Shown: piece after piece, positions 1 through 64,000 of the stretch | Layout: every line of letters begins with the position of its first letter | Numbering within the stretch: position 1 is the first letter of the stretch | Assembly (NCBI GenBank): GCA_949296605.1 | Contig: CASFPB010000026.1 | Coordinates: 14,859 to 78,858 of the forward strand | DNA length: 64,000 nucleotides | Reading direction: 5' to 3' | DNA from: an uncultured bacterium | GTDB lineage: Bacteria > Bacillota_I > Bacilli_A > RF39 > UBA660 | The notes under the pieces: model-generated | Databases searched by the model: none | Seen by the model: only the letters and a program-made list of their open reading frames with translations | Told to the model about the DNA's origin: nothing | Position numbers and translations under genes: made by a program

Positions 1-602
1 GCTATGCTTGTAAACAATTAGGTATAGAACTTGAAACATCTTCTGTCTCTCAAGCTAAAGGCTTAATAGAACGCACTAACGGCACTTTCCAAGGTAGATT
101 AGTTAATGAGTTAAAGCTGCAAGGTATCACTACCATTGAAGAAGCTAACAAGTATTTAACAGAAATTTTTGTCCCTGATTTCAACAAAAGATTTGCCATG
201 GATTATAAGAAGTTTTCTAGTGTATTTGAATTGTCCCCTTCTTTAGAAAAAATCAATTATACTCTTGCTGTTTTAACTCCTAGAAAAATAGATAACGGCA
301 ACTCTATTAAATATCAAAACAAGTACTATCAGCCATACCAAGGCAATAATTTAAAATGTTTTCTACCAAAAACAGAATGTTTGGTTATTAAAGCATATAA
401 TGGTCAATTACTAGTAACAATTGATGAACAAGTATATGAATTAAAAGAACTATCTAGAAATGAAATATTTTCTAAAGAATTTGATGAAATTATTGAAGTT
501 AAAGAAAAGAAAAAATATATTCCTCCAATGACTCATCCATGGAAAATAGAATATTTTAAAAAGCAATTAAAAAAAGCACATACAGAACATGTATATGCTT
601 AG
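1..602 (+). mobile_element. 3' portion of a DDE transposase (rve/integrase-core type). The reading frame is open from window position 3, so the gene begins upstream of the window.
   Basis: Frame of the 198..602 ORF has no stop back to nt 3. The translation ...LGIELETSSVSQAKGLIERTNGTFQGRLVNEL matches the IS481/IS3/IS21-like integrase-core signature around the catalytic Glu (LGI...T..SPQ.NGKVER.N.TL). A C-terminal extension of about 170 aa follows. Confidence 0.6.
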
Positions 603-939
603 GAAAATTTTATGCCGAGAAAACTTTTTACAAGTAAAGAAATATTTTTTACCTTAATGGAGTTTAATGATTATTATTTTCAGTTTTTGAAAATAATAAT
701 CAATTAAACAACTAAAAATCATTAAAAATATTTCTGCTTGTCAAAAGGAAATTGGAATAAATTTTTCCGTTAATGTTTTAAAAAAATTGAGACATTTTCC
801 TAAATTATTGACAATTAATGTTTGCCCATATTTACTTGAATTATACAACTTTTATATTTAAATATTTAAAAAAATTTTTGTCAATATTCTTTTATGTATT
901 TTAATTTAAAAATATGATAGAATATTTAATGCAAATGAG

Positions 940-3756
940 GTGGTAGAATTGTCTAATATAGATAAAATTGTTATTAAAGGAGCAAGAGAAAGTAATTTAA
1001 AAAATATTGATATAGAAATCCCTAAAAACAAACTTGTTGTAATGACTGGGGTATCTGGTAGTGGTAAGAGTAGTTTAGCTTTTGATACAATATATGCTGA
1101 AGGGCAACGCCGTTATGTAGAAAGTTTATCTGCTTATGCTAGACAATTTATTGGAATTAATGAAAAACCAGACGTTGATTCAATTGAAGGTTTAAGTCCA
1201 TCTATTTCAATAGATCAAAAATCTACTAATAAAAATCCTAGATCAACTGTTGGAACTATTACTGAAATATATGATTATTTACGTTTATTATTTGCTCGTA
1301 TTGGTGTTCCATATTGTCCTAATCATCATATTCCTATAACTAGTCAAAGTATAGAAGAAATGACTAATAAAGTCATGGAATTTGCTGGTAAAACTGTAAT
1401 GATTTTATCTCCGATTGTTCATGGGGAAAAGGGCACACATAAAGAGTTATTCGATGAACTTAGAAAAGAAGGTTATTCCAAAGTTCGAGTAAATGGTGTT
1501 ATTCAAAGTTTAAACGATGAAATAAAATTGGAAAAAAATATAAAAGATAATATTGATATAGTTATTGATAAAATTTGTATTGAAGATAGTGAAAGAAGTA
1601 GAGTTTTTGAAGCAATTGAACAAGCTACTAAAAAGGCTGATGGTAAAGTAGTAATTATTGTAGATAATGAAGAAATTTTGATGAGTGAAAAATATGCATG
1701 TGTAAAATGTAATTATTCTATACCTGAATTAGAGCCTAGAATCTTTTCATTTAATGCTCCATATGGAGCGTGTCCAGAATGTAAAGGCCTTGGAACAAAA
1801 CTTAAAATAAGCGAAGATTTGTTAATACCTAATTGGGATAAATCTATTATTGATGGAGCTATATCAGCTCTTAGTATGGATTCTACAACTTACTTCACAC
1901 AAATTGAAACAGTGTGTAAATATTATGGCATTGATATGACAATACCTATAAAAGATATACCTCGAGAAAAACTGGATTATGTTTTATATGGAACAAATGA
2001 ATTGTTAGAATTTAATTATGTATCTAAAAATGGAAATACTAGAAATACTAAGGGGACTTATGAAGGCGTAATTCCGGCATTAGAAAGAAGATATATTGAA
2101 ACTAAAAGCGGCTGGATAAGAGAATGGCTTGATGGCTATATGGTTGAAACTGAATGCCCTGTGTGTAAAGGAAAAAGATTGCAAAAATCAGTTTTATCTA
2201 TATATATCAATGATAAGAATATTTATGATATGACAAATATGTCAATTGGAGATTTATTATCTTTTTTAAAAAAGTTAAAATTAAGTGAAAGTGAAAAAGA
2301 AATAAGTGGACTTATATTAAAAGAAATTATATCTAGATTGGAATTTTTAAATAATGTAGGTTTATCATATTTAACTTTAACTAGAAGTGCTGGAACTTTG
2401 TCTGGTGGTGAAGCACAAAGAATAAGGTTAGCAACACAAATTGGTTCAAGATTATCTGGAGTTTTATATGTATTAGATGAACCAAGTATAGGTTTACATC
2501 AAAAAGATAATGAAAAATTAATTAATTCTTTAAAAGAAATGCGTGATTTAGGTAATTCATTAATTGTTGTAGAGCATGATACTGATACTATGCTTGCATC
2601 TGATTATTTAATAGATATTGGTCCTGGTGCTGGAGAGTTTGGAGGTCAAGTAATGGCTGCAGGAACTCCAGAAGAAGTTATGAAAAATCCTAATAGTTTA
2701 ACAGGAAAATATTTAAGTGGTATTGAAAAAATTGATGTTCCTAAAATAAGAAGAAAAGGCAATGGCTTGAAAATAAGTATTAAAGGTGCAAAGGAAAATA
2801 ATTTAAAGAATATAAATGTAGATATTCCTTTAAATAAATTAGTTGTTGTAACTGGTGTATCTGGTTCAGGTAAATCGTCTTTAATTAATGAAATACTTTA
2901 TAAAACATTAGCAAATAATTTATATAAAAGTAAAGTTGTTCCTGGTAAACATAAAGAAATATTAGGACTTGAAAACATAGATAAAGTTGTTCAAATCACC
3001 CAAGATGCTATTGGAAGAACTCCAAGAAGTAATCCAGCAACTTATGTTGGGGTTTTTGATGATATTAGAGATTTATTTGCTACTACTAAGGAAGCAAAAT
3101 TAAGAGGTTATGATAAAAGTCGTTTTTCTTTTAATGTAAAAGGAGGAAGATGTGAAAACTGTTGGGGTGATGGTGTAAAAAAAATTGAAATGCATTTTTT
3201 AGCTGATGTATATGTTCCATGTGATGTTTGTCATGGAAAAAGATATAATAAAGAAACTTTACAAATAAAATACAAAGGTAAAAATATAAGTGAAGTATTG
3301 GATATGCGTGTTAGTGAAGCCATAGAATTTTTTCAAAATGTTCCTAAAATATATAATAAACTTAAAGTAATGATGGATGTAGGTCTTTCATATATTAAAT
3401 TAGGTCAATCAGCACCAACTTTATCTGGTGGTGAGGCTGGTAGGGTTAAACTTGCTAAAGAGTTGCAAAAAAAAGCTACTGGTAAATCAATATTTATATT
3501 AGATGAACCAACTACTGGTTTACATACTGATGATATAAAAAAATTACTGGTTATTTTAAATAGAATTGTAGATAATGGGGATACTGTTATTGTAATTGAA
3601 CATAATTTAGATGTAATTAAAGTAGCAGATTATATAATAGATTTAGGCCCTGATGGTGGTAAAAATGGTGGGAAAGTTGTTACTGTTGGAACTCCTGAGG
3701 AAGTTGCTAATTGTTCTAAATCTTATACTGGTGAATTTTTAAAAAAAATATTATGA
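940..3756 (+). CDS. uvrA: Excinuclease ABC subunit A (UvrA). The true start may be TTG 949, downstream of the GAGGTGG RBS.
   Basis: 938 aa. Two ABC ATPase modules (GVSGSGKSSL twice, LSGGE signatures) and zinc-finger Cys pairs. N-terminus has IKGAREHNLKNI-like motif. Confidence 0.95.
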   Translation: MVELSNIDKIVIKGARESNLKNIDIEIPKNKLVVMTGVSGSGKSSLAFDTIYAEGQRRYVESLSAYARQFIGINEKPDVDSIEGLSPSISIDQKSTNKNPRSTVGTITEIYDYLRLLFARIGVPYCPNHHIPITSQSIEEMTNKVMEFAGKTVMILSPIVHGEKGTHKELFDELRKEGYSKVRVNGVIQSLNDEIKLEKNIKDNIDIVIDKICIEDSERSRVFEAIEQATKKADGKVVIIVDNEEILMSEKYACVKCNYSIPELEPRIFSFNAPYGACPECKGLGTKLKISEDLLIPNWDKSIIDGAISALSMDSTTYFTQIETVCKYYGIDMTIPIKDIPREKLDYVLYGTNELLEFNYVSKNGNTRNTKGTYEGVIPALERRYIETKSGWIREWLDGYMVETECPVCKGKRLQKSVLSIYINDKNIYDMTNMSIGDLLSFLKKLKLSESEKEISGLILKEIISRLEFLNNVGLSYLTLTRSAGTLSGGEAQRIRLATQIGSRLSGVLYVLDEPSIGLHQKDNEKLINSLKEMRDLGNSLIVVEHDTDTMLASDYLIDIGPGAGEFGGQVMAAGTPEEVMKNPNSLTGKYLSGIEKIDVPKIRRKGNGLKISIKGAKENNLKNINVDIPLNKLVVVTGVSGSGKSSLINEILYKTLANNLYKSKVVPGKHKEILGLENIDKVVQITQDAIGRTPRSNPATYVGVFDDIRDLFATTKEAKLRGYDKSRFSFNVKGGRCENCWGDGVKKIEMHFLADVYVPCDVCHGKRYNKETLQIKYKGKNISEVLDMRVSEAIEFFQNVPKIYNKLKVMMDVGLSYIKLGQSAPTLSGGEAGRVKLAKELQKKATGKSIFILDEPTTGLHTDDIKKLLVILNRIVDNGDTVIVIEHNLDVIKVADYIIDLGPDGGKNGGKVVTVGTPEEVANCSKSYTGEFLKKIL

Positions 3757-3789
3757 AATATGCTATAATTAATTATGTAAAATAATTGG

Positions 3790-4611
3790 ATGGTGATGCT
3801 TATGAGTCGTTATATATTAACAATTGGTAATTTTAACTTAGAGTGGTATTCTCTTTTAATAGTTATTGGAGCAACTTTGGGTATTTATATGATTCTAAAA
3901 GAAGCAAAACGTTATAAATATCCAACGGATTTCGTATTTAATTTGTGCTTTTGGACCATTATTATGGGTATAATAGGAGCAAGAGTTTATTATGTATTAT
4001 TTAATTTAAATCTTTATTCTAATTTTTTAGATATATTTAAAATTTGGGAAGGCGGACTTGCAATCCATGGAGGAATAATTTTTGGTCTAATTACTTGTAT
4101 AATTTATTGTAAAAAATACAATATTAGAACTATAAGAATGTTAGATTTTATTGTTCCTTCTTTATTACTTGCTCAAGCAATAGGAAGATGGGGAAATTTT
4201 TTTAATCAAGAAGCTCATGGTGCTGTAACTAGTTTGCAACATTTACAAAATCTTCATATTCCTCAATTCATAATTGATGGTATGAATATTGGTGGAGTTT
4301 ATTATGAACCAACATTTTTTTATGAATCGCTATGGTGTATAATTGGATTTATTTTAATTTTAATAATTAGAAGAATTAAAATAACTAAGGTTGGTCAAGT
4401 AACTGCATTATATTTAATGTGGTATGGTTTAGGAAGATTTTTTATAGAATCTATGAGAACCGATTCATTAATGTTAGGTGGCTTTAAAATGGCACAAATA
4501 GTATCAATTATAATGATTGTAATTGGTGTATTAATTGTAATGATTACAAGTAGAAAAGGTCGTTATGAGGATTTATATAATCAAGATGTTGAGGAAACAG
4601 TTAGATTTTAA
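3790..4611 (+). CDS. lgt: Prolipoprotein diacylglyceryl transferase (start may be ATG 3796 or 3802)
   Basis: 273 aa polytopic membrane protein with the Lgt signature region (GGLAIHGG, GRWGNFFNQE, ESMRTDSL). Conserved uvrA-lgt-trxB neighbourhood. Confidence 0.9.
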   Translation: MVMLMSRYILTIGNFNLEWYSLLIVIGATLGIYMILKEAKRYKYPTDFVFNLCFWTIIMGIIGARVYYVLFNLNLYSNFLDIFKIWEGGLAIHGGIIFGLITCIIYCKKYNIRTIRMLDFIVPSLLLAQAIGRWGNFFNQEAHGAVTSLQHLQNLHIPQFIIDGMNIGGVYYEPTFFYESLWCIIGFILILIIRRIKITKVGQVTALYLMWYGLGRFFIESMRTDSLMLGGFKMAQIVSIIMIVIGVLIVMITSRKGRYEDLYNQDVEETVRF

Positions 4612-4623
4612 AGGAGAAATAAT

Positions 4624-5502
4624 ATGTATGATATTATAATTATAGGTATGGGTATTAGTGGAATTACTGCTGCTATTTACGCTAAAAGAAGTAATAAAAA
4701 GGTTTTAATCATTGATAAAGGTATGCCTGGAGGATTATTAAATAGCATAGATAAGATTAGTAATTATCCAGGACTTATTGATATTACTGGGCCAGATTTT
4801 GCTCAAAAATTATTAGAACAGGTAGAATCATTTGATATACCATATGTCTTAGAAGAAGTTGTAAATTTAGATTTAGATATGGAAGAAAAGATTATTAAAA
4901 CTACAAATAATGAATATAAATCTAAAAAAGTTATATTAGCTATGGGTAGAAAACCAAAATATTTAGGTTTAGATAATGAAAAAGATTTATTAGGTCATGG
5001 CTTATCAACTTGTGCTATGTGTGATGCCTTTTTTTATAAAGATAAAGATATAGCTGTTGTTGGAACTGGTAACAGTGCTTTACAAGAAACAATGTATTTA
5101 TCCAATATTGCTAATAAAATTTATTTAATAAATCGTCGAGATGGATTTCGGGGAGAAGAAATGCTTGTTGAAGAAGTTAAAAATAATCCTAAAGTTGAAA
5201 TAATTTATAATGCCAATATAAAAAATATGAATGAGGTTGATGGCAAATTAAAATCTATTACTTTAGATAATGGTAAATCTATCGATGTTTCTGGTGTATT
5301 TATTTATATTGGTTATAGACCAGCAACTGAAATCGTAGATAAGAAAATATTAGATGAAAATGGTTACGTTATAGTAAATGAAAATTTAGAAACTCCGATT
5401 AAAAATGTATATGCAATTGGGGATGTAATTAAAAAGGATGTTTATCAATTAGTAACTGCTACATCAGATGGTGCTAGAGTTATTTATAATATGAAAAGTT
5501 AG
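4624..5502 (+). CDS. trxB: Thioredoxin-disulfide reductase
   Basis: N-terminal FAD-binding GxGxxG (IIIGMGISG), redox-active CAMCD matching the CAVCD/CATCD motif, NAD(P)H-binding GTGNSALQE. Strong RBS AAAGGAG. Confidence 0.85.
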   Translation: MYDIIIIGMGISGITAAIYAKRSNKKVLIIDKGMPGGLLNSIDKISNYPGLIDITGPDFAQKLLEQVESFDIPYVLEEVVNLDLDMEEKIIKTTNNEYKSKKVILAMGRKPKYLGLDNEKDLLGHGLSTCAMCDAFFYKDKDIAVVGTGNSALQETMYLSNIANKIYLINRRDGFRGEEMLVEEVKNNPKVEIIYNANIKNMNEVDGKLKSITLDNGKSIDVSGVFIYIGYRPATEIVDKKILDENGYVIVNENLETPIKNVYAIGDVIKKDVYQLVTATSDGARVIYNMKS

Positions 5503-5524
5503 AATTATTTAAAAATTTAGTTAA

Positions 5525-5557
5525 ATAAGCTTGTTAAATAAAAAAAGCTTATTTTTT
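5525..5557 (+). terminator. Rho-independent terminator after trxB
   Basis: ataagctt...aagcttat stem followed by TTTTT. Confidence 0.7.
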
Positions 5558-5633
5558 AATTTATAAAATGTATAATTGATTGCTTTTAAAATTTATGATA
5601 TAGTATGCCTTAATAAAAAGGGAGGCATTATAT

Positions 5634-6506
5634 ATGGAATCACATAAAATAAATCCTAAACTAGCAATTTTAATGCATACACTATATGCTAAAATACTAT
5701 TCCAAGTAACGGAATATCAAAAAGAATTACTTGAAGATAAATAATATATTTTTGCACCAAATCATACAAATAATTTAGATGGTTATATTATTTGGTCTTT
5801 ATTAGCTAAAGATTATGACATTGATACATTTATGTATAAAGAATTTTGTGATAATTTTTCTACAATTGCTAAATTGTTGCCATATTTCAATGTTTATCCT
5901 ATTACAAAAGATTCTGTTAAAATAGATGAAATTTTAAATGAAATAAGAAAATTAAGAAATCCTAATCATTTTTTAATAATTTTTCCCCAAGGAAGACATG
6001 TTGATCCAGAAGTTATGTTAAATTTTAAAGATTATCATTTAAATACTATTCCTTTTGGTGCTTTTTATATTGCTGTAAAAGCTTCTAAAAAATTAGGCCA
6101 AAATAATTTAGTCATTTATGGAAATCCGCTTGATCCACAAGATTTTTCATTATTTTCAAAAGGAAAAATACAAAAAGAAAATTTAATTATGTTTGCAAAT
6201 GCGTGGTTAGATGAAATAATCAGATTATATAAAAATGCAAAACAATTAAAAGGGGAAAAATTACATCCTTATGTTATTGAGTCAAGTTATACAGATGCTA
6301 CTTGTTTAGATTATGGATTGTTAGAAGACCCTAATATTGCTATTAATTTTAAAGAGATAATTTTTGCTTTAATAGAAATCTCTAAAAAGACCGGTATAAC
6401 TGATATTGATGAACTAGGTAAAATTGCAAATATTAGTGAAGAAGATATTTTGGCAATTTCAAGTTTAAGAGATATTTATGAAAAGCGATTAGTAAGGTGT
6501 CGTTAA
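5634..6506 (+). pseudogene. PlsC-type (lysophospholipid) acyltransferase interrupted by a single in-frame TAA at 5742-5744
   Basis: Strong RBS AAAGGGAGG, then ATG 5634. The product MESHKINPKLAILMHTLYAKILFQVTEYQKELLEDK reaches TAA at 5742-5744 and continues in the same frame (5832 is in frame with 5634) as YIFAPNHTNNLDGYIIW... The HxxxxD acyltransferase motif (NHTNNLD) lies after the stop and before the next Met (5832), so neither piece is a complete enzyme. Confidence 0.7.
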
Positions 6507-6567
6507 ATTTTTTAAATTTGTTTTTTATAAAAAAATATGGTAATATATCATTTATGGTGCAGGGGTT

Positions 6568-8271
6568 ATGAAAGAAAATACTAATTTAAAGATATTATGC
6601 TTGTTAATTATAATTTTAATTGGAGTTTTATGTTGGGTTAATTATGATAACTTTTTTATAAACAATAAAGAAGAATATTCAAATTATGCTTTATCAACTT
6701 ATGAAATTGATGTTTCAAATTTTAATTTTGTTAATAAAGTTATTAATAATGAAAAAGTTTATTTATTATATAATTTGGATGATTATTTTTTAGTTAAAGA
6801 AATAGATATTTTAAACAATAAAGTTAATAATTATTCAAAAGCTTTAAATAAAGATTGTAAATTACAAAATGAAGATAATTATCCTTATATTTATTGTAGT
6901 GATAATAATTATGTAACTATTTATGATATAAAATTTAATAAATTAATTAATCAAAGTATTAAAAGCAATTATAACTATGTAATTAATATTGATGGAAGTA
7001 ATTTAAGTTTTGAAATTGGAGATTATAATTATAGTTATCAGTATATTAATGGTTATTATAAAAATACTATAAAAAAATATGTTGAGTTAGAAACACCATA
7101 TACTAAGGATATATTTTGTGATGATTATTGTTTATATATAAGATATAATGATTTAAATCAATTAATTAGTTTATATGATGATACTAATCTTTTAGAAACT
7201 AATATTAGTAATTATGGTTTATTTGAAAAAGGAATTTTTACTTATAATGAAAATAAAATTAAGATACATGATGTAGTAAATGATGAATATAAAGAATTTA
7301 ATAGTCCAATCAATAACTTATCTAATAAATTAATTACTTTGGGAACTAATTATTATTTATATGTTTTAAATGGTAATAAAATAAATGTATATAATTTATA
7401 TACAGACGAAATTATTGAAAATATAACTTTAAATACAGATTATAATATAAATGAGATTGTAGTTAATTATAATAATTTATATGTATTTACTGATAGTTTA
7501 TTATATGTATATGATATTTTTAATATTGAAGGCAATAATGTTGAAAGTTCATTTGTTTATGAAGAAAGATTGATTAATGATAAAATAAATGAATATAAAA
7601 ATAATTACGGTGTTTATATAAATATTTATGATGATCCTAGTTATTTGGATGATCAATATAATGTGTATAAATTAAATAACTATAATGATATTATTAATGC
7701 TTTAGAAGAGTTAGAAGATTATTTTAAAATATTTAATTATGATTTTTTTAATAGATTTAATAAAAATAATTTTAATGGGTTTGAAATATATTTCGTTAGT
7801 GGAATTAATGTGAATAATTCTAATTACAATAGTGTAGATGTAGTTGGTTTATTTACTTTAAAAAATAATAAATATATCATAGCTATAGATGTAAGTGATA
7901 TTGAAGATATTAAAACTATTGCTTGTCATGAAACTATGCATGCAATAGAATATTATTTAAATAATAATAAGATTTATTTTAATGAATGGAATAGTTATAA
8001 TCCAAATGATTTTTCGTATAATGGGGTATATTATACAAATCGAAGTTTTTATGATACTTTAGATTCTTATAAGTTTAATGAGGATGTTTATTTTATAGAT
8101 AACTATGCAAGAAGTAATGTTTTAGAAGATAGAGCAAGAACTTTTGAAACAATATGTAGAGGGGAAGATTATAGTAAATATCCTAATCTTAATGCTAAAA
8201 TTGATTATTTAAAAAGTGTTATATTATCTAATTTTCCAGAGTTATATTTTTCAAGTTATTTTAATAATTAA
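6568..8271 (+). CDS. Membrane-anchored, Asn/Tyr-rich hypothetical protein with an HExxH motif (putative zinc metallopeptidase-like)
   Basis: 567 aa with N-terminal TM (LKILCLLIIILIGVLCW). HExxH within IACHETMHAIEYY near residue 455. Low-complexity N/Y-rich sequence elsewhere. Confidence 0.5.
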   Translation: MKENTNLKILCLLIIILIGVLCWVNYDNFFINNKEEYSNYALSTYEIDVSNFNFVNKVINNEKVYLLYNLDDYFLVKEIDILNNKVNNYSKALNKDCKLQNEDNYPYIYCSDNNYVTIYDIKFNKLINQSIKSNYNYVINIDGSNLSFEIGDYNYSYQYINGYYKNTIKKYVELETPYTKDIFCDDYCLYIRYNDLNQLISLYDDTNLLETNISNYGLFEKGIFTYNENKIKIHDVVNDEYKEFNSPINNLSNKLITLGTNYYLYVLNGNKINVYNLYTDEIIENITLNTDYNINEIVVNYNNLYVFTDSLLYVYDIFNIEGNNVESSFVYEERLINDKINEYKNNYGVYINIYDDPSYLDDQYNVYKLNNYNDIINALEELEDYFKIFNYDFFNRFNKNNFNGFEIYFVSGINVNNSNYNSVDVVGLFTLKNNKYIIAIDVSDIEDIKTIACHETMHAIEYYLNNNKIYFNEWNSYNPNDFSYNGVYYTNRSFYDTLDSYKFNEDVYFIDNYARSNVLEDRARTFETICRGEDYSKYPNLNAKIDYLKSVILSNFPELYFSSYFNN

Positions 8272-8306
8272 TTTTTATATACATAAATTTAAATTAAGTG
8301 ATATTT

Positions 8307-8534
8307 ATGTTTAATAAAAAATATAAAAAAGGATACAAAAATGGATTTTTAGATGGAATTATATGGATGAGTGATTTTTTAAAATTTTGTAATTATGATG
8401 AAATGTTAGTTTATTTGAAAGATATTAACAATAATTTAAATTATTATTCTAAAGAATTTAAAATGTCTAAAAATGATTTAAAAAGAAATGTTAAAGTTTT
8501 AATTTATTCTCTTAAATATTTTTTTGAGGAATAA
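8307..8534 (+). CDS. Small hypothetical protein
   Basis: ORF only, weak RBS. No recognisable motif. Confidence 0.3.
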   Translation: MFNKKYKKGYKNGFLDGIIWMSDFLKFCNYDEMLVYLKDINNNLNYYSKEFKMSKNDLKRNVKVLIYSLKYFFEE

Positions 8535-8582
8535 TGGACAATTTTTTTATAGTTTGATAAAATATGGGTGGAGTTGAATGTT

Positions 8583-10001
8583 ATGAAAGTTAGAACACGT
8601 TTTGCACCTAGTCCAACTGGATATATGCATATTGGAAATTTAAGAACTGCTATATTTGAATATTTACTTGCTAAAAAATATAATGGTAGTTTTATTTTAA
8701 GAATTGAAGATACTGATCAAGAAAGACAAGTAGACGGTGCAATAGAATTTATATATAAAACATTAAGTTTATGCGGTTTTAAAATAGATGAAGGGCCAAT
8801 GAATGATAAAGGATATGGGCCATATATTCAAAGTGAAAGAAAAGAAATATATAAAAAATATGCGTTAGAGTTAGTTGAAATGGGTAAGGCTTATTATTGT
8901 TTTTGCACTGAAGATGAACTTGAGGAAATGCGTAAAAAAGCAGAAATGCGCAAAAGACCTTTTCATTATGATGGACGCTGTTCTAGGTTAAGTAAAGAGA
9001 AAATAAAAGAAAATTTAGCTAATAATGTTCCTTATGTTATTAGGCAAAAAATGCCTAAGACTGGTGTTACTGAAGTTGATGATATAGTTTATGGTAAAGT
9101 AAAAATTGATAATAGTATTTTGGATGATCAAATATTGCTTAAAAGTGATGGTTTTCCAACATATAACTTTGCTAATGTTATTGATGATCATTTAATGGAA
9201 ATTACTCATGTAATAAGAGGTAAAGAATATTTAGATCAAACTGCTAAATATAATTTGTTGTATGAAGCATTTGGTTGGGAAAAACCTATTTATGCTCATG
9301 TTGCAATGGTCTTAGGTGAAGATGGCAATAAGTTATCTAAGCGTAATGGTGATGCATCTTTTATGGATTTATACAATGTTGGTTATTTACCTGATGCCAT
9401 TGTTAATTATTTATGTTTGCTTGGATGGAGCCCTAGTATAAATCAAGAAGTATTTACTTTAGATGAATTAATTAAAAATTTTGATGAAAATAGAATAAGT
9501 AAGTCTTCAAGTCAATATGATATAATGAAACTTAGATGGTTTAATGCTCAATATATTAAAAAAATGCCAGATGATGAATATTTAGAATGGGTAAAACAAT
9601 ATTTTAAAAGAGATGTTAGTAATAAATCTGTTGATTGGATAAACAAATTGTTATTAATTTATAAAAATCATTTAAATTATGGTGAAGAAATAAATGAACT
9701 AACTGAACACTTTTTTATCGATAAAATAGAGTTAAATACTGAAGCTAAAGAATTTATGGAAAGTGATTCAATAATAGGTGATGTTATTAAATCATTTAAA
9801 GATGAAGTTTTAAATATTAACGAATGGAATATAGAAAATATTAACAATGCAATAAATAATGTTAAAAATAATTTAGGAGTAAAGGGTAAATTACTATATA
9901 TGCCAATTAGAATTAAAGCAAGTGGATTTATGCATGGACCAGAACTTGCAGATACATTATATTTAATTGGTAAGGATGTAATTGTTGAAAGATTGAAATG
10001 A
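8583..10001 (+). CDS. gltX: Glutamate--tRNA ligase
   Basis: HIGH motif (PSPTGYMHIGNLRTA) and KLSKR (KMSKS-type) motif. Start chosen at ATG 8583 after a GGTGGAG RBS (ORF opens at 8568). Confidence 0.93.
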   Translation: MKVRTRFAPSPTGYMHIGNLRTAIFEYLLAKKYNGSFILRIEDTDQERQVDGAIEFIYKTLSLCGFKIDEGPMNDKGYGPYIQSERKEIYKKYALELVEMGKAYYCFCTEDELEEMRKKAEMRKRPFHYDGRCSRLSKEKIKENLANNVPYVIRQKMPKTGVTEVDDIVYGKVKIDNSILDDQILLKSDGFPTYNFANVIDDHLMEITHVIRGKEYLDQTAKYNLLYEAFGWEKPIYAHVAMVLGEDGNKLSKRNGDASFMDLYNVGYLPDAIVNYLCLLGWSPSINQEVFTLDELIKNFDENRISKSSSQYDIMKLRWFNAQYIKKMPDDEYLEWVKQYFKRDVSNKSVDWINKLLLIYKNHLNYGEEINELTEHFFIDKIELNTEAKEFMESDSIIGDVIKSFKDEVLNINEWNIENINNAINNVKNNLGVKGKLLYMPIRIKASGFMHGPELADTLYLIGKDVIVERLK

Positions 10002-10396
10002 AAAAAATAAGAAGAATTTTAGTAGGGGTTATAATATTAGGTTTGTTAGGATTTGGAATATATAAATTTTTTATAGACGTTGAAAAGTATAATACTACTT
10101 ATGATAAATATTTTACATTAGAAGAAATGGACTATGCAGTTGTAGATGATGAGGTTATTGTAAAATTAATAAATATAAAAGATGATCGATGTTTGGATGT
10201 ATCATGTGACAGAGAAGGTCAATTTATAGTAAAGTTGTTGTTAATTAATCAACATAAGTTTACATTTGTAGATTTAGGAACACTTGAACCAACCTTAGTT
10301 GAGTTAGATAAAATTAGTTTAGAATATACACTTGAATTAATAAGAGTTAATGATGATGGTAAAAGTGCTACTTTAAGAATAAATAAAAATAGTTAG
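9998..10396 (+). CDS. Small membrane-anchored hypothetical protein
   Basis: 132 aa with N-terminal TM (ILVGVIILGLLGFGIY). ATGA overlap with the gltX stop. Confidence 0.55.
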   Translation: MKKIRRILVGVIILGLLGFGIYKFFIDVEKYNTTYDKYFTLEEMDYAVVDDEVIVKLINIKDDRCLDVSCDREGQFIVKLLLINQHKFTFVDLGTLEPTLVELDKISLEYTLELIRVNDDGKSATLRINKNS

Positions 10397-10403
10397 GAGA
10401 ATT

Positions 10404-11792
10404 ATGAAATTATATAATACGTTAACAAGAAGTATTGAGGAATTTGTTCCTTGGAATAAGAATGAAGTAGGGTTTTATACTTGTGGACCAACAGTTTATC
10501 ATTATGCTCATATTGGTAATATGCGTAATTATATAGGTCATGATATTTTAGATAAAACTTTAAGATATTTGGGATATAATGTAAAAAGAGTAATGAATAT
10601 TACAGATGTTGGACATTTAACTAGTGATTCTGATACCGGTGATGATAAAATGGTAAGCAGTGCAAAAAAAGAAAATAAAACAGTTATGGATATTGCTAGA
10701 TTTTATACTGATGCATTTTTTCATGATTTTGAATTACTTAATAATAGGGTGCCAGATATTGTAAGTCCTGCTACTGGTAATATTGATGAGTATATTAAAA
10801 TTATAACTAAATTATTAGAAAATGGTTATGCTTATCAAGCTGGGGGAAATATATATTTTGATACTACTAAATTAGATGATTATTATCAACTTACTAATCA
10901 TAGAGCTGATGATATGGTTGTAGGTGTTCGCGAAGGTGTTGAAGAAGATGCATCTAAAAGAAATCAAAATGATTTTGTTTTATGGTTTACAAAATCAAAG
11001 TTTGAAGATCAAGAATTAAAATGGAATAGTCCTTGGGGTTTAGGATATCCTGGATGGCATATAGAATGTTCTGGAATAAGCATTAAATATTTAGGAGAAT
11101 ATTTAGATATTCATGGCGGTGGTGTTGATAATATATTTCCACATCATACCAATGAAATTGCTCAAAGTGAATCTTATTTGGGACATAAATGGTGTAATTA
11201 TTGGTTTCATAATGAACATTTAAATGATGAATCTGGTAAAATGAGTAAAAGTCATGGTTCAATTTTAACTGTAAGTGTTTTAAAAGAAAAAGGATATAAT
11301 CCATTAAGTTTTAGATATATGTGTTTAATGAGTCATTATCGTAGGCAATTGGTATTTACTTATAATTCATTAGATGGTGCTGAAAATGCTTATAAAAAAT
11401 TATTAAATAAAACTTATAGTTTAAAATTTGGTGACAATATTAATAATGATGTTTATAATCTTTGGAATGATAAATTTAAATCTTGTTTGGAAGATGACTT
11501 AAATACTGCTAATGCAATAACTGTTTTATATGATTTATTAAAAAGTGATGTTGATAATGATACAAAATACAATTTAGTTGGTAAGTGGGATGAAGTATTA
11601 AGTTTAGATTTGCTTGCAAAAAATAAAGAAAAAGTTGAAAATGAAGATTATATTATGGAAATGATTAATAAAAGAAATGAAGCAAAAAAGAACAAAGATT
11701 ATGAAACTGCTGATAAAATTAGAAATGAATTACTAGAAAAAGGGATTGTTTTAAAAGATACTAGAGAAGGGACTACATACGAATTAAAATAA
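10404..11792 (+). CDS. cysS: Cysteine--tRNA ligase
   Basis: CGPTVYHYAHIGN (HIGH) and KMSKS motifs; 462 aa. Confidence 0.93.
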   Translation: MKLYNTLTRSIEEFVPWNKNEVGFYTCGPTVYHYAHIGNMRNYIGHDILDKTLRYLGYNVKRVMNITDVGHLTSDSDTGDDKMVSSAKKENKTVMDIARFYTDAFFHDFELLNNRVPDIVSPATGNIDEYIKIITKLLENGYAYQAGGNIYFDTTKLDDYYQLTNHRADDMVVGVREGVEEDASKRNQNDFVLWFTKSKFEDQELKWNSPWGLGYPGWHIECSGISIKYLGEYLDIHGGGVDNIFPHHTNEIAQSESYLGHKWCNYWFHNEHLNDESGKMSKSHGSILTVSVLKEKGYNPLSFRYMCLMSHYRRQLVFTYNSLDGAENAYKKLLNKTYSLKFGDNINNDVYNLWNDKFKSCLEDDLNTANAITVLYDLLKSDVDNDTKYNLVGKWDEVLSLDLLAKNKEKVENEDYIMEMINKRNEAKKNKDYETADKIRNELLEKGIVLKDTREGTTYELK

Positions 11793-12967
11793 TGAAAAGA
11801 ATATTATATTTATTTATTATTCTTTTTTCTTTTTGTATTCCCATTTCTTGTTTAGCAGAAGATTTTGATATAACTGGTGAAAATGTTATTTTATATAATT
11901 TAAATGATAATACTATTTTATATGAAAAAAATAGTGATGAAAAAACAAGTATTGCTAGTTTAACAAAAATAATGAGTGCTTTGGTTGCTCTTGATAATAT
12001 TGATGATTTAAATGAAACTGTAACTATTACTGCTAATGATTTTATTGGAACCGAAGGATATTCAAAAGCAGGTTTTTCTATTGGTGATATTGTAACTTAT
12101 GAAGATTTGTTATATGGGGTTTTACTTCCAAGTGGTGCTGATGCTATAAATGCATTAGTAAACAATACTTTGGGTTATGATAATTTTATTACTGCTATGA
12201 ATGAAAAGACAAAAGAAATAGGACTTTCAAATACTAAATTTTCAAATCCTATTGGTAAAGATGACACTAATAATTATTCTACTGCTAGTGATATTGCTAA
12301 AATGTTAAAATATGCTTTAAATAATGATACTTTTAAAGAAGTTTTTACAGCAAAAGAATATACAACTAGTAATGGTATTATTTTGAAATCAACTTTAATG
12401 CCTTATAAAAATATTTTAGATATTAATAAAATAGATGGCTCTAAAAGTGGTTTTACAAAAGAAGCTGGTAGATGTTTGGCTTCAATTACAAATTTGAATG
12501 ATGTAAATTATTTATTAGTAGTTATAAATTCAAGTTTGGATTATAATTATAGTGCTGTCAAAGATACTTTAACAATTTATGATTATTTTAATGATAATTA
12601 TAGTTATCAAGTAATTTTGGATGATAGTAAAATTATTTCAACATTGCCTGTAAAATGGAGTAAAGTAAAAAGTTATGATATTGCAGTAAATGATGAAGTA
12701 AAAATGTATTTGGAAAATGGAACAAGTGAAAATTTAGAATATGAATTTGTTGGTATAAAAGAAATTGATAAAGATGTTAAATTTGGAAGTGAAATAGGTA
12801 AAGTGAAAATTTATAGCAATGGTGAGTTAATATATTCAACAAGTGCTTATTTAAATTCTAATATAGATTATTATCCATCTTTATTATCAATTATTTTAAT
12901 TATTATTACATTTATTATATTATTAAAATTAATTTTATTTAAGAAAAGAAAGAAAAAACGTAAATAA
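11792..12967 (+). CDS. D-alanyl-D-alanine carboxypeptidase (low-molecular-weight PBP, DacA-like) with C-terminal membrane anchor
   Basis: Signal peptide. SxxK (SLTKIM), SGAD (SxN-like) and KSGFT (KTG) motifs. C-terminal TM plus KKRKKKRK tail. Confidence 0.85.
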   Translation: MKRILYLFIILFSFCIPISCLAEDFDITGENVILYNLNDNTILYEKNSDEKTSIASLTKIMSALVALDNIDDLNETVTITANDFIGTEGYSKAGFSIGDIVTYEDLLYGVLLPSGADAINALVNNTLGYDNFITAMNEKTKEIGLSNTKFSNPIGKDDTNNYSTASDIAKMLKYALNNDTFKEVFTAKEYTTSNGIILKSTLMPYKNILDINKIDGSKSGFTKEAGRCLASITNLNDVNYLLVVINSSLDYNYSAVKDTLTIYDYFNDNYSYQVILDDSKIISTLPVKWSKVKSYDIAVNDEVKMYLENGTSENLEYEFVGIKEIDKDVKFGSEIGKVKIYSNGELIYSTSAYLNSNIDYYPSLLSIILIIITFIILLKLILFKKRKKKRK

Positions 12968-13051
12968 CTATTTTCTTTCTTTATTTTTTGATATAATTTT
13001 TTTAGGATATTAAAATAAATATAGATAATATTAGTTAATGTATGGAGGTAG

Positions 13052-13945
13052 ATGATGAATAAAGTAGTTATTGTTGGTTGTGGTAATGTTGGTATGAGTT
13101 ATGCTTATGCTTTAATAAATCAAAAATGTAGTGTTGATGAATTAATTTTAATTGATAAAAATACTGATAAAGCTCTAGGGGAAGCAATGGATTTAAATCA
13201 TAGTATTCCTTATTCATTAAATACAATGAATGTCAAAGCGGGTGATTATAATGATTGTGGGGATGCTAAAATTATTGTAATATCTGCTGGTGCTAATCAA
13301 AATATCGGTGAAACAAGACTTGATTTAATCAATAAAAATGAAGTTATTTTTAAGGAAATAATATATAAAATAATGGCTACTAGTTTTAATGGCATATTTT
13401 TAATAGCTACTAATCCAGTTGATGCTATGAGCTATATTACTTATAAATGCTCTAAATTGGATAATAGACAAGTGATAGGGACAGGAACTAGTTTGGATAC
13501 TGCTAGGTTAAGATATTCACTATCTAAAAGGTTTAATATTTATCCTAAAAATGTTCATGCCTATGTTTTAGGAGAACATGGAGATTCAGAGTTTATTGCG
13601 TGGAGTAGTGCAATGGTAGGTAGTTTAAAAATTGATTCTATGTTAAGTGATGATGAAAAAAAGGAAATAGAAATTGAAGTAAGAGAATCTGCTTATGACA
13701 TTATTAATAAAAAAGGTAATACTTCATATGGTATTGGAATGTGTTTAGTTAGAATTACTAATGCAATTTTAAATGATGAAAATGCTATAATTACTGTTTC
13801 TTCATTAGATAATGATGTCTATATAAGCAAGCCATGTATTATTAATAAAAATGGAATTAGAAAAAGATTGGAAATTGACTTAAATGATGAAGAAAAAATA
13901 TTATTTGAAAAATCTAAAAATGTTATAAAAAATGTTATTGATTAG
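13052..13945 (+). CDS. ldh: L-lactate dehydrogenase
   Basis: NAD-binding VVIVGCGNVGMSYAYAL and substrate-binding/catalytic region GEHGDSE; 297 aa. Confidence 0.9.
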   Translation: MMNKVVIVGCGNVGMSYAYALINQKCSVDELILIDKNTDKALGEAMDLNHSIPYSLNTMNVKAGDYNDCGDAKIIVISAGANQNIGETRLDLINKNEVIFKEIIYKIMATSFNGIFLIATNPVDAMSYITYKCSKLDNRQVIGTGTSLDTARLRYSLSKRFNIYPKNVHAYVLGEHGDSEFIAWSSAMVGSLKIDSMLSDDEKKEIEIEVRESAYDIINKKGNTSYGIGMCLVRITNAILNDENAIITVSSLDNDVYISKPCIINKNGIRKRLEIDLNDEEKILFEKSKNVIKNVID

Positions 13946-13953
13946 GAGGATTT

Positions 13954-14433
13954 ATGAAATTATTAGTTTATTTTAGTTATACAGGACATACAAAGTATAT
14001 TGCTGAAATCATTAAACAAAATATTAATTGTGATGTAATTCGTTTAGAACCAGTTATTTCATATTCAAATGATTATAATAAAGTTGTTAATGATGAACAA
14101 AATCAAGAAAGCAGTGATATAATTCCTGAAATTAAAGATATTAATATTGATTTGGATTTATATGATACAATTATTATTGGAACTCCAGTATGGTGGTATC
14201 GTAGTGCCCCAGTTATTAGAGCATTTTTAAAAAAATATGATTTATCAAATAAAATAATTATTCCTTATGCTACTAATGCTGGATGGTTGGGTAAAACATT
14301 TAATGAAATTAAAAGTTTATGTCCAAATTCAAAAGTAGTAAATGAATTTAATATTGTGTTTACTAGTGATTATATTAAAAATGAGTTAGTTACACCAATT
14401 GAGACAATTGAAAATTGGATAAATAATATATAA
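13954..14433 (+). CDS. Flavodoxin-family protein
   Basis: 159 aa. N-terminal YFSYTGHTKYIAE (flavodoxin phosphate-binding loop-like) and PVWWYRSAP. Confidence 0.65.
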   Translation: MKLLVYFSYTGHTKYIAEIIKQNINCDVIRLEPVISYSNDYNKVVNDEQNQESSDIIPEIKDINIDLDLYDTIIIGTPVWWYRSAPVIRAFLKKYDLSNKIIIPYATNAGWLGKTFNEIKSLCPNSKVVNEFNIVFTSDYIKNELVTPIETIENWINNI

Positions 14434-14447
14434 GAAAAGGAGAAAAA

Positions 14448-15332
14448 ATGGAAAAGTCAAAAGTTTATTTTATTAAAGAAATAACATCAGAAAATATTAT
14501 TAAAATTTATAATGCTTTAGGAAAAAAACTTGAAGGAAATGTTGCTGTTAAATTGCATTCTGGTGAAAAAGGAAATAGAAATTATTTGAAACCTGAATTT
14601 GTAAAGGATATTGTAAAATATGTTAATGGGACAGTGGTGGAATGTAATACTGCATATGAAGGGGCTAGAAACACAACTGAAAAACACCGTAAATTAATTG
14701 AAGAACATGAATGGGAAAAGTATTTTTCATTTGATTTAATGGATGCTTTGGGACCAGATTTAGAACTTGATGTTCCAAACGGTAAAGTTTTAAAGAAAAA
14801 TTATGTTGGTAAAAATTTGGCAAATTATGATTCAATGTTAGTTTTATCGCATTTTAAGGGGCATGCTATGGGAGGATATGGTGGTGCTTTAAAACAACTT
14901 AGTATTGGTTGTGCATCATCTAAAGGTAAAACGCTAATTCATACTGCTGGTGTTACTGATAATCAATATGAATTATTTAATAATTTACCTGAACAAGATA
15001 AATTTTTAGAAGCTATGGCTGATGCTGCTAGTAGTGTTGTTAATTATTTTAATGGTAATATTGTATATATTAATATTATGAAAAATATTTCTATAGATTG
15101 TGATTGTGATGGTAATGCTAGTCTTCCGTGTATGAATGATATAGGAATTCTTGCAAGTATTGATCCTGTTGCCGTTGATCAAGCATGTTTAGATTTAGTT
15201 TATAATTCAAATGATTTAGGTAAAGAAAAGTTAATTAAAAGAATAGAATCTTTACATGGAATTCATACAATTGAAGCTGCTAGTGAACTGGAAATTGGTT
15301 CTAGGGATTATGATTTAATAGTAGTTGAATAA
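14448..15332 (+). CDS. DUF362-family protein (putative redox/Fe-S associated)
   Basis: 294 aa. N-terminus MEKSKVYFIKE...AVKLHSGEKGN typical of DUF362. Cys cluster CDCDGN. Confidence 0.5.
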   Translation: MEKSKVYFIKEITSENIIKIYNALGKKLEGNVAVKLHSGEKGNRNYLKPEFVKDIVKYVNGTVVECNTAYEGARNTTEKHRKLIEEHEWEKYFSFDLMDALGPDLELDVPNGKVLKKNYVGKNLANYDSMLVLSHFKGHAMGGYGGALKQLSIGCASSKGKTLIHTAGVTDNQYELFNNLPEQDKFLEAMADAASSVVNYFNGNIVYINIMKNISIDCDCDGNASLPCMNDIGILASIDPVAVDQACLDLVYNSNDLGKEKLIKRIESLHGIHTIEAASELEIGSRDYDLIVVE

Positions 15333-15453
15333 TTAAGAATAACTGTTATATTTTATAGCAGTTTTTTATTATCAGAAAAAAGTTAGTTAAATAAAAATAT
15401 ATAATTGATTGTTATTTAATTTTATTAATGTTAAAATAAACTTGTGATTGCTT

Positions 15454-15828
15454 ATGAAAAATAAAAAATTAATAAATTCTTTTAAATATGCTTTTAAAGG
15501 AATTGTCTCTGCATTATTATCTGAAAGAAACATGAAAATTCATGTTAATATAATGGCACTAGTTATTATCTTTGGATTAATACTAAATATTAGTGTTGGA
15601 GAATGGTTTGTTTGCATTATTTGTTTTGCAATAGTAATAAGTGCTGAAATGTTTAATACTGCATTTGAACAAATGGTTGATATTGCTATGCCAGAAAAAG
15701 ATCCAAGAGCAAAATTTGTAAAAGATGTAGCTGCTGGTGGAGTTTTAGTAATGGCTATTGCGTCTTTAGTTATTGGCTTAATTATTTTTGTTCCGAAAGG
15801 TTTATTTTTCTTAGAAAGTATATTATAA
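15454..15828 (+). CDS. dgkA: Diacylglycerol kinase / undecaprenol kinase (prokaryotic DgkA family)
   Basis: About 125 aa, 3 TM. SERNMKIH and EMFNTAFEQMVD motifs. Confidence 0.8.
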   Translation: MKNKKLINSFKYAFKGIVSALLSERNMKIHVNIMALVIIFGLILNISVGEWFVCIICFAIVISAEMFNTAFEQMVDIAMPEKDPRAKFVKDVAAGGVLVMAIASLVIGLIIFVPKGLFFLESIL

Positions 15829-15888
15829 TCTATTAATGTAATTTTATTTTTTAAAAAATAAGATTTAAAAATACAATAATATGTTTAG

Positions 15889-16383
15889 GTGGGGGTTATG
15901 AAACATAGTGAATTTTTGGAAAAGTATAGGAACATTAATTGTTTATTAATATTACTTAATAATTTTGATATATCTCTATTAGAAAATATTCATTATCATT
16001 TATTTAATGATTGTGAAGATGGTGAAATTTTAAGATATAAACCAGATGATTTAGAATATAAAGAAATAGAGCAAGTTATGCAAAGATATATAAGTTTATT
16101 AACAAGCATTAAAAATTCTGATGAATTTATTTTAAATGCACTACGTTTAATTGCTATTATTTTTTTGTATCAGCCATTTTATGATGGAAATTCTAGAGTT
16201 TGTTTAACTCTTTTAAAGCTATTATTAGAAAGTATTGGTTTAGGTCTTTATTTAGAAGATGACGAAAAAAACTTAAATAGACATATTTTATCTACTTTTT
16301 ATACTCCAGATGATGAAGTAACTTTAACTAATTTTAAAATGGCGAATAGTTGCGTTTTGAGAAGATTAAATGCAAAAAATTAG
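15889..16383 (+). CDS. Fic/Doc (Fido)-like protein with a degenerate active-site motif
   Basis: 164 aa. LYQPFYDGNSRVCLTLL aligns to the Fic motif HPFx(D/E)GNGRxxR, with the catalytic His replaced by Gln and the last Arg replaced by Leu. Confidence 0.55.
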   Translation: MGVMKHSEFLEKYRNINCLLILLNNFDISLLENIHYHLFNDCEDGEILRYKPDDLEYKEIEQVMQRYISLLTSIKNSDEFILNALRLIAIIFLYQPFYDGNSRVCLTLLKLLLESIGLGLYLEDDEKNLNRHILSTFYTPDDEVTLTNFKMANSCVLRRLNAKN

Positions 16384-16505
16384 TGAAAATATAATAGTAT
16401 TTTAAAATAAATAATACTAATAATAAGAATAAGAATTTATAAAAAAAATTATTTGAAATATTTTATATATTTATTAAATGTTGACGTAAAGAAAGGGAGT
16501 TAGTT

Positions 16506-18449
16506 ATGTTTAAGTTAGTATCAAAATTTAAACCAAGTGGTGATCAACCAGATGCTATTAATAAGTTAGTTGAAGGAATTAATAATGGTGTAAAAGAACA
16601 AGTATTATTGGGAGCAACTGGAACAGGTAAAACATTTACTATTGCTAATGTAATTAAAGAAGTAAATAAACCTACGTTAGTTTTAGCACATAATAAAACT
16701 TTAGCTGGACAACTTTATGCAGAATTAAAAGAATTTTTTCCTGAAAATCATGTTGAGTATTTTGTATCTTATTATGATTATTATCAACCTGAAGCATATG
16801 TTCCTAGTAGTGATACATATATTGAAAAAGATGCATCAATAAATGATGAGATAGATGAATTAAGGCACGCAGCGACAAGTGCTTTAATAAATTACAAAGA
16901 TGTAATAGTTGTTGCTTCTGTATCTTGTATTTATGGTATTGGTGAAAAGTCCGAATATGAAAAAAATATGCTTATTTTAACTGTTGGAGATAGTATTACT
17001 CGTAATAAAATATTAAATAGATTAATTGATATGACTTATGAAAGAAGTGATTTGGATTTTCATAGAGGGTCTTTTCGTGTTAGAGGGAATAATATAGATA
17101 TAATTCCTGTAAATGAAAAGGTTAGTGGAATAAGAATATCTTTAGATGATGACAAAATTGAATCTATAGCTATTTTTGATCCTTTGACTGGTGTAGTAAC
17201 TAATAATAAAAAAAGTATAACTATTTCTCCTGCATCACACTTTGTGACTAGTAAAGATAAGTTGGAAATAGCTATTACTAGAATTGAAGAAGAATTAAAA
17301 AAAAGATTAGAAGAATTAAAAAATGAAAATAAATTAATTGAAGAACAACGTCTTAGAGAAAGAACAAATTATGATATTGAAATGTTACGTGAAACAGGAT
17401 TTTGTAATGGTGTAGAAAATTATTCTAGACATTTAGCATTACGAGATGAAGGAGAAACTCCAAGCTGTTTGATTGACTTTTTTCCTAAAGATTTTTTATT
17501 GGTTGTTGATGAATCTCATGTTACATTGCCTCAAGTTAGAGGTATGTATAATGGCGATAGGATGCGTAAACAAACATTAGTTGATTATGGTTTTCGTTTG
17601 CCAAGTGCCCTTGATAATAGGCCTTTAACTTTTAGTGAATTTGAAGAACATATTAATCAAGCTATATACGTTTCTGCAACTCCAGGGGATTATGAATTAG
17701 AAAAAACTGATGGTAAATTTGTAGAACAAATAATAAGACCAACTGGTTTACTTGATCCTTTAATTGAAGTTCGTCCTACTGAAGGTCAAATTGATGATAT
17801 AATAAATGAAATAAGAGATAGAATTGATAAAAATGAACGTGTTTTAATAACTACTCTTACTATACGAATGAGTGAGGAACTAACAAATTATTTAAAAGAA
17901 TTAAATATAAAAGTTGCATATTTACATAGTGAAATTAAAACTTTGGAAAGATTAAAAATTATTCATGATTTAAGAAAAGGTATATATGATTGTGTAGTTG
18001 GAATTAATCTTTTAAGAGAAGGTTTAGATATTCCCGAAGTAAGCTTAATATGTATTTTAGATGCTGATAAACAAGGATTTTTACGTAGTAGTAGAAGTTT
18101 AATCCAAACTATTGGTAGATGTGCTAGAAATTCATCTGGTAAAGTTATAATGTATGCTGATACTATTAGTGATGCTATGAAAGAAGCAATAGCAGAAACT
18201 AAAAGAAGAAGAGAAATACAAGAGCATTATAATAAAGAACATAATATTATTCCAAAAACTATAATTAAAGAAATAAAAGATGTTGTGTCTAATGAAATAA
18301 AAGATGAAAAGAAAAAGAAGATGAGTGCTAAGGATAAACAAAAGATGATCTTACAAATTGAAGAAGAAATGAAGGAAGCTGCAAGTAAAATGGATTTTGA
18401 AAGAGCTATGGAACTTAGAGATATATTGTTTGAATTAAAAGGTATTTAA
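16506..18449 (+). CDS. uvrB: Excinuclease ABC subunit B
   Basis: 647 aa. Walker A GATGTGKT, helicase motifs, C-terminal UvrB/UvrC interaction region. Confidence 0.95.
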
Positions 18450-18495
18450 AAAAATAAAATATTATGTTAAAATCTAAAACGTGAAGAGGTGTCTT

Positions 18496-20112
18496 ATGGC
18501 TATATTTATTTTTGGACATAAAAATCCAGATACTGATACTGTGTGTTCTAGTATTGCATTATCATATTTGAAAAATGCTTTGGGAGCTAAAACTGTTCCT
18601 AAAGTTTTAGGTAATATTAATAATGAAACAAAATTTGTTTTAAATTATTTTAATGAACCTGTTCCTAGTTATTTAAATGATGTTCGAGTTAGAATAAAAA
18701 ATATAAAATATGATAAAAAAGCTTATATTAATGAAAATGCTTCAATTGATTCTGCTTTTAAATTGATGCAAAAACAAAATATTACTGCTATTCCTTTAAT
18801 AGATGAAAAAAAGAAATTAACAGGTTATGTTACATTGAAAGAAATTGCAAGATATCTTATTAATGGCAATAAAGAAATAGTTCACACAAAATTTGATAAT
18901 ATAATTGATACATTGAATGCTAAAGTTATTACAAAATTTGATGATTATATTAGTGGTGATATTTTAATTGCTGGTTTGCAAAGTAAAACTATACAAAAGG
19001 AAATTGAATTATCTGAAAGAGACATATTAATAGTAGGGGATAGACATAAAGTTTTGGAATATGCAATTAATTCTAAAGTTAAATTAATTATTCTTCCTTT
19101 AAATATTAATATAGAAAAAAGGTTAATAAAAAAAGCAGAAAAAAATAAGATAAACATTATTGCTTCTGAATTTGATAGTTTCCAAATAGCTAGTAAAATT
19201 TTATTAAGTAATTATATAAAAAGCATAAATGTTAATAAAAATCCTGTAACAATTAATAATGATGATTACTATGAGGATTTTAAAACAATGACTCATAAGA
19301 TTAATCATACTAATTATCCAATAGTTAATAATAAAAATGAGTGTTTAGGTTTAATTAGATTAACTGGTCCAAATGATTATGAAAAACAAAAAGTAATTTT
19401 GGTAGATCATAATAATTTAGCTCAATCTGTTGATGGAATCGAAGAAGCAGAGATATTAGAAATAATTGATCATCATAATCTTGGAACTATTGGGACAAAA
19501 GTTCCTATTAATTTTCAATCTAAACCTGTTGGATGCACAGCAACAATTATTTATGAAAAGTTTGTAAAAAATAAAGTTCCTATTCCTCGTAATATTGCTG
19601 GGTTAATGTTATCTGCGATAATATCTGATACTTTACTTTTAACTAGTCCAACTACTACTGAAGATGATAAATTTGTTGCTATAAAACTTGCTAAATTAGC
19701 AAAAGTGGATATAGATAAATACGGACTTGAAATGCTAAAAGCAGCAAGTTCTATTGAAGGAAAATCTATTCCAGAATTAATAAAAACTGATTTTAAATCA
19801 TATGTTGTTGGTAATAAAGTTTTAGGAATAAGTCAAATAATGACTATGGACTTTGATACTATAAAAGAGAATATAAATGAATATATAAAGATTTTAAATG
19901 AAATGGTTGAGGCTAGTTATAGTGTTGTAGCTATATTTATAACTGATATAATAAAAAATGGGTCTTATGTAATTTATAATGATAAATCAATTGATATTAT
20001 CAAAGATAGTTTTGGTTTAGATAATATTTATCAAGGTATGTTTTTACCAAAAATTGTATCTAGAAAAAAACAAATACAACCAAATATAATTAGTGTATTA
20101 GAAGGTGATTAA
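18496..20112 (+). CDS. CBS-domain-containing family II (DHH) inorganic pyrophosphatase
   Basis: DHH motifs (FGHKNPDTDT, LVDHNN, IIDHHNLG), inserted CBS pair and DRTGG-like segment, DHHA2 C-terminus. Start set at ATG 18496 after a GAAGAGGTG RBS. Confidence 0.8.
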   Translation: MAIFIFGHKNPDTDTVCSSIALSYLKNALGAKTVPKVLGNINNETKFVLNYFNEPVPSYLNDVRVRIKNIKYDKKAYINENASIDSAFKLMQKQNITAIPLIDEKKKLTGYVTLKEIARYLINGNKEIVHTKFDNIIDTLNAKVITKFDDYISGDILIAGLQSKTIQKEIELSERDILIVGDRHKVLEYAINSKVKLIILPLNINIEKRLIKKAEKNKINIIASEFDSFQIASKILLSNYIKSINVNKNPVTINNDDYYEDFKTMTHKINHTNYPIVNNKNECLGLIRLTGPNDYEKQKVILVDHNNLAQSVDGIEEAEILEIIDHHNLGTIGTKVPINFQSKPVGCTATIIYEKFVKNKVPIPRNIAGLMLSAIISDTLLLTSPTTTEDDKFVAIKLAKLAKVDIDKYGLEMLKAASSIEGKSIPELIKTDFKSYVVGNKVLGISQIMTMDFDTIKENINEYIKILNEMVEASYSVVAIFITDIIKNGSYVIYNDKSIDIIKDSFGLDNIYQGMFLPKIVSRKKQIQPNIISVLEGD

Positions 20113-20873
20113 TGAAAGCTTTAATAACTGGTGCATCAAGTGGTATTGGATTAGAAATGGCTTATTATTTAGCTAAGCAAAAAGTTGATTTAATATTGGT
20201 GGCAAGAAATAAAGAAAAATTAAATGAAATAAAAGATGATGTTAGTGTTGATGTAAAAATTATTTCTTTAGATTTAATTGATGAAAAAAATGTATTTAAG
20301 TTATATGAATTAGTTAAAAATGATGATATTGATATATTAATCAATAATGCTGGCTTTGGTTTGTTTGGAACTTTTGATAAAACAGATTTAAATAGAGAAT
20401 TAGAAATGATTAATTTAAATATAAAAACTTATCATATTTTAACTAAGTTATATTTACAAGATTTTATAAAAAAAGATTCAGGATATATTTTAAATGTTTG
20501 TTCTAGTGCAGGGTTTATGGCTGGTCCTAGATTAAGCACTTATTATGCAACGAAAAATTATGTTACAAAGCTTACGATGGCAATTAATGAAGAATTACGT
20601 CATATTAAAAGTAATGTTTCTATTTCTGCGTTATGTCCTGGACCTGTTAATACTAATTTTAATAAAGTAGCAAAAGGAGAATTTTCTATAAAAGAAATTT
20701 CTCCGAAATATGTTGCTAAGTATGGGATAGATAAAATGTTTAAAAGCAAAATGATAATAATTCCAACTTTTAAAATGAAATTAACTTTATTTTTTTCAAG
20801 ATTTATTCCATATAGGTTGCAGTTATTAATTGCTTATCATATTCAAGGCAGAAAATTAAAACATATAAAATAA
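20112..20873 (+). CDS. Short-chain dehydrogenase/reductase (SDR) family oxidoreductase
   Basis: TGASSGIG cofactor motif, NNAG, catalytic YxxxK (YYATK). Confidence 0.85.
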   Translation: MKALITGASSGIGLEMAYYLAKQKVDLILVARNKEKLNEIKDDVSVDVKIISLDLIDEKNVFKLYELVKNDDIDILINNAGFGLFGTFDKTDLNRELEMINLNIKTYHILTKLYLQDFIKKDSGYILNVCSSAGFMAGPRLSTYYATKNYVTKLTMAINEELRHIKSNVSISALCPGPVNTNFNKVAKGEFSIKEISPKYVAKYGIDKMFKSKMIIIPTFKMKLTLFFSRFIPYRLQLLIAYHIQGRKLKHIK

Positions 20874-20952
20874 AATTTGTGTAAAATATAATTAATCTTG
20901 TTTATCTGATGTAACTTAAATGTTATTATTAAATTGTAAGGATTGATTTTAT

Positions 20953-22017
20953 ATGAAATTAAACAATAAATCTTTAAAAATAGTGAAAATTAGTGCAAAA
21001 ATTTTTTGTGTATTTACACTTTTGATTTTAATTATATTAACAATCTATTTCGTTAATAAAAAAAATAAAGTTGAATCTGATTATGGTTATATATATAAGA
21101 TACGATATGATGTAGTTAGTGAATCATATGTTTATTTGATGAATAACAGTGATATTAAAACTATAATTAAAAGTGAAACTTTTGAAATTGATCCAAATTG
21201 TAATTGTATGGTTTCTACAGGAAAAATTCATGAAGAAGAAAATATAGTTGATTTTTCTGGAGATGTCAAAAAAAAAGTTATACAAGTTTTAGATGAATTA
21301 TATAAAAAAAGTGGAAAAAGAGATTTTAATGCTAATGAGTTAAATTTAACTGATGATGAAAAAAGAATTCTAAGAGCTACAGTATTAAATTGTGAAAATT
21401 GTATAACTATTGAAGATAATGTAGAGTATATTGTATCAGAAAAAGAATTTTTATCTGATTATAATGATTATAAAATTTTAAATTCGAAAGTTAATTTAAA
21501 TAATAATACTGAAAATGATATTATTAATAATATTGCTAATTACTTAAATGATATTATTAATAAAGATTTTAATGAATATAATATAACAAGTGAAGAGTTA
21601 TTTGTCGAAGATGATTTAGGTGTTAATTTAAATCTTGATTTAGTTTATATAGGACCTTATAGTTTGTCTTTTATTTATACATCTGATGGCCAATTGGGAG
21701 CAACGGGGATATATAATGTTAAAGGTTATACTTTTAATTATAATGGTGAAATTATTAATTTTGATACGAATGATTATAGGGATGAATATTATAAAAGTTT
21801 ATTAAATAATTTTAAGGAATCTGACTTATTTATAAATTGTAAAGATGAGTTAATTTCTAATTGGGAAACAATTATATATGATGTTATGTTTGAAAATGGA
21901 AATTGGTATTATGATAAAGATGATAAAATAACTTTTTTAATTCCTTCTTATTTATTAGGGTTAGATGGTTCTTATGAAAATGTAATTGAAATAAGTGTAG
22001 ATAATTTGGAAGTATAA
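20953..22017 (+). CDS. Membrane-anchored hypothetical protein (Asn-rich)
   Basis: 354 aa, N-terminal TM. No recognised motif. Confidence 0.5.
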   Translation: MKLNNKSLKIVKISAKIFCVFTLLILIILTIYFVNKKNKVESDYGYIYKIRYDVVSESYVYLMNNSDIKTIIKSETFEIDPNCNCMVSTGKIHEEENIVDFSGDVKKKVIQVLDELYKKSGKRDFNANELNLTDDEKRILRATVLNCENCITIEDNVEYIVSEKEFLSDYNDYKILNSKVNLNNNTENDIINNIANYLNDIINKDFNEYNITSEELFVEDDLGVNLNLDLVYIGPYSLSFIYTSDGQLGATGIYNVKGYTFNYNGEIINFDTNDYRDEYYKSLLNNFKESDLFINCKDELISNWETIIYDVMFENGNWYYDKDDKITFLIPSYLLGLDGSYENVIEISVDNLEV

Positions 22018-22038
22018 AATGTTTAAAGGAGTTTTAGT

Positions 22039-22533
22039 GTGCAAACAACTATTAAATTAAATTTAAAAAAGAAAGAGGATTTTTATTGTAAATATTCTAA
22101 TTATATTTTAAATCCTGAGTTGCGCAGTTATTTATTTGATGCATGTTATGGTGATGATTATAAAAATAAAATTGTTATTAATATTTATACTAAATTAAAA
22201 TTAACTAATAATGAAAAAAATAAAATGATTGATACTATTAGAAGAACTTTTGGTTTAAAAGTTCAAGATGAACTTTATTATTATAAAAAATCCAAATTTA
22301 AAAAAACTATCCTTTTTTTAATAGGAATAGTTTTAATTATTATATATTATTTTTCCTTTGTTAATATTATTAAAGAAATTATTTTGATTTTAGGTTGGCT
22401 TTCAATTTGGGAATCTGTTTATAGTTTTTTAACGGATTCCAAACGAGATTATATTTATATTTATCGTCTTAAACAATATGCGAAAGCTAGAATTTATTTT
22501 GTCGATTCATCTGATGAAGAAGATAATTCCTGA
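22039..22533 (+). CDS. Hypothetical membrane protein
   Basis: 164 aa with central hydrophobic helices. Confidence 0.45.
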   Translation: MQTTIKLNLKKKEDFYCKYSNYILNPELRSYLFDACYGDDYKNKIVINIYTKLKLTNNEKNKMIDTIRRTFGLKVQDELYYYKKSKFKKTILFLIGIVLIIIYYFSFVNIIKEIILILGWLSIWESVYSFLTDSKRDYIYIYRLKQYAKARIYFVDSSDEEDNS

Positions 22534-22778
22534 GTTAAAGTCTTAATTGTAGACTTTATTTTTTTGACTTCTTCTTTTTCTAATTTATAAAATCCTAGTT
22601 TATATGATAAATCAAAAATTTCTTTTACCTTTTTATTTATATTTTCAAACATTTTTAAATAGGATTTATATAATTTATCACAACTTGCTTCATTTAATGC
22701 AAATGTCATATTAACTGATAAGTTTTTTTCGGATTCTAATATATCCATTATATATTCTTTATCATTCACAGTTATCAC
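22494..22778 (-). CDS. Coat F (CotF)-like domain protein
   Basis: 94 aa. MDILESEKNLSVNMTFALNEASCDKLYKSYLKMFENINKK...LGFYKLE resembles the Coat_F domain pattern. Confidence 0.45.
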   Translation of the reverse strand: MITVNDKEYIMDILESEKNLSVNMTFALNEASCDKLYKSYLKMFENINKKVKEIFDLSYKLGFYKLEKEEVKKIKSTIKTLTQELSSSSDESTK

Positions 22779-22977
22779 ATCCTTCTAATAGGTTTAGTAA
22801 TTCATTGCAGTTGTTAAAATGCAAATTTGATAAATCATTTGTTAATTTATAAATTTCCTCGTCTTCTATATTTTCTAGGTAATTATCATATTTTTTGAAT
22901 AATATGTAATTCCAATTAAACATATCTTTAATGTATGCAATATCTTTTGTAGATATCATTTCTGGTATATTTTTCAT
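22762..22977 (-). CDS. Small hypothetical protein co-oriented with the CotF-like gene
   Basis: Strong RBS GGGAGG 8 nt upstream of ATG (MKNIPEMIS...). 17-nt overlap with the downstream gene. Confidence 0.45.
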   Translation of the reverse strand: MKNIPEMISTKDIAYIKDMFNWNYILFKKYDNYLENIEDEEIYKLTNDLSNLHFNNCNELLNLLEGCDNCE

Positions 22978-23055
22978 ATTTACCTCCCTTAATAGTATTA
23001 TCAATTATTTGTTTTATAAGCTGGTATTATTTGGTATAATTAATTAGGTGATGAA

Positions 23056-23787
23056 ATGAAAACTTTAAAAAAAATATTAATTGGTGCTGTTATCGCAATA
23101 GTTATAGGTTTCGTGTCTTTGGTAATTTATTATATTTATCAAGATAGTTTGAGTGAAAAAAAATTATCTAATGAGTTTGATGAAATAGATAATTTACTTA
23201 CTAATAGTGATATTCATAATGATTTAATTGATATCAAATTAAATGAAACTGTTAGTAATGGAGATTATAAAATTGTTGAAGAAGTAGTAAAGAATTATTT
23301 AAAAGAAGTTATTGATGTTTTAAGAGATTTTGATAAAACTTATAATGATGATAAATTTTTAAAAATAATAAATTTTGAATATTTTGATGAAAATTATAAA
23401 TATATTAACGATAATATAAATTATTTAGAAAATGTAAAATTAAAAACTCAAAATTTTAAGGATAGTTTTTATCTGTTGTTTGATGAAGATAATATTAATA
23501 ATAGAATAAAAGAATATAAACTAGATTCATATTATATAGATTATTATAAAAATATTATGACTGGGTTAAGTGATTATCAACAAGATATTGATAATGATTT
23601 AAAATATGTAATTGATGTAATTGATGGCTTTATTAATTATTATTCCTTTTTAAGTGATAATAATAGTCATTGGATTTATGATGGAAATTATATTATATTT
23701 GATAATGATTCGTTAACCAATGAATATAATCGTTTAATTAAGGTTATTGAAAATATTGGATATAATAATCAAGAAAGTATTTTATAA
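23056..23787 (+). CDS. Membrane-anchored hypothetical protein
   Basis: 243 aa with N-terminal TM. Confidence 0.5.
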   Translation: MKTLKKILIGAVIAIVIGFVSLVIYYIYQDSLSEKKLSNEFDEIDNLLTNSDIHNDLIDIKLNETVSNGDYKIVEEVVKNYLKEVIDVLRDFDKTYNDDKFLKIINFEYFDENYKYINDNINYLENVKLKTQNFKDSFYLLFDEDNINNRIKEYKLDSYYIDYYKNIMTGLSDYQQDIDNDLKYVIDVIDGFINYYSFLSDNNSHWIYDGNYIIFDNDSLTNEYNRLIKVIENIGYNNQESIL

Positions 23788-23843
23788 AAAGTCATTTAAT
23801 AGTCACTTTAAAAAAATATAATTATTTTGAAAGGAATGATTAT

Positions 23844-24521
23844 ATGGAAATTTTAAAAGTAGAAAAATTATCCAAAGTTTATGGAAAAGGGGAAACTAAA
23901 ATAAATGCTGTTGATAATATTTCTTTTAGCGTTTCTAAGGGTGAATTTGTTGCAATAGTTGGAGCATCTGGTTCTGGTAAATCTACTTTATTACATTTAA
24001 TAGGTGGTGTTGATCGACCAACTAGTGGAAAAGTATTTATAGATGGTGTTGATATTTATGCTATGAATAATGATGCTCTTGCAATATTTAGAAGAAGACA
24101 AGTAGGTTTAATTTATCAGTTTTATAATTTAATACCTATTTTAAATGTTGTAGAAAATATTACTTTACCATGTAAATTAGATAATAAAAACGTTGATGAA
24201 AATCATTTAAATGATTTGTTAAAAACTTTAAGTTTAGAAAATAGAAAAAATCATTTACCTAATGAACTATCTGGGGGTCAGCAACAAAGAGTGTCTATTG
24301 GAAGAGCTATAATAAATAATCCTGCTTTAGTTTTAGCGGATGAACCAACTGGTAATTTAGATTCAAAAGCTAGTGATGAAATAATATCTTTGCTTAAAAA
24401 GTCTAATCAAAAATATAATCAAACAATTATTGTTATTACTCATGATTTAGAAATTGCAAATGAAGCAAATAGAATAATTACCATAGAAGATGGTAAAATT
24501 ATAAGTGATGTTCGGAAGTAA
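23844..24521 (+). CDS. ABC transporter ATP-binding protein (MacB/LolD/BceA-like)
   Basis: Walker A GASGSGKST, Q-loop, LSGGQQQRV signature, Walker B LVLADEPTGNLD. Confidence 0.9.
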   Translation: MEILKVEKLSKVYGKGETKINAVDNISFSVSKGEFVAIVGASGSGKSTLLHLIGGVDRPTSGKVFIDGVDIYAMNNDALAIFRRRQVGLIYQFYNLIPILNVVENITLPCKLDNKNVDENHLNDLLKTLSLENRKNHLPNELSGGQQQRVSIGRAIINNPALVLADEPTGNLDSKASDEIISLLKKSNQKYNQTIIVITHDLEIANEANRIITIEDGKIISDVRK

Positions 24522-24525
24522 TAAT

Positions 24526-27105
24526 ATGAATATATTAAATAAACTTACTTTAAAAAATTTAAAATTAAATAAAAAAAGAACAATTGTAACAATAATTGGT
24601 ATTATATTATCTACTGCATTAATTTGTGCTGTTGCTGGTATGGTTAGTAGTTTGCAAGCTACATTAATTGAAAATGCTAAAGAAAATTCTGGAAATAGAC
24701 ATATAACAGTAGAATCAGTTTTAAAAAAAGATTTAAAATATTTTGAAAATAATCGTCATGTTGAGCTTATGTATTTAATAGAAAATTTGGGGTATGCTCC
24801 TTTGAGTGAAAGTCAAAATCCTTATAAACCATATTTATATGTTTTAGGTTATACAAAAGAAGCTTTTAAAAATGCTCCGATAAATGTAAAAGATGGTAGG
24901 TTACCTCAAAATTCTTCTGAAATAATTATTTCTAAAAGTGTTATAGATAATGCAGAAGTTGAAATAAATATTGGTGATAGAATTACTTTAGATATTAGTA
25001 ATCGTATATGTAGTGATGGTTCTAAATTAAATCAAAAAAATCCAACTTTTGTTTACGAAGAAGGATATAATGAGGTTGATGAATGTAATGAAAAATTAGA
25101 GTATAAGTATTCTAAAGAATATACTGTAGTAGGTATCATGGAAAGGTTAGATTATAATTTTGAACCATACAATGCACCTGGTTATACTGTAATTACATAT
25201 GCTGATACATTAACTAGTGATACATATGATGTTTCATTATTATTTAAAGAGCCTGGATATTATAAAGATTTTTTAAATAATTTAATAAATAGTAGTGAAT
25301 TAAAGGACTATAGTTATAATTTAAATAGTGACTTACTCCGTTGGCAAGGAGTGGGTTTAAGTGATTCTAATCAAGATATGATATATACTGTTGCTAGTGT
25401 TGTGGTAGGTATAATTATTTTAACTAGTGTTTTTGTAATTCGAAATAGTTTTAATATATCTATAACTGAAAAAACTAAACAATATGGTATGCTTGCAAGT
25501 GTTGGGGCTACAAGTAAACAAATTAAGAAAAATGTTTTGTATGAAGGATTTATTCTTGGATTAATAGGTATTCCTATTGGTATATTATCTGGAATATTTG
25601 CGGATTTTGTTTTATGTAATATTGTTAATCTTTTAATACCAGAATTCGTTAATGATACAAAATTTATTTTTAGTATTCCTATTTTACCAATTTGTTTAAG
25701 TATATTATTAGGAGTAATAACTATTTACTTATCTGTTATTAGTGCTGCTCGTAAATCTAGTAAAATTTCTCCAATTGAGGCAATTAGAAATAATAATGAA
25801 ATAAAAATTAATGCTAAAAAATTAAAAACTCCTAAAATAATTAGTAAGTTTTTTGGTGTTGGTGGTGAAATTGCTTATAAAAATTTAAAACGGAGTCGTA
25901 AAAAATATAGAACTACTGTAATATCATTAGTAGTTAGTGTTTCTGTTTTTATATCTTTATCATCACTTTTAAATTATGGTTTTGGTCTAGCAGGCCAATA
26001 TTATAAAGATATTAAATATAACATACAATTATCTATTTATCCTAAAGCAACTGAGGCAGATAAAATTTCTAATGATGAAATTAAAGCAGCATATGACAAT
26101 ATTTTATCACTTGGCACAATCGACAAGTATTCGCTACATCGTAATATTTTATTAGAAGTTGATATGAAAAAATATATGACTGATAAAGGATTTTTTAATT
26201 ATTATGGTGAAGAAAAAGAAAATTATACAGATGATGCAAAATCATACTTGCAAATTGTTGCTTTAGGAAATGCCGAATATAAAAGATATGTTGAAGCTAT
26301 CGATGGTAATATTGATGATTATAAAGATTGTGGTATATTAATTGATGATTTTATTTATTATAGAAATGATCGGTATGAACATTTTAACATCTATAATTTA
26401 TCTTTGGGAGATGTTGTAACTGGTAAATTTGAAAATGGTAATAATTATCAAATTAAAATTGCAAATAGAACTGATATAAGGCCAATGGGATTAGAAAGTA
26501 ATTATAATTCTAGCGGATATTTAATTATACCTGATTCTTTAATGGATAAATTAGATTATGATTATGATGGACTTTATATAAATAGTAGTAATGCTACTAA
26601 GTTAGAAAGTGATATTAATGACTACTTAAAAAATATCGATTATGATTATTATTTATTTAATGTTGAACAAGAAGTAAATGCTCAAAAATCTATATTACTA
26701 CTTGTAGCAATCTTCTTATATGGTTTTATAATTGTTATTAGTTTAATAGGTATAACTAATATATTTAATACAATAACTACTAATATGAATTTAAGAAGTA
26801 AAGAATTTGCAATGTTAAAATCTATTGGTATGACAAAGCGCGAGTTTAATCGTTTAATTCGTTTAGAAAGCATATTCTATGGAACAAAATCCTTAATTAT
26901 AGGCATACCTTTAGGCATTTTAGGTTCATATGCAATTTATAAAGCATTTCAAGTAGGAAATGACTTAGGTTTTATGTTTCCAATACAATCAATAATTATT
27001 TCAATTATCGTAGTTTTTTTAATTATATTTGTAATAATGTATGTATCTGTTAAAAAAATTGATAAGCAAAATATTATTGAAACAATAAGAAATGATAACA
27101 TTTAA
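24526..27105 (+). CDS. FtsX-family ABC permease with large extracellular domain (BceB-like)
   Basis: About 860 aa. Multiple TM helices in two FtsX-type clusters separated by a roughly 400-aa soluble region. Immediately follows the ATPase. Confidence 0.8.
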   Translation: MNILNKLTLKNLKLNKKRTIVTIIGIILSTALICAVAGMVSSLQATLIENAKENSGNRHITVESVLKKDLKYFENNRHVELMYLIENLGYAPLSESQNPYKPYLYVLGYTKEAFKNAPINVKDGRLPQNSSEIIISKSVIDNAEVEINIGDRITLDISNRICSDGSKLNQKNPTFVYEEGYNEVDECNEKLEYKYSKEYTVVGIMERLDYNFEPYNAPGYTVITYADTLTSDTYDVSLLFKEPGYYKDFLNNLINSSELKDYSYNLNSDLLRWQGVGLSDSNQDMIYTVASVVVGIIILTSVFVIRNSFNISITEKTKQYGMLASVGATSKQIKKNVLYEGFILGLIGIPIGILSGIFADFVLCNIVNLLIPEFVNDTKFIFSIPILPICLSILLGVITIYLSVISAARKSSKISPIEAIRNNNEIKINAKKLKTPKIISKFFGVGGEIAYKNLKRSRKKYRTTVISLVVSVSVFISLSSLLNYGFGLAGQYYKDIKYNIQLSIYPKATEADKISNDEIKAAYDNILSLGTIDKYSLHRNILLEVDMKKYMTDKGFFNYYGEEKENYTDDAKSYLQIVALGNAEYKRYVEAIDGNIDDYKDCGILIDDFIYYRNDRYEHFNIYNLSLGDVVTGKFENGNNYQIKIANRTDIRPMGLESNYNSSGYLIIPDSLMDKLDYDYDGLYINSSNATKLESDINDYLKNIDYDYYLFNVEQEVNAQKSILLLVAIFLYGFIIVISLIGITNIFNTITTNMNLRSKEFAMLKSIGMTKREFNRLIRLESIFYGTKSLIIGIPLGILGSYAIYKAFQVGNDLGFMFPIQSIIISIIVVFLIIFVIMYVSVKKIDKQNIIETIRNDNI

Positions 27106-27151
27106 AAATCATCTTTGGATGATTTTTTGTTATAATTTAAGGGGATGTGTT

Positions 27152-27799
27152 ATGAATAAAATATTATTAATAGAAGATAATTATATGATTGTTAAGGCTA
27201 TAGTTTATTTACTTAAACAAAATGATTTTGATGTTCAAGTATCATACAATTTGAATGATTCTTTAAATTATTTATCTAGTGATATTGATGTAGTTATTTT
27301 GGATTTGATGTTACCTGATGGAGATGGATTGGTATTTTATAAAAAACATTTAAAAAATAAACACACAATTATATTAACTGCAAAAGATGATGAAGATATT
27401 GTTGTTGATGCTATTGATTCAGGTGTTGATGAATATATTATTAAGCCTTTTAGAGCTAAAGAGTTAGTATCAAGAATAAATAAAATTATAAGAAAAAAAG
27501 AAGAAAAAAATATTATTCAGAAAGATAATATAGTTATAAATTTGGATTCTGGTCAGGTTTTTGTTAATAATAAGGAAGTATATTTTACAAGCTTAGAATA
27601 TAAAATATTAGTTTTATTATTTCAAAATTTTAATAGGGTTATTACAAGAGATATATTAATTGATAAAATTTGGGATATTACCGGTAAAATAGTTAATGAT
27701 AATACTTTAAGTGTTTATATAAAAAGAATTAGAGAAAAATTAAATAATGATTCAATTATTAAAACAATAAAAGGTATTGGTTATAGGGTGGATAAATGA
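27152..27799 (+). CDS. OmpR-family response regulator
   Basis: Receiver domain (D-box LDLMLPDGDG, K in ILTAKDD) plus winged-helix C-terminus. Start at ATG 27152 after a GGGGA RBS. Confidence 0.85.
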   Translation: MNKILLIEDNYMIVKAIVYLLKQNDFDVQVSYNLNDSLNYLSSDIDVVILDLMLPDGDGLVFYKKHLKNKHTIILTAKDDEDIVVDAIDSGVDEYIIKPFRAKELVSRINKIIRKKEEKNIIQKDNIVINLDSGQVFVNNKEVYFTSLEYKILVLLFQNFNRVITRDILIDKIWDITGKIVNDNTLSVYIKRIREKLNNDSIIKTIKGIGYRVDK

Positions 27800-28977
27800 A
27801 AAAGATAATTATTATTAATTATATTGTATTACTAATTTCAGTTGTTATTATTACTTATTTTGATTATGTTAAATATAGTAATTTGGTTAATGGTTTTGTT
27901 AATACTGTTATTTATGAAATAAAAAAAGATTATCCTGATTATGATGAAAGTAAAATTATAAAATTAATTAACCTGAGTGAATATGAAGATACATTATTAA
28001 ATAATTATGGATTTAGTAAAAGTGATATTAGTGTATTGTATTCTTTTAAAAATAGTTTTATACATTCTTTATATTTAAATTCAATATTTATTATTGTAAT
28101 TTCTTTAATATTTTTTATAGTAATACTATTTAATAGAAAAAAAGAAAAAAAAGAACTAAATGAAATTGTCGAATATATTAAAGATATCAACAAAGGAAAT
28201 TATGATTTAAAATTAACTAATAATAAAGAAAATATGTATAGTATTTTGAAAAATGAAATATACACTACAACTGTTATGTTAAAAGAAAAAGCAGAAAATG
28301 AATTAAAAGATAAATTAAGTGTTAAGGATTCTTTAACTAATATTTCTCATCAATTAAAAACTCCTTTAACTTCTATATCTTTGCTGGTAGATAATTTATG
28401 TGATAATAATGTTTCTCCTGAAATTCAAAAAGAATTTTTAGAAGATATAAAATTTCAAGTTAAAAATATAAATTATTTAATTATTCAATTATTAAAACTA
28501 TCTAAATTTGATGCAAATGTAGTTGTTTTTAAAAAAGAAAATATTAATGTTAAAAATATTATTTTTGAAGTTTTAAAATATGTTGATCCTTTAATTGATT
28601 TAAAAAATATTAATATTCATGTAAATGGTAAAAATAATGTTTCTTTTATTGGAGATTATCAATGGGAGTTTGAAGCATTATCCAATATAATTAAAAATTG
28701 TATTGATTATATTCCTGATAATAAAAATATTTATATTGAATTTAAGGAAAATAATTTCTATACACAGATTGAAATTATTGATGAAGGATTGGGTATAGCC
28801 CCTAGTGAAGTAAATCATATATTTGAAAGATTTTATAAAGGAAAAAATAGTTCTAATAATAATTTTGGTATAGGTTTAGCTTTAGCAAAAGAAATTATTT
28901 TAAAAGATAATGGAAAAATTATTGTTAGTTCTAAACTTGATAAAGGAACTAAATTTAAGATAAAATATTATAAATAG
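27796..28977 (+). CDS. Sensor histidine kinase (2 TM, short extracytoplasmic loop)
   Basis: H-box SHQLKTPLTSI, then N, G1 (IDEGLGI) and G2 (GIGLALAKE) boxes. ATGA overlap with the response regulator. Confidence 0.85.
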   Translation: MKKIIIINYIVLLISVVIITYFDYVKYSNLVNGFVNTVIYEIKKDYPDYDESKIIKLINLSEYEDTLLNNYGFSKSDISVLYSFKNSFIHSLYLNSIFIIVISLIFFIVILFNRKKEKKELNEIVEYIKDINKGNYDLKLTNNKENMYSILKNEIYTTTVMLKEKAENELKDKLSVKDSLTNISHQLKTPLTSISLLVDNLCDNNVSPEIQKEFLEDIKFQVKNINYLIIQLLKLSKFDANVVVFKKENINVKNIIFEVLKYVDPLIDLKNINIHVNGKNNVSFIGDYQWEFEALSNIIKNCIDYIPDNKNIYIEFKENNFYTQIEIIDEGLGIAPSEVNHIFERFYKGKNSSNNNFGIGLALAKEIILKDNGKIIVSSKLDKGTKFKIKYYK

Positions 28978-28997
28978 TATATGTTAGAGGTATAATT

Positions 28998-29996
28998 ATG
29001 GAAAGAATAAATGGATATTTAGATTTAACAAGTATTTTAAATGTAAAGAAAAGCGATGATATTGATGAATTTTTAGCTTATTTAAAAGAAAATAATTCAA
29101 GTGTTAAAGTTGTGAAGTTTTGCAGTAAACATGATGAAGTTATAGCTTATTTAAAAGAAAATGATTCAAGCGTTAAAAAGGTAAATTTTTATTCCGGACA
29201 AAGTGATATTTTTGAAAATTCTATTGACCAATTTGTATTTAGTTTTGAATATAATGGATTAACTTATTATTTTAAATTTGATTCGTTATCTAATCCTTTA
29301 AATGAATTAATTTGTTATTATATTGCAAAAGATATGGGGCTTGATTCTGTATTTTATGATTTAGCTATGATTGGTGGTTTTACTGGTAATTTATCAAAAG
29401 ATTATAAAGTAAAAAATGCAAAATATATTAGTGGAGAAGAGATAATTAATTCTGTTGATAAAATGGTTGATGCATATAAATATAATAATTTAAGAGGTAT
29501 TTGGCATTGTTTAGAAGTTTACTTTAAAGATTATCCAAATATGCAAGAAATAGTAGCAAAATTAATGATGAAAATTGTGAAATTATTTATATTTGACTTA
29601 GTTACAGGTCAGGAAGATCGCCATGAAGAAAATTGGGGTGTAGTAATATATGAAAATGGAGATGTTGATTTACAACCAATTTTTGATAACTCAAGAAGTT
29701 TAGAAGATGATCCTGAATTTGTATATTATGGTTTATCTTTGGAGGGTAATAGCATATCAGAAAATGATAAAATGATTCAAGAATTTTTGAGTGTAAGTAG
29801 TAGTGAATTTAGTGATATTTTGCCTAATTATTTATGGGTTATAGGAGAAGAAAATATTAATAAAATTTTTAAGTTAATTGAAGGGCAAATAAATTGTGAA
29901 ATACCACCAAATATAAAAAGATATTATATAAATGTTTTTAGTATAAATTATAATTTTTTTAAAAATTTATTGGATGATTTAAAAACTAGAAAGTAA
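28998..29996 (+). CDS. Atypical kinase-like protein (PI3/PI4-kinase/HipA-like catalytic loop) with N-terminal internal repeat
   Basis: GQEDRHEENWGV matches the G-x-GDRHxxN catalytic loop of PI3/4-kinase-fold enzymes (HipA has DDHxKN), followed by IFDNS (DFG-like). Internal repeat LAYLKENNSSVKVVKF / IAYLKENDSSVKKVNF. Confidence 0.4.
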   Translation: MERINGYLDLTSILNVKKSDDIDEFLAYLKENNSSVKVVKFCSKHDEVIAYLKENDSSVKKVNFYSGQSDIFENSIDQFVFSFEYNGLTYYFKFDSLSNPLNELICYYIAKDMGLDSVFYDLAMIGGFTGNLSKDYKVKNAKYISGEEIINSVDKMVDAYKYNNLRGIWHCLEVYFKDYPNMQEIVAKLMMKIVKLFIFDLVTGQEDRHEENWGVVIYENGDVDLQPIFDNSRSLEDDPEFVYYGLSLEGNSISENDKMIQEFLSVSSSEFSDILPNYLWVIGEENINKIFKLIEGQINCEIPPNIKRYYINVFSINYNFFKNLLDDLKTRK

Positions 29997-30065
29997 CTAT
30001 AAGGTTACTTTTTATAATACTTGTTTTAAGTGGGAAAATCTCTTATAATTAAATAGAGGTTAAAA

Positions 30066-32207
30066 ATGAACGAAGAAGTAATTAATAAAGTTAGTAAAAA
30101 AATAAATTTAAAAGAGTATCAAATTAAAAATGTAATTAATTTATTAAATGAAGGAGCAACTATTCCTTTTATTGCTAGATATAGAAAAGAGCTTACTGGT
30201 AACTTAAACGAAGAAGAATTAAGATTAATTGAAACAGAATATAATTATGCTGTTAATCTTAAAACTCGTAAAGATGATGTAAAAAGATTAATTGATGAAA
30301 AAGGAATGCTTACTCCTGAAATAATTAAAGCTATAGATGATGCAGAAAAGTTAAGTGAAGTTGAAGATATTTATACTCCATATAAGGAAAAGAGAAAAAC
30401 TAAAGGAACAGAAGCAATTAAATTAGGTCTTGAACCATTAGCTAAAATTATTATGACTTTACCCAGTAAAAGCCGTGATGAAATAGCAAAAGATTTTTTA
30501 AATGAACAGGTAAAAACTATTGATGATGCTATTACTAATGCTGGTTATATTATTGCTGATTGGATAAGTGATAAACCAAAATATAGAAAATATATTAGAA
30601 ATTATTATTGGTATAATGGTTTAGTTAAAGGAAAATTAAAAAAGAATGCTGTTGATGAAAATAAAATATATGAAATATATTATGATTTTGAACAAAAAAT
30701 AACTCATATTAAACCTCATCAAGTATTAGCATTGTCAAGAGCAGAAAAAGAAAAAGTTATTACATATAGTTTAAGTGTTGATAGTAAAAAAGTGATAGAA
30801 TATCTAAATAATGAAGTAATAGGGAATAAAAAGAGTCCATTAATAGCTGATATGCAAGAATTTATTAATGATGCATGGAAAAGACTTTTAGAACCTAGTT
30901 TAGAACGTGATATTAAAGCAGAATTATTTGATAATGCTAGTGAATTCGGTATAAAAGAGTTTGGAAATAATTTAGAAAATTTATTATTAACTCCTCCGAT
31001 TAAAGGTCAAGTGGTAATGGGATTTGATCCAGCGTTTAGAACTGGATGTAAGCTTGCGGTTTTATCAAGTAGTGGGGATGTGTTAGAAATTGGAGTAATT
31101 TATCCTCATGAACCTAAAAAAGAAGTAGATATGGCTGAAAAAATTATGCTTGCTTTAATTCAAAAACATAATGTAAAAATTATTGCTATTGGTAATGGAA
31201 CTGCATCTCGAGAAAGTGAAGCTTTTGTTGCTAATTTGATTAAAAAATATAATTTAGATGTTAAATATATAATTGTTAGTGAAGCTGGAGCTAGTGTGTA
31301 TTCTGCTTCACCTTTGGCAAAAAAAGAATTTCCTGATTATTCTGTTGAACAAAGAAGTGCGGTAAGTATAGGAAGAAGATTACAAGATGCATTATCAGAG
31401 TTGGTTAAAATAGATCCTAAAAGTATTGGTGTAGGTTTATATCAACATGATTTAAAACAAAAAGAACTTGATGAAGAATTAGGTTTTGTTGTTAGTAAAG
31501 TAGTAAATAAAGTCGGTGTCAATTTAAATAATGCTAGTGAAAGTATTTTAAGTTATATTTCTGGGTTAAACAAAAGTATTATTAAAAAGATTCTTGATTA
31601 TCGTAGGAAAAAAGGAATTATTAAATCTAGGGAAGAATTAAAAAGTGTTGAAGGAAATGATAAGGCATTTGAACAATCTGCTGGGTTTCTTAGAATATTT
31701 AATGGTGATAATCCTTTAGATAAAACTAATATTCATCCCGAAGATTATAACATTGTTAATAAAATACTAAGTGATAATAATATAGATGTTAATTTAGTTG
31801 GAACAGATAATATGAAAAATATGCTTGATAATTTAAATAGTAAAAGTATTTTAGAAAATTATAATTTATCTAGTGAAAAATGGGAAATGTTTAAAAACAA
31901 TTTGGTTAATGGTGTAATTGATCCACGTGATGAAATTAAGCAAATGGAGTTAAGAAGTGACATTTTAACTATTGATGATTTAGAATTAGGTATGTCTTTA
32001 GAAGGAACAGTTAGAAACGTTACTGCTTTTGGGGCTTTTGTTGATATTGGCTTGCATGATGATGCTTTAATACATATTTCTAAAATGAGCAAAAATTTTG
32101 TAAAACATCCAAGTGAAATATTAAAAGTTGGGGATATTATAAAAGTTAATATTTGTGGAATCGAAAAAGAAAAAGGTAGAGTAAATTTATCTTTAATTGA
32201 GGAATAA
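30066..32207 (+). CDS. tex: Transcription accessory protein Tex (S1 RNA-binding)
   Basis: 713 aa. N-terminal Tex HTH region (IPFIARYRKE), YqgF/RuvC-like and HhH region, C-terminal S1 domain. Confidence 0.9.
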   Translation: MNEEVINKVSKKINLKEYQIKNVINLLNEGATIPFIARYRKELTGNLNEEELRLIETEYNYAVNLKTRKDDVKRLIDEKGMLTPEIIKAIDDAEKLSEVEDIYTPYKEKRKTKGTEAIKLGLEPLAKIIMTLPSKSRDEIAKDFLNEQVKTIDDAITNAGYIIADWISDKPKYRKYIRNYYWYNGLVKGKLKKNAVDENKIYEIYYDFEQKITHIKPHQVLALSRAEKEKVITYSLSVDSKKVIEYLNNEVIGNKKSPLIADMQEFINDAWKRLLEPSLERDIKAELFDNASEFGIKEFGNNLENLLLTPPIKGQVVMGFDPAFRTGCKLAVLSSSGDVLEIGVIYPHEPKKEVDMAEKIMLALIQKHNVKIIAIGNGTASRESEAFVANLIKKYNLDVKYIIVSEAGASVYSASPLAKKEFPDYSVEQRSAVSIGRRLQDALSELVKIDPKSIGVGLYQHDLKQKELDEELGFVVSKVVNKVGVNLNNASESILSYISGLNKSIIKKILDYRRKKGIIKSREELKSVEGNDKAFEQSAGFLRIFNGDNPLDKTNIHPEDYNIVNKILSDNNIDVNLVGTDNMKNMLDNLNSKSILENYNLSSEKWEMFKNNLVNGVIDPRDEIKQMELRSDILTIDDLELGMSLEGTVRNVTAFGAFVDIGLHDDALIHISKMSKNFVKHPSEILKVGDIIKVNICGIEKEKGRVNLSLIEE

Positions 32208-32913
32208 AATGAAATTGATATTTAATTTAATTAAAATTGCCTTTATTTTTGTTTTTATGGCAGTGGCATTTGTGATTTTAATAAATAAAACTTTTATTTA
32301 TGAAGCTTATAGCGAAGTAGATATGAAAGGGGAAGGCATTCCAATTAGTAGATTTATGTATTTTACTAAATTAAGCTCAGATTTAAATGCTAATTTTATA
32401 TCTCCTTTGAATGCTAAATATTTAGAAAAATATAAAGAAGATTATTTAAATGATTTAGAATTTTGTTATGGAAAATATTATTATGATGAAAGTAATGATA
32501 TAACAATTTTAAATTATAATATTTTAGATAATGATTATTATAGAACTATTAATATAAAATATGCTTATGATAATTATTGTAGTGATGATTATATATTAAG
32601 CGATATGTGGGTGTATGAATATAATACAATAAGTAAATATGTAAAAGGTGATATTGAATCTAATAAAATGAATGATTTAATATTAAAAGTATATGAATCT
32701 ACAAGAATTAATAATCCTGTTATTGATGATAATTATGAAAGTCAAACTAGTATTGAAGTAATTTGTGCAATAGAAGATGAAATTTATACCTTGACTTTTA
32801 AAGATTTTAATGTAAATCAATTATTAATTGTTAAAAATTATCGAGGTGTATCTCAATTTGCAGTATATGAAATAGATAATGTTTCTGCTTTTTTAGAAAG
32901 TTTAATGAATTAA
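32197..32913 (+). CDS. Membrane-anchored hypothetical protein
   Basis: 238 aa with N-terminal TM. Confidence 0.5.
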   Translation: MRNKMKLIFNLIKIAFIFVFMAVAFVILINKTFIYEAYSEVDMKGEGIPISRFMYFTKLSSDLNANFISPLNAKYLEKYKEDYLNDLEFCYGKYYYDESNDITILNYNILDNDYYRTINIKYAYDNYCSDDYILSDMWVYEYNTISKYVKGDIESNKMNDLILKVYESTRINNPVIDDNYESQTSIEVICAIEDEIYTLTFKDFNVNQLLIVKNYRGVSQFAVYEIDNVSAFLESLMN

Positions 32914-32923
32914 GGAGGAAAAA

Positions 32924-34039
32924 ATGAAAAATATTAGTGTTAAGCAAGCTAAATATTTAATTTTATGGACAATAGTTTTAGTTTTTGTTGGCATATATAT
33001 TAAAGATATAATTAATATTGTTGGATATATTATTAATGTTTTTATGCCCTTTATTGTTGGTATAGCCATTGCTTTTGTTTTAAATGTTTTAATAAATGTT
33101 ATTGAAAAAAAATGGTTAAAAAAATGGAATACTAGTATTGCTACCAAAAGAATAGTTAGTATATTGATTGCATTAACAATCGTTATTGGATTTATTGTGT
33201 TTTTATTATTTTTAATAATTCCCAATTTACAAAAGACTATTGCAATTTTTGCGGACAATATACCTTTATATAATGAAAATTTAAGACTTGTTTTAGATAG
33301 AATGGGTATTGATTCTAACATTATTAATGAAATAATAGAAATATTAAAAAATCTAGGAGATAGTGCTAGTAATTATATTAAAGATAATAGTAATCAAGTA
33401 TTAGAAACTACTTTGGGTATTGCATCAAATGTTGTTACTGGTTTTATTAATACTTTAATTGGTTTTGTTTTTGCTATCTATTTTTTAGCGCAAAAAGAAC
33501 AAATTACTGAACAAACAAAAAAAATAATGGATGCATATTTACCTAAAAAAATGGTTTTAAAAATAAAAGACATTGCTAGGTTGTCTAATGAAGTTTTTTC
33601 TCATTTTGTAGGTGGGCAATGTATTGAAGCGATAATTATTGGAATACTATGCTTTTTAGGTATGATTATTTTAAGATTGCCTTATGCTACTACTATATCA
33701 GTATTAGTAGGATTTACAGCTTTAATTCCAGTATTTGGGGCATTTATTGGAACAATTATCGGAGCATTTTTAATTTTAATGGTAAATCCTTTACAAGCTA
33801 TAATTTTTGTTTTATTTATTTTAGTTTTACAACAATTAGAAGGCAATTTAATTTATCCAAAAGTTGTAGGTAAATATGTAGGTCTTCCTGCAATTTGGGT
33901 ATTAGTTGCTGTTACTGTTGGTGCTAGTTTAAATGGTATTTTAGGTATGCTTTTAAGTGTTCCTATATGTTCTATTATTTATAGTATCATTTCTACTAAT
34001 GTCAAATATCGTTTACAAGATAAAAAAGCACAAGATTAG
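32924..34039 (+). CDS. AI-2E family transporter (UPF0118/PerM-like)
   Basis: 371 aa, about 8 TM. Characteristic C-terminal region LQQLEGNLIYPKVVGK. Confidence 0.85.
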   Translation: MKNISVKQAKYLILWTIVLVFVGIYIKDIINIVGYIINVFMPFIVGIAIAFVLNVLINVIEKKWLKKWNTSIATKRIVSILIALTIVIGFIVFLLFLIIPNLQKTIAIFADNIPLYNENLRLVLDRMGIDSNIINEIIEILKNLGDSASNYIKDNSNQVLETTLGIASNVVTGFINTLIGFVFAIYFLAQKEQITEQTKKIMDAYLPKKMVLKIKDIARLSNEVFSHFVGGQCIEAIIIGILCFLGMIILRLPYATTISVLVGFTALIPVFGAFIGTIIGAFLILMVNPLQAIIFVLFILVLQQLEGNLIYPKVVGKYVGLPAIWVLVAVTVGASLNGILGMLLSVPICSIIYSIISTNVKYRLQDKKAQD

Positions 34040-34287
34040 TTCTTGTGCTTTTGTGTAAAGCAATATCAAAAGTAAATAAATACTTTTAGTAAAAATATGA
34101 AAATGGATATTGCTTTACAAGTTGATTATATATAAAAATTTATTCTAAGTCAACATATTTTGTAAAAATTAAAAAATTGTGGTAAAATAATAAAAATTTT
34201 ATGTTGGACAAGGCCTTTGCTATAATTGTAATTTTATAATCAGAATAAATTAATAGTGAATTTCTAATATTGAAGGTGGTGATATAT

Positions 34288-35484
34288 ATGAATAGAGAAG
34301 ATTTTCCAATGTTAAAAAAAGATATTATATATTTTGATAATGGTGCTACTAGTTTGAAACCTCAATGTGTTATTGATAAAATGACAGATTATTATGAAAA
34401 TTATAGTGCTAATGCTCATCGGGGAGATTATGATATATCATATAAAGTTGATGTAGAATATGAAAATGCTCGTGATTTAGTAGTTGATTTTATTAATGCT
34501 AAATCTAAGGAGGAAGTAATTTTTACAAGTGGAGCTACTGAATCTTTAAATATGATTGCTAATGGATTTTTTTCATTTATTGCTGAACCTGGTGATGAAA
34601 TTTTAATAACTACCAGTGAGCATGCTTCAAATGTATTACCTTGGTTTAAATTAGTTACTGATTATGGTTGTGTTGTTAATTTTATCCCTTTAGATGATAA
34701 TTTGCATGTAACTTTAGATAATGTAAAAAAAAGTATTACTTCAAAAACTAAAATAATAGCTTTAGCACAAATTACAAATGTTGTAGGGGACGTTCGACCA
34801 ATTAAAGAAATAACAAAACTTGCTCATGAAAATAATATTTTTGTAGTTGTTGATGGCGCTCAAAGTGTTCCTCATATGAAAGTAGATGTTCAAGATTTAG
34901 ATGTGGATTTTTTAGCTTTTTCTGCTCATAAAATGTTGGGACCAACTGGGGTTGGTGTTTTATATGGAAAAAAAGAACTTTTAGAAAATTTAGAACCCAT
35001 TAATCTTGGTGGGGGTATGAACGATTCTTTCGATAATCCAAATGAAGTTTATTTAAAAGATTTACCTACTAGATTAGAAGCTGGAACTCCAAATATAGCT
35101 GGTGTTATAGGTTTAGGGGAAGCAATAAGATATTTACAAAAAATTGGAATGGATAATATCCAAGAAAGAGAAAGACATTTAAGAGAATATTTAGTTGATA
35201 AATTAGTAAAAATTTCTCATGTAGATATAATAAATTTAGAAGCTGATAGTGGCATAGTAGCATTTAATATCGATAATATATTTTCACAAGATGTTGCCTA
35301 TTTTTTAAATAAATATAATATATGTGTCCGTGCAGGTAATCATTGTGCAAAGATATTAAAAAATGCTACTGGGGTTAATAATTCTTTACGTGTAAGCTTA
35401 TATTTTTATAATACTGAATCAGAAATAGATGAATTTGTTGAATTAATTAAAAATAAAGATAAAATTATGGAAGAGATGATTTAA
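34288..35484 (+). CDS. sufS: Cysteine desulfurase SufS
   Basis: PLP-lysine region (FSAHKMLGPTGVG) and catalytic Cys loop (RAGNHCA). Start at ATG 34288 after an AGGTGGTG RBS. Confidence 0.9.
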   Translation: MNREDFPMLKKDIIYFDNGATSLKPQCVIDKMTDYYENYSANAHRGDYDISYKVDVEYENARDLVVDFINAKSKEEVIFTSGATESLNMIANGFFSFIAEPGDEILITTSEHASNVLPWFKLVTDYGCVVNFIPLDDNLHVTLDNVKKSITSKTKIIALAQITNVVGDVRPIKEITKLAHENNIFVVVDGAQSVPHMKVDVQDLDVDFLAFSAHKMLGPTGVGVLYGKKELLENLEPINLGGGMNDSFDNPNEVYLKDLPTRLEAGTPNIAGVIGLGEAIRYLQKIGMDNIQERERHLREYLVDKLVKISHVDIINLEADSGIVAFNIDNIFSQDVAYFLNKYNICVRAGNHCAKILKNATGVNNSLRVSLYFYNTESEIDEFVELIKNKDKIMEEMI

Positions 35485-35889
35485 TTGGATAAAAGAGAAA
35501 TTATACTAGATCATTATAGTAATCCTCGTAATAGAAAAAATATAAATGATTTTAAGTATATAAAAGAAAATACTAGAAATACTTCTTGTATTGATAATTT
35601 AGATATATATGTAAAAATAAAAGATAATGTTATTGAGGACATTGCTTTTAATGGAGAAGCGTGTGCTATAAGTATTTCTTCTGCTTCAGTTATGAGTTGT
35701 AATTTAATTGGTAAAAGTGTGGAAGAAGCAAAAAAATATGTTAATAATTTTGAATCAATGCTAAATAACGAGATTTATGATGCATCTTTATTAAAAGAAG
35801 CTGTTGTTTATGAAGATACAAAAAACACAAGTCGAAAAACTTGTGCTTGGCTTCCATATGATGCGATTAAAAAAATTTTGGAAAGATAG
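35485..35889 (+). CDS. sufU: Fe-S cluster assembly scaffold SufU (NifU-like)
   Basis: ILDHYSNPRN N-terminus. GEACAISISSASVMS Cys motif and C-terminal Cys. Confidence 0.85.
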   Translation: MDKREIILDHYSNPRNRKNINDFKYIKENTRNTSCIDNLDIYVKIKDNVIEDIAFNGEACAISISSASVMSCNLIGKSVEEAKKYVNNFESMLNNEIYDASLLKEAVVYEDTKNTSRKTCAWLPYDAIKKILER

Positions 35890-36112
35890 GTCTACTATCT
35901 TTTTTCTTTTTCTTTTATTATTACATCAATTTCATTTATTTCTGCTAATTTTAAAAATGTATCAAGGGTTATATTAGTTATTCCTCCTTCAAGTTTTGCA
36001 CACCAACCTCTTTTTTTATTCACTTCTTTATAGAATATCTTAAATTAATAATAGATTAATAAAAATATATAGTTTAGTTAATTATATAAAAAATTGTTTT
36101 ATATTAAAATTT

Positions 36113-36366
36113 ATTGCATAAATAAGCTTTTTTGTGCTATATTATTGATATCAACGAAGATAAAGGATTAGTAATTATAACTTAATTTATAGAAAGTTAG
36201 TGGCTGATGGAAACTAATAATGTAAGTGTAATGAATCTACCTTTTGAGTTAGGTATTATACCTCGGTTTATAACCGTTATATTAATAAAGTAAAATAAGG
36301 GATGGCACCGTGCATTAAGCACTCCTTGGTAGCAATCCCTTTTTATTTTTATAGGGAGATGGTTAA
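36113..36366 (+). promoter_or_regulatory. Promoter plus T-box riboswitch leader with intrinsic terminator/antiterminator, controlling the dipeptidase-serS operon
   Basis: TTGCAT...TATATT promoter. Stem I region with AGTGG / GATGG distal motifs. Candidate specifier GAA-UCU-A (36236-36238, Ser). T-box sequence AAATAAGGGATGGCACCGTG (36291-36310, consensus AAnnnGGGTGGnACCGCG). Terminator AAGGGAT...ATCCCTTTTTATTTTT ends about 36350. RBS GGGAGATGG. Confidence 0.8.
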
Positions 36367-37287
36367 ATGATTGATATGCATTATGATTTATTATCCATTT
36401 TATATTATTGTTATTTACGTGATGATTTTAGATATATAGAAACATTAAGAAAAAATTTTAATGACAATAATGTTAATGGAGTTATAGCTAATCTTTATTT
36501 TATGAGTGAAGAAGAAATGAAAGATGAAATGCTTGGCAAAAAGATTGATGTAGTTGAAATGTTTAAAATATCTACGAGTTTGTTTAAAAAATTTTTCCCG
36601 AATTTAAAAGCTTTATTTAGTATTGAGGGATGTGACTATATTAAAGATATTAATGAACTTGAAAAATTAAAAAATCTTGGTTTATCAAGTATTTTGTTAG
36701 TTTGGAATAATAAAAATAAATATGGTGGAGGAACCTTTTTTAAAGGGGGATTAACAAATGAAGGAAAAATATTTATTAAAAAAGCAATTGATCTTGGAAT
36801 ATGTATTGATTTATCTCATATGAATAAAGAAACATATTATGATACAGTTTCATTATTAAATGATGCTAAAAATCAAGGCTTAAATCCAAAAGTTATTGTG
36901 AGTCACTCCAATGTATATGATTTATACAATCATCCTAGAAATATTACTGTTAAGCAAATTGAAGCAATAAAAAAATTTAATCCTGTTATTGGATTAGTAA
37001 GTTATTCATTTTTCTTAACTAAGGATGATGAAGATATAGAAATTTTAAAACAAAAGTATTTAAAACATATTGATACAGTTATTCAAGTGTTAGGTATTGA
37101 TGGAGTAGGTATTTCTACTGATGATATGAGTTATGATAATGTTCTTTTTAATAATCCAATTGAAAAAATAATTTTTCCTTATGAACATTTAAAGAAAGAT
37201 TTAATTAAGCTTTTAAAAACAAAATATAGTGATGAAGAAATAAATAAAATATTAGAAACAAATATAAAAAATAAGTTATTTAGTTAG
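36367..37287 (+). CDS. Membrane dipeptidase (peptidase family M19)-like protein
   Basis: N-terminal IDMHYDLL (IDGHNDLP-like), SIEGCDY, IDLSHMN, VIVSHSNVYDLYNHPRNI (FSHSsa...RN His motif region); 306 aa. Confidence 0.65.
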   Translation: MIDMHYDLLSILYYCYLRDDFRYIETLRKNFNDNNVNGVIANLYFMSEEEMKDEMLGKKIDVVEMFKISTSLFKKFFPNLKALFSIEGCDYIKDINELEKLKNLGLSSILLVWNNKNKYGGGTFFKGGLTNEGKIFIKKAIDLGICIDLSHMNKETYYDTVSLLNDAKNQGLNPKVIVSHSNVYDLYNHPRNITVKQIEAIKKFNPVIGLVSYSFFLTKDDEDIEILKQKYLKHIDTVIQVLGIDGVGISTDDMSYDNVLFNNPIEKIIFPYEHLKKDLIKLLKTKYSDEEINKILETNIKNKLFS

Positions 37288-37297
37288 GAGTAGTAAA

Positions 37298-38587
37298 ATG
37301 ATAGATATTAATTTAATTAGAGAAAATAGTGAGTTAGTAAAAGAAAATATTAGGAAAAAATTTCAAGAAGAAAAAGTAGGATTAGTTGATGAGGTTTATG
37401 GATATGATAAAACTTATCGTGAATATAAACAAAAAATTGATAGTTTGCGTGCTAAAAGAAATAGTTTAAGTAGTCAAATTGGCGAATTAATGCGTAATGG
37501 AAAAAAAGATGAAGCAGAAAAAGTAAAAAAAGAAGTTGTCAGTATTAATGAAGAAATTGATACATTAGAAATAAGTGAAGAAAATTTAGAACATGAAATT
37601 AAAAGTAGAATGATGGTTATTCCAAATATTATTGATGATAGTGTTCCAATTGGAAAAGATGACTCTGAAAATGTAGAAAATGAAAAATTTGGAGAACCTT
37701 TTGTTCCAGATTATGAAATACCATATCATGCTGATATAATGGAAAGTTTTAATGGTTGGGATAAGGAAAGTGCAGGTAGAACTAGTGGTAATGGTTTTTA
37801 TTATTTAATTGGAGATATTGCTCGATTACATAGTGCGTTACTTTCTTATGCTAGAGATTTTATGATAAATAAAGGTTTTGTTTATTGTATTCCACCATTT
37901 ATGATAAGAAGTGATGTTGTTAATGGAGTTATGTCTTTTTCTGAAATGGATGCAATGATGTATAAAATCGAAGGTGAAGATTTATATTTAATTGGAACTA
38001 GTGAACATTCTATGATTGGACGTTTTAAAGATCAAATTATAAAAGAAGATAGTTTACCAATTACGATGACTTCTTATTCTCCTTGTTTTAGAAAGGAAGT
38101 TGGTGCTCACGGTATTGAAGAAAGAGGAATATATCGTGTTCATCAATTTGAAAAACAAGAAATGATTGTTTTATGTAGAAAAGAAGAAGCAATGGATTGG
38201 TATAATAAAATGTGGAAATGGACAGTAGAACTATTTAGAAGTTTAGATATTCCTGTTAGAACATTAGAATGTTGTAGCGGAGATTTAGCTGATTTAAAAG
38301 TTAAATCTTGTGATGTTGAAGCATGGAGCCCTAGACAACAAAAGTATTTTGAAGTTGGTTCTTGTTCTTTACTTGGAGATGCTCAAGCTAGACGTTTAGG
38401 AATTAGAACTAAGGGTGAAAATGGAACATATTTTGTTAATACTTTAAATAATACTGTTTTAGCATCAAGTAGAGCAATAATTGCATTACTTGAAAATAAT
38501 TATCAAGAAGATGGTAGTGTTTTAATTCCAAAAGTATTACAACCTTATATGGGAAATATTGAAAAATTAATACCAAAAAATAAATAA
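37298..38587 (+). CDS. serS: Serine--tRNA ligase
   Basis: N-terminal coiled-coil arm. Class II motifs (FRKEVGAHGIEERGIYRVHQFEKQE, GSCSLLGDAQARR). Confidence 0.93.
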   Translation: MIDINLIRENSELVKENIRKKFQEEKVGLVDEVYGYDKTYREYKQKIDSLRAKRNSLSSQIGELMRNGKKDEAEKVKKEVVSINEEIDTLEISEENLEHEIKSRMMVIPNIIDDSVPIGKDDSENVENEKFGEPFVPDYEIPYHADIMESFNGWDKESAGRTSGNGFYYLIGDIARLHSALLSYARDFMINKGFVYCIPPFMIRSDVVNGVMSFSEMDAMMYKIEGEDLYLIGTSEHSMIGRFKDQIIKEDSLPITMTSYSPCFRKEVGAHGIEERGIYRVHQFEKQEMIVLCRKEEAMDWYNKMWKWTVELFRSLDIPVRTLECCSGDLADLKVKSCDVEAWSPRQQKYFEVGSCSLLGDAQARRLGIRTKGENGTYFVNTLNNTVLASSRAIIALLENNYQEDGSVLIPKVLQPYMGNIEKLIPKNK

Positions 38588-38591
38588 TTTT

Positions 38592-38625
38592 AAAGCTTTA
38601 ATCAATATTGGTTAAAGCTTTTTTA
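38592..38625 (+). terminator. Rho-independent terminator after serS
   Basis: aaagcttta / taaagcttt 9-bp stem followed by a T run. Confidence 0.7.
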
Positions 38626-38871
38626 AAAGTTTTGACTAGTTTTGTCGATTTGCTTGCAATTAAAATAGATATGTGTAAAATGAATGTAGAAAGCGGGTTT
38701 TGGTTATTAAAAATATTAAAATTTATTACAATACTTATACTTTTTTCTATCCTAAATGGTAAATCCATTCTATATAAACCTTTCTACTTAACTTTATTTC
38801 ACACTTATCCAAATTCCGCTTTCATAATTTTGGTTAGTGTGATAAAATAAGTTTTTAAGGGAGGCAAATTC

Positions 38872-40272
38872 ATGAATAAGCCGGATTTATGTATTGCTAA
38901 GAATAGAGAAAAAGTAGATATTAAATATATTGATTTAGATTTAAACTTAAAGCCTGTTTTTAAAGGAAAAAAATATTTTTTGAGAACTTATGGTTGTCAA
39001 ATGAATGTTCATGATTCAGAAGAAATTAAATATTATTTAGAACAATTAGGTTTTAATAGTGTTGATGTTTTAGAAGATGCTGATATAGTTGTTTTAAATA
39101 CATGTGCTATTAGAGAAAATGCTAAAGATAAAGTATTTGGTTATTTAGGTCGTTGTAAACATTTAAAAAAGACAAAAAAGGATTTAATAATTTGTGTATG
39201 CGGTTGTTTAGTTCAACAACCTAGTGAAGTTGAAGAAATAATAAAAAATCATAAGTATATAGATATTGTTATTGGAACTCATAATTTATCAGAATTACCA
39301 GATAAAATTTTACAATGCAGTGGTAAACAAGAAGTTGATGTATATTCAAATAGTGATAAAGTTTTTGAAAATGTAAAATATAGTAGAGATTCAAAAATTT
39401 CGGCTTGGATTAATATACAACTTGGATGTGATAAATTTTGCACTTATTGTATAGTTCCATTTACTAGGGGTAGAGAACGTAGTAGAAAAATTGAAGAAAT
39501 TTTAAAAGAAGTAAAAGAATTAAAGGAAAAAGGTTATTTAGAAATTACTTTATTAGGTCAGAATGTTAATGCTTATGGGAAAGATTTAAATTTAGGTTAT
39601 GATTTTGCTACACTTTTAGAAGAAACTGCAAAAATTGGAATTCCTAGAATAAGGTTTGTAACTAGTCATCCTTGGAATTTTACTGATAAAATGATTGATG
39701 TAATAGCTAAATATGAAAACATTATGCCGTATATTCATTTGCCAATTCAATCTGGTAGTGATGAGATACTTAAAAAAATGAATAGAAGATATACTATTTC
39801 TGAATATAAAAAATTATTTGATAGTATAAAAAATAAAGTGCCAAATGTAAGTATTACAACTGATATTATTGTAGGATTTCCTAACGAAACTGAAGAAGAC
39901 TTTCAAAAAACTTTAGATATTGTTAATTATTGTAAGTTTGATGGTGCTTATACTTTTATATTTTCTAAAAGAGTAGGAACTGTTGCTGCTTTAATGGAAG
40001 ATAAGGTTTCTTTGGAAGAAAAGGAAAAAAGATTACACAAGTTAAACGAATTAGTTAATAAATATTCGTTAGAAAGTAATCAAAAATATTTAAATAAAGA
40101 CGTAGCGGTATTAATAACAGAAAAAAGTGATAGAGGCGATAATAAAGTTTGTGGTTATACTGATACTATGAAATTAGTTAATATAGTAGGTAGTGAAGAT
40201 TTAATAGGTAAAATAGTAAATGTTAAAATAACTGATGCTAAAAGTTTTAGCTTGGATGGAGAAGTAATATGA
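38872..40272 (+). CDS. miaB: tRNA-i6A37 methylthiotransferase MiaB
   Basis: MTTase N-domain TYGCQMNVHDSE. Radical-SAM CDKFCTYCIVP. C-terminal TRAM domain. Confidence 0.85.
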   Translation: MNKPDLCIAKNREKVDIKYIDLDLNLKPVFKGKKYFLRTYGCQMNVHDSEEIKYYLEQLGFNSVDVLEDADIVVLNTCAIRENAKDKVFGYLGRCKHLKKTKKDLIICVCGCLVQQPSEVEEIIKNHKYIDIVIGTHNLSELPDKILQCSGKQEVDVYSNSDKVFENVKYSRDSKISAWINIQLGCDKFCTYCIVPFTRGRERSRKIEEILKEVKELKEKGYLEITLLGQNVNAYGKDLNLGYDFATLLEETAKIGIPRIRFVTSHPWNFTDKMIDVIAKYENIMPYIHLPIQSGSDEILKKMNRRYTISEYKKLFDSIKNKVPNVSITTDIIVGFPNETEEDFQKTLDIVNYCKFDGAYTFIFSKRVGTVAALMEDKVSLEEKEKRLHKLNELVNKYSLESNQKYLNKDVAVLITEKSDRGDNKVCGYTDTMKLVNIVGSEDLIGKIVNVKITDAKSFSLDGEVI

Positions 40273-41147
40273 AGCATATTTTTATTGTAAATACTACTTC
40301 TTATCCTTTAGAAACACTTAATTTAATAGAAAGAATTATTGAAATTTGTAGGTCATTAAAAGTAAATTATAATATTCGATGTGTTGATAGTAGAGAAAAA
40401 ACTATAAAATTAGCTTCAACTTTTAAAAATGAAAATGCTATTATTTATGCAGTAGGCGGTGATGGGACAGTTAATGCTGTTTTAAATGGTATTGTAGGTG
40501 GTAGTGCTTTTTTAGGTATTGTTCCTAATGGGGCTAGTAATGACCTATTTAGATTTTTAAATGAAAGTGGTAATGAATCTACTATTTGTAATGTCATGAA
40601 AGTAAATGACTTGTATTGTTTAAATATTTTTAGTTTAGGAATTGATGCTGAAATATGTGAAAATGCCGAAAAGATCAAAAAATTAGATGTTTCACGTGAA
40701 CATATTTATGCATGGAGTATCGCTTATACATTTTTTAAACATAAAAATTTTCCGGCATTGGTTAAAGTTGATGGATTTAATTTTTATAGTCCTTTAATGA
40801 GTTCTATTACTGTATGTAATGGAAAATATTGTGAAAATGGTTATCCTATTAATCCTAATGCTTGTATAGAAAATAAAGGATCTAACTTGATAATGGTAGA
40901 AGCTTTAAAAAGATATCAAATGCTATTTTTTGTAAAAGCTATCTTATCTGGTAAACAGGATAGGTTTCAAAATTATTTGAATTTAGATGCTTCTAAAGTA
41001 GAAATAGCTTTAGATTTTCCTATAATAGGTAATGTTGATGGAGTGATAATTGAAAGTGATAATTTTGTTATTAATTCTTCTGCATCTAAAATAAATATAG
41101 TGCATAATAGTGAATTGTTAAATTTAATAAGGAAAAAAAATACCTAA
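40269..41147 (+). CDS. Diacylglycerol-kinase catalytic-domain lipid kinase (YegS/BmrU-like)
   Basis: DAGK_cat motif AVGGDGTVNAVLNG. ATGA overlap with miaB. Confidence 0.75.
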   Translation: MKHIFIVNTTSYPLETLNLIERIIEICRSLKVNYNIRCVDSREKTIKLASTFKNENAIIYAVGGDGTVNAVLNGIVGGSAFLGIVPNGASNDLFRFLNESGNESTICNVMKVNDLYCLNIFSLGIDAEICENAEKIKKLDVSREHIYAWSIAYTFFKHKNFPALVKVDGFNFYSPLMSSITVCNGKYCENGYPINPNACIENKGSNLIMVEALKRYQMLFFVKAILSGKQDRFQNYLNLDASKVEIALDFPIIGNVDGVIIESDNFVINSSASKINIVHNSELLNLIRKKNT

Positions 41148-41150
41148 TGT

Positions 41151-41618
41151 TTATTGGGTATTTTTTTCTAATAAATATATGTTTCTTTCTATATTGTCAT
41201 TTAAATTAAGCTTTTTATATATTTTAAATCCAAACTTTTCATAGAAATTTTTGTGTCTAGAATGTAAATAGATTTTTGAAATATTATATTTTTTCATATA
41301 TTTAGTTATTGTGTTAATTAATATTTTACCATAGCCTTTATTTCTATATTGTTCTTTAATTATTAAGTTAGCAATCCACGGAGTATATATAGTATTATCA
41401 TTATCATGTTCTACAATTTGATAAAAACCTATTAATTCTTTTTCGTTTGTTAATAATATTGTTATTGGCATTTTATTTTCAGTTATTCCTTTTATTATTT
41501 CTTTTTTAATTTGTGTTTTATTAATGTTTTGCCAATTATCTAATATATCTAGTATTTCATCTATATAATTAATGTTATTTAATGTAAGAATTTCATCTTT
41601 AATCATTTTTCTCACCAT
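41151..41618 (-). CDS. GNAT-family N-acetyltransferase
   Basis: Acetyl-CoA binding motif Q/RxxGxG/A (YRNKGYGKILI); 155 aa. Confidence 0.75.
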   Translation of the reverse strand: MVRKMIKDEILTLNNINYIDEILDILDNWQNINKTQIKKEIIKGITENKMPITILLTNEKELIGFYQIVEHDNDNTIYTPWIANLIIKEQYRNKGYGKILINTITKYMKKYNISKIYLHSRHKNFYEKFGFKIYKKLNLNDNIERNIYLLEKNTQ

Positions 41619-42063
41619 TATTTTTATTCCATGAATGTGCTAAAATATCTTTTAATACTAACATTGCATCTAAACGGTTATAATTATATTTTGTTTGTAG
41701 TTCAGTTAATATATTATTTAAATCATTTTCGTATTTTTTTATGTTTACTTTATTTTGATATGTTTCTAAAACAGGGTATTTTTTACTCCATACTTTTGTC
41801 CAATTTATTTTATCTTGAGTTTTTGTATTAGTTTTTTTTATTATGCTTTCTATTTCTTCATCTATTTTATTATAGTTTAATAATTCTTCTAATGAAATTT
41901 TATATATTTTTGCTAATAATTTAACTTGGTTAATGTTTGGGACTGTTTCATTTGATTCCCATTTTGATACGGTTTGTCTTGTAATATTTAATTTTTCTGC
42001 TATTTCTTCTTGAGATAAATTAGCTTTTTTTCTTGCATCTAATATTTTTTTTCCAAAATTCAT
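41599..42063 (-). CDS. XRE-family HTH transcriptional regulator with C-terminal extension
   Basis: LSQEEIAEKLNITRQTVSKWESNETVPNINQVKLLAKIYKISLEEL is a canonical HTH_XRE. Its 3' end overlaps the GNAT gene by 20 nt. Confidence 0.8.
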   Translation of the reverse strand: MNFGKKILDARKKANLSQEEIAEKLNITRQTVSKWESNETVPNINQVKLLAKIYKISLEELLNYNKIDEEIESIIKKTNTKTQDKINWTKVWSKKYPVLETYQNKVNIKKYENDLNNILTELQTKYNYNRLDAMLVLKDILAHSWNKNNGEKND

Positions 42064-42165
42064 TTTATCACCTTTTTTACATTATAATTGTTTTTTTTAA
42101 CACTGTCTATCAATTAAAGTTACATTTAGGTAATAAAATTTAACATTTTATAGAAATTTTTATAA

Positions 42166-42190
42166 ATAAAAAACTAGACATATGTCTAGT
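42166..42190 (-). terminator. Terminator of the tRNA-Met transcript
   Basis: Perfect palindrome ctagacatatgtctag followed, on the minus strand, by a T run. Confidence 0.65.
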
Positions 42191-42201
42191 AAATTTTAAT
42201 T

Positions 42202-42278
42202 TGGTAGCGACGGTGTGATTCGAACACACGACCTGCCGGGTATGAACCGGATGCTCTAGCCAACTGAGCTACATCGCC
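42202..42278 (-). tRNA. tRNA-Met (anticodon CAT, elongator-type loop TTCATAC), encoded CCA
   Basis: Reverse complement GGCGATGTAGCTCAGTTGGCTAGAGCATCCGGTTCATACCCGGCAGGTCGTGTGTTCGAATCACACCGTCGCTACCA folds as a cloverleaf with a GTTCGAATC T-loop. Confidence 0.9.
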
Positions 42279-42540
42279 ATGTCAATTTGTATTAATATAT
42301 TAACATAAATTGTTTATTTTGACAAGTAAAATTTTATGTAAGTTATTTGAATTTTATTATTTGTTAAAATATGTAATTTATTTGTATAATATTTACATAG
42401 ATTTACAATATATTTAAAATGTTTTTTTTTGCCAAAAATTAAAGATAAAAATAAAAAAATAAAAAAAATATTAAAAAATGGCAAAAAAAAACATTGCAAT
42501 TATATGACGGTTTGTTATAATTAATTTGAGGTTAAGAGAA

Positions 42541-44502
42541 ATGGAAAATAGCACAGTTTTAGAAAATTTAGTAGTAGTTAAACGTAGTGGTCAACGAGTA
42601 TCATTTAATAGTGTTAAAATAGCTGTTGCTATTAAACAAGCTTTTGATAGTAGTGATGAAAACGAAATAAATAATGAAAAAAAAATAAATAGAGTTTATA
42701 ATCAAGTTTTAAAATTTATAATTGAATCTTATGAAAATAGAAAAACCATTAATGTTGAAGATATACAAGACATTATTGAAAATGTGCTTAAAAAAACCGG
42801 ATATCATGATGTATATAAGAAATTCAATGAATATCGGTTGCGTAGAGCTGCTTCAAGAGAAGCTTTTTCGGTAAAAGAACAACATAAGTTTGTTAAAGCT
42901 ATTGAAAAAATAGGATTGACTGCTAAGAATTCTAAAAATGCTAATCCTGACGATTTGTTGTTAAATTTTGGAAAGACCATTTCTCAGGAATTTGCCAAAG
43001 CTTATCTTTTAGAATCAAAATATGTTCGTGCCCATGAAGAGGGAAGGATTTATATAGATGATTTAAAATCTTATGCATTAAAAACCACTTCTTCATCTCA
43101 TTTAGATTTTAGTAGTATCGAATCAAATGATATTGATGAAATTACTTTAAAAATATTAAATATAGTAAATAGATTTAAAAGTGAACAATATGGCGAACAA
43201 ACTATTTCAAATTTAGATCAAATATATAAAAATGTAATGATTTCTGATTTTAATAATAAATTTTTGGATAATTTAAAGTGTTTTTTTAAAGTATTAGGAA
43301 TATATGAATTCTTTGATTTTAATGATTTAAAAAATGTATTAGTTGAGAATAATACTATTAAAATAAATATTGATGCTTTTGATGCAATTTTACCAAATGA
43401 AAAAATAAAAAATTATTTTTGGGATATATATAGAATAACTAATGATTATATAGAAGCTAAATTGTTAAAAAATATTGAACTTTTGTTAAAAAACTTTAAT
43501 AGTAATTATTTAAAATATATTGATACTTCTTTATCAATTAGTTTAAGTGAAATTGATGATTTTGAATCAATGTATTTTAAAGAAAAATATTTTGAAATTT
43601 TAAATAAAATTAGTTTTAAAAAGATTGCTACTATTTGTAAGGTGAAAAAAAATACTTCATTAGATTATATAGTAGATGAGGTTTACAATAAAAATAATAT
43701 TATTATTCTATATTTAGATAATAATGAATACGATGATTATTTAGAAACGTTTAGTAATCAAATTATAATTAATGAAAATGTTAATAATGATTTACAAACA
43801 TCTCGAGGTAGAATACTTAATTCATCAATTACAATTAACTTGGCTAGGCTAGGATTAAAATATAATAAGGAAAGTATAAATGACTTTTTTGCTGAACTTG
43901 ATGATTTATTAGAATTGTCTAAAAATGAATTAATACAAAGATATGATTTTCAATCTAGTTTATATAAAGAGAATTTTAATGGTATTTTTGAAAATAATAT
44001 ATTGTTTGACTCTAAAAAACTTGATTGTAATCAAAAAGTAAGGAAAGTTCTAAAAAATGGAGTTTTATGTATTAATTTTTCTGGTTTGGTAGAATGTTTA
44101 GATGCTTTATTTGATGTTTCTGAAAAAGCTGTTGTTAAATTGGATTTTGGTTTAAAAATTGTTGAGTTTATGAAAGAAAAAACAAATAGATATAAATCTG
44201 ATTTAAAATTAAATTTTATTTTAGCAGAGGAAAGTTCAAAAATAGTAAATAAAAATTTATTAGCATTAGATAAAGCTATGGTTGGAAATATAGAGATTTT
44301 GAAAAAAGATTTTTATTCTAGTTTAAGTAGTTTGTTTAATGATTTAAGTAATAAAGCTTTATATCAATATATAGTAAAATATCAAAAAATTTGTAGTTTG
44401 AATTTAGTATTAAATGTTGATAGAAATAAAAGTAAAATAAAAGATTATATAAAGGAATTAGAAAAAGAAAAGGTAAAAGTAGTAAAGGTGGTGGTAAAGT
44501 GA
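42541..44502 (+). CDS. NrdD-like protein: ATP-cone plus degenerate class III RNR body, lacking the glycyl-radical domain
   Basis: N-terminal ATP-cone (VVVKRSGQRVSFNSVKIAVAIKQAF...). AHEEGRIYIDDL is collinear with AHRSAAIHLHDL of the downstream NrdD. No RxxGY motif, no Zn-ribbon Cys and no CAGWS. 658 aa; 4-nt overlap with nrdG. Confidence 0.7.
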   Translation: MENSTVLENLVVVKRSGQRVSFNSVKIAVAIKQAFDSSDENEINNEKKINRVYNQVLKFIIESYENRKTINVEDIQDIIENVLKKTGYHDVYKKFNEYRLRRAASREAFSVKEQHKFVKAIEKIGLTAKNSKNANPDDLLLNFGKTISQEFAKAYLLESKYVRAHEEGRIYIDDLKSYALKTTSSSHLDFSSIESNDIDEITLKILNIVNRFKSEQYGEQTISNLDQIYKNVMISDFNNKFLDNLKCFFKVLGIYEFFDFNDLKNVLVENNTIKINIDAFDAILPNEKIKNYFWDIYRITNDYIEAKLLKNIELLLKNFNSNYLKYIDTSLSISLSEIDDFESMYFKEKYFEILNKISFKKIATICKVKKNTSLDYIVDEVYNKNNIIILYLDNNEYDDYLETFSNQIIINENVNNDLQTSRGRILNSSITINLARLGLKYNKESINDFFAELDDLLELSKNELIQRYDFQSSLYKENFNGIFENNILFDSKKLDCNQKVRKVLKNGVLCINFSGLVECLDALFDVSEKAVVKLDFGLKIVEFMKEKTNRYKSDLKLNFILAEESSKIVNKNLLALDKAMVGNIEILKKDFYSSLSSLFNDLSNKALYQYIVKYQKICSLNLVLNVDRNKSKIKDYIKELEKEKVKVVKVVVK

Positions 44503-45188
44503 TTTATATTGAAGGATTACAAAAAGTTACATTATTAGATTTTCCTAAAAAGGTAGCTTGCACCATTTTTACTAAGGGTTGTAATTTTAATTGTTCGTTT
44601 TGTCAAAATTCTAGTTTAATACCATGTGATAAGGGTAAAATTAGTGAAGATGAAATATTTGAATACTTAAATAAAAGAAAAAATATTTTAGATGGTGTTG
44701 TTATTACCGGGGGTGAACCATTAGTTCAAAAAGATATTAAGTGCTTTATAAAAAAAATAAAAGATTTAGGTTTGCTTGTTAAACTTGATACTAATGGTAG
44801 TAATCCAAAAGTTCTAAAAGAACTAATTGATGAAAATTTAATTGATTATGTTGCTATGGATATAAAAAATATATTTTTAAAATATAAAATGACTGTAGGT
44901 AAAAATGTATTATTAAAAAATATTGAAGAAAGTATAAATATTTTAAAAAATAGTAATATTGATTATGAGTTTAGAACTACAATAGTAAAAGAATTACATA
45001 CAATTGATGATTTAAGAAAAATATGTGAATATATTGGAAATAAATGTAAATATTATTTACAAAATTTTGAAGATAGTGAAGATGTTATTAATCATAGCTT
45101 GCATGGGTTTTCACATGATGAGCTTTTGATGATAAATGATAATTTGAAAGGTAGTTTTCCCAATATGGAAATTCGTGCTTTATCTTAG
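44499..45188 (+). CDS. nrdG: Anaerobic ribonucleoside-triphosphate reductase activating protein (radical SAM)
   Basis: CNFNCSFCQN (CxxxCxxC) cluster motif. GGEPL SAM-binding motif; 229 aa. Confidence 0.85.
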   Translation: MIYIEGLQKVTLLDFPKKVACTIFTKGCNFNCSFCQNSSLIPCDKGKISEDEIFEYLNKRKNILDGVVITGGEPLVQKDIKCFIKKIKDLGLLVKLDTNGSNPKVLKELIDENLIDYVAMDIKNIFLKYKMTVGKNVLLKNIEESINILKNSNIDYEFRTTIVKELHTIDDLRKICEYIGNKCKYYLQNFEDSEDVINHSLHGFSHDELLMINDNLKGSFPNMEIRALS

Positions 45189-45206
45189 TATTGGAGGAGG
45201 ATTAAA

Positions 45207-47597
45207 ATGTATAAAGTAAGAAAAAGAGAAGGAAAAATAGTAGGGTTTGATATTTTAAAAATTAAGGAAGCAATTAAAAAAGCGTTTGATTCAGTAGAAA
45301 GAACTTATGATGATAATGTTATTGATTTTTTAGCATTAAAAGTAACTTCTGAATTTGAACCAAAATTAAAGGATAATATAATATCTGTTGAAGATATTCA
45401 AGATTGTGTTGAAGAAGTTTTATCTAAAGCAGGGTATTCTGATGTTGCAAAATCATATATCTTATATCGTAAGTTACATGAAAAAATGCGTAATATGAAA
45501 TCAACGGTTTTGGATTATAAAGATGTTGTAAATAGTTATATTAATGTAACTGATTGGCGTGTTAAAGAAAATTCAACTGTTACATATTCAGTTGGTGGAT
45601 TAATTTTAAGTAATAGTGGAGCAATTACTGCAAATTATTGGTTAAGTGAAGTTTATGATGAAGAAATTGCTAATGCTCATAGAAGTGCTGCTATTCATTT
45701 ACATGATTTATCTATGTTAACAGGATATTGTGCTGGATGGAGTTTAAAACAATTAATTCAAGAAGGCTTAGGTGGTGTTCCAGGCAAAATTACTTCTGCA
45801 CCTGCAAAGCATTTATCTACTTTATGTAATCAAATGGTAAATTTTTTAGGTATTATGCAAAATGAATGGGCTGGTGCTCAAGCATTCTCATCATTTGATA
45901 CTTATTTAGCGCCTTTTGTTAAGATTGATAATTTAGATTATCATGAAGTTAAACAATGTATTCAATCTTTTATTTATGGAGTTAACACTCCAAGTAGGTG
46001 GGGAACTCAAGCACCATTTACTAATATTACTTTAGATTGGACAGTTCCAAATGATTTGGCTGAATTAAATGCTATCATTGGAGGAAAAGAAGTAGATTTT
46101 AAATATAAAGATTGTCAAAAAGAAATGAATATGATTAATAAAGCATTTATTGAAATAATGATTGAAGGGGATGCTAATGGTAGAGGATTTCAATATCCTA
46201 TTCCAACATATTCTATTACAAGAGATTTTGATTGGAGTGAAACAGAAAATAATAAATTATTATTTGAAATGACTGCAAAATATGGAACTCCTTATTTTTC
46301 AAACTATATTAACAGTGATATGGAACCTAGTGATGTAAGAAGTATGTGTTGTCGTTTGCGTCTTGATTTAAGGGAACTTCGTAAAAAATCTGGTGGTTTC
46401 TTTGGTAGTGGTGAATCTACTGGATCTATAGGTGTTGTAACTATTAATTTACCAAGAATTGCTTATTTAGCTAAAGATGAACAAGACTTTTATGAAAGAC
46501 TAGAAAAATTAATGGATATAGCTGCCCGTTCATTAAAAATAAAAAGAAACGTTATAACTAAATTGCTTAATGAAGGTTTATATCCTTATACTAAACGTTA
46601 TTTAGGTTCATTTAATAATCATTTTTCTACTATTGGTTTAATAGGTATGAATGAAGTAGGATTAAATGCAAAATGGTTACGTGCTGATTTAACTCATGAA
46701 AAAACACAAAAATTTGCTAAAGATGTATTAAACTTTATGAGAGAAAAACTTAGTGATTATCAAGAAGAATATGGGGATTTGTATAATCTAGAAGCAACAC
46801 CAGCAGAATCTACTACTTATCGTTTTGCTAAACATGATAAAGCACAATATCCTGATATTATAACTGCTAGTGAACCTGATCATACACCATATTACACAAA
46901 TAGTTCTCATTTACCAGTTGATTTTACTGATGATATTTTTGCAGCATTAGATATTCAAGATGAATTGCAAACATTATATACATCAGGAACTGTATTTCAT
47001 GCATTTTTAGGTGAAAGATTAACTGATTGGAAGGCAGCTGCTAATTTAGTTAGAAAAATTGCTGAAAATTATAAATTACCATATTATACTATGTCTCCGA
47101 CTTATTCAGTTTGCCAAACTCATGGATATATAAATGGTGAAGTATATAAATGTCCAATTTGTGATAAAGAAACAGAAGTTTATAGTAGAATAACAGGTTA
47201 CTATCGTCCAGTTAAAAATTGGAATGATGGTAAGGCTGAAGAATATAAGAATCGTAAAGTATATGATTTAAGTAAATCTCATTTGAAACATGAAAAATGT
47301 GAAAGCGATGATTGTAAATGTGATGATTGCAAATGTGATAATTGTGAATGTAATGATAATTTAAAAGATGGTTTATATTTATTTACAAGAAAGAATTGCC
47401 CTAATTGTAAAAGTGCTAAAAGTATTTTAGATAAAGCTAATTTAAAATATGAAATAATTGATGCAGAAGAAAATGCTGATTTAAGTAAAAAATTAGGTAT
47501 TAAGCAAGCTCCAACATTATTAGCAATAAATGGTGAAAATATAGATAAATATTCTAATGTTTCTAATATAAAAAAATATATAGGTAGTAACAAATAA
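45207..47597 (+). CDS. nrdD: Anaerobic ribonucleoside-triphosphate reductase NrdD with C-terminal Cys-rich linker and NrdH/glutaredoxin-like domain
   Basis: ATP-cone. AAIHLHDLSMLTGYCAGWSL. Zn-ribbon CQTHG...CPICD. Glycyl-radical motif RITGYYRP. Then CESDDCKCDDCKCDNCEC and a redoxin fold LYLFTRKNCPNCKSAK...QAPTLL. Confidence 0.85.
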   Translation: MYKVRKREGKIVGFDILKIKEAIKKAFDSVERTYDDNVIDFLALKVTSEFEPKLKDNIISVEDIQDCVEEVLSKAGYSDVAKSYILYRKLHEKMRNMKSTVLDYKDVVNSYINVTDWRVKENSTVTYSVGGLILSNSGAITANYWLSEVYDEEIANAHRSAAIHLHDLSMLTGYCAGWSLKQLIQEGLGGVPGKITSAPAKHLSTLCNQMVNFLGIMQNEWAGAQAFSSFDTYLAPFVKIDNLDYHEVKQCIQSFIYGVNTPSRWGTQAPFTNITLDWTVPNDLAELNAIIGGKEVDFKYKDCQKEMNMINKAFIEIMIEGDANGRGFQYPIPTYSITRDFDWSETENNKLLFEMTAKYGTPYFSNYINSDMEPSDVRSMCCRLRLDLRELRKKSGGFFGSGESTGSIGVVTINLPRIAYLAKDEQDFYERLEKLMDIAARSLKIKRNVITKLLNEGLYPYTKRYLGSFNNHFSTIGLIGMNEVGLNAKWLRADLTHEKTQKFAKDVLNFMREKLSDYQEEYGDLYNLEATPAESTTYRFAKHDKAQYPDIITASEPDHTPYYTNSSHLPVDFTDDIFAALDIQDELQTLYTSGTVFHAFLGERLTDWKAAANLVRKIAENYKLPYYTMSPTYSVCQTHGYINGEVYKCPICDKETEVYSRITGYYRPVKNWNDGKAEEYKNRKVYDLSKSHLKHEKCESDDCKCDDCKCDNCECNDNLKDGLYLFTRKNCPNCKSAKSILDKANLKYEIIDAEENADLSKKLGIKQAPTLLAINGENIDKYSNVSNIKKYIGSNK

Positions 47598-48499
47598 TGT
47601 ATGATATTGTTATTGTTGGAGCTGGTCCTGCTGGATTAACAGCTGCAATATATGCTTTAAGAGAAGAAAAAAAAGTTGTTATATTAGAAAAGGAAACTAT
47701 AGGAGGTAAAATTACCTCCTCTTCTAAAGTTGAAAATTATCCAGGATTTAAATCTATAAGCGGTATGGATTTTGCTAATAATTTATATGAACAAGTAATT
47801 GATTTGGGGGGAGAAATAAATATTGAAGAAGTTTTATCGATAGAAAATGGAAAAGTAAAAAAAGTTATTACTGATGAAAATACTTATGAAACTAAAAGTA
47901 TTATTATAGCAAGTGGGTCTAAATATAAAACTTTAAACTTAGATAATGAAGAAGAATTAATAGGTAATGGAATATCTTTTTGCACAGTTTGTGATGGATC
48001 TTTTTATAAAAATAAAGATGTTTGTGTTGTTGGCGGAGCTAATAGTGCTTTAAATAGTGTTTTATATTTATCAAAATTATGTAATAAAGTATATTTAGTT
48101 GTTAGAGGTCCTAAATTAAAAGGCGATAAAAAAGTAATTGATAATGTTTTATCATTAAGTAATGTAGAGGTTTTATATAATACTACAGTTAATAAATATA
48201 TTTTAGATAATGATGAATTAGTAGGTGTAGAAGTAAAAAGTAATGAAAGTGAAAAAAGATTAGATGTAGAAGGTGTGTTTTTAGCAATTGGTCAAAGCCC
48301 AGAAATTAACTATTTAAACAATTTGGTAAAAGTTGATGAAAATAATTATGTTTTAGCATCAGAAGATTGCATAACAAATATAGATGGTATATTTGTAGCA
48401 GGAGATGTAAGAAAAAAAGAAGTTAGACAACTTACAACTGCTGTAAGTGATGGAACCAATGCTGCGATAAATGCCATAAATTATTTGAAAGAGGTTTGA
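47597..48499 (+). CDS. Thioredoxin-reductase-like flavoprotein (second TrxB paralog), start overlapping the nrdD stop
   Basis: VIVGAGPAGLTAAIY FAD motif, CTVCDGSFY redox-active disulfide, GGANSALNS NADPH motif; 300 aa. Confidence 0.8.
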   Translation: MYDIVIVGAGPAGLTAAIYALREEKKVVILEKETIGGKITSSSKVENYPGFKSISGMDFANNLYEQVIDLGGEINIEEVLSIENGKVKKVITDENTYETKSIIIASGSKYKTLNLDNEEELIGNGISFCTVCDGSFYKNKDVCVVGGANSALNSVLYLSKLCNKVYLVVRGPKLKGDKKVIDNVLSLSNVEVLYNTTVNKYILDNDELVGVEVKSNESEKRLDVEGVFLAIGQSPEINYLNNLVKVDENNYVLASEDCITNIDGIFVAGDVRKKEVRQLTTAVSDGTNAAINAINYLKEV

Positions 48500-48542
48500 T
48501 TCTTCTTTCTTTTTTGTTATAATAGGCAAAAGCGAGGAAAAT

Positions 48543-49214
48543 ATGATAAAATTAAAAAAACAAGGGGATTTAATAATTATTTCTGGAACAACATGTGCTG
48601 GTAAAGGAACTGTTATAAAAAAGTTATTATCTAATCATAACGATATTACTTTGTCTGTTTCTTATACTTCTAGACCAAAAAGAGATTCGGAAATTAATGG
48701 TATTGATTATTATTTTGTTAGTGAAAGTGAGTTTAAAGAAAAAATCAATAATGGCGATTTCTTAGAATATGCACAGGTTCAATATGGGGCATATTATGGA
48801 ACTCCTAAAAAAGAAGTTTTAGAACAACTTAACAAAGGAAAAGATGTTATTTTAGAAATAGATGTTCAAGGTGCTATGCAAATTAAAAAGTTATATCCAG
48901 AAACGATATTGATTTTTATAATGGCTCCATCAATGAGTGAGGTTAAAAGGCGCATTAAATTACGTGGTGATGAAAATAATGAACAAATTATTGCCAGATT
49001 TAAAGTTGCTTATAATGAAATAAATCAAATTAATAATTATAATTATGTTGTAGTTAATGATGTTTTGGAAGAGGCTGTAAAAAAAGTTGAAGCAATTTTA
49101 ATTAGTGAAAAATTACGTGTTGATAGAATTGAAGAAGTAAGTGTAGAAAACGAAGAAGAAATAATTCATGAGTTTTTAATGGATAAGGATTTTGATAATT
49201 CTAAAGAATACTAA
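48543..49214 (+). CDS. gmk: Guanylate kinase
   Basis: P-loop ISGTTCAGKGT, SYTSRPKRDSEINGIDYYFVS, YGAYYGT GMP-binding region. Confidence 0.8.
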   Translation: MIKLKKQGDLIIISGTTCAGKGTVIKKLLSNHNDITLSVSYTSRPKRDSEINGIDYYFVSESEFKEKINNGDFLEYAQVQYGAYYGTPKKEVLEQLNKGKDVILEIDVQGAMQIKKLYPETILIFIMAPSMSEVKRRIKLRGDENNEQIIARFKVAYNEINQINNYNYVVVNDVLEEAVKKVEAILISEKLRVDRIEEVSVENEEEIIHEFLMDKDFDNSKEY

Positions 49215-49215
49215 A

Positions 49216-49245
49216 ATATAAGTAAATTGTTGCTTATATTTTTTC
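49216..49245 (+). terminator. Terminator after gmk
   Basis: atataag...cttatat stem plus TTTTTT. Confidence 0.6.
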
Positions 49246-49273
49246 TTTGTGATATTCTTTATTAGGGTGTTAT

Positions 49274-49960
49274 ATGAAAAATAAAATTAATATAATTATT
49301 ATTTGTTTTTGTGTTTTGTTAGTTGGGGGGTTATGTTTATTTTTAATAATAAATCATAAAGAAGAAAAGATAAGTGATGCTTTAAAATTTAAAAATGAAT
49401 TTGAAAGCTATAATGGATTAAAATATAGTGATATTGATAAAGAAATAATTGATGTTGTAATTAATGAAGATAATCCAATGATTTATAAAACAGGTAAAGA
49501 AATATTAGATGTTTTAGAAAATGAAAATGCTTTTGTTTTTTTTGGTTACTCAACATGTGCTTTTACTAGAAATGCTATAGAACCTTTATTAGAGGCTGCT
49601 AAAGAAGAAAATGTTAGTAAGATATATTACGTTGATATTAAAGATATGAGAGATGAATATAAATATGCCGGGACTTTAATACCCGAAAAGATAAAGGATG
49701 GAACTAATGCTTATTATGATATAATAGATTTTTTAAAGAAAGAATTAGAAGAATATTATGTTCCTGATTCAAATGGTAATTTATATGATACTGGTGTAAA
49801 GAGACTTAATTCTCCAACTTTTATTTCAGTTAGTGATGGAAAACTAGTAAAAATTTATGATGATATTATTGGCAATGAAGACGATTATTATAAAAAATTA
49901 GATAGTGAAGCTCAAGAAAAGTTAAAAAATAATTATATTGAAGTAATTAAATCTATATAA
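49274..49960 (+). CDS. Membrane-anchored hypothetical protein (possible degenerate thioredoxin-like fold)
   Basis: N-terminal TM. GYSTCAFT where a CxxC would sit; 228 aa. Confidence 0.45.
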   Translation: MKNKINIIIICFCVLLVGGLCLFLIINHKEEKISDALKFKNEFESYNGLKYSDIDKEIIDVVINEDNPMIYKTGKEILDVLENENAFVFFGYSTCAFTRNAIEPLLEAAKEENVSKIYYVDIKDMRDEYKYAGTLIPEKIKDGTNAYYDIIDFLKKELEEYYVPDSNGNLYDTGVKRLNSPTFISVSDGKLVKIYDDIIGNEDDYYKKLDSEAQEKLKNNYIEVIKSI

Positions 49961-50047
49961 ATTAAGTTTTTTCTTAGAGCTTTTTTCTTGTTATGAAAAT
50001 CTAAATATAGTATAATTTAGTTATAGAATGAAATGGGATGGTAATAA

Positions 50048-50962
50048 GTGGCACGAAAGAAAGTAATAATTAATGATAAAGAATTAACTCCAACTGTTTT
50101 ATATACTAAAAAGAAAAGACGTGGAGGATTAATTTGGTTAGTTTTAATGTTTGTTGCATTTATATATGTTGTTTTAAATTTACCAGAGATTGTTAATTAT
50201 ATTAATGCCTATATAAATCCAACAGCAATTATAATTGATACTGATTCTGATGATGATAACTCTGATGAAGAAGATAATGAAGATGTTGATGTAATAGAGT
50301 ATACTTTAAGTGATACTTTAAAAATTGAAATGGAAAAATTTGATTTAACTAATTTTAAATTAGAAAATAATATATTAACTTTTGATATTATTAGTAAAAC
50401 TAATACAATGCTAGATTTTTCATCATTACATTACTTTTTAAATTTATATAATAATAACAAAATGCTTTTACAAAGAATAATGATTGACGATGTTATGATT
50501 TCCCCAAGTGAAACAAAGACTGTAAGTTACTTATTAGATGATGCAAATGTTAGTATATTGTCTTTTTTAGAAATCTTAGTTGATGATTATCCTAGTCATG
50601 TTATTACTCCAAATCAAGATGGTAATGCTACTTTAATATGTGAAAAAGATAATGAAACAGTTAGATACTTACTTAAAGATAATAAGGTTTATTCAATTGA
50701 AGATGAATTTGTAGTTAGTGCTAATGATCCTGATTATTCTACTTATTATAGTAGTTTCCAAGCTCTTGCTACTACTTATAATTCTATCAATGGAATAAAT
50801 TCTAGTGTTAGCGTTGCAAATAATATTTTAACTTTTAAAACTATTATAAATTTAGATGTTGTAGGTAATGATATGTTTAATAATAAAATATATTATTCAA
50901 AAGATACAGATGCAAAGGTAATGAATTTTGAATTAGAATCAAATGGTTATAAATGTAATTAG
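50048..50962 (+). CDS. Membrane-anchored hypothetical protein with acidic D/E/N/S linker
   Basis: N-terminal TM, then DTDSDDDNSDEEDNEDVDV; 304 aa. Confidence 0.5.
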   Translation: MARKKVIINDKELTPTVLYTKKKRRGGLIWLVLMFVAFIYVVLNLPEIVNYINAYINPTAIIIDTDSDDDNSDEEDNEDVDVIEYTLSDTLKIEMEKFDLTNFKLENNILTFDIISKTNTMLDFSSLHYFLNLYNNNKMLLQRIMIDDVMISPSETKTVSYLLDDANVSILSFLEILVDDYPSHVITPNQDGNATLICEKDNETVRYLLKDNKVYSIEDEFVVSANDPDYSTYYSSFQALATTYNSINGINSSVSVANNILTFKTIINLDVVGNDMFNNKIYYSKDTDAKVMNFELESNGYKCN

Positions 50963-50971
50963 GGGGTATTT

Positions 50972-51685
50972 ATGAATTTATGTATTAATGACTTTGAAGG
51001 TCCATTGGATCTGCTTTTGCATTTAGTTAAAACATCAAAAATGGATATATATGAAATTGATACAAAATATATAATTGATAAATATTTAGCTTTTATTAAT
51101 AGTTTAGATAAAAATGATTTGGATGGTTCTAGTGAATATTTAGTTATGGCATCTGAGTTAATACATTTAAAAAGTAGAATGCTCTTAAATTTAGATGATG
51201 ATAACGAAGAAGATAGTGATTTTAATATAAATAGTGAGGAAGATTTAAAAAATAAATTAATTGAATATGAAAAATATCAAAGTATTACTGGTATTTTTAA
51301 AAAGCTTGAAGAAAAAAGAAATGAATTTTTTACAAAAAGCCCTGAAAATTTACAAAAAATAGTTGATAATTGTGTGGTATTAGAAGGCAATTTAGAACCT
51401 CAATTATTGAAAGATGCATTAATAGAATTACAAAAAAGAATGGATTATCAAAAACCTATCAATACAAGGATTACAAAAAAAGAATTAGGAGTAGAAGAAA
51501 GAAAAAATATTATACGTGAGTTTTTAAGTAATCATTCAAAAGCTAAGTTTACAGATTTGTTTGATGATTGGTCAAAAGAAGTAGTAATTGTAACATTTTT
51601 ATCAATTTTAGATATGTGTAAAAATAATGAAATAATTTTAAGTCAAAAAGAAAATTTTGGTGAAATTATAATAGAAAAGGTGTAA
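50972..51685 (+). CDS. scpA: Segregation and condensation protein A
   Basis: N-terminal DFEGPLDLLLHLV motif typical of ScpA. Confidence 0.85.
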   Translation: MNLCINDFEGPLDLLLHLVKTSKMDIYEIDTKYIIDKYLAFINSLDKNDLDGSSEYLVMASELIHLKSRMLLNLDDDNEEDSDFNINSEEDLKNKLIEYEKYQSITGIFKKLEEKRNEFFTKSPENLQKIVDNCVVLEGNLEPQLLKDALIELQKRMDYQKPINTRITKKELGVEERKNIIREFLSNHSKAKFTDLFDDWSKEVVIVTFLSILDMCKNNEIILSQKENFGEIIIEKV

Positions 51686-51687
51686 TA

Positions 51688-52260
51688 ATGAATAAATTAG
51701 CTATATTAGAAGGTTTATTGTTTGTTGTGGGAGATGAAGGTATTTCTTTAGATGAAATATCTAATATAATGTGTATTAATAAAAAAGAAAGTCAAAATTT
51801 ATTAAAACAATTAAGAGAAGAATACAATAATGAAAATAGAGGAATACGTATAAGTTTTATTGGAGAAAATTTTAAATTAACTACTAAACAAGAACATAAA
51901 GAATACTATCAAAAATTAATTACTAATAGTAATAATAATACTTTAAGTCAAGCTGCTTTAGAAACTTTGGCAATTATTGCATATAATCAACCTATTACTA
52001 GAGTAGAAATAGATGAATTAAGGGGAATATCTAGTATTAATATCATTAGAAAGTTAATGGCAAAAGATTTAATTAAAATAAGTGGAAAAAGCTCTTTACC
52101 TGGTAAACCTAATCTTTATAGAACTACTAGTGAATTTTTAGATTATTTTGGACTTGCAACGTTAAATGATTTACCAGAATTGCCTTCCACAAAAAAAAGT
52201 GAGGGTGAAACACAGGAATTATTTTCATCAATATATAAAGAGAAACCTGATGAAGAATAG
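51688..52260 (+). CDS. scpB: Segregation and condensation protein B
   Basis: ILEGLLFVVGDEGISLDEI winged-helix region. Immediately follows scpA. Confidence 0.85.
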   Translation: MNKLAILEGLLFVVGDEGISLDEISNIMCINKKESQNLLKQLREEYNNENRGIRISFIGENFKLTTKQEHKEYYQKLITNSNNNTLSQAALETLAIIAYNQPITRVEIDELRGISSINIIRKLMAKDLIKISGKSSLPGKPNLYRTTSEFLDYFGLATLNDLPELPSTKKSEGETQELFSSIYKEKPDEE

Positions 52261-52831
52261 TTTATTAGAAGTATTGGAAGATAAAAAAGATATTATTGAT
52301 TACTCTTTTAATTGTGAAAATGTTGATTTTAATAATATAGATAATGTTAATTTTAAAAATTGTAATTTTTCCAATATTAATTTTAGTAATATGCAATTTT
52401 TAAATGTAACTTTTTCTAAATGTAAATTTGAAAACTGTGTCTTTGATAATGTAGTATTAAAAAATATTAATTATACAAATTCAAAATTAATTGGGGTCAG
52501 TTTTGATGAATGTATATTAAAAAAAATAAAATATGAAGATTCTTGTCTTACTTATGTAAGTTTTAGTAAGGTTAAATTTGAAGATATAATTTATAACATT
52601 TCTAAAATAATTTATATTTTAATAAAAAATTCTAATTTAAACAACGTAGATTTTCATAGTTGTAATATAGATGAAATAGAGTTTGTTAATTCTAATTGTG
52701 TTAATACTTTTTTATTTTCATCGAAAATATTAAGTGTAAAAGGAGATATAAAAAATTTAAAAGGTGTTTCATTATCTATGGAACAAATTTTAGATATTAT
52801 AATAAATTTTGGGATAATTTTACATGAATAA
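52250..52831 (+). CDS. Pentapeptide-repeat protein
   Basis: Tandem A(D/N)LxX-like pentapeptides (NVDFNNIDNVNFKNCNFSNINFSNMQFLNVTFSKCKFENCVFDNV...). Start set at ATG 52250, overlapping the scpB end. Confidence 0.7.
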   Translation: MKNSLLEVLEDKKDIIDYSFNCENVDFNNIDNVNFKNCNFSNINFSNMQFLNVTFSKCKFENCVFDNVVLKNINYTNSKLIGVSFDECILKKIKYEDSCLTYVSFSKVKFEDIIYNISKIIYILIKNSNLNNVDFHSCNIDEIEFVNSNCVNTFLFSSKILSVKGDIKNLKGVSLSMEQILDIIINFGIILHE

Positions 52832-52855
52832 GTCATATTATTAGTAGGTGATTAT

Positions 52856-53386
52856 ATGACTTTAAAGAAAATTAAAATAATTAATGTAGTTATTTTTTTC
52901 TTGTTATCTTTTTTATGGCATTTTATGTATGATTGGTTACCTTGTTTTTTCACTTCTATATTTTTCCCGGTTAATGAAAGTATTTGGGAACACATGAAAA
53001 TAATATTTGGTGTAATTATATTTGGTTCCTTAATTAATTTAATATTAATGAATAAATTTAAAATTAAACATAATAATTTTTATGTTGAAATTATTATTAA
53101 AGCTATTATTGGAGTTATCTTTTATTTATTAATATTTATACCTTTGTATAAATTAATCGGAGAAAATATGTTTATTTCAATTTCTCTAATGTTTATTACT
53201 TATGTATTTGTAGAATTTTTGGGCTATAAAATACTTAATTTAGATGAATTAAATATTAATATTATGCCTGTGATATTAATAGTTTTGTGCTATATTTTGT
53301 TTGGTTTATTAACTTACTTTCCAAGACATAATTATTTGTTTTTTGATGAAGTTAAGTTGGTTTATGGGATACCTTCAAAGAATTAA
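52856..53386 (+). CDS. Hypothetical polytopic membrane protein
   Basis: 176 aa with 4-5 predicted TM helices. Confidence 0.5.
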   Translation: MTLKKIKIINVVIFFLLSFLWHFMYDWLPCFFTSIFFPVNESIWEHMKIIFGVIIFGSLINLILMNKFKIKHNNFYVEIIIKAIIGVIFYLLIFIPLYKLIGENMFISISLMFITYVFVEFLGYKILNLDELNINIMPVILIVLCYILFGLLTYFPRHNYLFFDEVKLVYGIPSKN

Positions 53387-53445
53387 TATATATTTTATTT
53401 AATTTTAGTATGCAAATTTAATATATTATGTTATAATCTATTTGT

Positions 53446-53532
53446 GCCCGAGTGGCGGAATTGGTAGACGCGGCGGACTCAAAATCCGTTGGTAGTAATA
53501 CCATATCGGTTCAAGTCCGATCCCGGGCACCA
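53446..53532 (+). tRNA. tRNA-Leu (anticodon CAA), long variable arm, encoded CCA
   Basis: GCCCGAGTGGCGGAATTGGTAGACGCGGCGGACTCAAAATCCGTTGG...GGTTCAAGTCCGATCCCGGGCACCA. Anticodon loop CTCAAAA. Confidence 0.9.
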
Positions 53533-53542
53533 GATTGATAGT

Positions 53543-53570
53543 AAACTCGAACTTTTAGTTTCGAGTTTTA
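53543..53570 (+). terminator. Terminator after tRNA-Leu
   Basis: aaactcgaa / ttcgagttt stem. Confidence 0.6.
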
Positions 53571-53610
53571 ATATATTTAAAATTATGTTGTGCTTTAATT
53601 AGGGGGTTTT

Positions 53611-54351
53611 ATGAGTTATAATTCTTTTGATATTATGCATTATATTATTTTAGCAAGTGTATTAGAGCCAATTCCTGAAAAGGAAGGGTGCACTTCTAGA
53701 AAAAAAGATTGGCAAGAAAAATCTAAATTAGAATATTTTCTTATATCTGGTGTTAACATTGGACAAATATTTTATGAATTATCTGAAAGAATAAAAAATA
53801 ATAATTATAAACAACCTAAATTATTATATGATTTAGCTTATAAAGCACAAAAAAAGAGTTTTGATAATAGAAATGGTGGAAAAATAAATTTTGGAATTAT
53901 AGAATTGTTAATACCAATTGTTAGCACGCAAATAATTACTCATAAATTTGATATCAATGTATTAGATGAAGTAGAAAATTTATTAAAACATACTACATAT
54001 AAAGATGTAGTATACCATTATAAATTTAGAAAAATAGCACATAGTGTTTCAAAACAGTTTCCTAATATCATAAATTATAAAGTTGCTAATTTGTTTGATT
54101 ACTATAAATTAAAAAAAGAAGAATTGGAAAATAATGTTCATGAAGAATATATAACAGGATTTAAAAGAATAAAAAAAGCATATTTAATTTTAGAAAATAA
54201 TTATAAAGACGGAAATTTGCTTGAAATTTCCATAATTGCTTATAATTCGATTATAGATGAGTGTAATAATTATGCAGGCTTGGCAGCGGACTTTATTTGT
54301 GTTGCAATTTATTTTTATTTGATAAATCACCCTAAAGCGATAATAGTATAA
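53611..54351 (+). CDS. Hypothetical protein with weak, unverified CitG / triphosphoribosyl-dephospho-CoA synthase-like motifs
   Basis: Strong RBS AGGGGGT. 246 aa. SGVNIGQIF and C-terminal AGLAADFICVAIYFYL are reminiscent of the CitG GxNTxxG and GGxADL regions, compared from memory only. Confidence 0.3.
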   Translation: MSYNSFDIMHYIILASVLEPIPEKEGCTSRKKDWQEKSKLEYFLISGVNIGQIFYELSERIKNNNYKQPKLLYDLAYKAQKKSFDNRNGGKINFGIIELLIPIVSTQIITHKFDINVLDEVENLLKHTTYKDVVYHYKFRKIAHSVSKQFPNIINYKVANLFDYYKLKKEELENNVHEEYITGFKRIKKAYLILENNYKDGNLLEISIIAYNSIIDECNNYAGLAADFICVAIYFYLINHPKAIIV

Positions 54352-54457
54352 AGTTGTTGAGTATCTTATATAATTAATTAAACTCTAATCTTCATGTTTC
54401 GAGTTTTAATTTTATTTAATTTTTGGTAAAATAATTTATATTAATGGAGATGTTAGC

Positions 54458-55471
54458 ATGCAAGAATATCTTAATATATTTATTGATGAAGATTATCCTA
54501 AATTTATTGATAAATATTTAAATACAAAAACATTAGAGCGTTTAAAACATATAACTCAATTTTGTGGTTGTGATTATACGCAATTGTATTCACCGTTATT
54601 TTTATATACTAGATTTGATCATAGTTTAGTAGTGGCTAATATGACTTGGCACTTTACCCATAATAAAAAAGAAACAGTTGCAGCTTTACTTCATGATATA
54701 GGAACACCTTGTTTTGCTCATTCAATTGATTATGTTTTTGGGGATTATCTTAATCAAGAATCTTCTGAAAAAAATATTATTGATATTATAAAAAAGGATG
54801 AAGAATTATACGATTATTTAAAAGATGATAAAATTACATTAGAAGATTTAAATTGTTTAGATAACTATGACATTTTAGAAAATAAATCACCAAAATTATG
54901 CACTGATAGGTTGGATGGTGTTTTACATACTTGTTATATATGGTTACACACACATTCATTAGATGATATAAAGAAAGTTTACGATAATATTATTGTTTTA
55001 AAAAATGAAGATGGTAGATTAGAAATTGGATTTAATGATGTTAAAATAGCTGAAAAATTTGTTGGCATGGTATTTATTTATGCTAAAGAACTACAAGGAA
55101 ATAGGGATAAATTTGTTATGAAATATGTTTCTGAAATAGTAAAGCTTGCATGTAATAATAAACTTATTATGTTGGAAGATTTATATAATAAAAAAGAAGT
55201 TGATTTATGTAATATTTTTTCAAAAAACTTTAAATCATGGAATTATTTTAATATTGTTACAAGTATTAAAAATAGTAAAAATAAACCTTTATATAATTTT
55301 TATATATCTTTTGATACAAAAAAAAGAAATACTATACCGTTAGTTAAATGTAACAATAAAATTGTTAGGATTAATGAAATATCTAATTATGCAAAAGAAA
55401 TTTATGAAAGATTAAATAAGTTTAAAGATTATAAATATGCGTATGTAGAAGAAATCGAAGATATAGTGTAA
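54458..55471 (+). CDS. HD-domain metal-dependent phosphohydrolase
   Basis: H...HD metal-binding signature (RFDHSLVVANM ... AALLHDIGTPCFAHSID...D); 337 aa. Confidence 0.65.
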   Translation: MQEYLNIFIDEDYPKFIDKYLNTKTLERLKHITQFCGCDYTQLYSPLFLYTRFDHSLVVANMTWHFTHNKKETVAALLHDIGTPCFAHSIDYVFGDYLNQESSEKNIIDIIKKDEELYDYLKDDKITLEDLNCLDNYDILENKSPKLCTDRLDGVLHTCYIWLHTHSLDDIKKVYDNIIVLKNEDGRLEIGFNDVKIAEKFVGMVFIYAKELQGNRDKFVMKYVSEIVKLACNNKLIMLEDLYNKKEVDLCNIFSKNFKSWNYFNIVTSIKNSKNKPLYNFYISFDTKKRNTIPLVKCNNKIVRINEISNYAKEIYERLNKFKDYKYAYVEEIEDIV

Positions 55472-55514
55472 TATTTAGAAAAATACATAGATTTAATTTA
55501 ATAATTTTGTTAGA

Positions 55515-56042
55515 ATGTATGTAGGATGTGATATAGTGAGTATTAATAAACATAGAAAAGATTATTTATCTTGGGATGAATATTTTATGGGAATTGCAAA
55601 GTTATCTGCTTTAAGAAGTAAAGATCCTTCAACACAAGTTGGTGCTTGTATTGTAAGTAGTGATAATAGAATTTTATCAATGGGATATAATGGAACTCCG
55701 AATGGATTTGATGATCAAGATTTTCCTTGGGATAGAGAAGGTCATGCTTTGAATACCAAATATTTATATGTTTGTCATGCTGAACTTAATGCTATTTTAA
55801 ATTTTAGAGGTCATAAAAGAGACTTTGAAGGGGCTAAAATTTATGTTGCATTATTTCCTTGTAATGAATGTGCAAAGGCAATAATACAATCAGGTATAAA
55901 AGAAGTAATTTATTTAAGTGATAAATATAAAGATCAAGATAATTTTAAAGCATCAAAAATATTATTTGATAAATGTAATGTAAAATATAGAGAATTAATA
56001 GTAGAGAAAAACAAAAAAATATGTTTGGATTTAACTGTATAG
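55515..56042 (+). CDS. dCMP deaminase (ComEB-like cytidine/deoxycytidylate deaminase). Start may be GTG 55536.
   Basis: Zinc motifs HAELNAI and PCNECAKAI. YFMGIA...ALRS matches the ComEB N-terminus. Confidence 0.8.
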   Translation: MYVGCDIVSINKHRKDYLSWDEYFMGIAKLSALRSKDPSTQVGACIVSSDNRILSMGYNGTPNGFDDQDFPWDREGHALNTKYLYVCHAELNAILNFRGHKRDFEGAKIYVALFPCNECAKAIIQSGIKEVIYLSDKYKDQDNFKASKILFDKCNVKYRELIVEKNKKICLDLTV

Positions 56043-56053
56043 GTGGTGTAGTC

Positions 56054-56935
56054 ATGGATTTAATTGAAAGATTAAGAAAAGGCAAAGGTTTTATTGCTGC
56101 ATTAGATCAAAGTGGTGGTAGTAGCAAAAAAACATTAGTTAATTATGGATTTTTAGAAAAAGATATTATTAATGATGATGTAATGTTTGATTTTATTCAT
56201 CAAATGCGTAGTAGATTAATTAGTAATAAATATTTTGATAGCAAGCATATTTTAGGTGTTATATTATTTAATAAAACTATGAAAGGCCAAATTAATGGTA
56301 TAAATACTGTTAAATATTTAAGTGATAAAGGAGTTGTTTCTTTTTTAAAAATTGATTTGGGGTTAGAAGAAAAATCTGATGGAGTTCAATTATTAAAAGA
56401 CATTGATAATTTAGATGATATTTTAAAAGAAGCAAAAGAATATGGAATTATTGGAACAAAAATGCGTTCAGTAATTAAAGAATATAATGAATATGGCATT
56501 AAAAAAGTTGTAGAACAACAATTTAAGTTAGCTAAAAAAATAATTTCTTATGGATTAATTCCAATAATAGAACCAGAAGTTGATATTAATTCTAAAGATA
56601 AAAAAAATATCGAAACATATTTAAAAAAAGAATTATTAATGCATTTGGATAAAATGAATAAAGAAGATTATATTATTTTTAAATTTACTTTACCAGATAT
56701 ACCAAATTATTATGATCCTTTATTAAAATATAAAAATGTTTTAAGATTAGTAGCGTTATCTGGTGGATATGATAGAAATAAAGCTTGTGAATTACTCAAA
56801 CTAAATAAAAATATGATTGCAAGTTTTTCTAGAGCATTGTTAGAAGGATTAAGTATTAATCAAAATGATGAAGAATATTCTAATATTTTAAATAATACTA
56901 TTAAACAAATATATGATGCTTCAGTAAAAAAGTGA
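56054..56935 (+). CDS. fda: Class I fructose-bisphosphate aldolase
   Basis: KGKGFIAALDQSGGS N-terminal signature of Gram-positive class I FBA. Start at ATG 56054 after an AGGTGGTG RBS. Confidence 0.8.
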   Translation: MDLIERLRKGKGFIAALDQSGGSSKKTLVNYGFLEKDIINDDVMFDFIHQMRSRLISNKYFDSKHILGVILFNKTMKGQINGINTVKYLSDKGVVSFLKIDLGLEEKSDGVQLLKDIDNLDDILKEAKEYGIIGTKMRSVIKEYNEYGIKKVVEQQFKLAKKIISYGLIPIIEPEVDINSKDKKNIETYLKKELLMHLDKMNKEDYIIFKFTLPDIPNYYDPLLKYKNVLRLVALSGGYDRNKACELLKLNKNMIASFSRALLEGLSINQNDEEYSNILNNTIKQIYDASVKK

Positions 56936-56960
56936 ATCTTAGGTGATAAGATTCATTTTT
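56933..56960 (+). terminator. Terminator after fda
   Basis: gaatctta...aagattc stem plus TTTTT. Confidence 0.65.
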
Positions 56961-57006
56961 AATTATAATTGAATATATTTATGTTATAATTTAAGTGTGA
57001 TATTTA

Positions 57007-58077
57007 ATGGATAAAATTATAAAAAAAATATTAGAAAAAATAGAATATAATGGTTATGAGGCATACTTAGTAGGTGGCTATGTAAGGGATTTATTGCTTG
57101 GTATTAAATCTTTTGACATTGACATTTGCACTTCAGCATTGCCTAAAGATATATATAACATATTTAATGTTGATGTTAATAAATATGGTGGGGTTAATTT
57201 GATTATTAATAATTATAATATAGATATTACAACATTTAGAGTAGAAGATGAGTATGTAAATGGAAAACCTACAAATATTAATTATGTTAAAAATTTAAAA
57301 GAAGATTTAATTAGAAGAGATTTTACTATAAATGCTATTTGTATGGATAAAAAGGGTAAGATAATAGATTTATTAAATGGCATTAACGATTTAAATAATA
57401 GAACTATAAAAATGATAGGTAATACTAATGAACGTCTAAAAGAAGATCCATCTAGAATTATTCGAGCTATTAGGTTTGCTACAGTATTAAAGTTTAATTT
57501 AAATGATGAATTAAAAAATGGAATTAAAGAAAATGCTAATTTAATTAATAGTATATCAAAAAATAAAATCAGAGAAGAATTAGATAAAATTTTGTTAAAT
57601 GAAAATTATATGGAAGGGGTAAAGTTATTAAAGGAGTTTGAATTAGATAAGCATTTAGGTATTATATTTAACGATTTTAATTATACTAAAGATTTAATGG
57701 GAATTTATGCTCAAATAAAAACTGGTGATATACCATTTACAAATAATGAAAAAAGCACTATAATTAGTATTACTGAGATAGTTAAATATAAAAAAATTGA
57801 TTATTGGACATTATTTAATTATGGGTTATATGTTAATTTAGTAGCAGGTGAAATATTAAATATTGATTCTAAATTAATAAATAAAATGTATAAAAAAATG
57901 CCAATAAAAGATAGAAAAGATATTCAAATAAATGGTAATGAAATAATGGATTTATTAAATATTAAACCTGGAAATATTATTAACAAAATATTCGATCAAT
58001 TAATCATAGAGATATTAAATGGTAAATTGAAAAATAAGAAAAGTGATATTAAATTATATTTATTAAAAAGGAAGTGA
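57007..58077 (+). CDS. cca: CCA-adding tRNA nucleotidyltransferase (PolyA-polymerase head domain)
   Basis: AYLVGGYVRDLLLG...DIDI (GGxVRD...DxD) motif; 356 aa. Confidence 0.8.
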   Translation: MDKIIKKILEKIEYNGYEAYLVGGYVRDLLLGIKSFDIDICTSALPKDIYNIFNVDVNKYGGVNLIINNYNIDITTFRVEDEYVNGKPTNINYVKNLKEDLIRRDFTINAICMDKKGKIIDLLNGINDLNNRTIKMIGNTNERLKEDPSRIIRAIRFATVLKFNLNDELKNGIKENANLINSISKNKIREELDKILLNENYMEGVKLLKEFELDKHLGIIFNDFNYTKDLMGIYAQIKTGDIPFTNNEKSTIISITEIVKYKKIDYWTLFNYGLYVNLVAGEILNIDSKLINKMYKKMPIKDRKDIQINGNEIMDLLNIKPGNIINKIFDQLIIEILNGKLKNKKSDIKLYLLKRK

Positions 58078-58082
58078 TAATT

Positions 58083-58709
58083 GTGTTTAAAGATAATAAA
58101 AAACTTGTAGCTGAATCTATTTTTATTAAAGAAGCTTTAAAAGAAAATTTATCTTTAAACGAATTTTTATTATTACTTTATTTTGATAATTCTTTTGATT
58201 TAGTTTTTGATATTGGAATTATTGCTAAAACCTTAAATATGGATGAAAATAAAGTTTTAGAAGCGTATAGTAGTTTAATGCAAAAAAAATTAATTAAAGT
58301 AAAAGCTGAAAAAGATGGTTATGGAAAAATAATTGAAAGAGTTTGCTTAGATAATTTTTATAATGAAATTAATAATGATAGAAAATCAATTGAAAAAGAA
58401 AATAGTAAAGATGATATATTTAGTATATTTGAAAAAGAATTTGGTAGAACTTTATCTATGATGGATTGTGAAATTATTAATGCGTGGATGGATAAAGGAT
58501 TTAGTGAAGAATTAGTAATTGCTGCTTTAAAAGAAGCAGTATATAATGGAGTATTTACAATGCGTTACATTGATAAAGTATTATATGAATGGAATAGAAA
58601 AGGATATAAAACAGTTGAGGAAGTAAATAATCGATTTAAAAAAGAAGATAAGGAAGAAAAGGTTTTTGAACCTAGTATTTTAAATTTTGATTGGTTAAAT
58701 GAAAAATAG
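58083..58709 (+). CDS. dnaD: DnaD-domain replication initiation protein
   Basis: C-terminal DnaD/DnaB-like domain (EFGRTLSMMDCEIINAWMD...YIDKVLYEWNRKG). Position upstream of nth as in Bacillus. Confidence 0.75.
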   Translation: MFKDNKKLVAESIFIKEALKENLSLNEFLLLLYFDNSFDLVFDIGIIAKTLNMDENKVLEAYSSLMQKKLIKVKAEKDGYGKIIERVCLDNFYNEINNDRKSIEKENSKDDIFSIFEKEFGRTLSMMDCEIINAWMDKGFSEELVIAALKEAVYNGVFTMRYIDKVLYEWNRKGYKTVEEVNNRFKKEDKEEKVFEPSILNFDWLNEK

Positions 58710-59325
58710 TAAAGAAATATTAAGTAAATTGGATACTTTATTTCCTGATGCTCGTTGTGAATTAAATTATAACAAAGATTATGAATTATTAATTGCTACT
58801 ATATTATCTGCTCAATCAACTGATAAAAGAGTAAATTCTGTAACTTCTATATTATTTAGTAAGTATGATATTTTTAGTTTAAAAGATGCTAATTTAAAAG
58901 ACATTGAAAAAATAATATATCCAGTTGGAACTTATCATCGTAAAGCTGAATATATAAAGTTGGTTGCTAAAGAATTGGTTGAAAAATATAATGGTATTGT
59001 TCCTAATGATAGAGTTTTTTTAGAAAGTTTACCTGGTGTTGGAAGAAAAACTTGTAATTTAGTTTTATCAAATATTTATAATGTTCCTGCGATAGCTGTT
59101 GATACTCATGTTAAACGTGTGGCTAAGAGATTACAAATTACTGACAAAGAAGATGTTTTAGAAATAGAAAAAGATTTAATGAAATTTTTTCCAAAAGATA
59201 AATGGAGTAGGGTTCACCATCAATTAGTTTTATTTGGTAGATATATATGTAAAAGTCAAAATCCTAATTGTGAAAAATGTCCTTTTGATAAATGTTTGTA
59301 TAGAAAAAAATATAAGAAAATTTGA
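58699..59325 (+). CDS. nth: Endonuclease III
   Basis: HhH-GPD (LPGVGRKTCNLVL). C-terminal 4Fe-4S CKSQNPNCEKCPFDKC. Confidence 0.9.
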   Translation: MKNSKEILSKLDTLFPDARCELNYNKDYELLIATILSAQSTDKRVNSVTSILFSKYDIFSLKDANLKDIEKIIYPVGTYHRKAEYIKLVAKELVEKYNGIVPNDRVFLESLPGVGRKTCNLVLSNIYNVPAIAVDTHVKRVAKRLQITDKEDVLEIEKDLMKFFPKDKWSRVHHQLVLFGRYICKSQNPNCEKCPFDKCLYRKKYKKI

Positions 59326-59340
59326 ATCTTATATTTTTTT

Positions 59341-61929
59341 TTATTCTAATCCAGTATTAGGTTTGTTATTAGGCTTTTCAGTTGAATTGTTATTATTTGT
59401 ATTATCTTCTATAATGTCTCCAACATTGGAATCCATCCCTAAATTTACTTTTATTTCTAAACCATCGCTCATATTGTTTGTAAATATAGTATATGCTGAT
59501 TTTATTACATAAGTAACTGTCCCACTATCAGTTGGATTATTATTAAATGAATAGTTTGTGTTTTCAGTAGAGCCTATATATGTTAAGCTGCCACTACTTT
59601 CTTTTTTAAATATTTGATACCCTAATTTACCAATATAACTATTATTGTAATTTAATCTTTGTTCATAATATCTACTTGCATGTTTATCAAAATATGTATT
59701 GAAATAAGTTTGTAAATTTGATGTATCAATTGCTTTTGGAGTTTTTATTCCTGTCCATGTTAAATTAACTGTTGTTCCATTAAATGTATATTTACCATTT
59801 GTTGGTGCATCTAATTTTGCAAATCTTGTAGATACTTCAGTAGGTTCTGTTCCTTCTTTAAATAATTCAACAGACCTTAAATTATCAGGAGTATATTCAC
59901 TTGCTAATTGAAGGGGAATGGTTTCTTTTTCTATTTCTACTTCGATAACACCACTTGGTTTTGAAAATGTTTTGTTTTTAGAATAAACTTTAGATCCTAC
60001 CGCTTTCATTATTGCTTTTCTTGCTTTATTACCAACACTTACAGTTAGATAATCTTCTTTTGTAGTTTTATCATATCCTAACCATAATGCAATAGAATAT
60101 TCTGGAGAATAGGTAACATTCCATGAATCTCTTGTAGCAGATGTTGGAATTCCATTTTGTTCTGCCCAGCTTCTATCAACATTTGATGTTCCTGATTTTG
60201 CTGCAATATCTGTTCCACTTACTGAAACACCACCAACACCGTTTTCTGCTGCTGATACTAACATATCAGTTATCATATATGCTGTTTCTTCACTCATTAC
60301 TTTTTCTTTTTCATATTTATATTCTATTATTTCTCCAGTTTCAATAATTTCTAATTTTGTATATGAGTATGGTTCGATATAATATCCACCTCTACCAAAT
60401 GCTGCATAAGCTGCACTCATTTGAATAGGGCTTATTCCTTCAAAACCACCAATTGAGGCTGATTCATATAAATCTGCTCCGTAGTCTATTCCTAAACTAT
60501 GAACAAAATCAATGATGTAATCTGGATTTTCTTTATATACAGCTTGAAATGCTTTTAATGCGGGAATATTTCTTGACTCAATCAATGCTGTTCTCATTGT
60601 TATTAGTCCCATATATTTGCCATCTGCATTTTTGATTGATGTTCCATTACTATATGATGATTCTTCATCTAAAAACAATGTTCCTGGTGATCCATTTAAA
60701 TATTCTATGTATGGGCCGTAATCAAATAGTATTTTTGCTGTTGAACCAGGTTGTCTTATAACTGTTGCTCTGTTGTTTCCTTTGGCGGTGTAATTTCTTC
60801 CTCCAGATAATGCAACTATCGAACCATCTGTCGTGCTTGTTATTGCCATTCCTTCTTGTAAAGTTTCATTTGGAAATTCATATATTTCTTCATTTTCTAA
60901 TTGGTTTAATACACTTTGAACTTCTGGATCTATTGTTGTTACTATTTTCATTGGAACATAAAATGGATTCATTCCTGTTCTTTCGGTAACCTCATTTCTT
61001 ACATAATCTATTACTGCTTGGTTAGATCCATTATTATTTTCATTTTCAGCTAGTAGTGATTCTACTGGAATACTTAATACAGCTTCTTTTGTTTCTTCAC
61101 TTATATATCCGTGTTGAACCATAAGTTTTAATACTATTTCTTGTCTGTCTCTAACTTTTTCTGGATTTGTATATGGATTTATTGTTGCTGGATTTTGAAA
61201 CATTCCTGCTATAATTGATGCTTCTGCTAGGGTAAGGTCTGATACTGATTTTCCAAAATAGTATTGGCTTGCTTGTTCAACTCCATATATTCCAGAAGTA
61301 TTATTACTTCCATTATTTCCTAACCATTGGCTATTTACATAAAATTCAATAATTTCTTCTTTTGTATAATTACTTTCTATTTTAAATATAGCCATATATA
61401 TATCTGTAAATTTACGTATTATTCCTTCTAATCCTTCATCTTCATTATTAGTATATACTTGTTTAACAAGTTGCATTGTTAATGTTGATGCACCACCAGC
61501 ACTGCTATTTCCCAATAATTGTCCAAAAGATGCTTTTAAAAATCTAGCAACATCCATTCCTTTATGTTGAAAAAATCTTGAATCTTCAGTAGCTATTAAA
61601 GCATCAATTAAAACTTGTGGTAATTCATCATATGATACTAAAACTCTATCTTCTGCTCCAAGTCTTGCTAATTCAGTTACACCATCTTTATAATATAATA
61701 CCGTTGATTCTTTAGAATATAGTTTTTCTTTATCAAAATCAGGAGAAGTAATGATTATATATAATGCAAATATTAACATTATTGATATTACTGCAATGCC
61801 ACCAATAAGGATTATTGATAATATTATTGATTTTATATCAAATTTCTTATTTGTTTTTTTTGCTGTTTGATTTTTCTTTGCTTTTCCATTTTTTTTAATT
61901 TTTATCTTTCCGAGTCTTATTTTTTTCAT
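59341..61929 (-). CDS. ponA: Bifunctional class A penicillin-binding protein 1A (transglycosylase/transpeptidase) with Asn/Thr-rich C-terminal tail
   Basis: N-terminal TM. GT51 motifs (ATEDSRFFQHKG). Transpeptidase SxxK / KSGT. Start ATG at 61929 after a GGAGG RBS. Confidence 0.9.
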   Translation of the reverse strand: MKKIRLGKIKIKKNGKAKKNQTAKKTNKKFDIKSIILSIILIGGIAVISIMLIFALYIIITSPDFDKEKLYSKESTVLYYKDGVTELARLGAEDRVLVSYDELPQVLIDALIATEDSRFFQHKGMDVARFLKASFGQLLGNSSAGGASTLTMQLVKQVYTNNEDEGLEGIIRKFTDIYMAIFKIESNYTKEEIIEFYVNSQWLGNNGSNNTSGIYGVEQASQYYFGKSVSDLTLAEASIIAGMFQNPATINPYTNPEKVRDRQEIVLKLMVQHGYISEETKEAVLSIPVESLLAENENNNGSNQAVIDYVRNEVTERTGMNPFYVPMKIVTTIDPEVQSVLNQLENEEIYEFPNETLQEGMAITSTTDGSIVALSGGRNYTAKGNNRATVIRQPGSTAKILFDYGPYIEYLNGSPGTLFLDEESSYSNGTSIKNADGKYMGLITMRTALIESRNIPALKAFQAVYKENPDYIIDFVHSLGIDYGADLYESASIGGFEGISPIQMSAAYAAFGRGGYYIEPYSYTKLEIIETGEIIEYKYEKEKVMSEETAYMITDMLVSAAENGVGGVSVSGTDIAAKSGTSNVDRSWAEQNGIPTSATRDSWNVTYSPEYSIALWLGYDKTTKEDYLTVSVGNKARKAIMKAVGSKVYSKNKTFSKPSGVIEVEIEKETIPLQLASEYTPDNLRSVELFKEGTEPTEVSTRFAKLDAPTNGKYTFNGTTVNLTWTGIKTPKAIDTSNLQTYFNTYFDKHASRYYEQRLNYNNSYIGKLGYQIFKKESSGSLTYIGSTENTNYSFNNNPTDSGTVTYVIKSAYTIFTNNMSDGLEIKVNLGMDSNVGDIIEDNTNNNNSTEKPNNKPNTGLE

Positions 61930-61933
61930 TTTA

Positions 61934-62485
61934 TCAACCTCCAATTAATTGATCAACTATTTTTATATAATCTAATCCTTTTAAGCTTAGTTTTATTTCA
62001 TATGCATTTTTTAATAGATATTCATATGGAATACTTTTTCTAGTTTCTTTTTCAATAAAATTCAAAAAATCTTTGCCATTTAATAAAAAATATTTTGAAT
62101 TCATCATTATTATTAAAAAAACTATGCCACCATGTTTATTAATATTTCTTATGTGATTTATTTGATGAGGATGAACATTATTTAAAGGAAATGATGTTTT
62201 ATTTTGAGTAACTTTTGCATCAAATTCTATATAAAAACCTTTATATAATCCATTAAAGTCTAATGTAGATGGTGTTTTATAATATCCATCATGTATTCTT
62301 TTTCCACCATTTTCATATATAACTTTTACAACTCCGATTGGTGTTGGCTTTTTGTATATATATGCTATATCATTTTCTATATAATATTCATTTGCTTGTT
62401 CTATTAAATATTCTAAATCCATTCCACGATTGCTATAATCGATTGTTTTAGAATAATTTTTTTTAATGTTATTTGGATATAACAA
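61934..62485 (-). CDS. recU: Holliday junction resolvase RecU
   Basis: YSNRGMDLEYLIEQANEYY...YKKPTPIGVVKV matches the RecU core. Conserved recU-ponA operon. Confidence 0.88.
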   Translation of the reverse strand: MLYPNNIKKNYSKTIDYSNRGMDLEYLIEQANEYYIENDIAYIYKKPTPIGVVKVIYENGGKRIHDGYYKTPSTLDFNGLYKGFYIEFDAKVTQNKTSFPLNNVHPHQINHIRNINKHGGIVFLIIMMNSKYFLLNGKDFLNFIEKETRKSIPYEYLLKNAYEIKLSLKGLDYIKIVDQLIGG

Positions 62486-62645
62486 AATAAATCACCTATA
62501 TAATTATATCATATATCTGTTAAGTAATGTATTATAAGTGTTTTTTTGACAGTTAAATTAATGACAATTAATCCTTTTATGTATCTTTTTGTCGAAACTA
62601 ATGCAAGTAATTAATATTTTTTATAAAATAGTTATGGTGAATAAA

Positions 62646-62783
62646 ATGCGATTAGATTATATTATTAATGAAATGTTAAAAAAAATAGAATGGGCTAATA
62701 TAAATACTTATTTTATAGATAAAAAAGGTAAAAAAAGTAATTCAAATAAGGTAGCTAAAAATCGTGATATATTGACAAAATAG
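62646..62783 (+). CDS. Small hypothetical protein (45 aa)
   Basis: GGTGA RBS then ATG. Lys-rich. No motif. Confidence 0.25.
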   Translation: MRLDYIINEMLKKIEWANINTYFIDKKGKKSNSNKVAKNRDILTK

Positions 62784-62815
62784 TTTAAAATATTATATAA
62801 TCTTTTTGTTAGAAG

Positions 62816-63151
62816 GTGAATATTTTGTATAGTGATCGTTTATATTTAACTGCTCAAGAAATATTAGAAAAAGAGTTTAAAATTGATGCAAGAGGGTATC
62901 GTCCTCAAGAAGTTGATAAGTTTTTAGATATGGTTATACGTGATTATACAGAGTATTCAAATATAATAAAAAAATTAGAAAAAGATATTAAAAACCTAAC
63001 TGATGATAATATTAAATTAAAACAAGAAATTAGACGTTTGCAAGATGAAGCTTCTTCAATGGGAGAGGCTCCTTCAAGAAGTGCAAATAATGTTGACCTT
63101 CTAAAAAGAATTAGTCAGTTAGAAAAAGTTGTTTATGGAAATAATGAATAA
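62816..63151 (+). CDS. gpsB: Cell-cycle protein GpsB (DivIVA-domain). Likely start TTG 62825.
   Basis: LTAQEILEKEFKIDARGYRPQEVDKFLDMVIRDY matches the GpsB N-terminal DivIVA domain. C-terminal coiled coil. Confidence 0.85.
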   Translation: MNILYSDRLYLTAQEILEKEFKIDARGYRPQEVDKFLDMVIRDYTEYSNIIKKLEKDIKNLTDDNIKLKQEIRRLQDEASSMGEAPSRSANNVDLLKRISQLEKVVYGNNE

Positions 63152-63502
63152 TTTTGAGGCAAATGCTGCATATATTGTTATGTAGAGGAAAGTCCATGCT
63201 CACACAAGCTGTGATGTTTGTAGTGTTCGTGCTTGAGGAAAAAATAACTCAAGGTAGTTTTTTACTAACGGCTTCGAGGAAACCTTAAATGGTTTTAGTA
63301 GATATAAAAGTGCCATAGAGACGAATCATTTGGGAAACTGAATGGGTGGAACGAGGTAAACCCCACGAGTGAGAAACCCAAATTTTGGTAGGGGAGTTTC
63401 ATATTTGGGAAAAGAACTAAATTGAAATCTATTTTGATAGAAGATAAATATTTGCCGCTTTCTTTATGAAAGAACAGAACATGGCTTATGATAAATTATT
63501 TT
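63150..63502 (+). ncRNA. rnpB: RNase P RNA, Bacillus type (type B)
   Basis: GAGGAAAGTCCATGCTC (P4 5' strand), AGTGTTCGTGC, GTGCCATAGAGACGAA, GGAACGAGGTAAACCCCACGAGTGAGAAACCCAAATTTTGGTAGGGGA and ACAGAACATGGCTTA (P4 3' strand) align with B. subtilis rnpB. P1 pairs aataattt / aaattatt. Confidence 0.9.
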
Positions 63503-63530
63503 TTTATTTTCTAAAAAGGAGTGAAAAGTT

Positions 63531-64000
63531 TTGAACGATATCGGTGAGACGCTAAGGGATGCACGCGAGTCTTCAGGTGTTAGTTTGAATGAAGTAAGTA
63601 AAGATTTAGATATAAAAGTGGAAATTCTACAGAATATTGAGGAAGGAAAATCCGGCGCTTTTAAAGACATATTTGAACTTAAAAGTCTTATATCTAATTA
63701 TGCAAAGTATTTAGGCTTGGATGCAGAAAAATTAATAGATGAATTTAATGAATATATGTTTGAATATACTTCAAAAATTCCTATTAAAGAAATAGAAAAA
63801 ACCATTGAATTAAAAATTAAGGAAGAAAAAAAAGATAATCATATTGCATCACCTTATACTAAGGAAAAAAAGAAATATAATAATTGGGTTTATGTTATTA
63901 TTTATATTTTTATATTTTTAATGGTTTTAGTTGCTATTTTTTGGTCTGTAAAACAAGTGACTATTAATAAAAATATATCAAGTTCAATAAGTTATAGAAG
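63531..64000 (+). CDS. RodZ-like HTH (XRE) membrane protein, 3' end beyond window
   Basis: TTG start after a GGAG RBS. LNDIGETLRDARESSGVSLNEVSKDLDIKVEILQNIEEG is the RodZ-type HTH. TM helix near the window end. Confidence 0.7.
   Translation, partial: MNDIGETLRDARESSGVSLNEVSKDLDIKVEILQNIEEGKSGAFKDIFELKSLISNYAKYLGLDAEKLIDEFNEYMFEYTSKIPIKEIEKTIELKIKEEKKDNHIASPYTKEKKKYNNWVYVIIYIFIFLMVLVAIFWSVKQVTINKNISSSISYR

Follow-up and report, generated by a model that had tools for sequence, protein, structure and literature searches.

A degenerate NrdD paralog that keeps its ATP-cone heads class III ribonucleotide reductase operons of gut Bacilli and is a candidate regulatory pseudo-subunit

The nrd operon found in the window—the whole 64-kb stretch of DNA analysed here—begins with a gene for a degenerate paralog of the anaerobic reductase NrdD (hereafter, the dead NrdD), which has lost the catalytic motifs of the enzyme. 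Since this protein is conserved and keeps only the ATP/dATP-sensing domain, it is probably a regulatory partner of the reductase, and we give about even odds to its being a pseudo-subunit of class III ribonucleotide reductase (RNR) that senses ATP/dATP and acts in trans, a function that we infer. Current descriptions of class III RNR count two proteins, NrdD and its activase NrdG, and place the action of NrdR on the DNA. A dead NrdD that is conserved and under selection, and whose allosteric domain still works, would add a new kind of player to dNTP homeostasis. The sequence-only reading that drew attention to this gene knew of no such component in class III systems, and a literature search likewise found no description of one in the searchable literature.

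Architecture of the operon and of the dead NrdD

The features of the operon and its upstream region are the following:

42419-42494, no strand assigned: inverted repeat ATGTTTTTT-N58-AAAAAACAT, putative operator, whose right arm extends into the -35 element
42494-42521, + strand: promoter-like TTGCAA-16-(TG)TATAAT, followed by the ribosome-binding site GAGG at 42528-42531 (consensus match only)
42541-44502, + strand: dead NrdD paralog, 653 aa, with ATP-cone, linker and degenerate RNR barrel (Pfam, NCBIfam, motif alignments, AF2)
42571-42846, + strand: ATP-cone, aa 11-102 of the dead NrdD (PF03477, residue mapping to 8p23)
42811-42915, + strand: linker helix, aa 91-125 (ending in YRLRRAASREAFSVKEQHKFVKAIEKIGL) of the dead NrdD (identity comparison)
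43051-43101, + strand: degenerate HxHD and beta-A Ser, then the 15-aa deletion that removes the s-site hairpin (motif alignments)
43744-43818, + strand: finger loop without the radical Cys, and the Asn435-equivalent Arg (motif alignments)
44499-45188, + strand: nrdG, activase of the NrdG2 type (TIGR02495, 223 bits)
45207-47597, + strand: catalytic NrdD with a C-terminal glutaredoxin-like domain (PF13597, 640 bits; PRK08270, 1150 bits)
47597-48499, + strand: thioredoxin-reductase-like flavoprotein, trxB (TIGR01292, 321.5 bits, slightly below the cut-off of 343)
48487-48509, + strand: terminator-like hairpin and T-run at the end of the four-gene operon (pattern match only)

The reading frame of the dead NrdD lies on the + strand, ends at 44502 and offers two alternative starts, a TTG at 42526 and an ATG at 42541; the ATG, with the GAGG and the promoter-like site upstream of it, is the likely one. 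As had been noted before, its stop codon (TGA, 44500-44502) shares the letters GTGA with the GTG start of nrdG at 44499. The catalytic NrdD is of the double-cysteine type (SMCCRL), holds the active-site Glu, the Zn-ribbon, the RITGYY motif and an ATP-cone of its own, and continues through a Cys-rich linker into a glutaredoxin-like domain with an NCPNC motif, to which the TrxB-like flavoprotein is presumed to donate electrons. No further genes for NrdD, NrdR-like cones or Gly-radical peptides were found elsewhere in the window, and an Rfam scan revealed no riboswitch or leader, its sole match being a tRNA at 42205-42278 on the - strand.

The body of the dead protein belongs to the NrdD family and to no unrelated one. 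It matches the NRDD profile PF13597 with 97 bits (cut-off 26.2), with aa 133-563 collinear with positions 6-412 of the 562 of the profile, but it stays below the equivalog cut-offs for NrdD, reaching 181.5 bits versus 764 for PRK07111, the best of these models, and 88 versus 326 for TIGR02487. The AF2 model (pLDDT 86.5) finds its best PDB match in the NrdD of P. copri (E 2.5e-30, TM 0.67-0.79), and also matches the NrdDs of S. thermophilus, T4 and T. maritima. The protein had been called a full-length NrdD paralog, of the same size as the downstream NrdD and collinear with it. The homology and the collinearity with the NRDD profile stand, but the sizes differ (653 versus 796 aa) and, with no glycyl-radical domain present, "full-length" applies only loosely.

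Alignment with active NrdDs locates the losses motif by motif (NxN flap, HxHD and ATPAE as defined in PMC11226230; MGCR/MCCR finger loop as defined in PMC9669993). HxHD has become YIDD (aa 171-174), and the beta-A cysteine is replaced by S185, in the context TTSSSH (aa 182-187) instead of the TTTCNQ or GYCAGWS of active enzymes. The s-site beta-hairpin (GFSTGHGHLR) is missing through a deletion of 15 aa. In the finger loop, MGCR/MCCR is changed to FSNQ (aa 404-407, within ETFSNQ, 402-407), corresponding to FSNG or FSDG across the dead family, whose shared derived form is YFx[N/D]GxR. Asn435 (P. copri numbering) is an Arg (SRGRIL, aa 421-426), the ATPAE loop reads AEESS, and the NxN flap region is shortened and unconserved in the family, so the N133-A-N135 of the window protein is fortuitous. 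The protein stops at the last barrel strand, in the Lys/Val-rich tail already remarked upon (KVVKVVVK), with approximately 100 C-terminal residues of the reductase part gone; the Zn-ribbon and the RxxGY glycyl-radical domain are absent from it and from all aligned family members. Thus, the reported loss of the His pair, the Cys-loop cysteine, the Zn-ribbon and RxxGY is borne out, the alignment revealing neither an overlooked radical Gly nor a catalytic Cys, and no Cys is conserved at any position across the family. A residual glycyl radical at the C-terminal KVQVGK of distant members was also considered and rejected, since the Gly is not conserved (KVVVK in the window) and neither a Zn-ribbon nor a finger-loop Cys is present. 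Judged from these alignments, the dead NrdD is predicted to be unable to bind substrate or hold a radical.

The ATP-cone, on the other hand, has been kept, as the sequence-only reading held. It matches PF03477 with 54 bits (cut-off 25.8), and its residues K14, R15, Y98, R102 and R106 correspond, in a phmmer alignment to 8p23, to K7, R8, Y83, R87 and R91 of P. copri NrdD, which are the ligands for two ATP/dATP molecules (PMC11226230). All five are invariant in the 21 dead-family members aligned (21/21), which suggests an intact cone of the two-nucleotide type, with nucleotide binding predicted. In P. copri (PMC11226230) and S. thermophilus NrdD, dATP drives the pairing of cones through their C-terminal helices and the connector. 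The cone shares 61% identity between dead NrdDs and active split NrdDs (formate-type enzymes described below) and 63% among dead NrdDs, and the linker shares a median of 66% and 63%, respectively; for the body, the corresponding ranges are 18-40% and 25-45%. The linker helix is thus conserved in the dead family, although the NxN flap beyond it is not. Within the body, conservation peaks in the first core helix (aa 136-166), which shows 52% identity among family members and 48% when compared with active split NrdDs.

Origin and conservation of the family

The dead NrdD is assigned by its sequence to a different NrdD clade from that of its neighbour, formate-type and P. copri-like, from which it derives. 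Its best sequence match is P. copri NrdD (8P23, 94 bits), and the insertion DSKKLExxQKVRKVLKxG is common to the dead NrdD and the formate-type clade. Derivation from the NrdD two genes downstream, as first supposed, and in particular a recent tandem duplication, is rejected, because the two proteins share 25% identity over the N-terminal 239 aa only and fall into different subfamilies (best models PRK07111 and PRK08270). In the body, their identity is approximately 15%.

The dead family comprises about 90 full-length clusters at 50% identity, and its hosts are many uncultured gut Bacilli (RF39-like, 'Ca. Avacholeplasma', CAG:776, CAG:1193). The reading frame is unbroken in more than 80 genomes. 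In 23 close pairs, dN/dS ranges from 0.05 to 0.16, for the N-terminus and the body alike, with similar values for nrdG and trxB; these estimates leave out pairs with saturated synonymous sites (dS ~0.9), which give misleading values of 0.6-0.7. The size of the family and purifying selection over the whole length agree with the earlier description of the gene as stably maintained. The body evolves several-fold faster than active NrdDs, and holds family-specific invariant residues that differ from those of the active enzymes, such as E563 and K213-x-E215. In databases, these proteins are annotated as 'anaerobic ribonucleoside-triphosphate reductase' or 'hypothetical', and the current annotation would mislead metabolic reconstructions.

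Genomic context and the putative operator

The order dead NrdD, nrdG, nrdD-glutaredoxin and trxB is found in 68 of 80 loci from species-representative genomes, with flanking sequences that vary between loci, so that the proposed triad of dead NrdD, nrdG and nrdD recurs in related genomes and co-expression with the class III system gains support. Nearly all the remaining loci are interrupted by a contig end, and in one (L078) nrdD is shortened and trxB broken. The dead gene overlaps nrdG by 4 nt in 25 of the 68 cassettes, and the overlap is short in most others. It adjoins class III RNR genes in 73 of the 74 loci with a readable neighbourhood, and the operons linked to it span four NrdD types. 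Thus, in locus L055 the dead gene is followed by a formate-type NrdD and a short NrdG, while among deeper relatives it is divergently paired with an MCCR-type NrdD and NrdG (L090) or with an E. coli-like NrdD, NrdG and dut (L091 and L092). As L055 is nested within the clade of dead NrdDs, the dead gene was kept when its partners were exchanged. Compared with the window, the dead gene and nrdG of locus L010 are both 99% identical, nrdD is 82% and trxB 43% identical, which indicates that the first two genes travel together. A profile search with the least-degenerate dead NrdDs retrieved mostly active Tissierellia NrdDs and added a single new context, that of the distant dead NrdD P0230 (locus L089), which is solitary, with no nrd gene beside it. 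Another observation is a split NrdD of the formate type, whose glycyl-radical peptide is detached and measures ~50 aa, and 51 aa in L082; this enzyme is encoded elsewhere in a metagenome-assembled genome whose dead gene is 99% identical (loci L082 and L010).

The inverted repeat upstream of the dead gene may serve this lineage as an operator for its class III RNR operons. Its pair of arms is unique in the window, where 0.01 occurrences are expected from shuffled sequences. The two arms occur together in 62 of 87 loci, with an outer span of 76-77 bp in 53 of these 62, and 143 of the 197 matches to AAAAAACATT in 1.05 Mb of loci lie upstream of the first NrdD-like gene at a distance of no more than 320 nt. 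The -35 context AAACATTG[C/A] occurs in 53 of 61 non-redundant upstream regions. NrdR boxes were not found upstream of the operon in the window, and only 2 of 76 upstream regions match one at ≤3 mismatches.

Proposed role and alternative readings

As a regulatory pseudo-subunit, the dead NrdD would bind ATP or dATP through its cone and would associate with catalytic NrdD dimers or with NrdG, via the barrel and/or the cone and linker helices, by whose surfaces cones pair in dATP-inhibited NrdDs, and this association would tune deoxynucleotide production to the dATP/ATP ratio. We infer nucleotide binding, the association and the direction of the regulatory effect; the evidence for association with NrdD or NrdG is of one kind, synteny, in the 68 cassettes and four other arrangements. 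Since the neighbouring NrdD has its own ATP-cone, it is not evident why a second sensor would be needed, and the fact that the partner NrdDs belong to four subfamilies disfavours a tightly co-evolved interface with the neighbour. The resemblance of the dead cone and linker to those of the split formate-type NrdD encoded elsewhere suggests that the true partner may lie outside the operon. A wider proposal, put forward tentatively, makes the dead NrdD a third class III RNR component in a large group of gut Bacilli. As a master switch acting in trans on ATP/dATP, it would pair cones with catalytic NrdDs or gate NrdG, and would coordinate the thioredoxin-type NrdD-glutaredoxin and the split formate-type NrdD with its detached glycyl-radical peptide, with both operons under one operator.

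Several known systems offer partial parallels. The P. copri-type formate NrdD (8P23; PRK07111) shares with the dead protein the two-nucleotide ATP-cone, the linker helix and the 10-stranded barrel, but keeps the catalytic and substrate motifs and the Zn-ribbon/glycyl-radical loop. NrdR is likewise a non-catalytic protein carrying an ATP-cone, which is reported to sense ATP/dATP in the control of ribonucleotide reduction; however, it has ~150 aa and carries the cone behind a Zn-ribbon DNA-binding domain, whereas the dead NrdD has 653 aa, no Zn-ribbon and a dead barrel of 530 aa. Yeast Rnr4, which pairs with Rnr2, is a paralog of the RNR small subunit without catalytic activity; Rnr4 is a class I beta subunit that lacks the metal ligands and is needed for folding and cofactor assembly. 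Both it and the dead NrdD are inactive RNR paralogs that have been retained, in the case of Rnr4 as partner of the active one, but Rnr4 lacks the ATP-cone that the dead NrdD has. Finally, in the NrdB proteins of Leeuwenhoekiella blandensis and Facklamia ignava, ATP-cones are reported to place the activity switch on a polypeptide distinct from the catalytic one and to act through dATP-driven oligomerisation (PMC5794259, 10.1101/373563). These constitute a precedent for a switch outside the catalytic polypeptide, although they are class I systems with a functional carrier subunit, while the present case concerns class III, with a dead copy of the catalytic subunit as the carrier. If the proposal is true, a pseudo-subunit acting in trans would join the cis-acting cone mechanisms that recent work has solved for the NrdDs of P. 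copri and S. thermophilus. The dead NrdD is also a natural experiment on an ATP-cone uncoupled from catalysis, in hosts with small genomes that may rely on class III RNR for DNA precursors.

Among the alternatives, an unlikely but still credible one is that NrdG is the binding partner of the dead barrel, which would stabilise, sequester or deliver the activase and thereby make radical installation, rather than catalysis, answer to ATP/dATP. The short overlaps with nrdG, which suggest translational coupling, the gene order, which copies the canonical nrdD-nrdG order, and the joint movement of both genes in L010 are consistent with this idea, but the glycyl-radical domain, the very target of the activase, is absent from the dead protein, and nrdG, whose types differ, is neither adjacent nor coupled to the dead gene in L055 and L090-L092.

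It is rather improbable that the dead NrdD is instead an obligate structural half of a heterodimer, packed core-to-core against one catalytic NrdD subunit, much as yeast Rnr4 pairs with Rnr2, as the permanently inactive monomer of a half-of-sites enzyme. The dimers of P. copri NrdD are indeed asymmetric, in that only one of their two monomers is active (PMC11226230), the dead gene is predicted to be co-transcribed with nrdD, and the first core helix is the best-conserved part of the body; however, the s-site hairpin, which lies at the dimer interface, is deleted, the adjoining NrdDs represent four subfamilies and have replaced one another in evolution, and the body has diverged to ~15% identity with that of the neighbour.

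Two further readings have little probability. In one of them, the dead NrdD is a nucleotide-sensing transcription regulator, NrdR-like in function, acting on the ATGTTTTTT-N58/59-AAAAAACAT operator, which would fit the fixed spacing of an operator specific to nrd promoters, the scarcity of NrdR boxes, the position of the dead gene—first in the operon or divergent from it, like many regulators—and the presence of an ATP-cone, as in NrdR. Against it, the dead NrdD holds no recognisable DNA-binding domain or Zn-ribbon, its body has a pI of 6.2 and is not basic, so that the charge gives no hint of DNA binding, and in L092 the operator adjoins the promoter of nrdD and not that of the dead gene. In the other, the protein has been neofunctionalised as a nucleotide-binding protein, or with a new active site in its barrel, unrelated to RNR control. 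The distinctive invariant residues of the body, the shared derived finger loop and the solitary P0230 would agree with such a change, but nearly all readable loci adjoin class III RNR genes, and the best-conserved part of the protein is its RNR-type cone and linker.

A decaying pseudogene or annotation artefact, which the loss of every catalytic residue and the fast-evolving body could suggest, is effectively refuted by the dN/dS of the close pairs, as well as by the unbroken frame, the confidently folded AF2 structure, and the depth and diversity of the family.

An inactive NrdD-like protein heading the nrd operon

The window is very AT-rich (G+C ~24%), and its nrd operon consists of four co-directional genes bounded by a tRNA and a terminator-like hairpin:

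42205-42278, minus strand: tRNA, 5' boundary of the operon
42419-42494: window copy of an upstream inverted repeat, putative operator
42494-42521, plus strand: plausible promoter (TTGCAA-16-TG-TATAAT) ahead of the first gene
42528-42531, plus strand: RBS (GAGG) ahead of the first gene
42541-44502, plus strand: ATP-cone/NRDD protein of 653 aa (Pfam matches)
44499-45188, plus strand: nrdG (TIGR02495, 223 bits)
45207-47597, plus strand: true NrdD (796 aa), its C-terminus formed by a glutaredoxin-like domain (PF13597, 640 bits; PRK08270, 1150 bits)
47597-48499, plus strand: thioredoxin-reductase-like gene, last of the four
48487-48509, plus strand: terminator-like hairpin, 3' boundary

The first gene encodes an RNR-family pseudoenzyme with an ATP-cone. 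As the sequence-only reading had claimed for a degenerate NrdD that kept its cone, Pfam detects the cone (54 bits) and a weak but collinear NRDD match (97 bits), and none of the NrdD equivalog models comes near its cut-off. Its TGA stop codon also overlaps the GTG start of nrdG, as previously read. Loss of the active site is established by alignment with active enzymes, using reference motifs from PMC11226230 (P. copri NrdD) and finger-loop classes MGCR/MCCR from PMC9669993. The HxHD motif is replaced by Y171-I-D-D, the beta-A cysteine by S185, the finger loop MGCR by F-S-N-Q (aa 404-407), Asn435 by Arg, and ATPAE by AEESS; the s-site beta-hairpin (GFSTGHGHLR) is deleted, and the protein stops at the last barrel strand, with the entire Zn-ribbon/glycyl-radical domain gone. 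The absence of the His pair, the cysteine loop, the Zn-ribbon and the glycyl-radical motif, first noted in the sequence-only reading, is thereby corroborated. No conserved Cys was found at any position across the family. The window protein holds N133-A-N135 at the expected NxN flap site; this region is shortened, and the motif is unconserved in relatives.

The idea that this gene duplicates the neighbouring NrdD and matches it in size does not stand: the proteins measure 653 and 796 aa, and their 25% identity is limited to the N-terminal 239 residues. A copy of the neighbour was rejected, as the best models and structures are formate-type and P. copri-like (PRK07111; 8p23), whereas the neighbour is a thioredoxin-type, Glu-containing enzyme with a double cysteine (SMCCRL). 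In the neighbour, a Cys-rich repeat (KCESDDCKCDDCKCDNCECN, aa 697-716) leads to the glutaredoxin-like domain (CPNC), and together with the thioredoxin-reductase-like gene (45207-48499) it is predicted to form a self-contained NADPH-to-NrdD electron chain. Elsewhere in the window, GC skew (-0.19) and AT skew (-0.22) turn negative only at positions 60001-62000, where G+C also peaks (0.298); skew is strongly positive across the rest, and this stretch probably holds opposite-strand genes or RNA genes.

A family under selection and its split relatives

A word-indexed search retrieved over 120 relatives of full length (640-670 aa), the most divergent at 39% identity. A profile search across 1.84 billion representatives recovered 287 clusters at E<=1e-30, ~90 of them full-length proteins (600-715 aa, >400 bits). 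The structure prediction proposed in the sequence-only reading (AF2) produced a confident model (pLDDT 86.5, pTM 0.76), whose top PDB matches are the NrdDs of P. copri, S. thermophilus, T4 and T. maritima. Of 33 sampled representatives, 31 have neither the canonical finger-loop Cys nor a glycyl-radical domain, and a derived finger loop, YFx[N/D]GxR, is common to many. Stable maintenance, assumed from the outset, is supported by these full-length clusters and by dN/dS values of 0.05-0.16 in 23 close gene pairs, equal for N-terminus and body (nrdG, 0.04-0.18; trxB, 0.05-0.17; nrdD, 0.01-0.08 within the same lineage). These proteins are a family under selection, not debris. In a NJ tree they form one monophyletic clade with a long stem; active enzymes from these bacteria evolve several-fold more slowly.

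Their nearest active relatives (33-35% identity) are split formate-type NrdDs, in which a large subunit of 756-766 aa retains the Zn-ribbon along with both catalytic Cys and ends just ahead of the Gly loop. An RBS, a separate ORF of ~50 aa bearing RIRRITGYLVG (FEHIRRITGYLVGT) and a short NrdG follow, an arrangement conserved in 8/8 loci (L075, L079, L082-L084, L086-L088). Locus L082 shares one MAG with locus L010, whose inactive NrdD is 99% identical to that of the window, and is organized as follows:

2085-4355: split NrdD large subunit
4377-4532: glycyl-radical ORF, 51 aa
4533-5087: NrdG

According to a 2026 review, formate lyases are the only enzymes for which spare-part glycyl-radical proteins are known, and phage nrdD has been reported as split through introns and homing endonucleases; no description of a split NrdD with a separate glycyl-radical ORF was found in the literature searched.

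In P. copri NrdD, two ATP or dATP are bound by K7, R8, Y83, R87 and R91 (PMC11226230), which correspond to K14, R15, Y98, R102 and R106 of the window protein and are invariant throughout the family.

Median identities by region (pseudoenzyme versus pseudoenzyme; pseudoenzyme versus active split NrdD)
Cone (aa 10-90): 63%; 61%
Linker helix (aa 91-125): 63%; 66%
Body: 25-45%; 18-40%

Since the cone and linker are about as similar to the active split NrdD as within the family, the N-terminal module is constrained as in a working enzyme, although the flap it normally positions has gone.

Other inactive lineages exist among the profile-search representatives (P0193, P0230, P0234, P0235, P0248, P0261, P0219, P0211), with differing cone flavours (RKRDGR, IKRNGRR). 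P0230 (locus L089, 8001-10043), a solitary distant inactive NrdD apart from nrd genes and ~50% identical to active Tissierellia NrdDs, probably arose independently. P0193 retains the Zn-ribbon, and its C-terminal end resembles the split large subunit, which hints at descent of the family from that subunit. Catalysis may have been lost with the cone kept on more than one occasion.

Linkage to class III RNR operons

Screening a single genome for each species yielded 255 stretches that encode a relative, of which 80 were retained. The grouping of inactive NrdD, nrdG and nrdD, for which a survey had been suggested, recurs widely: 68 loci hold the complete cassette, closed by trxB, and all 68 keep the NrdD-Grx plus trxB arrangement. 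The overlap of the first two genes is 4 nt in 25/68, and flanking genes vary between loci. The remaining loci with the inactive gene are nearly all cut by contig ends; in L078, nrdD is shortened and trxB broken. Sources include Ca. Avacholeplasma, Ca. Onthocola, Mycoplasma sp. CAG:776, Clostridium sp. CAG:1193 and CAG:762, and a chicken-gut 'uncultured Bacilli' MAG (L009) matches the window locus at 99% identity.

In L055, the inactive gene is followed by a formate-type NrdD that is not split and by a short NrdG; the inactive gene of this locus is nested within the inactive clade, which indicates that the partner NrdD was exchanged. Deeper, less degenerate relatives lie divergent from an operon of MCCR NrdD and NrdG2 (L090) or of E. 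coli-like NrdD (RMNGY), NrdG and dUTPase (L091, L092). Altogether, linkage to class III RNR genes, spanning four NrdD subtypes, is established in 73 of the 74 examined loci with a readable neighbourhood.

Compared with the window, L010 shows 99% identity for the inactive NrdD and nrdG, 82% for nrdD and 43% for trxB, which marks the nrdG-nrdD junction as a recombination breakpoint. The mosaic nature of the cassette also shows in the pairs L062/L065 and L019/L020, where dS of the inactive gene is much above that of the adjoining genes. Several DDE transposase genes flank the cassette of L001 on both sides (281-7169 and 14074-15384), suggesting that it can occupy a mobile or rearranged region.

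Proposed function

These proteins are currently named 'hypothetical' or 'anaerobic ribonucleoside-triphosphate reductase'. Full-text literature searches turned up no account of an NrdD paralog lacking catalytic activity, nor did targeted reading of RNR phylogeny papers and of the 2026 glycyl-radical-enzyme review. The protein has a realistic chance of being a functional component of class III RNR that is new to the field.

In the NrdDs of P. copri and S. thermophilus, dATP drives cone pairing through C-terminal helices, or tetramerisation, and this assembly keeps the connector off the active site. In the leading reading, to which we assign a probability of roughly 0.5, the protein serves the class III system as an ATP/dATP sensor acting in trans. 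It would sense ATP/dATP through its cone and would probably offer its cones for pairing with the cones of catalytic NrdD, or engage NrdG. While the inactive site, the intact cone signature, selection and linkage are shown, we infer that the protein binds nucleotides and enters a complex, and also in which direction it acts. Because cone and linker are so similar to those of the split formate-type NrdD, this enzyme may be the real partner. Models with a finely co-evolved interface to the neighbouring NrdD are weakened, because that enzyme carries a cone itself and the types of partner have been swapped during evolution.

A partner directed at NrdG, with which the gene overlaps, is unlikely, and a core-to-core heterodimer partner resembling Rnr4 slightly more so. 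An NrdR-like DNA-binding regulator acting on a conserved operator is less probable still. An inverted repeat (ATGTTTTTT-N58/59-AAAAAACAT) does precede the first NrdD-like gene in 62/87 loci, with a rigid outer span (76-77 bp in 53/62) and a right arm merging with the -35; in these Bacilli the repeat specifically marks class III RNR promoters, split active NrdD operons included, and NrdR boxes are absent from the upstream regions. A new function unrelated to RNR control seems equally improbable for genes so regularly found beside class III RNR genes, and a complete lack of function, in a family under selection, can practically be dismissed.

Follow-up and report, generated by a model that had tools for sequence, protein, structure and literature searches.

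The window, by which we mean the whole 64,000-nt stretch of DNA analysed, carries a four-gene unit in which nrdD, encoding a class III ribonucleotide reductase (RNR), runs on into a redoxin domain and is followed by a gene for a TrxR-like flavoprotein. The unit and its neighbours are laid out as follows.

42494..42521, + strand: promoter-like site (TTGCAA, 16-nt spacer, TG-extended TATAAT) preceding the four-gene unit, from a consensus scan
42526..44502, + strand: catalytically dead NrdD-like paralogue (Pfam ATP-cone and partial NRDD, 97 bits)
44499..45188, + strand: nrdG, radical-SAM activase (TIGR02495 NrdG2, 223 bits against a cutoff of 131)
45207-47597, + strand: nrdD ORF of 796 aa, with stop TAA at 47595-47597
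45207..47264, + strand: NrdD proper, ATP-cone and glycyl-radical barrel (NF006126, PF13597, alignment to T. maritima NrdD)
47265..47357, + strand: variable linker, about residues 687-717, with 7 Cys (TRF, strain variants)
47358..47597, + strand: C-terminal domain predicted to be a thioredoxin-fold redoxin, residues 718-796 (Pfam Glutaredoxin, AF2, Foldseek)
47597..48499, + strand: TrxR-like flavoprotein disulfide reductase of 300 aa (PF07992, TIGR01292)
48487..48519, + strand: terminator-like hairpin and T-run closing the unit before gmk (scan against shuffles)
from 48543, directly after the unit: gmk (Pfam Guanylate_kin)
4624-5502, just after lgt (TIGR00544): second, housekeeping trxB homologue

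All of the sequence features named in the original prediction are present, including the TAATG stop/start overlap between nrdD and the 300-residue CTVCD flavoprotein, gmk as the next gene in line and the housekeeping trxB beside lgt at 4.6 kb. The start of nrdG and the paralogue stop share 4 nt, and the final A of the nrdD TAA is the first base of the reductase ATG, a 1-nt overlap. The region has four terminator-like sites, where shuffles would give 0.7. The promoter-like site is suggestive only, since such matches in AT-rich DNA are no commoner than in shuffles. An Rfam scan for regulatory RNA upstream returned tRNA only, the NrdR-box pattern had no match upstream of the operon, and a motif search of the rest of the window found neither TrxA nor ferredoxin genes.

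In Pfam searches the 796-residue ORF contains an ATP-cone (residues 3-92), an NRDD domain (PF13597, residues 121-686, 640 bits) and, in line with the extra C-terminal domain that had been proposed, a Glutaredoxin match (PF00462, residues 725-772, 34.3 bits against a cutoff of 22.9). The catalytic part scores 1150.5 bits against NF006126 (cutoff 548), its best NCBIfam model, and 525 bits against TIGR02487 (cutoff 326). It has the features expected of class III RNRs, namely a RITGYY glycyl-radical motif of the RxxGY type (R661-I-T-G664-Y-Y, nt 47187-47204), a Cys-rich Zn ribbon (C636/H639/C649/C652, nt 47112-47162), a radical Cys on the finger loop (C382, aligned to C330 of T. maritima (Tm) NrdD and C290 of the T4 enzyme) and an adjoining nrdG.

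The extra Cys and Glu named earlier as typical of thioredoxin-dependent NrdDs were both found, in a pattern that is not of the formate type. In an alignment to Tm NrdD (4COI/4U3E), to which sequence identity is low (151 bits), C175 (nt 45729-45731), the C381-C382 doublet (M380-C381-C382, nt 46344-46352) and E529 (nt 46791-46793) map to Tm C125, C329-C330 and E495, with M380-C381-C382-R facing Tm S328-C329-C330-R. The position of E529 is Leu in the formate-type P. copri NrdD. In 2014, Wei and colleagues reportedly treated this Glu as a marker of NrdD2. Among the fused homologues, SMCCR occurs in 78 of 83 and [YF]NLEATPAE in 82 of 83. As the definition of NrdD2 is quoted in PMC4493059, it comprises a third active-site Cys, forming a CC doublet, and an active-site Glu, with a Met optional; by sequence, the present enzyme has both the doublet and the Glu. 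Both Cys of the doublet are essential in the Tm and N. bacilliformis (Nb) enzymes (PMC4493059), and Glu438 has been proposed as the base in Nb NrdD (PMC4390871). By these signature residues, we would class the NrdD as a thiol-dependent class III RNR of the NrdD2 type, and we infer that formate is not used.

The redoxin domain comprises 79 residues (9 kDa, residues 718-796), with C731 and C734 in a CPNC motif (nt 47397-47408) and P769 (nt 47511-47513) of QAPTLL (residues 767-772) as the cis-Pro candidate. The CxxC and this Pro are invariant in both family alignments of the fusions (A2 and A4) and in 22 divergent tails with unalignable linkers, so the motifs are more than chance. The AF2 model of the domain (pLDDT 94.4, pTM 0.84) predicts a beta-alpha-beta-alpha-beta-beta-alpha topology (E5-10, H15-26, E32-35, H40-46, E53-58, E61-65, H68-77), and all 96 Foldseek matches in the PDB at E<=1e-3 are thioredoxin-fold proteins, among them desulfothioredoxin 2L6C (TMq 0.81) and NrdH 4FIW. 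On this model the C-terminal segment adopts a thioredoxin fold, and the thioredoxin-fold segment with CPNC and a cis-Pro-like APTLL that had been proposed is borne out.

The accompanying label of NrdH did not survive. NrdH proteins are recognised by a C-[VM]-Q-C (CVQC) active site and WSGFRP, and GSH-binding glutaredoxins (Grx) by a TVP before the cis-Pro and a motif of the GG-x-dD type. Residues 718-796 contain no WSGFRP and have CPNC, not CVQC, as their active site; with scores of 29-32.5 bits against TIGR02194 (cutoff 85.75) and 18 against NF007657 (cutoff 131), NrdH membership is ruled out. The domain has APT in place of TVP and NVSNIKKY at the expected position of the GG motif, and all NCBIfam Grx equivalogs remain far below cutoff. 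By its motifs the redoxin therefore appears to be neither NrdH nor a classical Grx, and GSH dependence is unlikely.

The flavoprotein matches PF07992 (151 bits) and carries both the FAD GxGxxG and the CxxC of low-Mr TrxRs, as GAGPAG (residues 8-13, nt 47618-47635) and CTVC (C129-TV-C132-D, nt 47981-47992). Its 321.5 bits against TIGR01292 lie below the cutoff of 343.45, which is uninformative here because the housekeeping TrxB, at 302, also fails it. The description of this protein as a TrxR-type reductase holds for these two motifs but not for GxGxxA and HRRxxxR, the motifs by which NADPH use is recognised (PMC10880999): its NAD(P)H site is degenerate, with GGANSA (nt 48032-48049) and, within VVRGPKLKG (nt 48098-48124), VRGPKLK where HRRxxxR is expected. 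In the housekeeping trxB, GxGxxA/(H)RRxxxR is intact (GTGNSA and N-R-R-D-G-F-R). As the two motifs are not conserved in the operon reductase, the NADPH assay suggested earlier may fail.

All 64 nrdD-linked reductases conserve the FAD motif and CxxCD, and they fall into motif classes, HRR, QNL, TLF and VRx, which differ between lineages; class motifs include VRGPKLK, QNLDFLTG and TLFDKFFG, and some members retain HRRxxFR. Most lineages of these reductases have lost the NADPH signature, by three or more different routes. Against PDB structures, the operon reductase scores 207-215 bits with NADPH-type TrxRs, 116-122 with clostridial FFTRs and 136 with 5J60, and the nrdD-linked reductases as a group score 200-240 bits with NADPH-type TrxRs, 113-137 with FFTRs and 88 with TRi. 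The QNL and TLF classes are likewise nearer to NADPH-type TrxRs than to FFTRs, and this ranking rules out membership of either the FFTR or the TRi family. With the canonical NADPH 2'-phosphate site degenerate, NADH, weak use of NADPH and a ferredoxin/flavodoxin-type donor are all possible, and the non-canonical, lineage-variable NAD(P)H site makes the electron source uncertain.

The same fusion recurs across Clostridia and Bacilli, in over 100 homologue clusters and no fewer than 80 genomes at species level; it is common in gut Firmicutes and widespread, not a one-off oddity. In 64 of 79 species-level loci, the flanks of which differ, a TrxR-like gene with the same orientation lies downstream at a distance of at most 400 nt. 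The other 15 have no adjoining copy, and the reductase is therefore not an obligatory companion. In this lineage the nrdD/reductase junction is a 1-nt overlap here and in loci L003 and L005, and a gap of 2-4 nt in L002 and L004. Locus L005 matches the window at ~99% identity as far as ~45.75 kb and then at only 62-77% over the remaining nrdD, redoxin and reductase, from which barrel, redoxin and reductase are seen to have moved as a single block. The downstream linkage and this joint exchange support the TrxR-like gene as a conserved, operon-linked partner of the fusion, as the proposal of a dedicated reductase had it. A genuine pair of stand-alone redoxin and TrxR-like gene occurs on a 622-nt contig (L087), and an apparent stand-alone redoxin beside nrdD (L086) was discarded as a scaffold-gap artefact.

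The upstream paralogue has a highly conserved ATP-cone, and we found in it no finger-loop Cys, Zn ribbon or glycyl-radical motif; its true start is likely the ATG at 42541. Its similarity to the adjacent nrdD extends over the N-terminal ~240 residues alone, at 25% identity; it is closer to NrdDs of the P. copri, S. thermophilus and T4 type, which are also the best fold matches of its AF2 model (pLDDT 84.8). A recent duplication of its neighbour is therefore rejected, and the paralogue has its origin in another NrdD lineage. No Cys is conserved in its family alignment (A3), and it is confined to few Bacilli lineages, whereas the fusion and reductase are broadly distributed. The original prediction of a self-contained reductant-delivery module keeps the fusion and its linked reductase as putative members, but these features exclude the paralogue from the reductant chain.

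The Cys cluster that had been noted after the glycyl-radical motif is present as CESDDCKCDDCKCDNCEC (residues 698-715, nt 47298-47351), with seven Cys in 18 residues, but it is made up of a 15-nt tandem repeat, GATGATTGTAAATGT (DDCKC), in 3.4 copies at 47307-47357 (TRF). Copy number differs between near-identical strains, with fewer repeats in variants P0032 and P0034. A repeat at this position, and one variant (P0065, 703 aa) that is frameshifted where the linker begins, could point to an assembly or sequencing artefact, with nrdD and an nrdH-like gene being separate and a stop or frameshift missed between them. However, the unit of 15 nt means that changes in copy number keep the frame, ~40 near-identical variants from independent ENA, NCBI and Logan assemblies encode 791-796 aa, and the extra C-terminal domain is kept by every listed homologue with at least 81% core identity (776-802 aa). 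With the frame unbroken in all listed homologues of 81-97% identity and in the species-level genomes, and thus no stop between NrdD and redoxin, an artefact has virtually no chance of being correct and the proposed fusion is genuine. The seven Cys might also be read as a metal or Fe-S site, perhaps spanning the NrdD dimer, through which the C-terminal domain is supplied with electrons or stabilised. A vicinal CC/CxC pair does recur in 46 of 84 related linkers, compared with ~0.016 per linker expected from Cys frequency, and for this reason we dropped the notion of the linker Cys as pure noise. Against a metal site stand the strain-variable repeat and the many linkers devoid of Cys, counted in 22 of 84 close relatives and in 45 of the 71 broader cluster representatives. 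Neither how many Cys there are nor how they are spaced is conserved, and most Cys-bearing relatives have just two. We reject a conserved metal site as a general feature of the linker and hold this explanation of the cluster to be very unlikely.

Our preferred reading, to which we give a probability of about 0.7, is that the unit is an NrdD2-type, thiol-dependent class III RNR operon with a private electron supply. NrdG would put the glycyl radical on G664, and each turnover would oxidise cysteines of the active site (C175 together with the C381/C382 doublet), with E529 as the putative base. The CPNC thioredoxin-fold domain, tethered ~30 residues past the glycyl-radical domain, would re-reduce the disulfide and would itself receive electrons from the CxxC/FAD centre of the TrxR-like flavoprotein encoded in the same transcript. 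There are precedents: Trx serves NrdD2 and an operon-encoded NrdH serves NrdD3 (PMC9176816), and a Grx attached to NrdB does function as an RNR reductant (PMC6187632). A redoxin beside NrdD is by itself no proof of a turnover role, since thioredoxin activates the formate-type E. coli NrdD, according to Padovani 2001 as cited in PMC4390871. Redoxin and reductase might instead serve activation or repair, keeping Zn-ribbon/glycyl-radical-domain or other thiols reduced for NrdG while turnover draws on formate or free thioredoxin; the attachment of the redoxin directly behind the Zn-ribbon/glycyl-radical domain would suit this, as would the very short linkers of some homologues, which would keep it near that region. 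We consider this unlikely, as the CC doublet and Glu distinguish thiol-dependent from formate-dependent enzymes, and a dedicated reductase exchanged with the barrel is more easily explained by a stoichiometric need at every turnover than by occasional repair, though the two roles are not mutually exclusive. An unlikely elaboration is a complete class I/II-style thiol relay, convergently built into one polypeptide, from a non-NADPH flavoprotein (fed at low potential, for instance by ferredoxin or flavodoxin) to the CPNC redoxin, a mobile vicinal Cys pair in the flexible C-terminal linker and the buried active-site Cys; the linker CxC/CC pair would then have been amplified here to three CxC units by the tandem repeat. 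As class III RNRs are described as having no C-terminal shuttle cysteines (PMC4390871), such a linker shuttle, if true, would alter the picture of the class and explain how a protein reductant serves a glycyl-radical active site.

Read as an NrdD2-type operon with its own electron supply, the system is a widespread variant of the thioredoxin-type class III RNR, a known enzyme type. Two NrdD2 enzymes have been studied so far, those of N. bacilliformis and T. maritima. In common with them, the present system has a glycyl-radical NrdD, an extra Cys by the radical Cys (S/M-C-C-R) and an active-site Glu, and a protein dithiol, not formate, is the expected reductant. Those enzymes work with free Trx, the Nb assay employing a general TrxR/NADPH system, whereas the present NrdD carries its redoxin in the same chain, and its operon encodes a second TrxR homologue of non-canonical type. 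Methanosarcina barkeri NrdD3 likewise belongs to a class III RNR operon with its own small redoxin and dedicated disulfide reductase, said to have been described by Wei and colleagues in 2015 as an NrdH-like redoxin and a ferredoxin:disulfide reductase; Table 1 of PMC9176816 gives a summary of the system. NrdD3 has no Glu, a separate redoxin and a [4Fe-4S] FTR-type reductase; in contrast, the present system has the Glu (E529), a fused redoxin and a reductase that is a low-Mr TrxR-family flavoprotein. By analogy, an operon-encoded redoxin and reductase suggests an electron source that may be tailored to the anaerobic metabolism of the host.

A redoxin fused to an RNR component is also found in the Grx::ATP-cone::NrdB of Facklamia ignava, where it is a proven reductant; that fusion is class I, with an N-terminal, GSH-dependent CPWC Grx on the radical-generating subunit (PMC6187632). 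Table S1 of the same 2018 study lists, without analysing it, one 'Glutaredoxin:NrdD' from Lachnospiraceae bacterium TWA4 (WP_082039398.1, RNRdb subclass NrdDd; PMC6187632). Our literature search found no description of the breadth of the NrdD fusion, the linked reductase or the linker Cys pair. Non-NADPH low-Mr TrxRs, namely the clostridial/cyanobacterial FFTRs (6GNA/6GNC/6GND/5J60) and D. vulgaris TRi (5NII), share the TrxR fold, FAD, CxxC and the lack of GxGxxA/HRRxxxR, and are extra TrxB copies in anaerobes, often operon-paired with a particular redoxin. Unlike these, the nrdD-linked reductases score higher to NADPH-type TrxRs and have motif classes of their own.

As a naturally occurring single chain of NrdD and redoxin that comes with its own reductase, the system offers defined partners for biochemistry and structural trapping. 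It bears on how thiol-dependent class III RNRs obtain electrons in vivo and on how a protein reductant reaches cysteines in a barrel plugged by the glycyl-radical domain. Given how common the arrangement is in gut Clostridia and Bacilli, it is probably a dNTP route for a large share of gut anaerobes. The loss of the NADPH signature hints that anaerobes may differ in the electron pool on which their dNTP synthesis draws, as in the case of methanogen NrdD3. Current annotations read "ribonucleoside triphosphate reductase" and "thioredoxin reductase/FAD-dependent oxidoreductase", and so miss the functional link between the two.

In the window, which is very AT-rich (GC ~24%) and whose lineage has uncultured gut Bacilli such as Candidatus Avacholeplasma as its closest named relatives, four genes are closely packed on the + strand between a promoter-like site and a terminator-like hairpin:

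42494-42521, + strand, promoter-like site
42526-44502 (likely start 42541), + strand, NrdD-like ORF, the paralogue
44499-45188, + strand, nrdG (TIGR02495, 223 bits), overlapping the NrdD-like ORF by 4 nt
45207-47597, + strand, nrdD, 796 aa
47597-48499, + strand, TrxR-like ORF, 300 aa
48487-48509, terminator-like hairpin (hairpin coordinates), with a T-run
4624-5502, second trxB homologue, directly after lgt

At the junction TAATG, one base is common to the nrdD stop codon TAA and the ATG of the TrxR-like gene, with an AGG 13-15 nt upstream of this ATG, and gmk lies 3' of the hairpin with a promoter-like site of its own in front. The original prediction was of NrdD fused to a Cys-rich linker and an NrdH/glutaredoxin-like domain, served by a dedicated TrxB-like reductase, and every sequence element quoted in it is present in the window.

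The nrdD product is one protein in which Pfam recognises an ATP-cone (residues 3-92), NRDD (121-686, 640 bits) and Glutaredoxin (725-772, 34.3 bits, above the Pfam gathering score), and it scores 1150 bits against NF006126. Among the 120 highest-ranking database homologues, which are 81-100% identical to it, nearly all have the same extra domain and a length of 776-802 aa, and independent assemblies supply ~40 near-identical variants of the fusion. When its last 159 residues were searched against 1.8 billion cluster representatives, we obtained 536 matches at E<=1e-10, and most of the top 150 extended over the glycyl-radical motif as well as the redoxin. Scanning a single genome for each species, we found at least 596 candidates; all of the best 80 covered the whole tail, and their hosts were Oscillospiraceae, Acutalibacteraceae, Christensenellaceae, Lachnospiraceae, Blautia, Ruminococcus, Erysipelotrichaceae and other Bacilli. 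Because the fusion recurs in homologues, independent assemblies and species with no intervening stop, NrdD and the redoxin are encoded by a single ORF rather than by two genes. The representative search also returned NrdD-redoxin fusions of 1041-1608 aa (P0147, P0151, P0187, P0205, P0211 and P0224), the extra length of which is presumably due to inteins or additional domains inserted in the NrdD core.

Residues 718-796 were modelled with AlphaFold2 from 28 homologous tails; the model had a mean pLDDT of 94.4, a pTM of 0.84 and the topology beta-alpha-beta-alpha-beta-beta-alpha. Using this model in a Foldseek search of the PDB, we found 96 matches at E<=1e-3, thioredoxin-fold proteins throughout, including thioredoxins, fold-switched KaiB, the NrdH 4FIW and the desulfothioredoxin 2L6C (TMq 0.81), confirming the predicted thioredoxin fold. 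Beyond the NrdD core, only the two CxxC cysteines and the cis-Pro are invariant among 22 divergent tails, and CPNC is found in 82 of 84 species-level fusion proteins. The NrdH label did not survive, as the domain scores 29-32 bits against a cutoff of 85.75 and has neither CVQC nor WSGFRP; the usual GSH-binding motifs are also absent from it. The most fitting description is a short thioredoxin-like redoxin of glutaredoxin size. L087, a short metagenomic contig, encodes a stand-alone 83-aa redoxin homologue and an overlapping TrxR-like gene, which would fit the capture of a two-gene redox pair by fusion.

NrdD2 enzymes are defined by a third Cys and a Glu, with Met optional, and neither Cys of the doublet is dispensable in T. 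maritima or N. bacilliformis NrdD (PMC4493059); a Glu of the latter, Glu438, has been proposed as the base (PMC4390871). In alignments, Y174-C175, S-M380-C381-C382-R and N527-L-E529 of the window NrdD correspond to Y124-C125, S328-C329-C330-R331 and N493-I-E495 of T. maritima NrdD, and E529 lies opposite a Leu in the formate-type P. copri NrdD. SMCCR is found in 78/83 and [YF]NLEATPAE in 82/83 fused homologues. The anticipated thiol-dependent pattern is thus in place, and from the Cys doublet, E529 and these motifs we infer that the reductant of the window NrdD is probably a protein dithiol rather than formate.

To evaluate the linkage of the reductase, we examined 79 species-level fusion loci for which 1 kb or more of sequence was available downstream. 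A TrxR-like gene followed on the same strand within 400 nt in 64 of them, mostly at 3-30 nt, and the genes flanking the fusion and reductase vary between loci, so that the dedicated reductase proposed originally is a conserved partner. The FAD motif and CxxCD are kept in all 64 nrdD-linked reductases. The literature criterion for an NADPH-dependent thioredoxin reductase (NTR) is the pair of NADPH motifs GxGxxA and HRRxxxR (PMC10880999). At the NADPH 2'-phosphate site, the nrdD-linked reductases (L006-L085) can be sorted by motif into at least four classes: canonical HRRxxFR (12 loci); QNL, with QNLDFLTG (about 30 loci); TLF, with TLFDKFFG and GDANTA (about 16 loci); and VRx, or VRxxxLK, which includes the window lineage, with VRGPKLKG, VRSSKLRG, VREETIRG or CRKDKLKC and GGANSA (the remaining loci). 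In the Bacilli group with TLF-class reductases, nrdG is found downstream and on the opposite strand, not upstream.

The assumed NADPH dependence of the window reductase is doubtful, since GGANSA and VRGPKLKG replace GxGxxA and HRRxxxR; at these positions the window's housekeeping TrxB reads GTGNSA and NRRDGFRG. An alternative identity, that these classes are clostridial FFTRs, which do not use NADPH, was rejected: none is close to those enzymes, with scores of 113-137 bits against 200-240 bits to NADPH-type TrxR structures. The nrdD-linked reductases instead look like NTR-derived enzymes with a repeatedly diverged pyridine-nucleotide site. Because the window reductase retains one Arg and two Lys at the diverged motif, it may still use NAD(P)H weakly.

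The Cys-rich linker was predicted correctly as to its Cys cluster, which is encoded by 3.4 copies of a 15-nt tandem repeat, GATGATTGTAAATGT (DDCKC), at 47307-47357. The cluster is not, however, a fixed metal site, since whole repeat units are gained or lost between near-identical strains and the linkers of relatives, of 13-42 residues, are unalignable and free of Cys in 22 of 84 cases. A single database variant, P0065, has a frameshift at the linker start, just 5' of the repeat. A vicinal CC or CxC pair is nevertheless present in 46/84 linkers, in many sequence contexts, versus about 0.016 per linker expected from Cys frequency; in a broader set of 50%-identity clusters, 15/71 linkers have CC, CxC or CxxC. 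By raw counts that ignore kinship, linkers at loci of the non-canonical reductase classes carry the pair more often (21/29 for QNL, 5/5 for VRx) than those of HRR loci (4/12) or of loci without a reductase (7/20). According to PMC4390871, class III RNRs do not have the shuttle cysteines found at the C-terminus in classes I and II. It is an attractive idea that the linker pair could act as such a shuttle; the three CxC units of the window would then be an amplification of the pair.

Independent evidence that barrel, redoxin and reductase are functionally coupled comes from L005, a locus of a relative (GCA_944372545.1). Between 42.5 kb and about 45.75 kb of the window, its DNA is ~99% identical; this part comprises the paralogue, nrdG and, with the ATP-cone, the first ~180 codons of nrdD. 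From about 45.95 kb on, where the remainder of nrdD, the redoxin and the reductase are encoded, identity is only 62-77%. This places a recombination breakpoint inside nrdD (window ~45750-45950), and it follows from this fall in identity that the catalytic barrel, redoxin and reductase have been exchanged as one block. In L005, a TLF-class reductase is followed by a second nrdG on the other strand; the genes around the locus (ScpA and neighbours) are also arranged differently from those of the window.

Thioredoxin-dependent NrdD2 and NrdH/FDR-dependent NrdD3 are established (PMC9176816), and RNR can be reduced by a Grx fused to NrdB (PMC6187632); the same 2018 paper gives one "Glutaredoxin:NrdD" RefSeq protein without comment. 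Our full-text search, with partial coverage of the literature, found no publication analysing the NrdD fusion, the linked reductase or the linker cysteines. The NrdD-redoxin fusion is a widespread, uncharacterised variant of the established thiol-dependent class III RNRs, and we consider it likely (probability about 0.7) that the fused redoxin and reductase provide the turnover reductant. Of the self-contained reductant-delivery module first envisaged, the fused redoxin, thiol-type NrdD and dedicated reductase stand; the NrdH label, a fixed linker site and a role for the paralogue in reductant delivery do not, and NADPH dependence is doubtful.

The catalytically dead paralogue is limited to the narrow Bacilli lineage of the window (L001-L006, L037), where it is always directly upstream of nrdG-nrdD; it is outside the general fusion and reductase module, and we found no link to reductant delivery. 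The family, annotated as 'hypothetical protein' or NrdD, consists of fast-evolving proteins of 640-670 aa, 39-58% identical in relatives of the window lineage; in L002-L004 and L037, for which the two genes were compared side by side, identity is 36-57%, versus 81-90% for the catalytic NrdD. Its ATP-cone is very conserved (VVKRSGQRVxFNxxKIAxAIKxAF...), and it has no conserved Cys, no CC in the shortened finger loop, no Zn ribbon and no RxxGY. As the paralogue model (pLDDT 84.8) is closer to P. copri, S. thermophilus and T4 NrdD than to T. maritima NrdD, with formate-type enzymes (P. copri, T4) as its closest folds, it is not a recent copy of the neighbouring nrdD. Our guess is a regulatory or scaffolding pseudo-subunit.

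Between a divergent HTH-type gene and the RNR operon lies a tRNA gene (Rfam RF00005, 64 bits; 42205-42278, - strand), adjoined by a perfect 7-bp palindromic hairpin at 42173-42190. After gmk, an ORF at 49274-49960 encodes 228 aa with a hydrophobic N-terminal segment and no Pfam or NCBIfam match; it contains FFGYSTCAFTRNAIEP, reminiscent of a degenerate thioredoxin-like CxxC/T site. GC skew is uniformly positive in the 2-kb bins of the window except 60001-62000 (-0.19), which also has the highest GC (0.30) and may hold an opposite-strand gene block or an RNA gene.

Follow-up and report, generated by a model that had tools for sequence, protein, structure and literature searches.

Enzymes of the CitG/MdcB type displace adenine from ATP and form an alpha-1''-2' ribosyl-ribose bond, and to our knowledge this chemistry has no known role other than to make the prosthetic groups of citrate lyase and malonate decarboxylase. 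The alpha(1''->2') ribose-ribose bond is of the type found in poly(ADP-ribose). Adenine is also released from ATP by immune effectors of the ATP nucleosidase type (Detocs/CBASS Cap17-type), which have a PNP-like fold. Among mobile elements of Firmicutes, tRNA genes and the 3' end of rpsI are documented sites of IMEs, and CIMEs and their accretion have been described (Guedon et al. 2017, PMC5704250). In the present study we have analysed a 64-kb stretch of DNA, the window, in which a CitG-like gene, ORF1, follows a tRNA-Leu(CAA). We consider it fairly probable that this tRNA is a hot-spot occupied by a CIME-like relic containing ORF1 only, that ORF1 is an orphan enzyme of a CitG branch, and that the HD gene behind it, ORF2, is separate. 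The loci described here resemble the Firmicutes elements (among them IMESag-rpsI and IME_tRNALys) in 3'-end integration at tRNA, tmRNA and rpsI, in direct repeats that flank the insert (clear in L015 and L016, less so in the window) and in tandem accretion, as well as in having related autonomous elements with a recombinase and a MobV relaxase and recombinase-less relics that keep att-like repeats and cargo. They differ in that tRNA and rpsI sites usually have a tyrosine integrase and the element-bounded IMEs a large serine recombinase, in that the repeat is a tRNA trailer/terminator/promoter element of ~70 nt and not the tRNA body, and in that the putative islet of the window is extremely small (~0.85 kb, one gene).

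The tRNA-Leu(CAA), located by ARAGORN at 53446..53532 of the + strand and matched by Rfam RF00005 with 53.4 bits, is the proposed integration target, and its encoded CCA abuts the first copy of the repeat element (copy 1, attL-like, 53528..53594, + strand), which was recognised by an nhmmer profile, a terminator scan and its hairpin energy. A ribosome binding site, AGGGGG (53601..53606, + strand), is seen directly in the sequence before ORF1 (246 aa, 53611..54351, + strand). The second copy of the element, decayed and attR-like (copy 2, 54372..54432, + strand), was defined by an exact 15-mer and by pairwise alignment to copy 1, and is followed by ORF2 (337 aa, 54458..55471, + strand) and, 3' of it, by a dCMP deaminase of 175 aa (55515..56042; PF00383, 94.6 bits). 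The tRNA, reading frames, ribosome binding site, repeat and coordinates given in an earlier note on this DNA all hold. The tRNA was the sole match in an Rfam scan of 52800-56100, and other known RNA families were rejected.

The repeat does bracket ORF1, as had been noticed earlier, and is larger than first described, reaching ~70 nt. The window of 64 kb has exactly two occurrences of GTTTCGAGTTTTAAT, starting at 53558 and 54396, and when up to two mismatches are allowed there are three matches against 0.47 expected. A gapped alignment lengthens the repeat, with 33 of 41 columns identical between 53541-53580 and 54378-54418; its score of 43 compares with 20.2 +/- 3.6 in shuffles, was reached by 1 of 2000 of these, and makes copy 2 the best non-self match, window-wide, to the intergenic region upstream of ORF1. 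Analysing the build of both copies it is possible to see the AAACTC...GAGTTT arms in each of them. In copy 1 the CCA is directly followed by GATTGATAGT, a hairpin AAACTCGAAC...TTTCGAGTTT (53543-53568), TTTTAAT and a degenerate extended -10, TGTTGTGCT; in copy 2 the arms AAACTC (54380-54385) and GAGTTT (54401-54406) precede an intact extended -10, TGGTAAAAT (54424-54432), which stands before ORF2. The hairpin of copy 1 is stable (-8.9 kcal/mol, z = -2.8), and that of copy 2 is weakened to a stability that is not significant (-3.8 kcal/mol, z = -1.4). An nhmmer profile built from independent metagenome copies alone matched copy 1 at 53525-53582 (E = 1.3e-12) and missed copy 2. Since copy 2 escapes this profile and its hairpin is weak, its assignment as attR rests on the 41-column pairwise match and on the analogy with other loci. 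A third copy was sought 3' of ORF2, where none rose above background.

In related gut Bacilli the ~70-nt element is made up of GATTGATA, then a hairpin, then a promoter-like TGnTAnAAT, and is found right behind the encoded CCA of numerous tRNAs and tmRNAs. At least 120 metagenome loci contain its 24-nt core. Of 122 element matches, 85 directly abut the 3' end of an intact tRNA or tmRNA; the tRNAs include Leu-CAA, Thr, Arg, Phe and Ala, and tmRNAs are the neighbours of about 25 matches. The refuting condition named in the earlier note, a ubiquitous terminator motif, is borne out by half: the element is widespread after tRNAs in the lineage, but the window has just two copies. In 14 of 120 loci a second copy on the same strand follows 0.9-5.8 kb downstream. 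The intervals between paired copies in relatives (1-6 kb) are often IMEs that encode a large serine recombinase together with a MobV relaxase: the element-bounded islets of L129, L091, L040 and L063 encode Resolvase/Recombinase/Zn_ribbon proteins and Mob_Pre relaxases, in the order tRNA or tmRNA, element, serine recombinase, Mob_Pre, cargo, element, and L001 contains a further element-bounded autonomous element of the serine-recombinase/Mob_Pre type, adjoined by an ORF1 homologue. Other paired-copy intervals hold cargo genes only, and in L061 ScpB and tRNA-Leu are followed by three element copies bounding such cargo-only cassettes. The stretch CACCAGATTGATAnnAAACTCGAAC is a candidate att sequence for the L129-type serine recombinase; the element could instead be a lineage-wide tRNA trailer/terminator, and not an att site as such. 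An integron cassette was set aside as an explanation, there being no integron integrase and the repeat being a tRNA trailer, not an attC site.

Between copies 1 and 2 of the window ORF1 stands alone, thus defining a single-gene islet of ~0.85 kb that lacks a recombinase; none was found in or near it in the window. Because neither recombinase nor relaxase lies between the repeats, the unit cannot be called an IME, and a CIME-like relic is the most that it could be. We propose that the 3' end of tRNA-Leu(CAA) may serve in this lineage as an integration hot-spot for small integrative elements, that the ORF1 islet would be a CIME-like relic of a past integration, and that ORF2 and the dCMP deaminase would lie outside it as separate genes. 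The small insertion at the tRNA 3' end that the earlier note had thought possible is backed by the relatives, in which the att-like trailer element bounds serine-recombinase IMEs and cargo-only islets, and the synteny comparison suggested there shows that the cargo of the ScpB-tRNA-Leu site differs among genomes. The ScpAB-tRNA-Leu(CAA) synteny is common to L007, L011, L035, L061, L120, L125 and L128; behind ScpB and the tRNA there is ORF1 in the window, L007 and L011, and other cargo in L061, L120 and L125. Furthermore, ORF1 homologues lie 30-160 nt from an element copy in the window/L007, L008/9, L011, L010 and L015.

These observations have to be weighed against the view that nothing was inserted, ORF1 being vertically inherited beside tRNA-Leu and the hairpins being ordinary, similar terminators that were kept independently. 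Such a view agrees with the absence of a compositional anomaly in the region (GC of 22.8% in ORF1 and 24.3% in the window), with the tRNA-Leu-ORF1 synteny of L011, with the failure of the independent profile to see copy 2 and with the common use of the element as a tRNA trailer in the lineage. However, at least six distinct genomic locations are occupied by ORF1 homologues, among them several classic targets of integration: the homologues are found directly 3' of tRNA-Arg (L012/13), tRNA-Lys (L014) and tmRNA (L015; Rfam), and 3' of rpsI in L005 and L016. Flanking element or repeat copies are again clear in L015 and in L016, where the homologue is flanked by a 42-nt direct repeat of 86% identity. 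In similarly diverged genomes ScpB-tRNA-Leu sites hold other cargo between exact repeat copies, and the copy 2 hairpin of the window is decaying and not maintained. Vertical inheritance without insertion is therefore rather unlikely in our judgement, and the recurrence of ScpAB-tRNA-Leu-ORF1 synteny in L011 indicates that the insertion is old or was in part vertically inherited.

The weak likeness of ORF1 to CitG that had been remarked upon is confirmed by profile comparison. ORF1 scores 35.7 bits with Pfam CitG PF01874 (gathering score 27), in a match that spans profile positions 7-196 of 284, and 40 of 66 members of its family match CitG at E <= 0.01. By hhalign the similarity to a CitG mini-profile has a probability of 99.4% (E = 1.7e-21), in an alignment confined to 146 N-terminal columns; the comparison profile comprised six sequences (set A3), namely E. 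coli CitG and five borderline hits of the ORF1-profile search, and was needed because hhalign against the single E. coli CitG sequence was uninformative. The A3-invariant residues E32, K38, R44, E56/F58, N110/G114 and D281 correspond to E19, K24, R30, E41/F43, N93/G95 and D227 of ORF1, the pairing of D227 with D281 being deduced from a shared motif outside the hhalign block. The AF2 model of ORF1 (pLDDT 89.8) is all-alpha, as is CitG, and ATP-dependent ribosyl-transfer chemistry is presumed to be common to both. Searching PDB sequences with ORF1 by phmmer gave chance matches only, and no solved structure for comparison was found.

An ordinary CitG/MdcB, making the prosthetic-group precursor of a citrate lyase or malonate decarboxylase whose genes lie in another part of the genome, would also show a Pfam CitG match above threshold and conserved core residues. 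We regard this as highly improbable. As had already been observed, no citrate-lyase genes accompany ORF1: tblastn with E. coli CitC/D/E/F/X found no citCDEFX in the window (best E = 0.76) and no cit genes in 394 kb of related ORF1 loci, and neither cit nor mdc genes appear in the Pfam-annotated contexts of the ORF1 family that were examined. ORF1 matched no NCBIfam model at E <= 1, the citG and mdcB equivalogs included. ORF1 homologues form 74 close clusters, and 159 clusters at 50% identity (among 1.84 billion proteins), and canonical CitG appears just in the tail of the family profile search, at E = 1e-5 to 1e-7, so that the family is set apart as a small clade of its own. With 246 aa against ~290 aa, ORF1 is ~45 residues shorter than CitG/MdcB and diverges in its C-terminal half, only the N-terminal ~150 columns aligning, and members of its family are standalone or fused to HD, HAD_PNKP and cNMP-binding domains. 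The family is represented in gut Bacilli MAGs, Woesearchaeota, Bdellovibrionales and a CPR-like contig, and host organisms have reduced genomes. Judged by its sequence, ORF1 is plausible as an active enzyme and falls in a small, divergent CitG-superfamily branch with no tie to citrate lyase.

ORF2 had been described as an HD phosphohydrolase, and its modelled fold bears this out even though the Pfam HD score lies just below threshold (21.0 bits, threshold 22). Foldseek matched it with a probability of 1.00 and a TM of 0.60-0.65 to 3irh, 4lrl, 2o6i and 2hek (0.63-0.65 for the first three), SAMHD1 was matched as well, and the putative metal ligands H55, H79-D80 and D150 are invariant in 25 ORF2 homologues. 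Thus ORF2 shares with the EF1143/SAMHD1 dNTP triphosphohydrolases the fold, the H...HD...D ligands and an HD-proximal motif, LLHDIGTPCFAH, that resembles HDIGHGPFSH. It differs from them in its length (337 aa against ~450 aa), in an identity of 13-19%, in the replacement of the second His of the HDxGH motif by Thr, and in falling below the Pfam HD and NCBIfam dGTPase thresholds (17.8 bits with NF002205, threshold 439); the PADLOC dGTPase profile gave E = 4.2e-4 and 17.8 bits. On the basis of the model, ORF2 is predicted to be an EF1143/SAMHD1-type dNTP triphosphohydrolase-like enzyme, widespread in the lineage.

The earlier note had treated ORF1 and ORF2 as a two-gene unit, and had considered that both, perhaps along with the dCMP deaminase, might process a nucleotide derivative or cofactor together. 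In the window and in L007 the two genes do lie side by side in one orientation, an HD domain is often fused to distant ORF1 homologues, and a triphosphohydrolase could in principle strip the 5''-triphosphate from a CitG-type product. The co-occurrence check speaks otherwise: outside the window the adjacency is limited to L007, a 97%-identical relative, that is to 1 of 14 other ORF1 loci (15 in all), no ORF1 was found in the ORF2 loci examined, whose contexts are variable, and the link to the dCMP deaminase is not conserved. The ORF2 family, with at least 596 clusters against 74 for ORF1, is ~8 times larger. In addition, the fused HD domains are HD-GYP-like and unrelated to ORF2, their kinship with it having been rejected by hhalign (probability 0.4%); the HD-222 protein of L001 has the generic HD motif alone in common with them. 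Since ORF1 and ORF2 adjoin in L007 only, the ORF2 family is so much larger, and the decayed copy 2 with its own promoter-like -10 stands between the genes, ORF1 and ORF2 are not a two-gene unit and the HD gene is not the partner of ORF1; a joint module is, in our estimation, quite improbable.

Evidence on what ORF1 itself may do comes from its homologues. Distant ones include at least 12 HD fusions and one HAD_PNKP fusion, and P0223 is fused to a cNMP-binding domain; neither Pfam nor PDB gave a match for the N-terminal domains of the fusion proteins P0235 and P0216. Neighbouring genes encode ADP_ribosyl_GH twice (L025, L151/152), His_Phos_1, HAD and Glycos_transf_3. The HD and HAD fusions and the ADP-ribosylglycohydrolase neighbours suggest an ATP-dependent (tri)phosphoribosyl transfer to an acceptor other than CoA. 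By analogy with the CitG reaction, ORF1 would most likely use ATP as the 5-triphosphoribosyl donor with release of adenine, and transfer of the ribosyl group would most likely be to a hydroxyl of an acceptor different from the citrate-lyase cofactor precursor, a phosphohydrolase acting perhaps before or after this step. No literature was found linking CitG to defence, HD domains or ADP-ribosylglycohydrolase.

The adenine leaving group raises a second possibility, namely that ORF1 is anti-phage mobile cargo of the abortive-infection type, in which the CitG-like domain would cleave or consume ATP and free adenine as an ATP nucleosidase does, with nucleotide-sensing control in the fusions. If the acceptor were water the leaving group would be the same as for the nucleosidase effectors, and CitG chemistry is established to displace adenine from ATP; like those effectors ORF1 appears as cargo of mobile elements, found at IME/att sites, and P0223 has its cNMP-binding domain and other members HD-GYP/HDOD-like domains. 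A 42%-identical homologue lies in a defence island with Abi_C, ApeA-HEPN, YopA and Piwi+SIR2. In contrast, the fold of ORF1 is unrelated to that of the effectors, a sensor domain is absent from the standalone protein of 246 aa, as are cyclase and sensor partners from the window, and neither PADLOC (at E <= 1) nor PHROG gave a match. No family member was seen in the viral contigs scanned and there was no viral fold match, many neighbours are metabolic (ADP-ribosylglycohydrolase, His_Phos_1, HAD, Glycos_transf_3), and in L005 and L016 the homologue is found among housekeeping genes. An anti-phage role for ORF1 is thus unlikely.

In a tentative extension of the orphan-enzyme reading, an extension to which we give a rather low probability, the ORF1 family would comprise a new class of ATP-dependent (tri)phosphoribosyl transferases carried as mobile cargo, whose target would be a hydroxyl of an adenosine-containing acceptor that is not dephospho-CoA. 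Candidate acceptors are a nucleotide, NAD/ADP-ribose, or the 3' end of an RNA or tRNA, and the bond proposed for the product is the same as that of poly(ADP-ribose). HD, HAD and His-phosphatases would trim or prepare the phosphates and ADP-ribosylglycohydrolases would erase the modification, and the family would serve nucleotide salvage, signalling or defence in the host-dependent microbes among which it spreads.

The small repeat offers a convenient sequence mark by which accessory genes can be mapped in the genomes of uncultured gut Bacilli, where it tags both a family of very small IMEs with serine recombinases and the cargo-only relics of these. ORF1 represents a conserved CitG branch, independent of citrate lyase, that is carried by mobile elements in gut Bacilli with reduced genomes, in DPANN archaea and in predatory bacteria. 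Together with this mobility, the phosphohydrolase fusions and the ADP-ribosylglycohydrolase neighbours form a pattern that points to a novel ribosyl-nucleotide product or modification.

The region downstream of scpB contains tRNA-Leu(CAA) (53446-53532, located by Rfam), a 246-aa ORF preceded by AGGGGG (ORF1, 53611-54351), a 337-aa ORF (ORF2, 54458-55471) and a dCMP deaminase gene (55515-56042), all as the earlier note had described them. A DUF6512 membrane protein gene (52856-53386) lies between the tRNA and a pentapeptide-repeat ORF, which as listed (52166-52831) shares 95 nt with the 3' end of scpB (51688-52260) and hence probably begins later; the related loci L011 and L061 carry neither gene at this position.

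The resemblance of ORF1 to CitG was confirmed by a match to PF01874 (Pfam CitG) of 35.7 bits against a gathering score of 27, covering profile positions 7-196 of 284, and citrate-lyase genes were found neither in the window, as had been noted, nor in related loci totalling 394 kb. NCBIfam, PADLOC and PHROG models gave no match to ORF1. Grouped at 90% identity, its close homologues make up 74 clusters, each of them from MAGs of uncultured Bacilli or Tenericutes, and an ORF1-profile search of 1.84 billion representatives returned 159 clusters and no more, with canonical-length CitG proteins appearing in the tail alone (E = 1e-5 to 1e-7), which places ORF1 in a small, separate branch of the CitG superfamily. 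A 66-member family profile aligned over its N-terminal ~146 columns, at 99.4% probability (E = 1.7e-21), with a small CitG profile made of E. coli CitG and five borderline hits of the same search. The invariant residues of this comparison set (E32, K38, R44, E56/F58, N110/G114 and D281) are kept in ORF1 as E19, K24, R30, E41/F43, N93/G95 and D227. The AF2 model of ORF1 is all-alpha and confident (pLDDT 89.8), and nothing similar was found among solved and viral structures.

The assignment of ORF2 as an HD phosphohydrolase is supported by its fold, Pfam HD itself scoring 21.0 bits, just under the threshold of 22, and dGTPase models matching weakly. The AF2 model (pLDDT 83.2) superposes on the E. 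faecalis dNTP triphosphohydrolase EF1143 with a TM of 0.63-0.65; A. aeolicus 2hek and SAMHD1 are likewise matched, at a Foldseek probability of 1.00. The dNTPase-type motifs RLKHITQ, TRFDHSL, LLHDIGTPCFAH and TDRLD are present, with H55, H79-D80 and D150 as invariant residues, in a family of at least 596 clusters, of which the top 120 share 65% identity or more with ORF2. ORF1 and ORF2 are not, as had been proposed, a two-gene unit. Among 15 ORF1 loci ORF2 adjoins ORF1 in L007 alone, a 97%-identical relative, and its homologues in L018, L019/20 and L021/22 occur in other contexts, adjoined by neither ORF1 nor dCMP deaminase. Moreover, a second copy of the repeat described below, with an intact extended -10 (TGGTAAAAT, 54424-54432), separates the two genes. 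The HD domain fused to some ORF1 relatives was considered as kin of ORF2 and rejected (hhalign probability 0.4%), the superfamily motif alone being in common. At L019:5065-11483, and also in L020, the ORF2 homologue lies ~0.9 kb after a tRNA with an element copy; downstream of it come an unknown protein of 354 aa, an RVT_1 reverse transcriptase and a UvrD helicase, a group that may be an RT-based defence cluster.

The repeat reported to bracket ORF1 is real: the 64 kb contain precisely two copies of the 15-mer GTTTCGAGTTTTAAT (53558 and 54396), and gapped alignment extends it to 33 identities in 41 columns, with a score of 43 against 20.2 +/- 3.6 in shuffles (1 of 2000 as good). No other non-self match in the window to the spacer between the tRNA and ORF1 scores higher than the second copy (54372-54432). 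Of the two hairpins, the upstream one is stable (-8.9 kcal/mol, z = -2.8) and the downstream one weak (-3.8 kcal/mol, z = -1.4), collapsing to -1.1 kcal/mol in L007.

Alignment of ORF1-locus flanks revealed that the repeat (first copy at 53528-53594) is an element of ~70 nt, CCA|GATTGATAnnAAACTCGAAC, a loop, GTTCGAGTTTTAAT and then TGnTAnAAT, whose 24-nt core is found in at least 120 metagenome stretches. Among the matches listed, 85 of 122 directly follow an intact tRNA or tmRNA. The tRNAs are Leu-CAA (15), Thr-GGT (12), Thr-CGT (9), Arg-CCT (9), Leu-TAG (6), Phe (3) and Ala (2), and ~25 matches adjoin tmRNAs. The sole other tRNA in the window, tRNA-Met (42202-42278, minus strand), has no such trailer, and therefore the element is not universal 3' of tRNAs in the source genome. 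A second, tRNA-less copy lies on the same strand 0.9-5.8 kb downstream in 14 of the 120 loci listed. In L129, L091, L040 and L063 the interval encodes a ~90-aa protein, a 620-640-aa large serine recombinase (Resolvase, Recombinase and Zn_ribbon_recom domains), a Mob_Pre relaxase and cargo, and these intervals are integrative mobilizable elements (IMEs); others hold cargo only. In L061 (3546-9010), three exact core copies downstream of ScpB-tRNA-Leu(CAA) bound two cargo-only cassettes of nucleoside/nucleotide salvage genes. One encodes Peptidase_C26, NT5C and a membrane protein; its neighbour encodes IU_nuc_hydro (nucleoside hydrolase), a Nuc_deoxyri_tr2-like (deoxyribosyltransferase-like) protein and a kinase. 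The pattern matches the IMEs, recombinase-less relics (CIMEs) and tandem accretion described in Firmicutes, in which integration at tRNA genes and at the 3' end of rpsI is documented (PMC5704250); the mobile-element side is of a kind already known. Neither ORF1 nor ORF2 occurs in the 120 metagenome element loci listed. Conceivably, the element is a trailer of tRNAs in general which IMEs exploit as an attachment site.

A profile built solely from metagenome copies located the element upstream of ORF1 in the window and L007 (86 nt), L008 and L009 (154 nt) and L011 (161 nt), and downstream of it in L010 (30 nt) and L015 (71 nt, E = 8.5e-14). ORF1 homologues also lie directly 3' of a tRNA array ending in tRNA-Arg (L012/13), after tRNA-Lys (L014), 66 nt 3' of a tmRNA (L015:6810-7175, Rfam RF00023, 109.9 bits), after rplM-rpsI (L005 and L016, in the latter flanked by a 42-nt direct repeat of 86% identity) and beside a serine-recombinase/Mob_Pre IME (L001/L017). 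The L015 tmRNA was missed by ARAGORN, and an orphan GTCCACCA with the element copy stands 3' of the ORF1 homologue there. In a GC-rich organism (L004:1-12747) a 42%-identical homologue sits in a defence island among Abi_C, ApeA-HEPN, YopA and Piwi+SIR2. The ORF1 promoter region and 3' flank are common to L010-L013 while the tRNAs differ, and at ScpB-tRNA-Leu sites of comparable divergence some genomes carry ORF1 and others different cargo. In our view, tRNA-Leu rather probably carries an islet of one gene, without a recombinase, at 53528-54432. Against this reading, the region lacks a compositional signal, ORF1 and ORF2 not deviating from the 24.3% GC of the window, and the downstream copy is weak and was missed by the independent profile. 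The earlier note's observation is confirmed and its interpretation supported in part: variable cargo and element-bounded IMEs favour a small mobile insertion at the tRNA 3' end, the weak downstream copy speaks against it, and the two genes do not form a unit.

Of the family representatives listed, about 19 combine more than one domain. At least 12 bear N-terminal HD fusions of HD-GYP/HD_5/HDOD type (motif HHxxQxxxYP), one a HAD_PNKP phosphatase domain, another (Woesearchaeota) a cNMP-binding domain, and several N-terminal domains of unknown type, including two kinds of ~250-320 aa without a Pfam or PDB match. The unusual architectures are those of P0223 (cNMP-binding + CitG-like), P0271 (HAD_PNKP + CitG-like) and, with the two kinds of unmatched N-terminal domain, P0235/P0263 and P0216. 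Distant members adjoin an ADP-ribosylglycohydrolase in two unrelated loci (L025, L151/152), and elsewhere His_Phos_1 (L027), Glycos_transf_3 with HAD (L029), HAD (L004) or HD (L001). Two unrelated loci, L001:7328-8584 (gut Bacilli) and L027:5140-6513 (an archaeon), have a B12-binding radical-SAM gene beside the CitG-like one, which may be fortuitous or may be another link in function. The members with a named source belong to gut Bacilli, Bdellovibrionales, Woesearchaeota and an unclassified archaeon; with L151, which looks CPR-like, all these organisms are host- or prey-dependent. In the CitG reaction, the adenine of ATP is displaced and an alpha(1''->2') bond forms between the 5-triphosphoribosyl group and the 2'-OH of an adenosine moiety. 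By analogy with this reaction, we tentatively suggest that the ORF1 branch could perform CitG-type chemistry on a different acceptor, in which case a phosphohydrolase would ready the acceptor or trim the product. The functional clues are suggestive but indirect, and the branch represents a variant, as yet uncharacterised, of an enzyme family already known.
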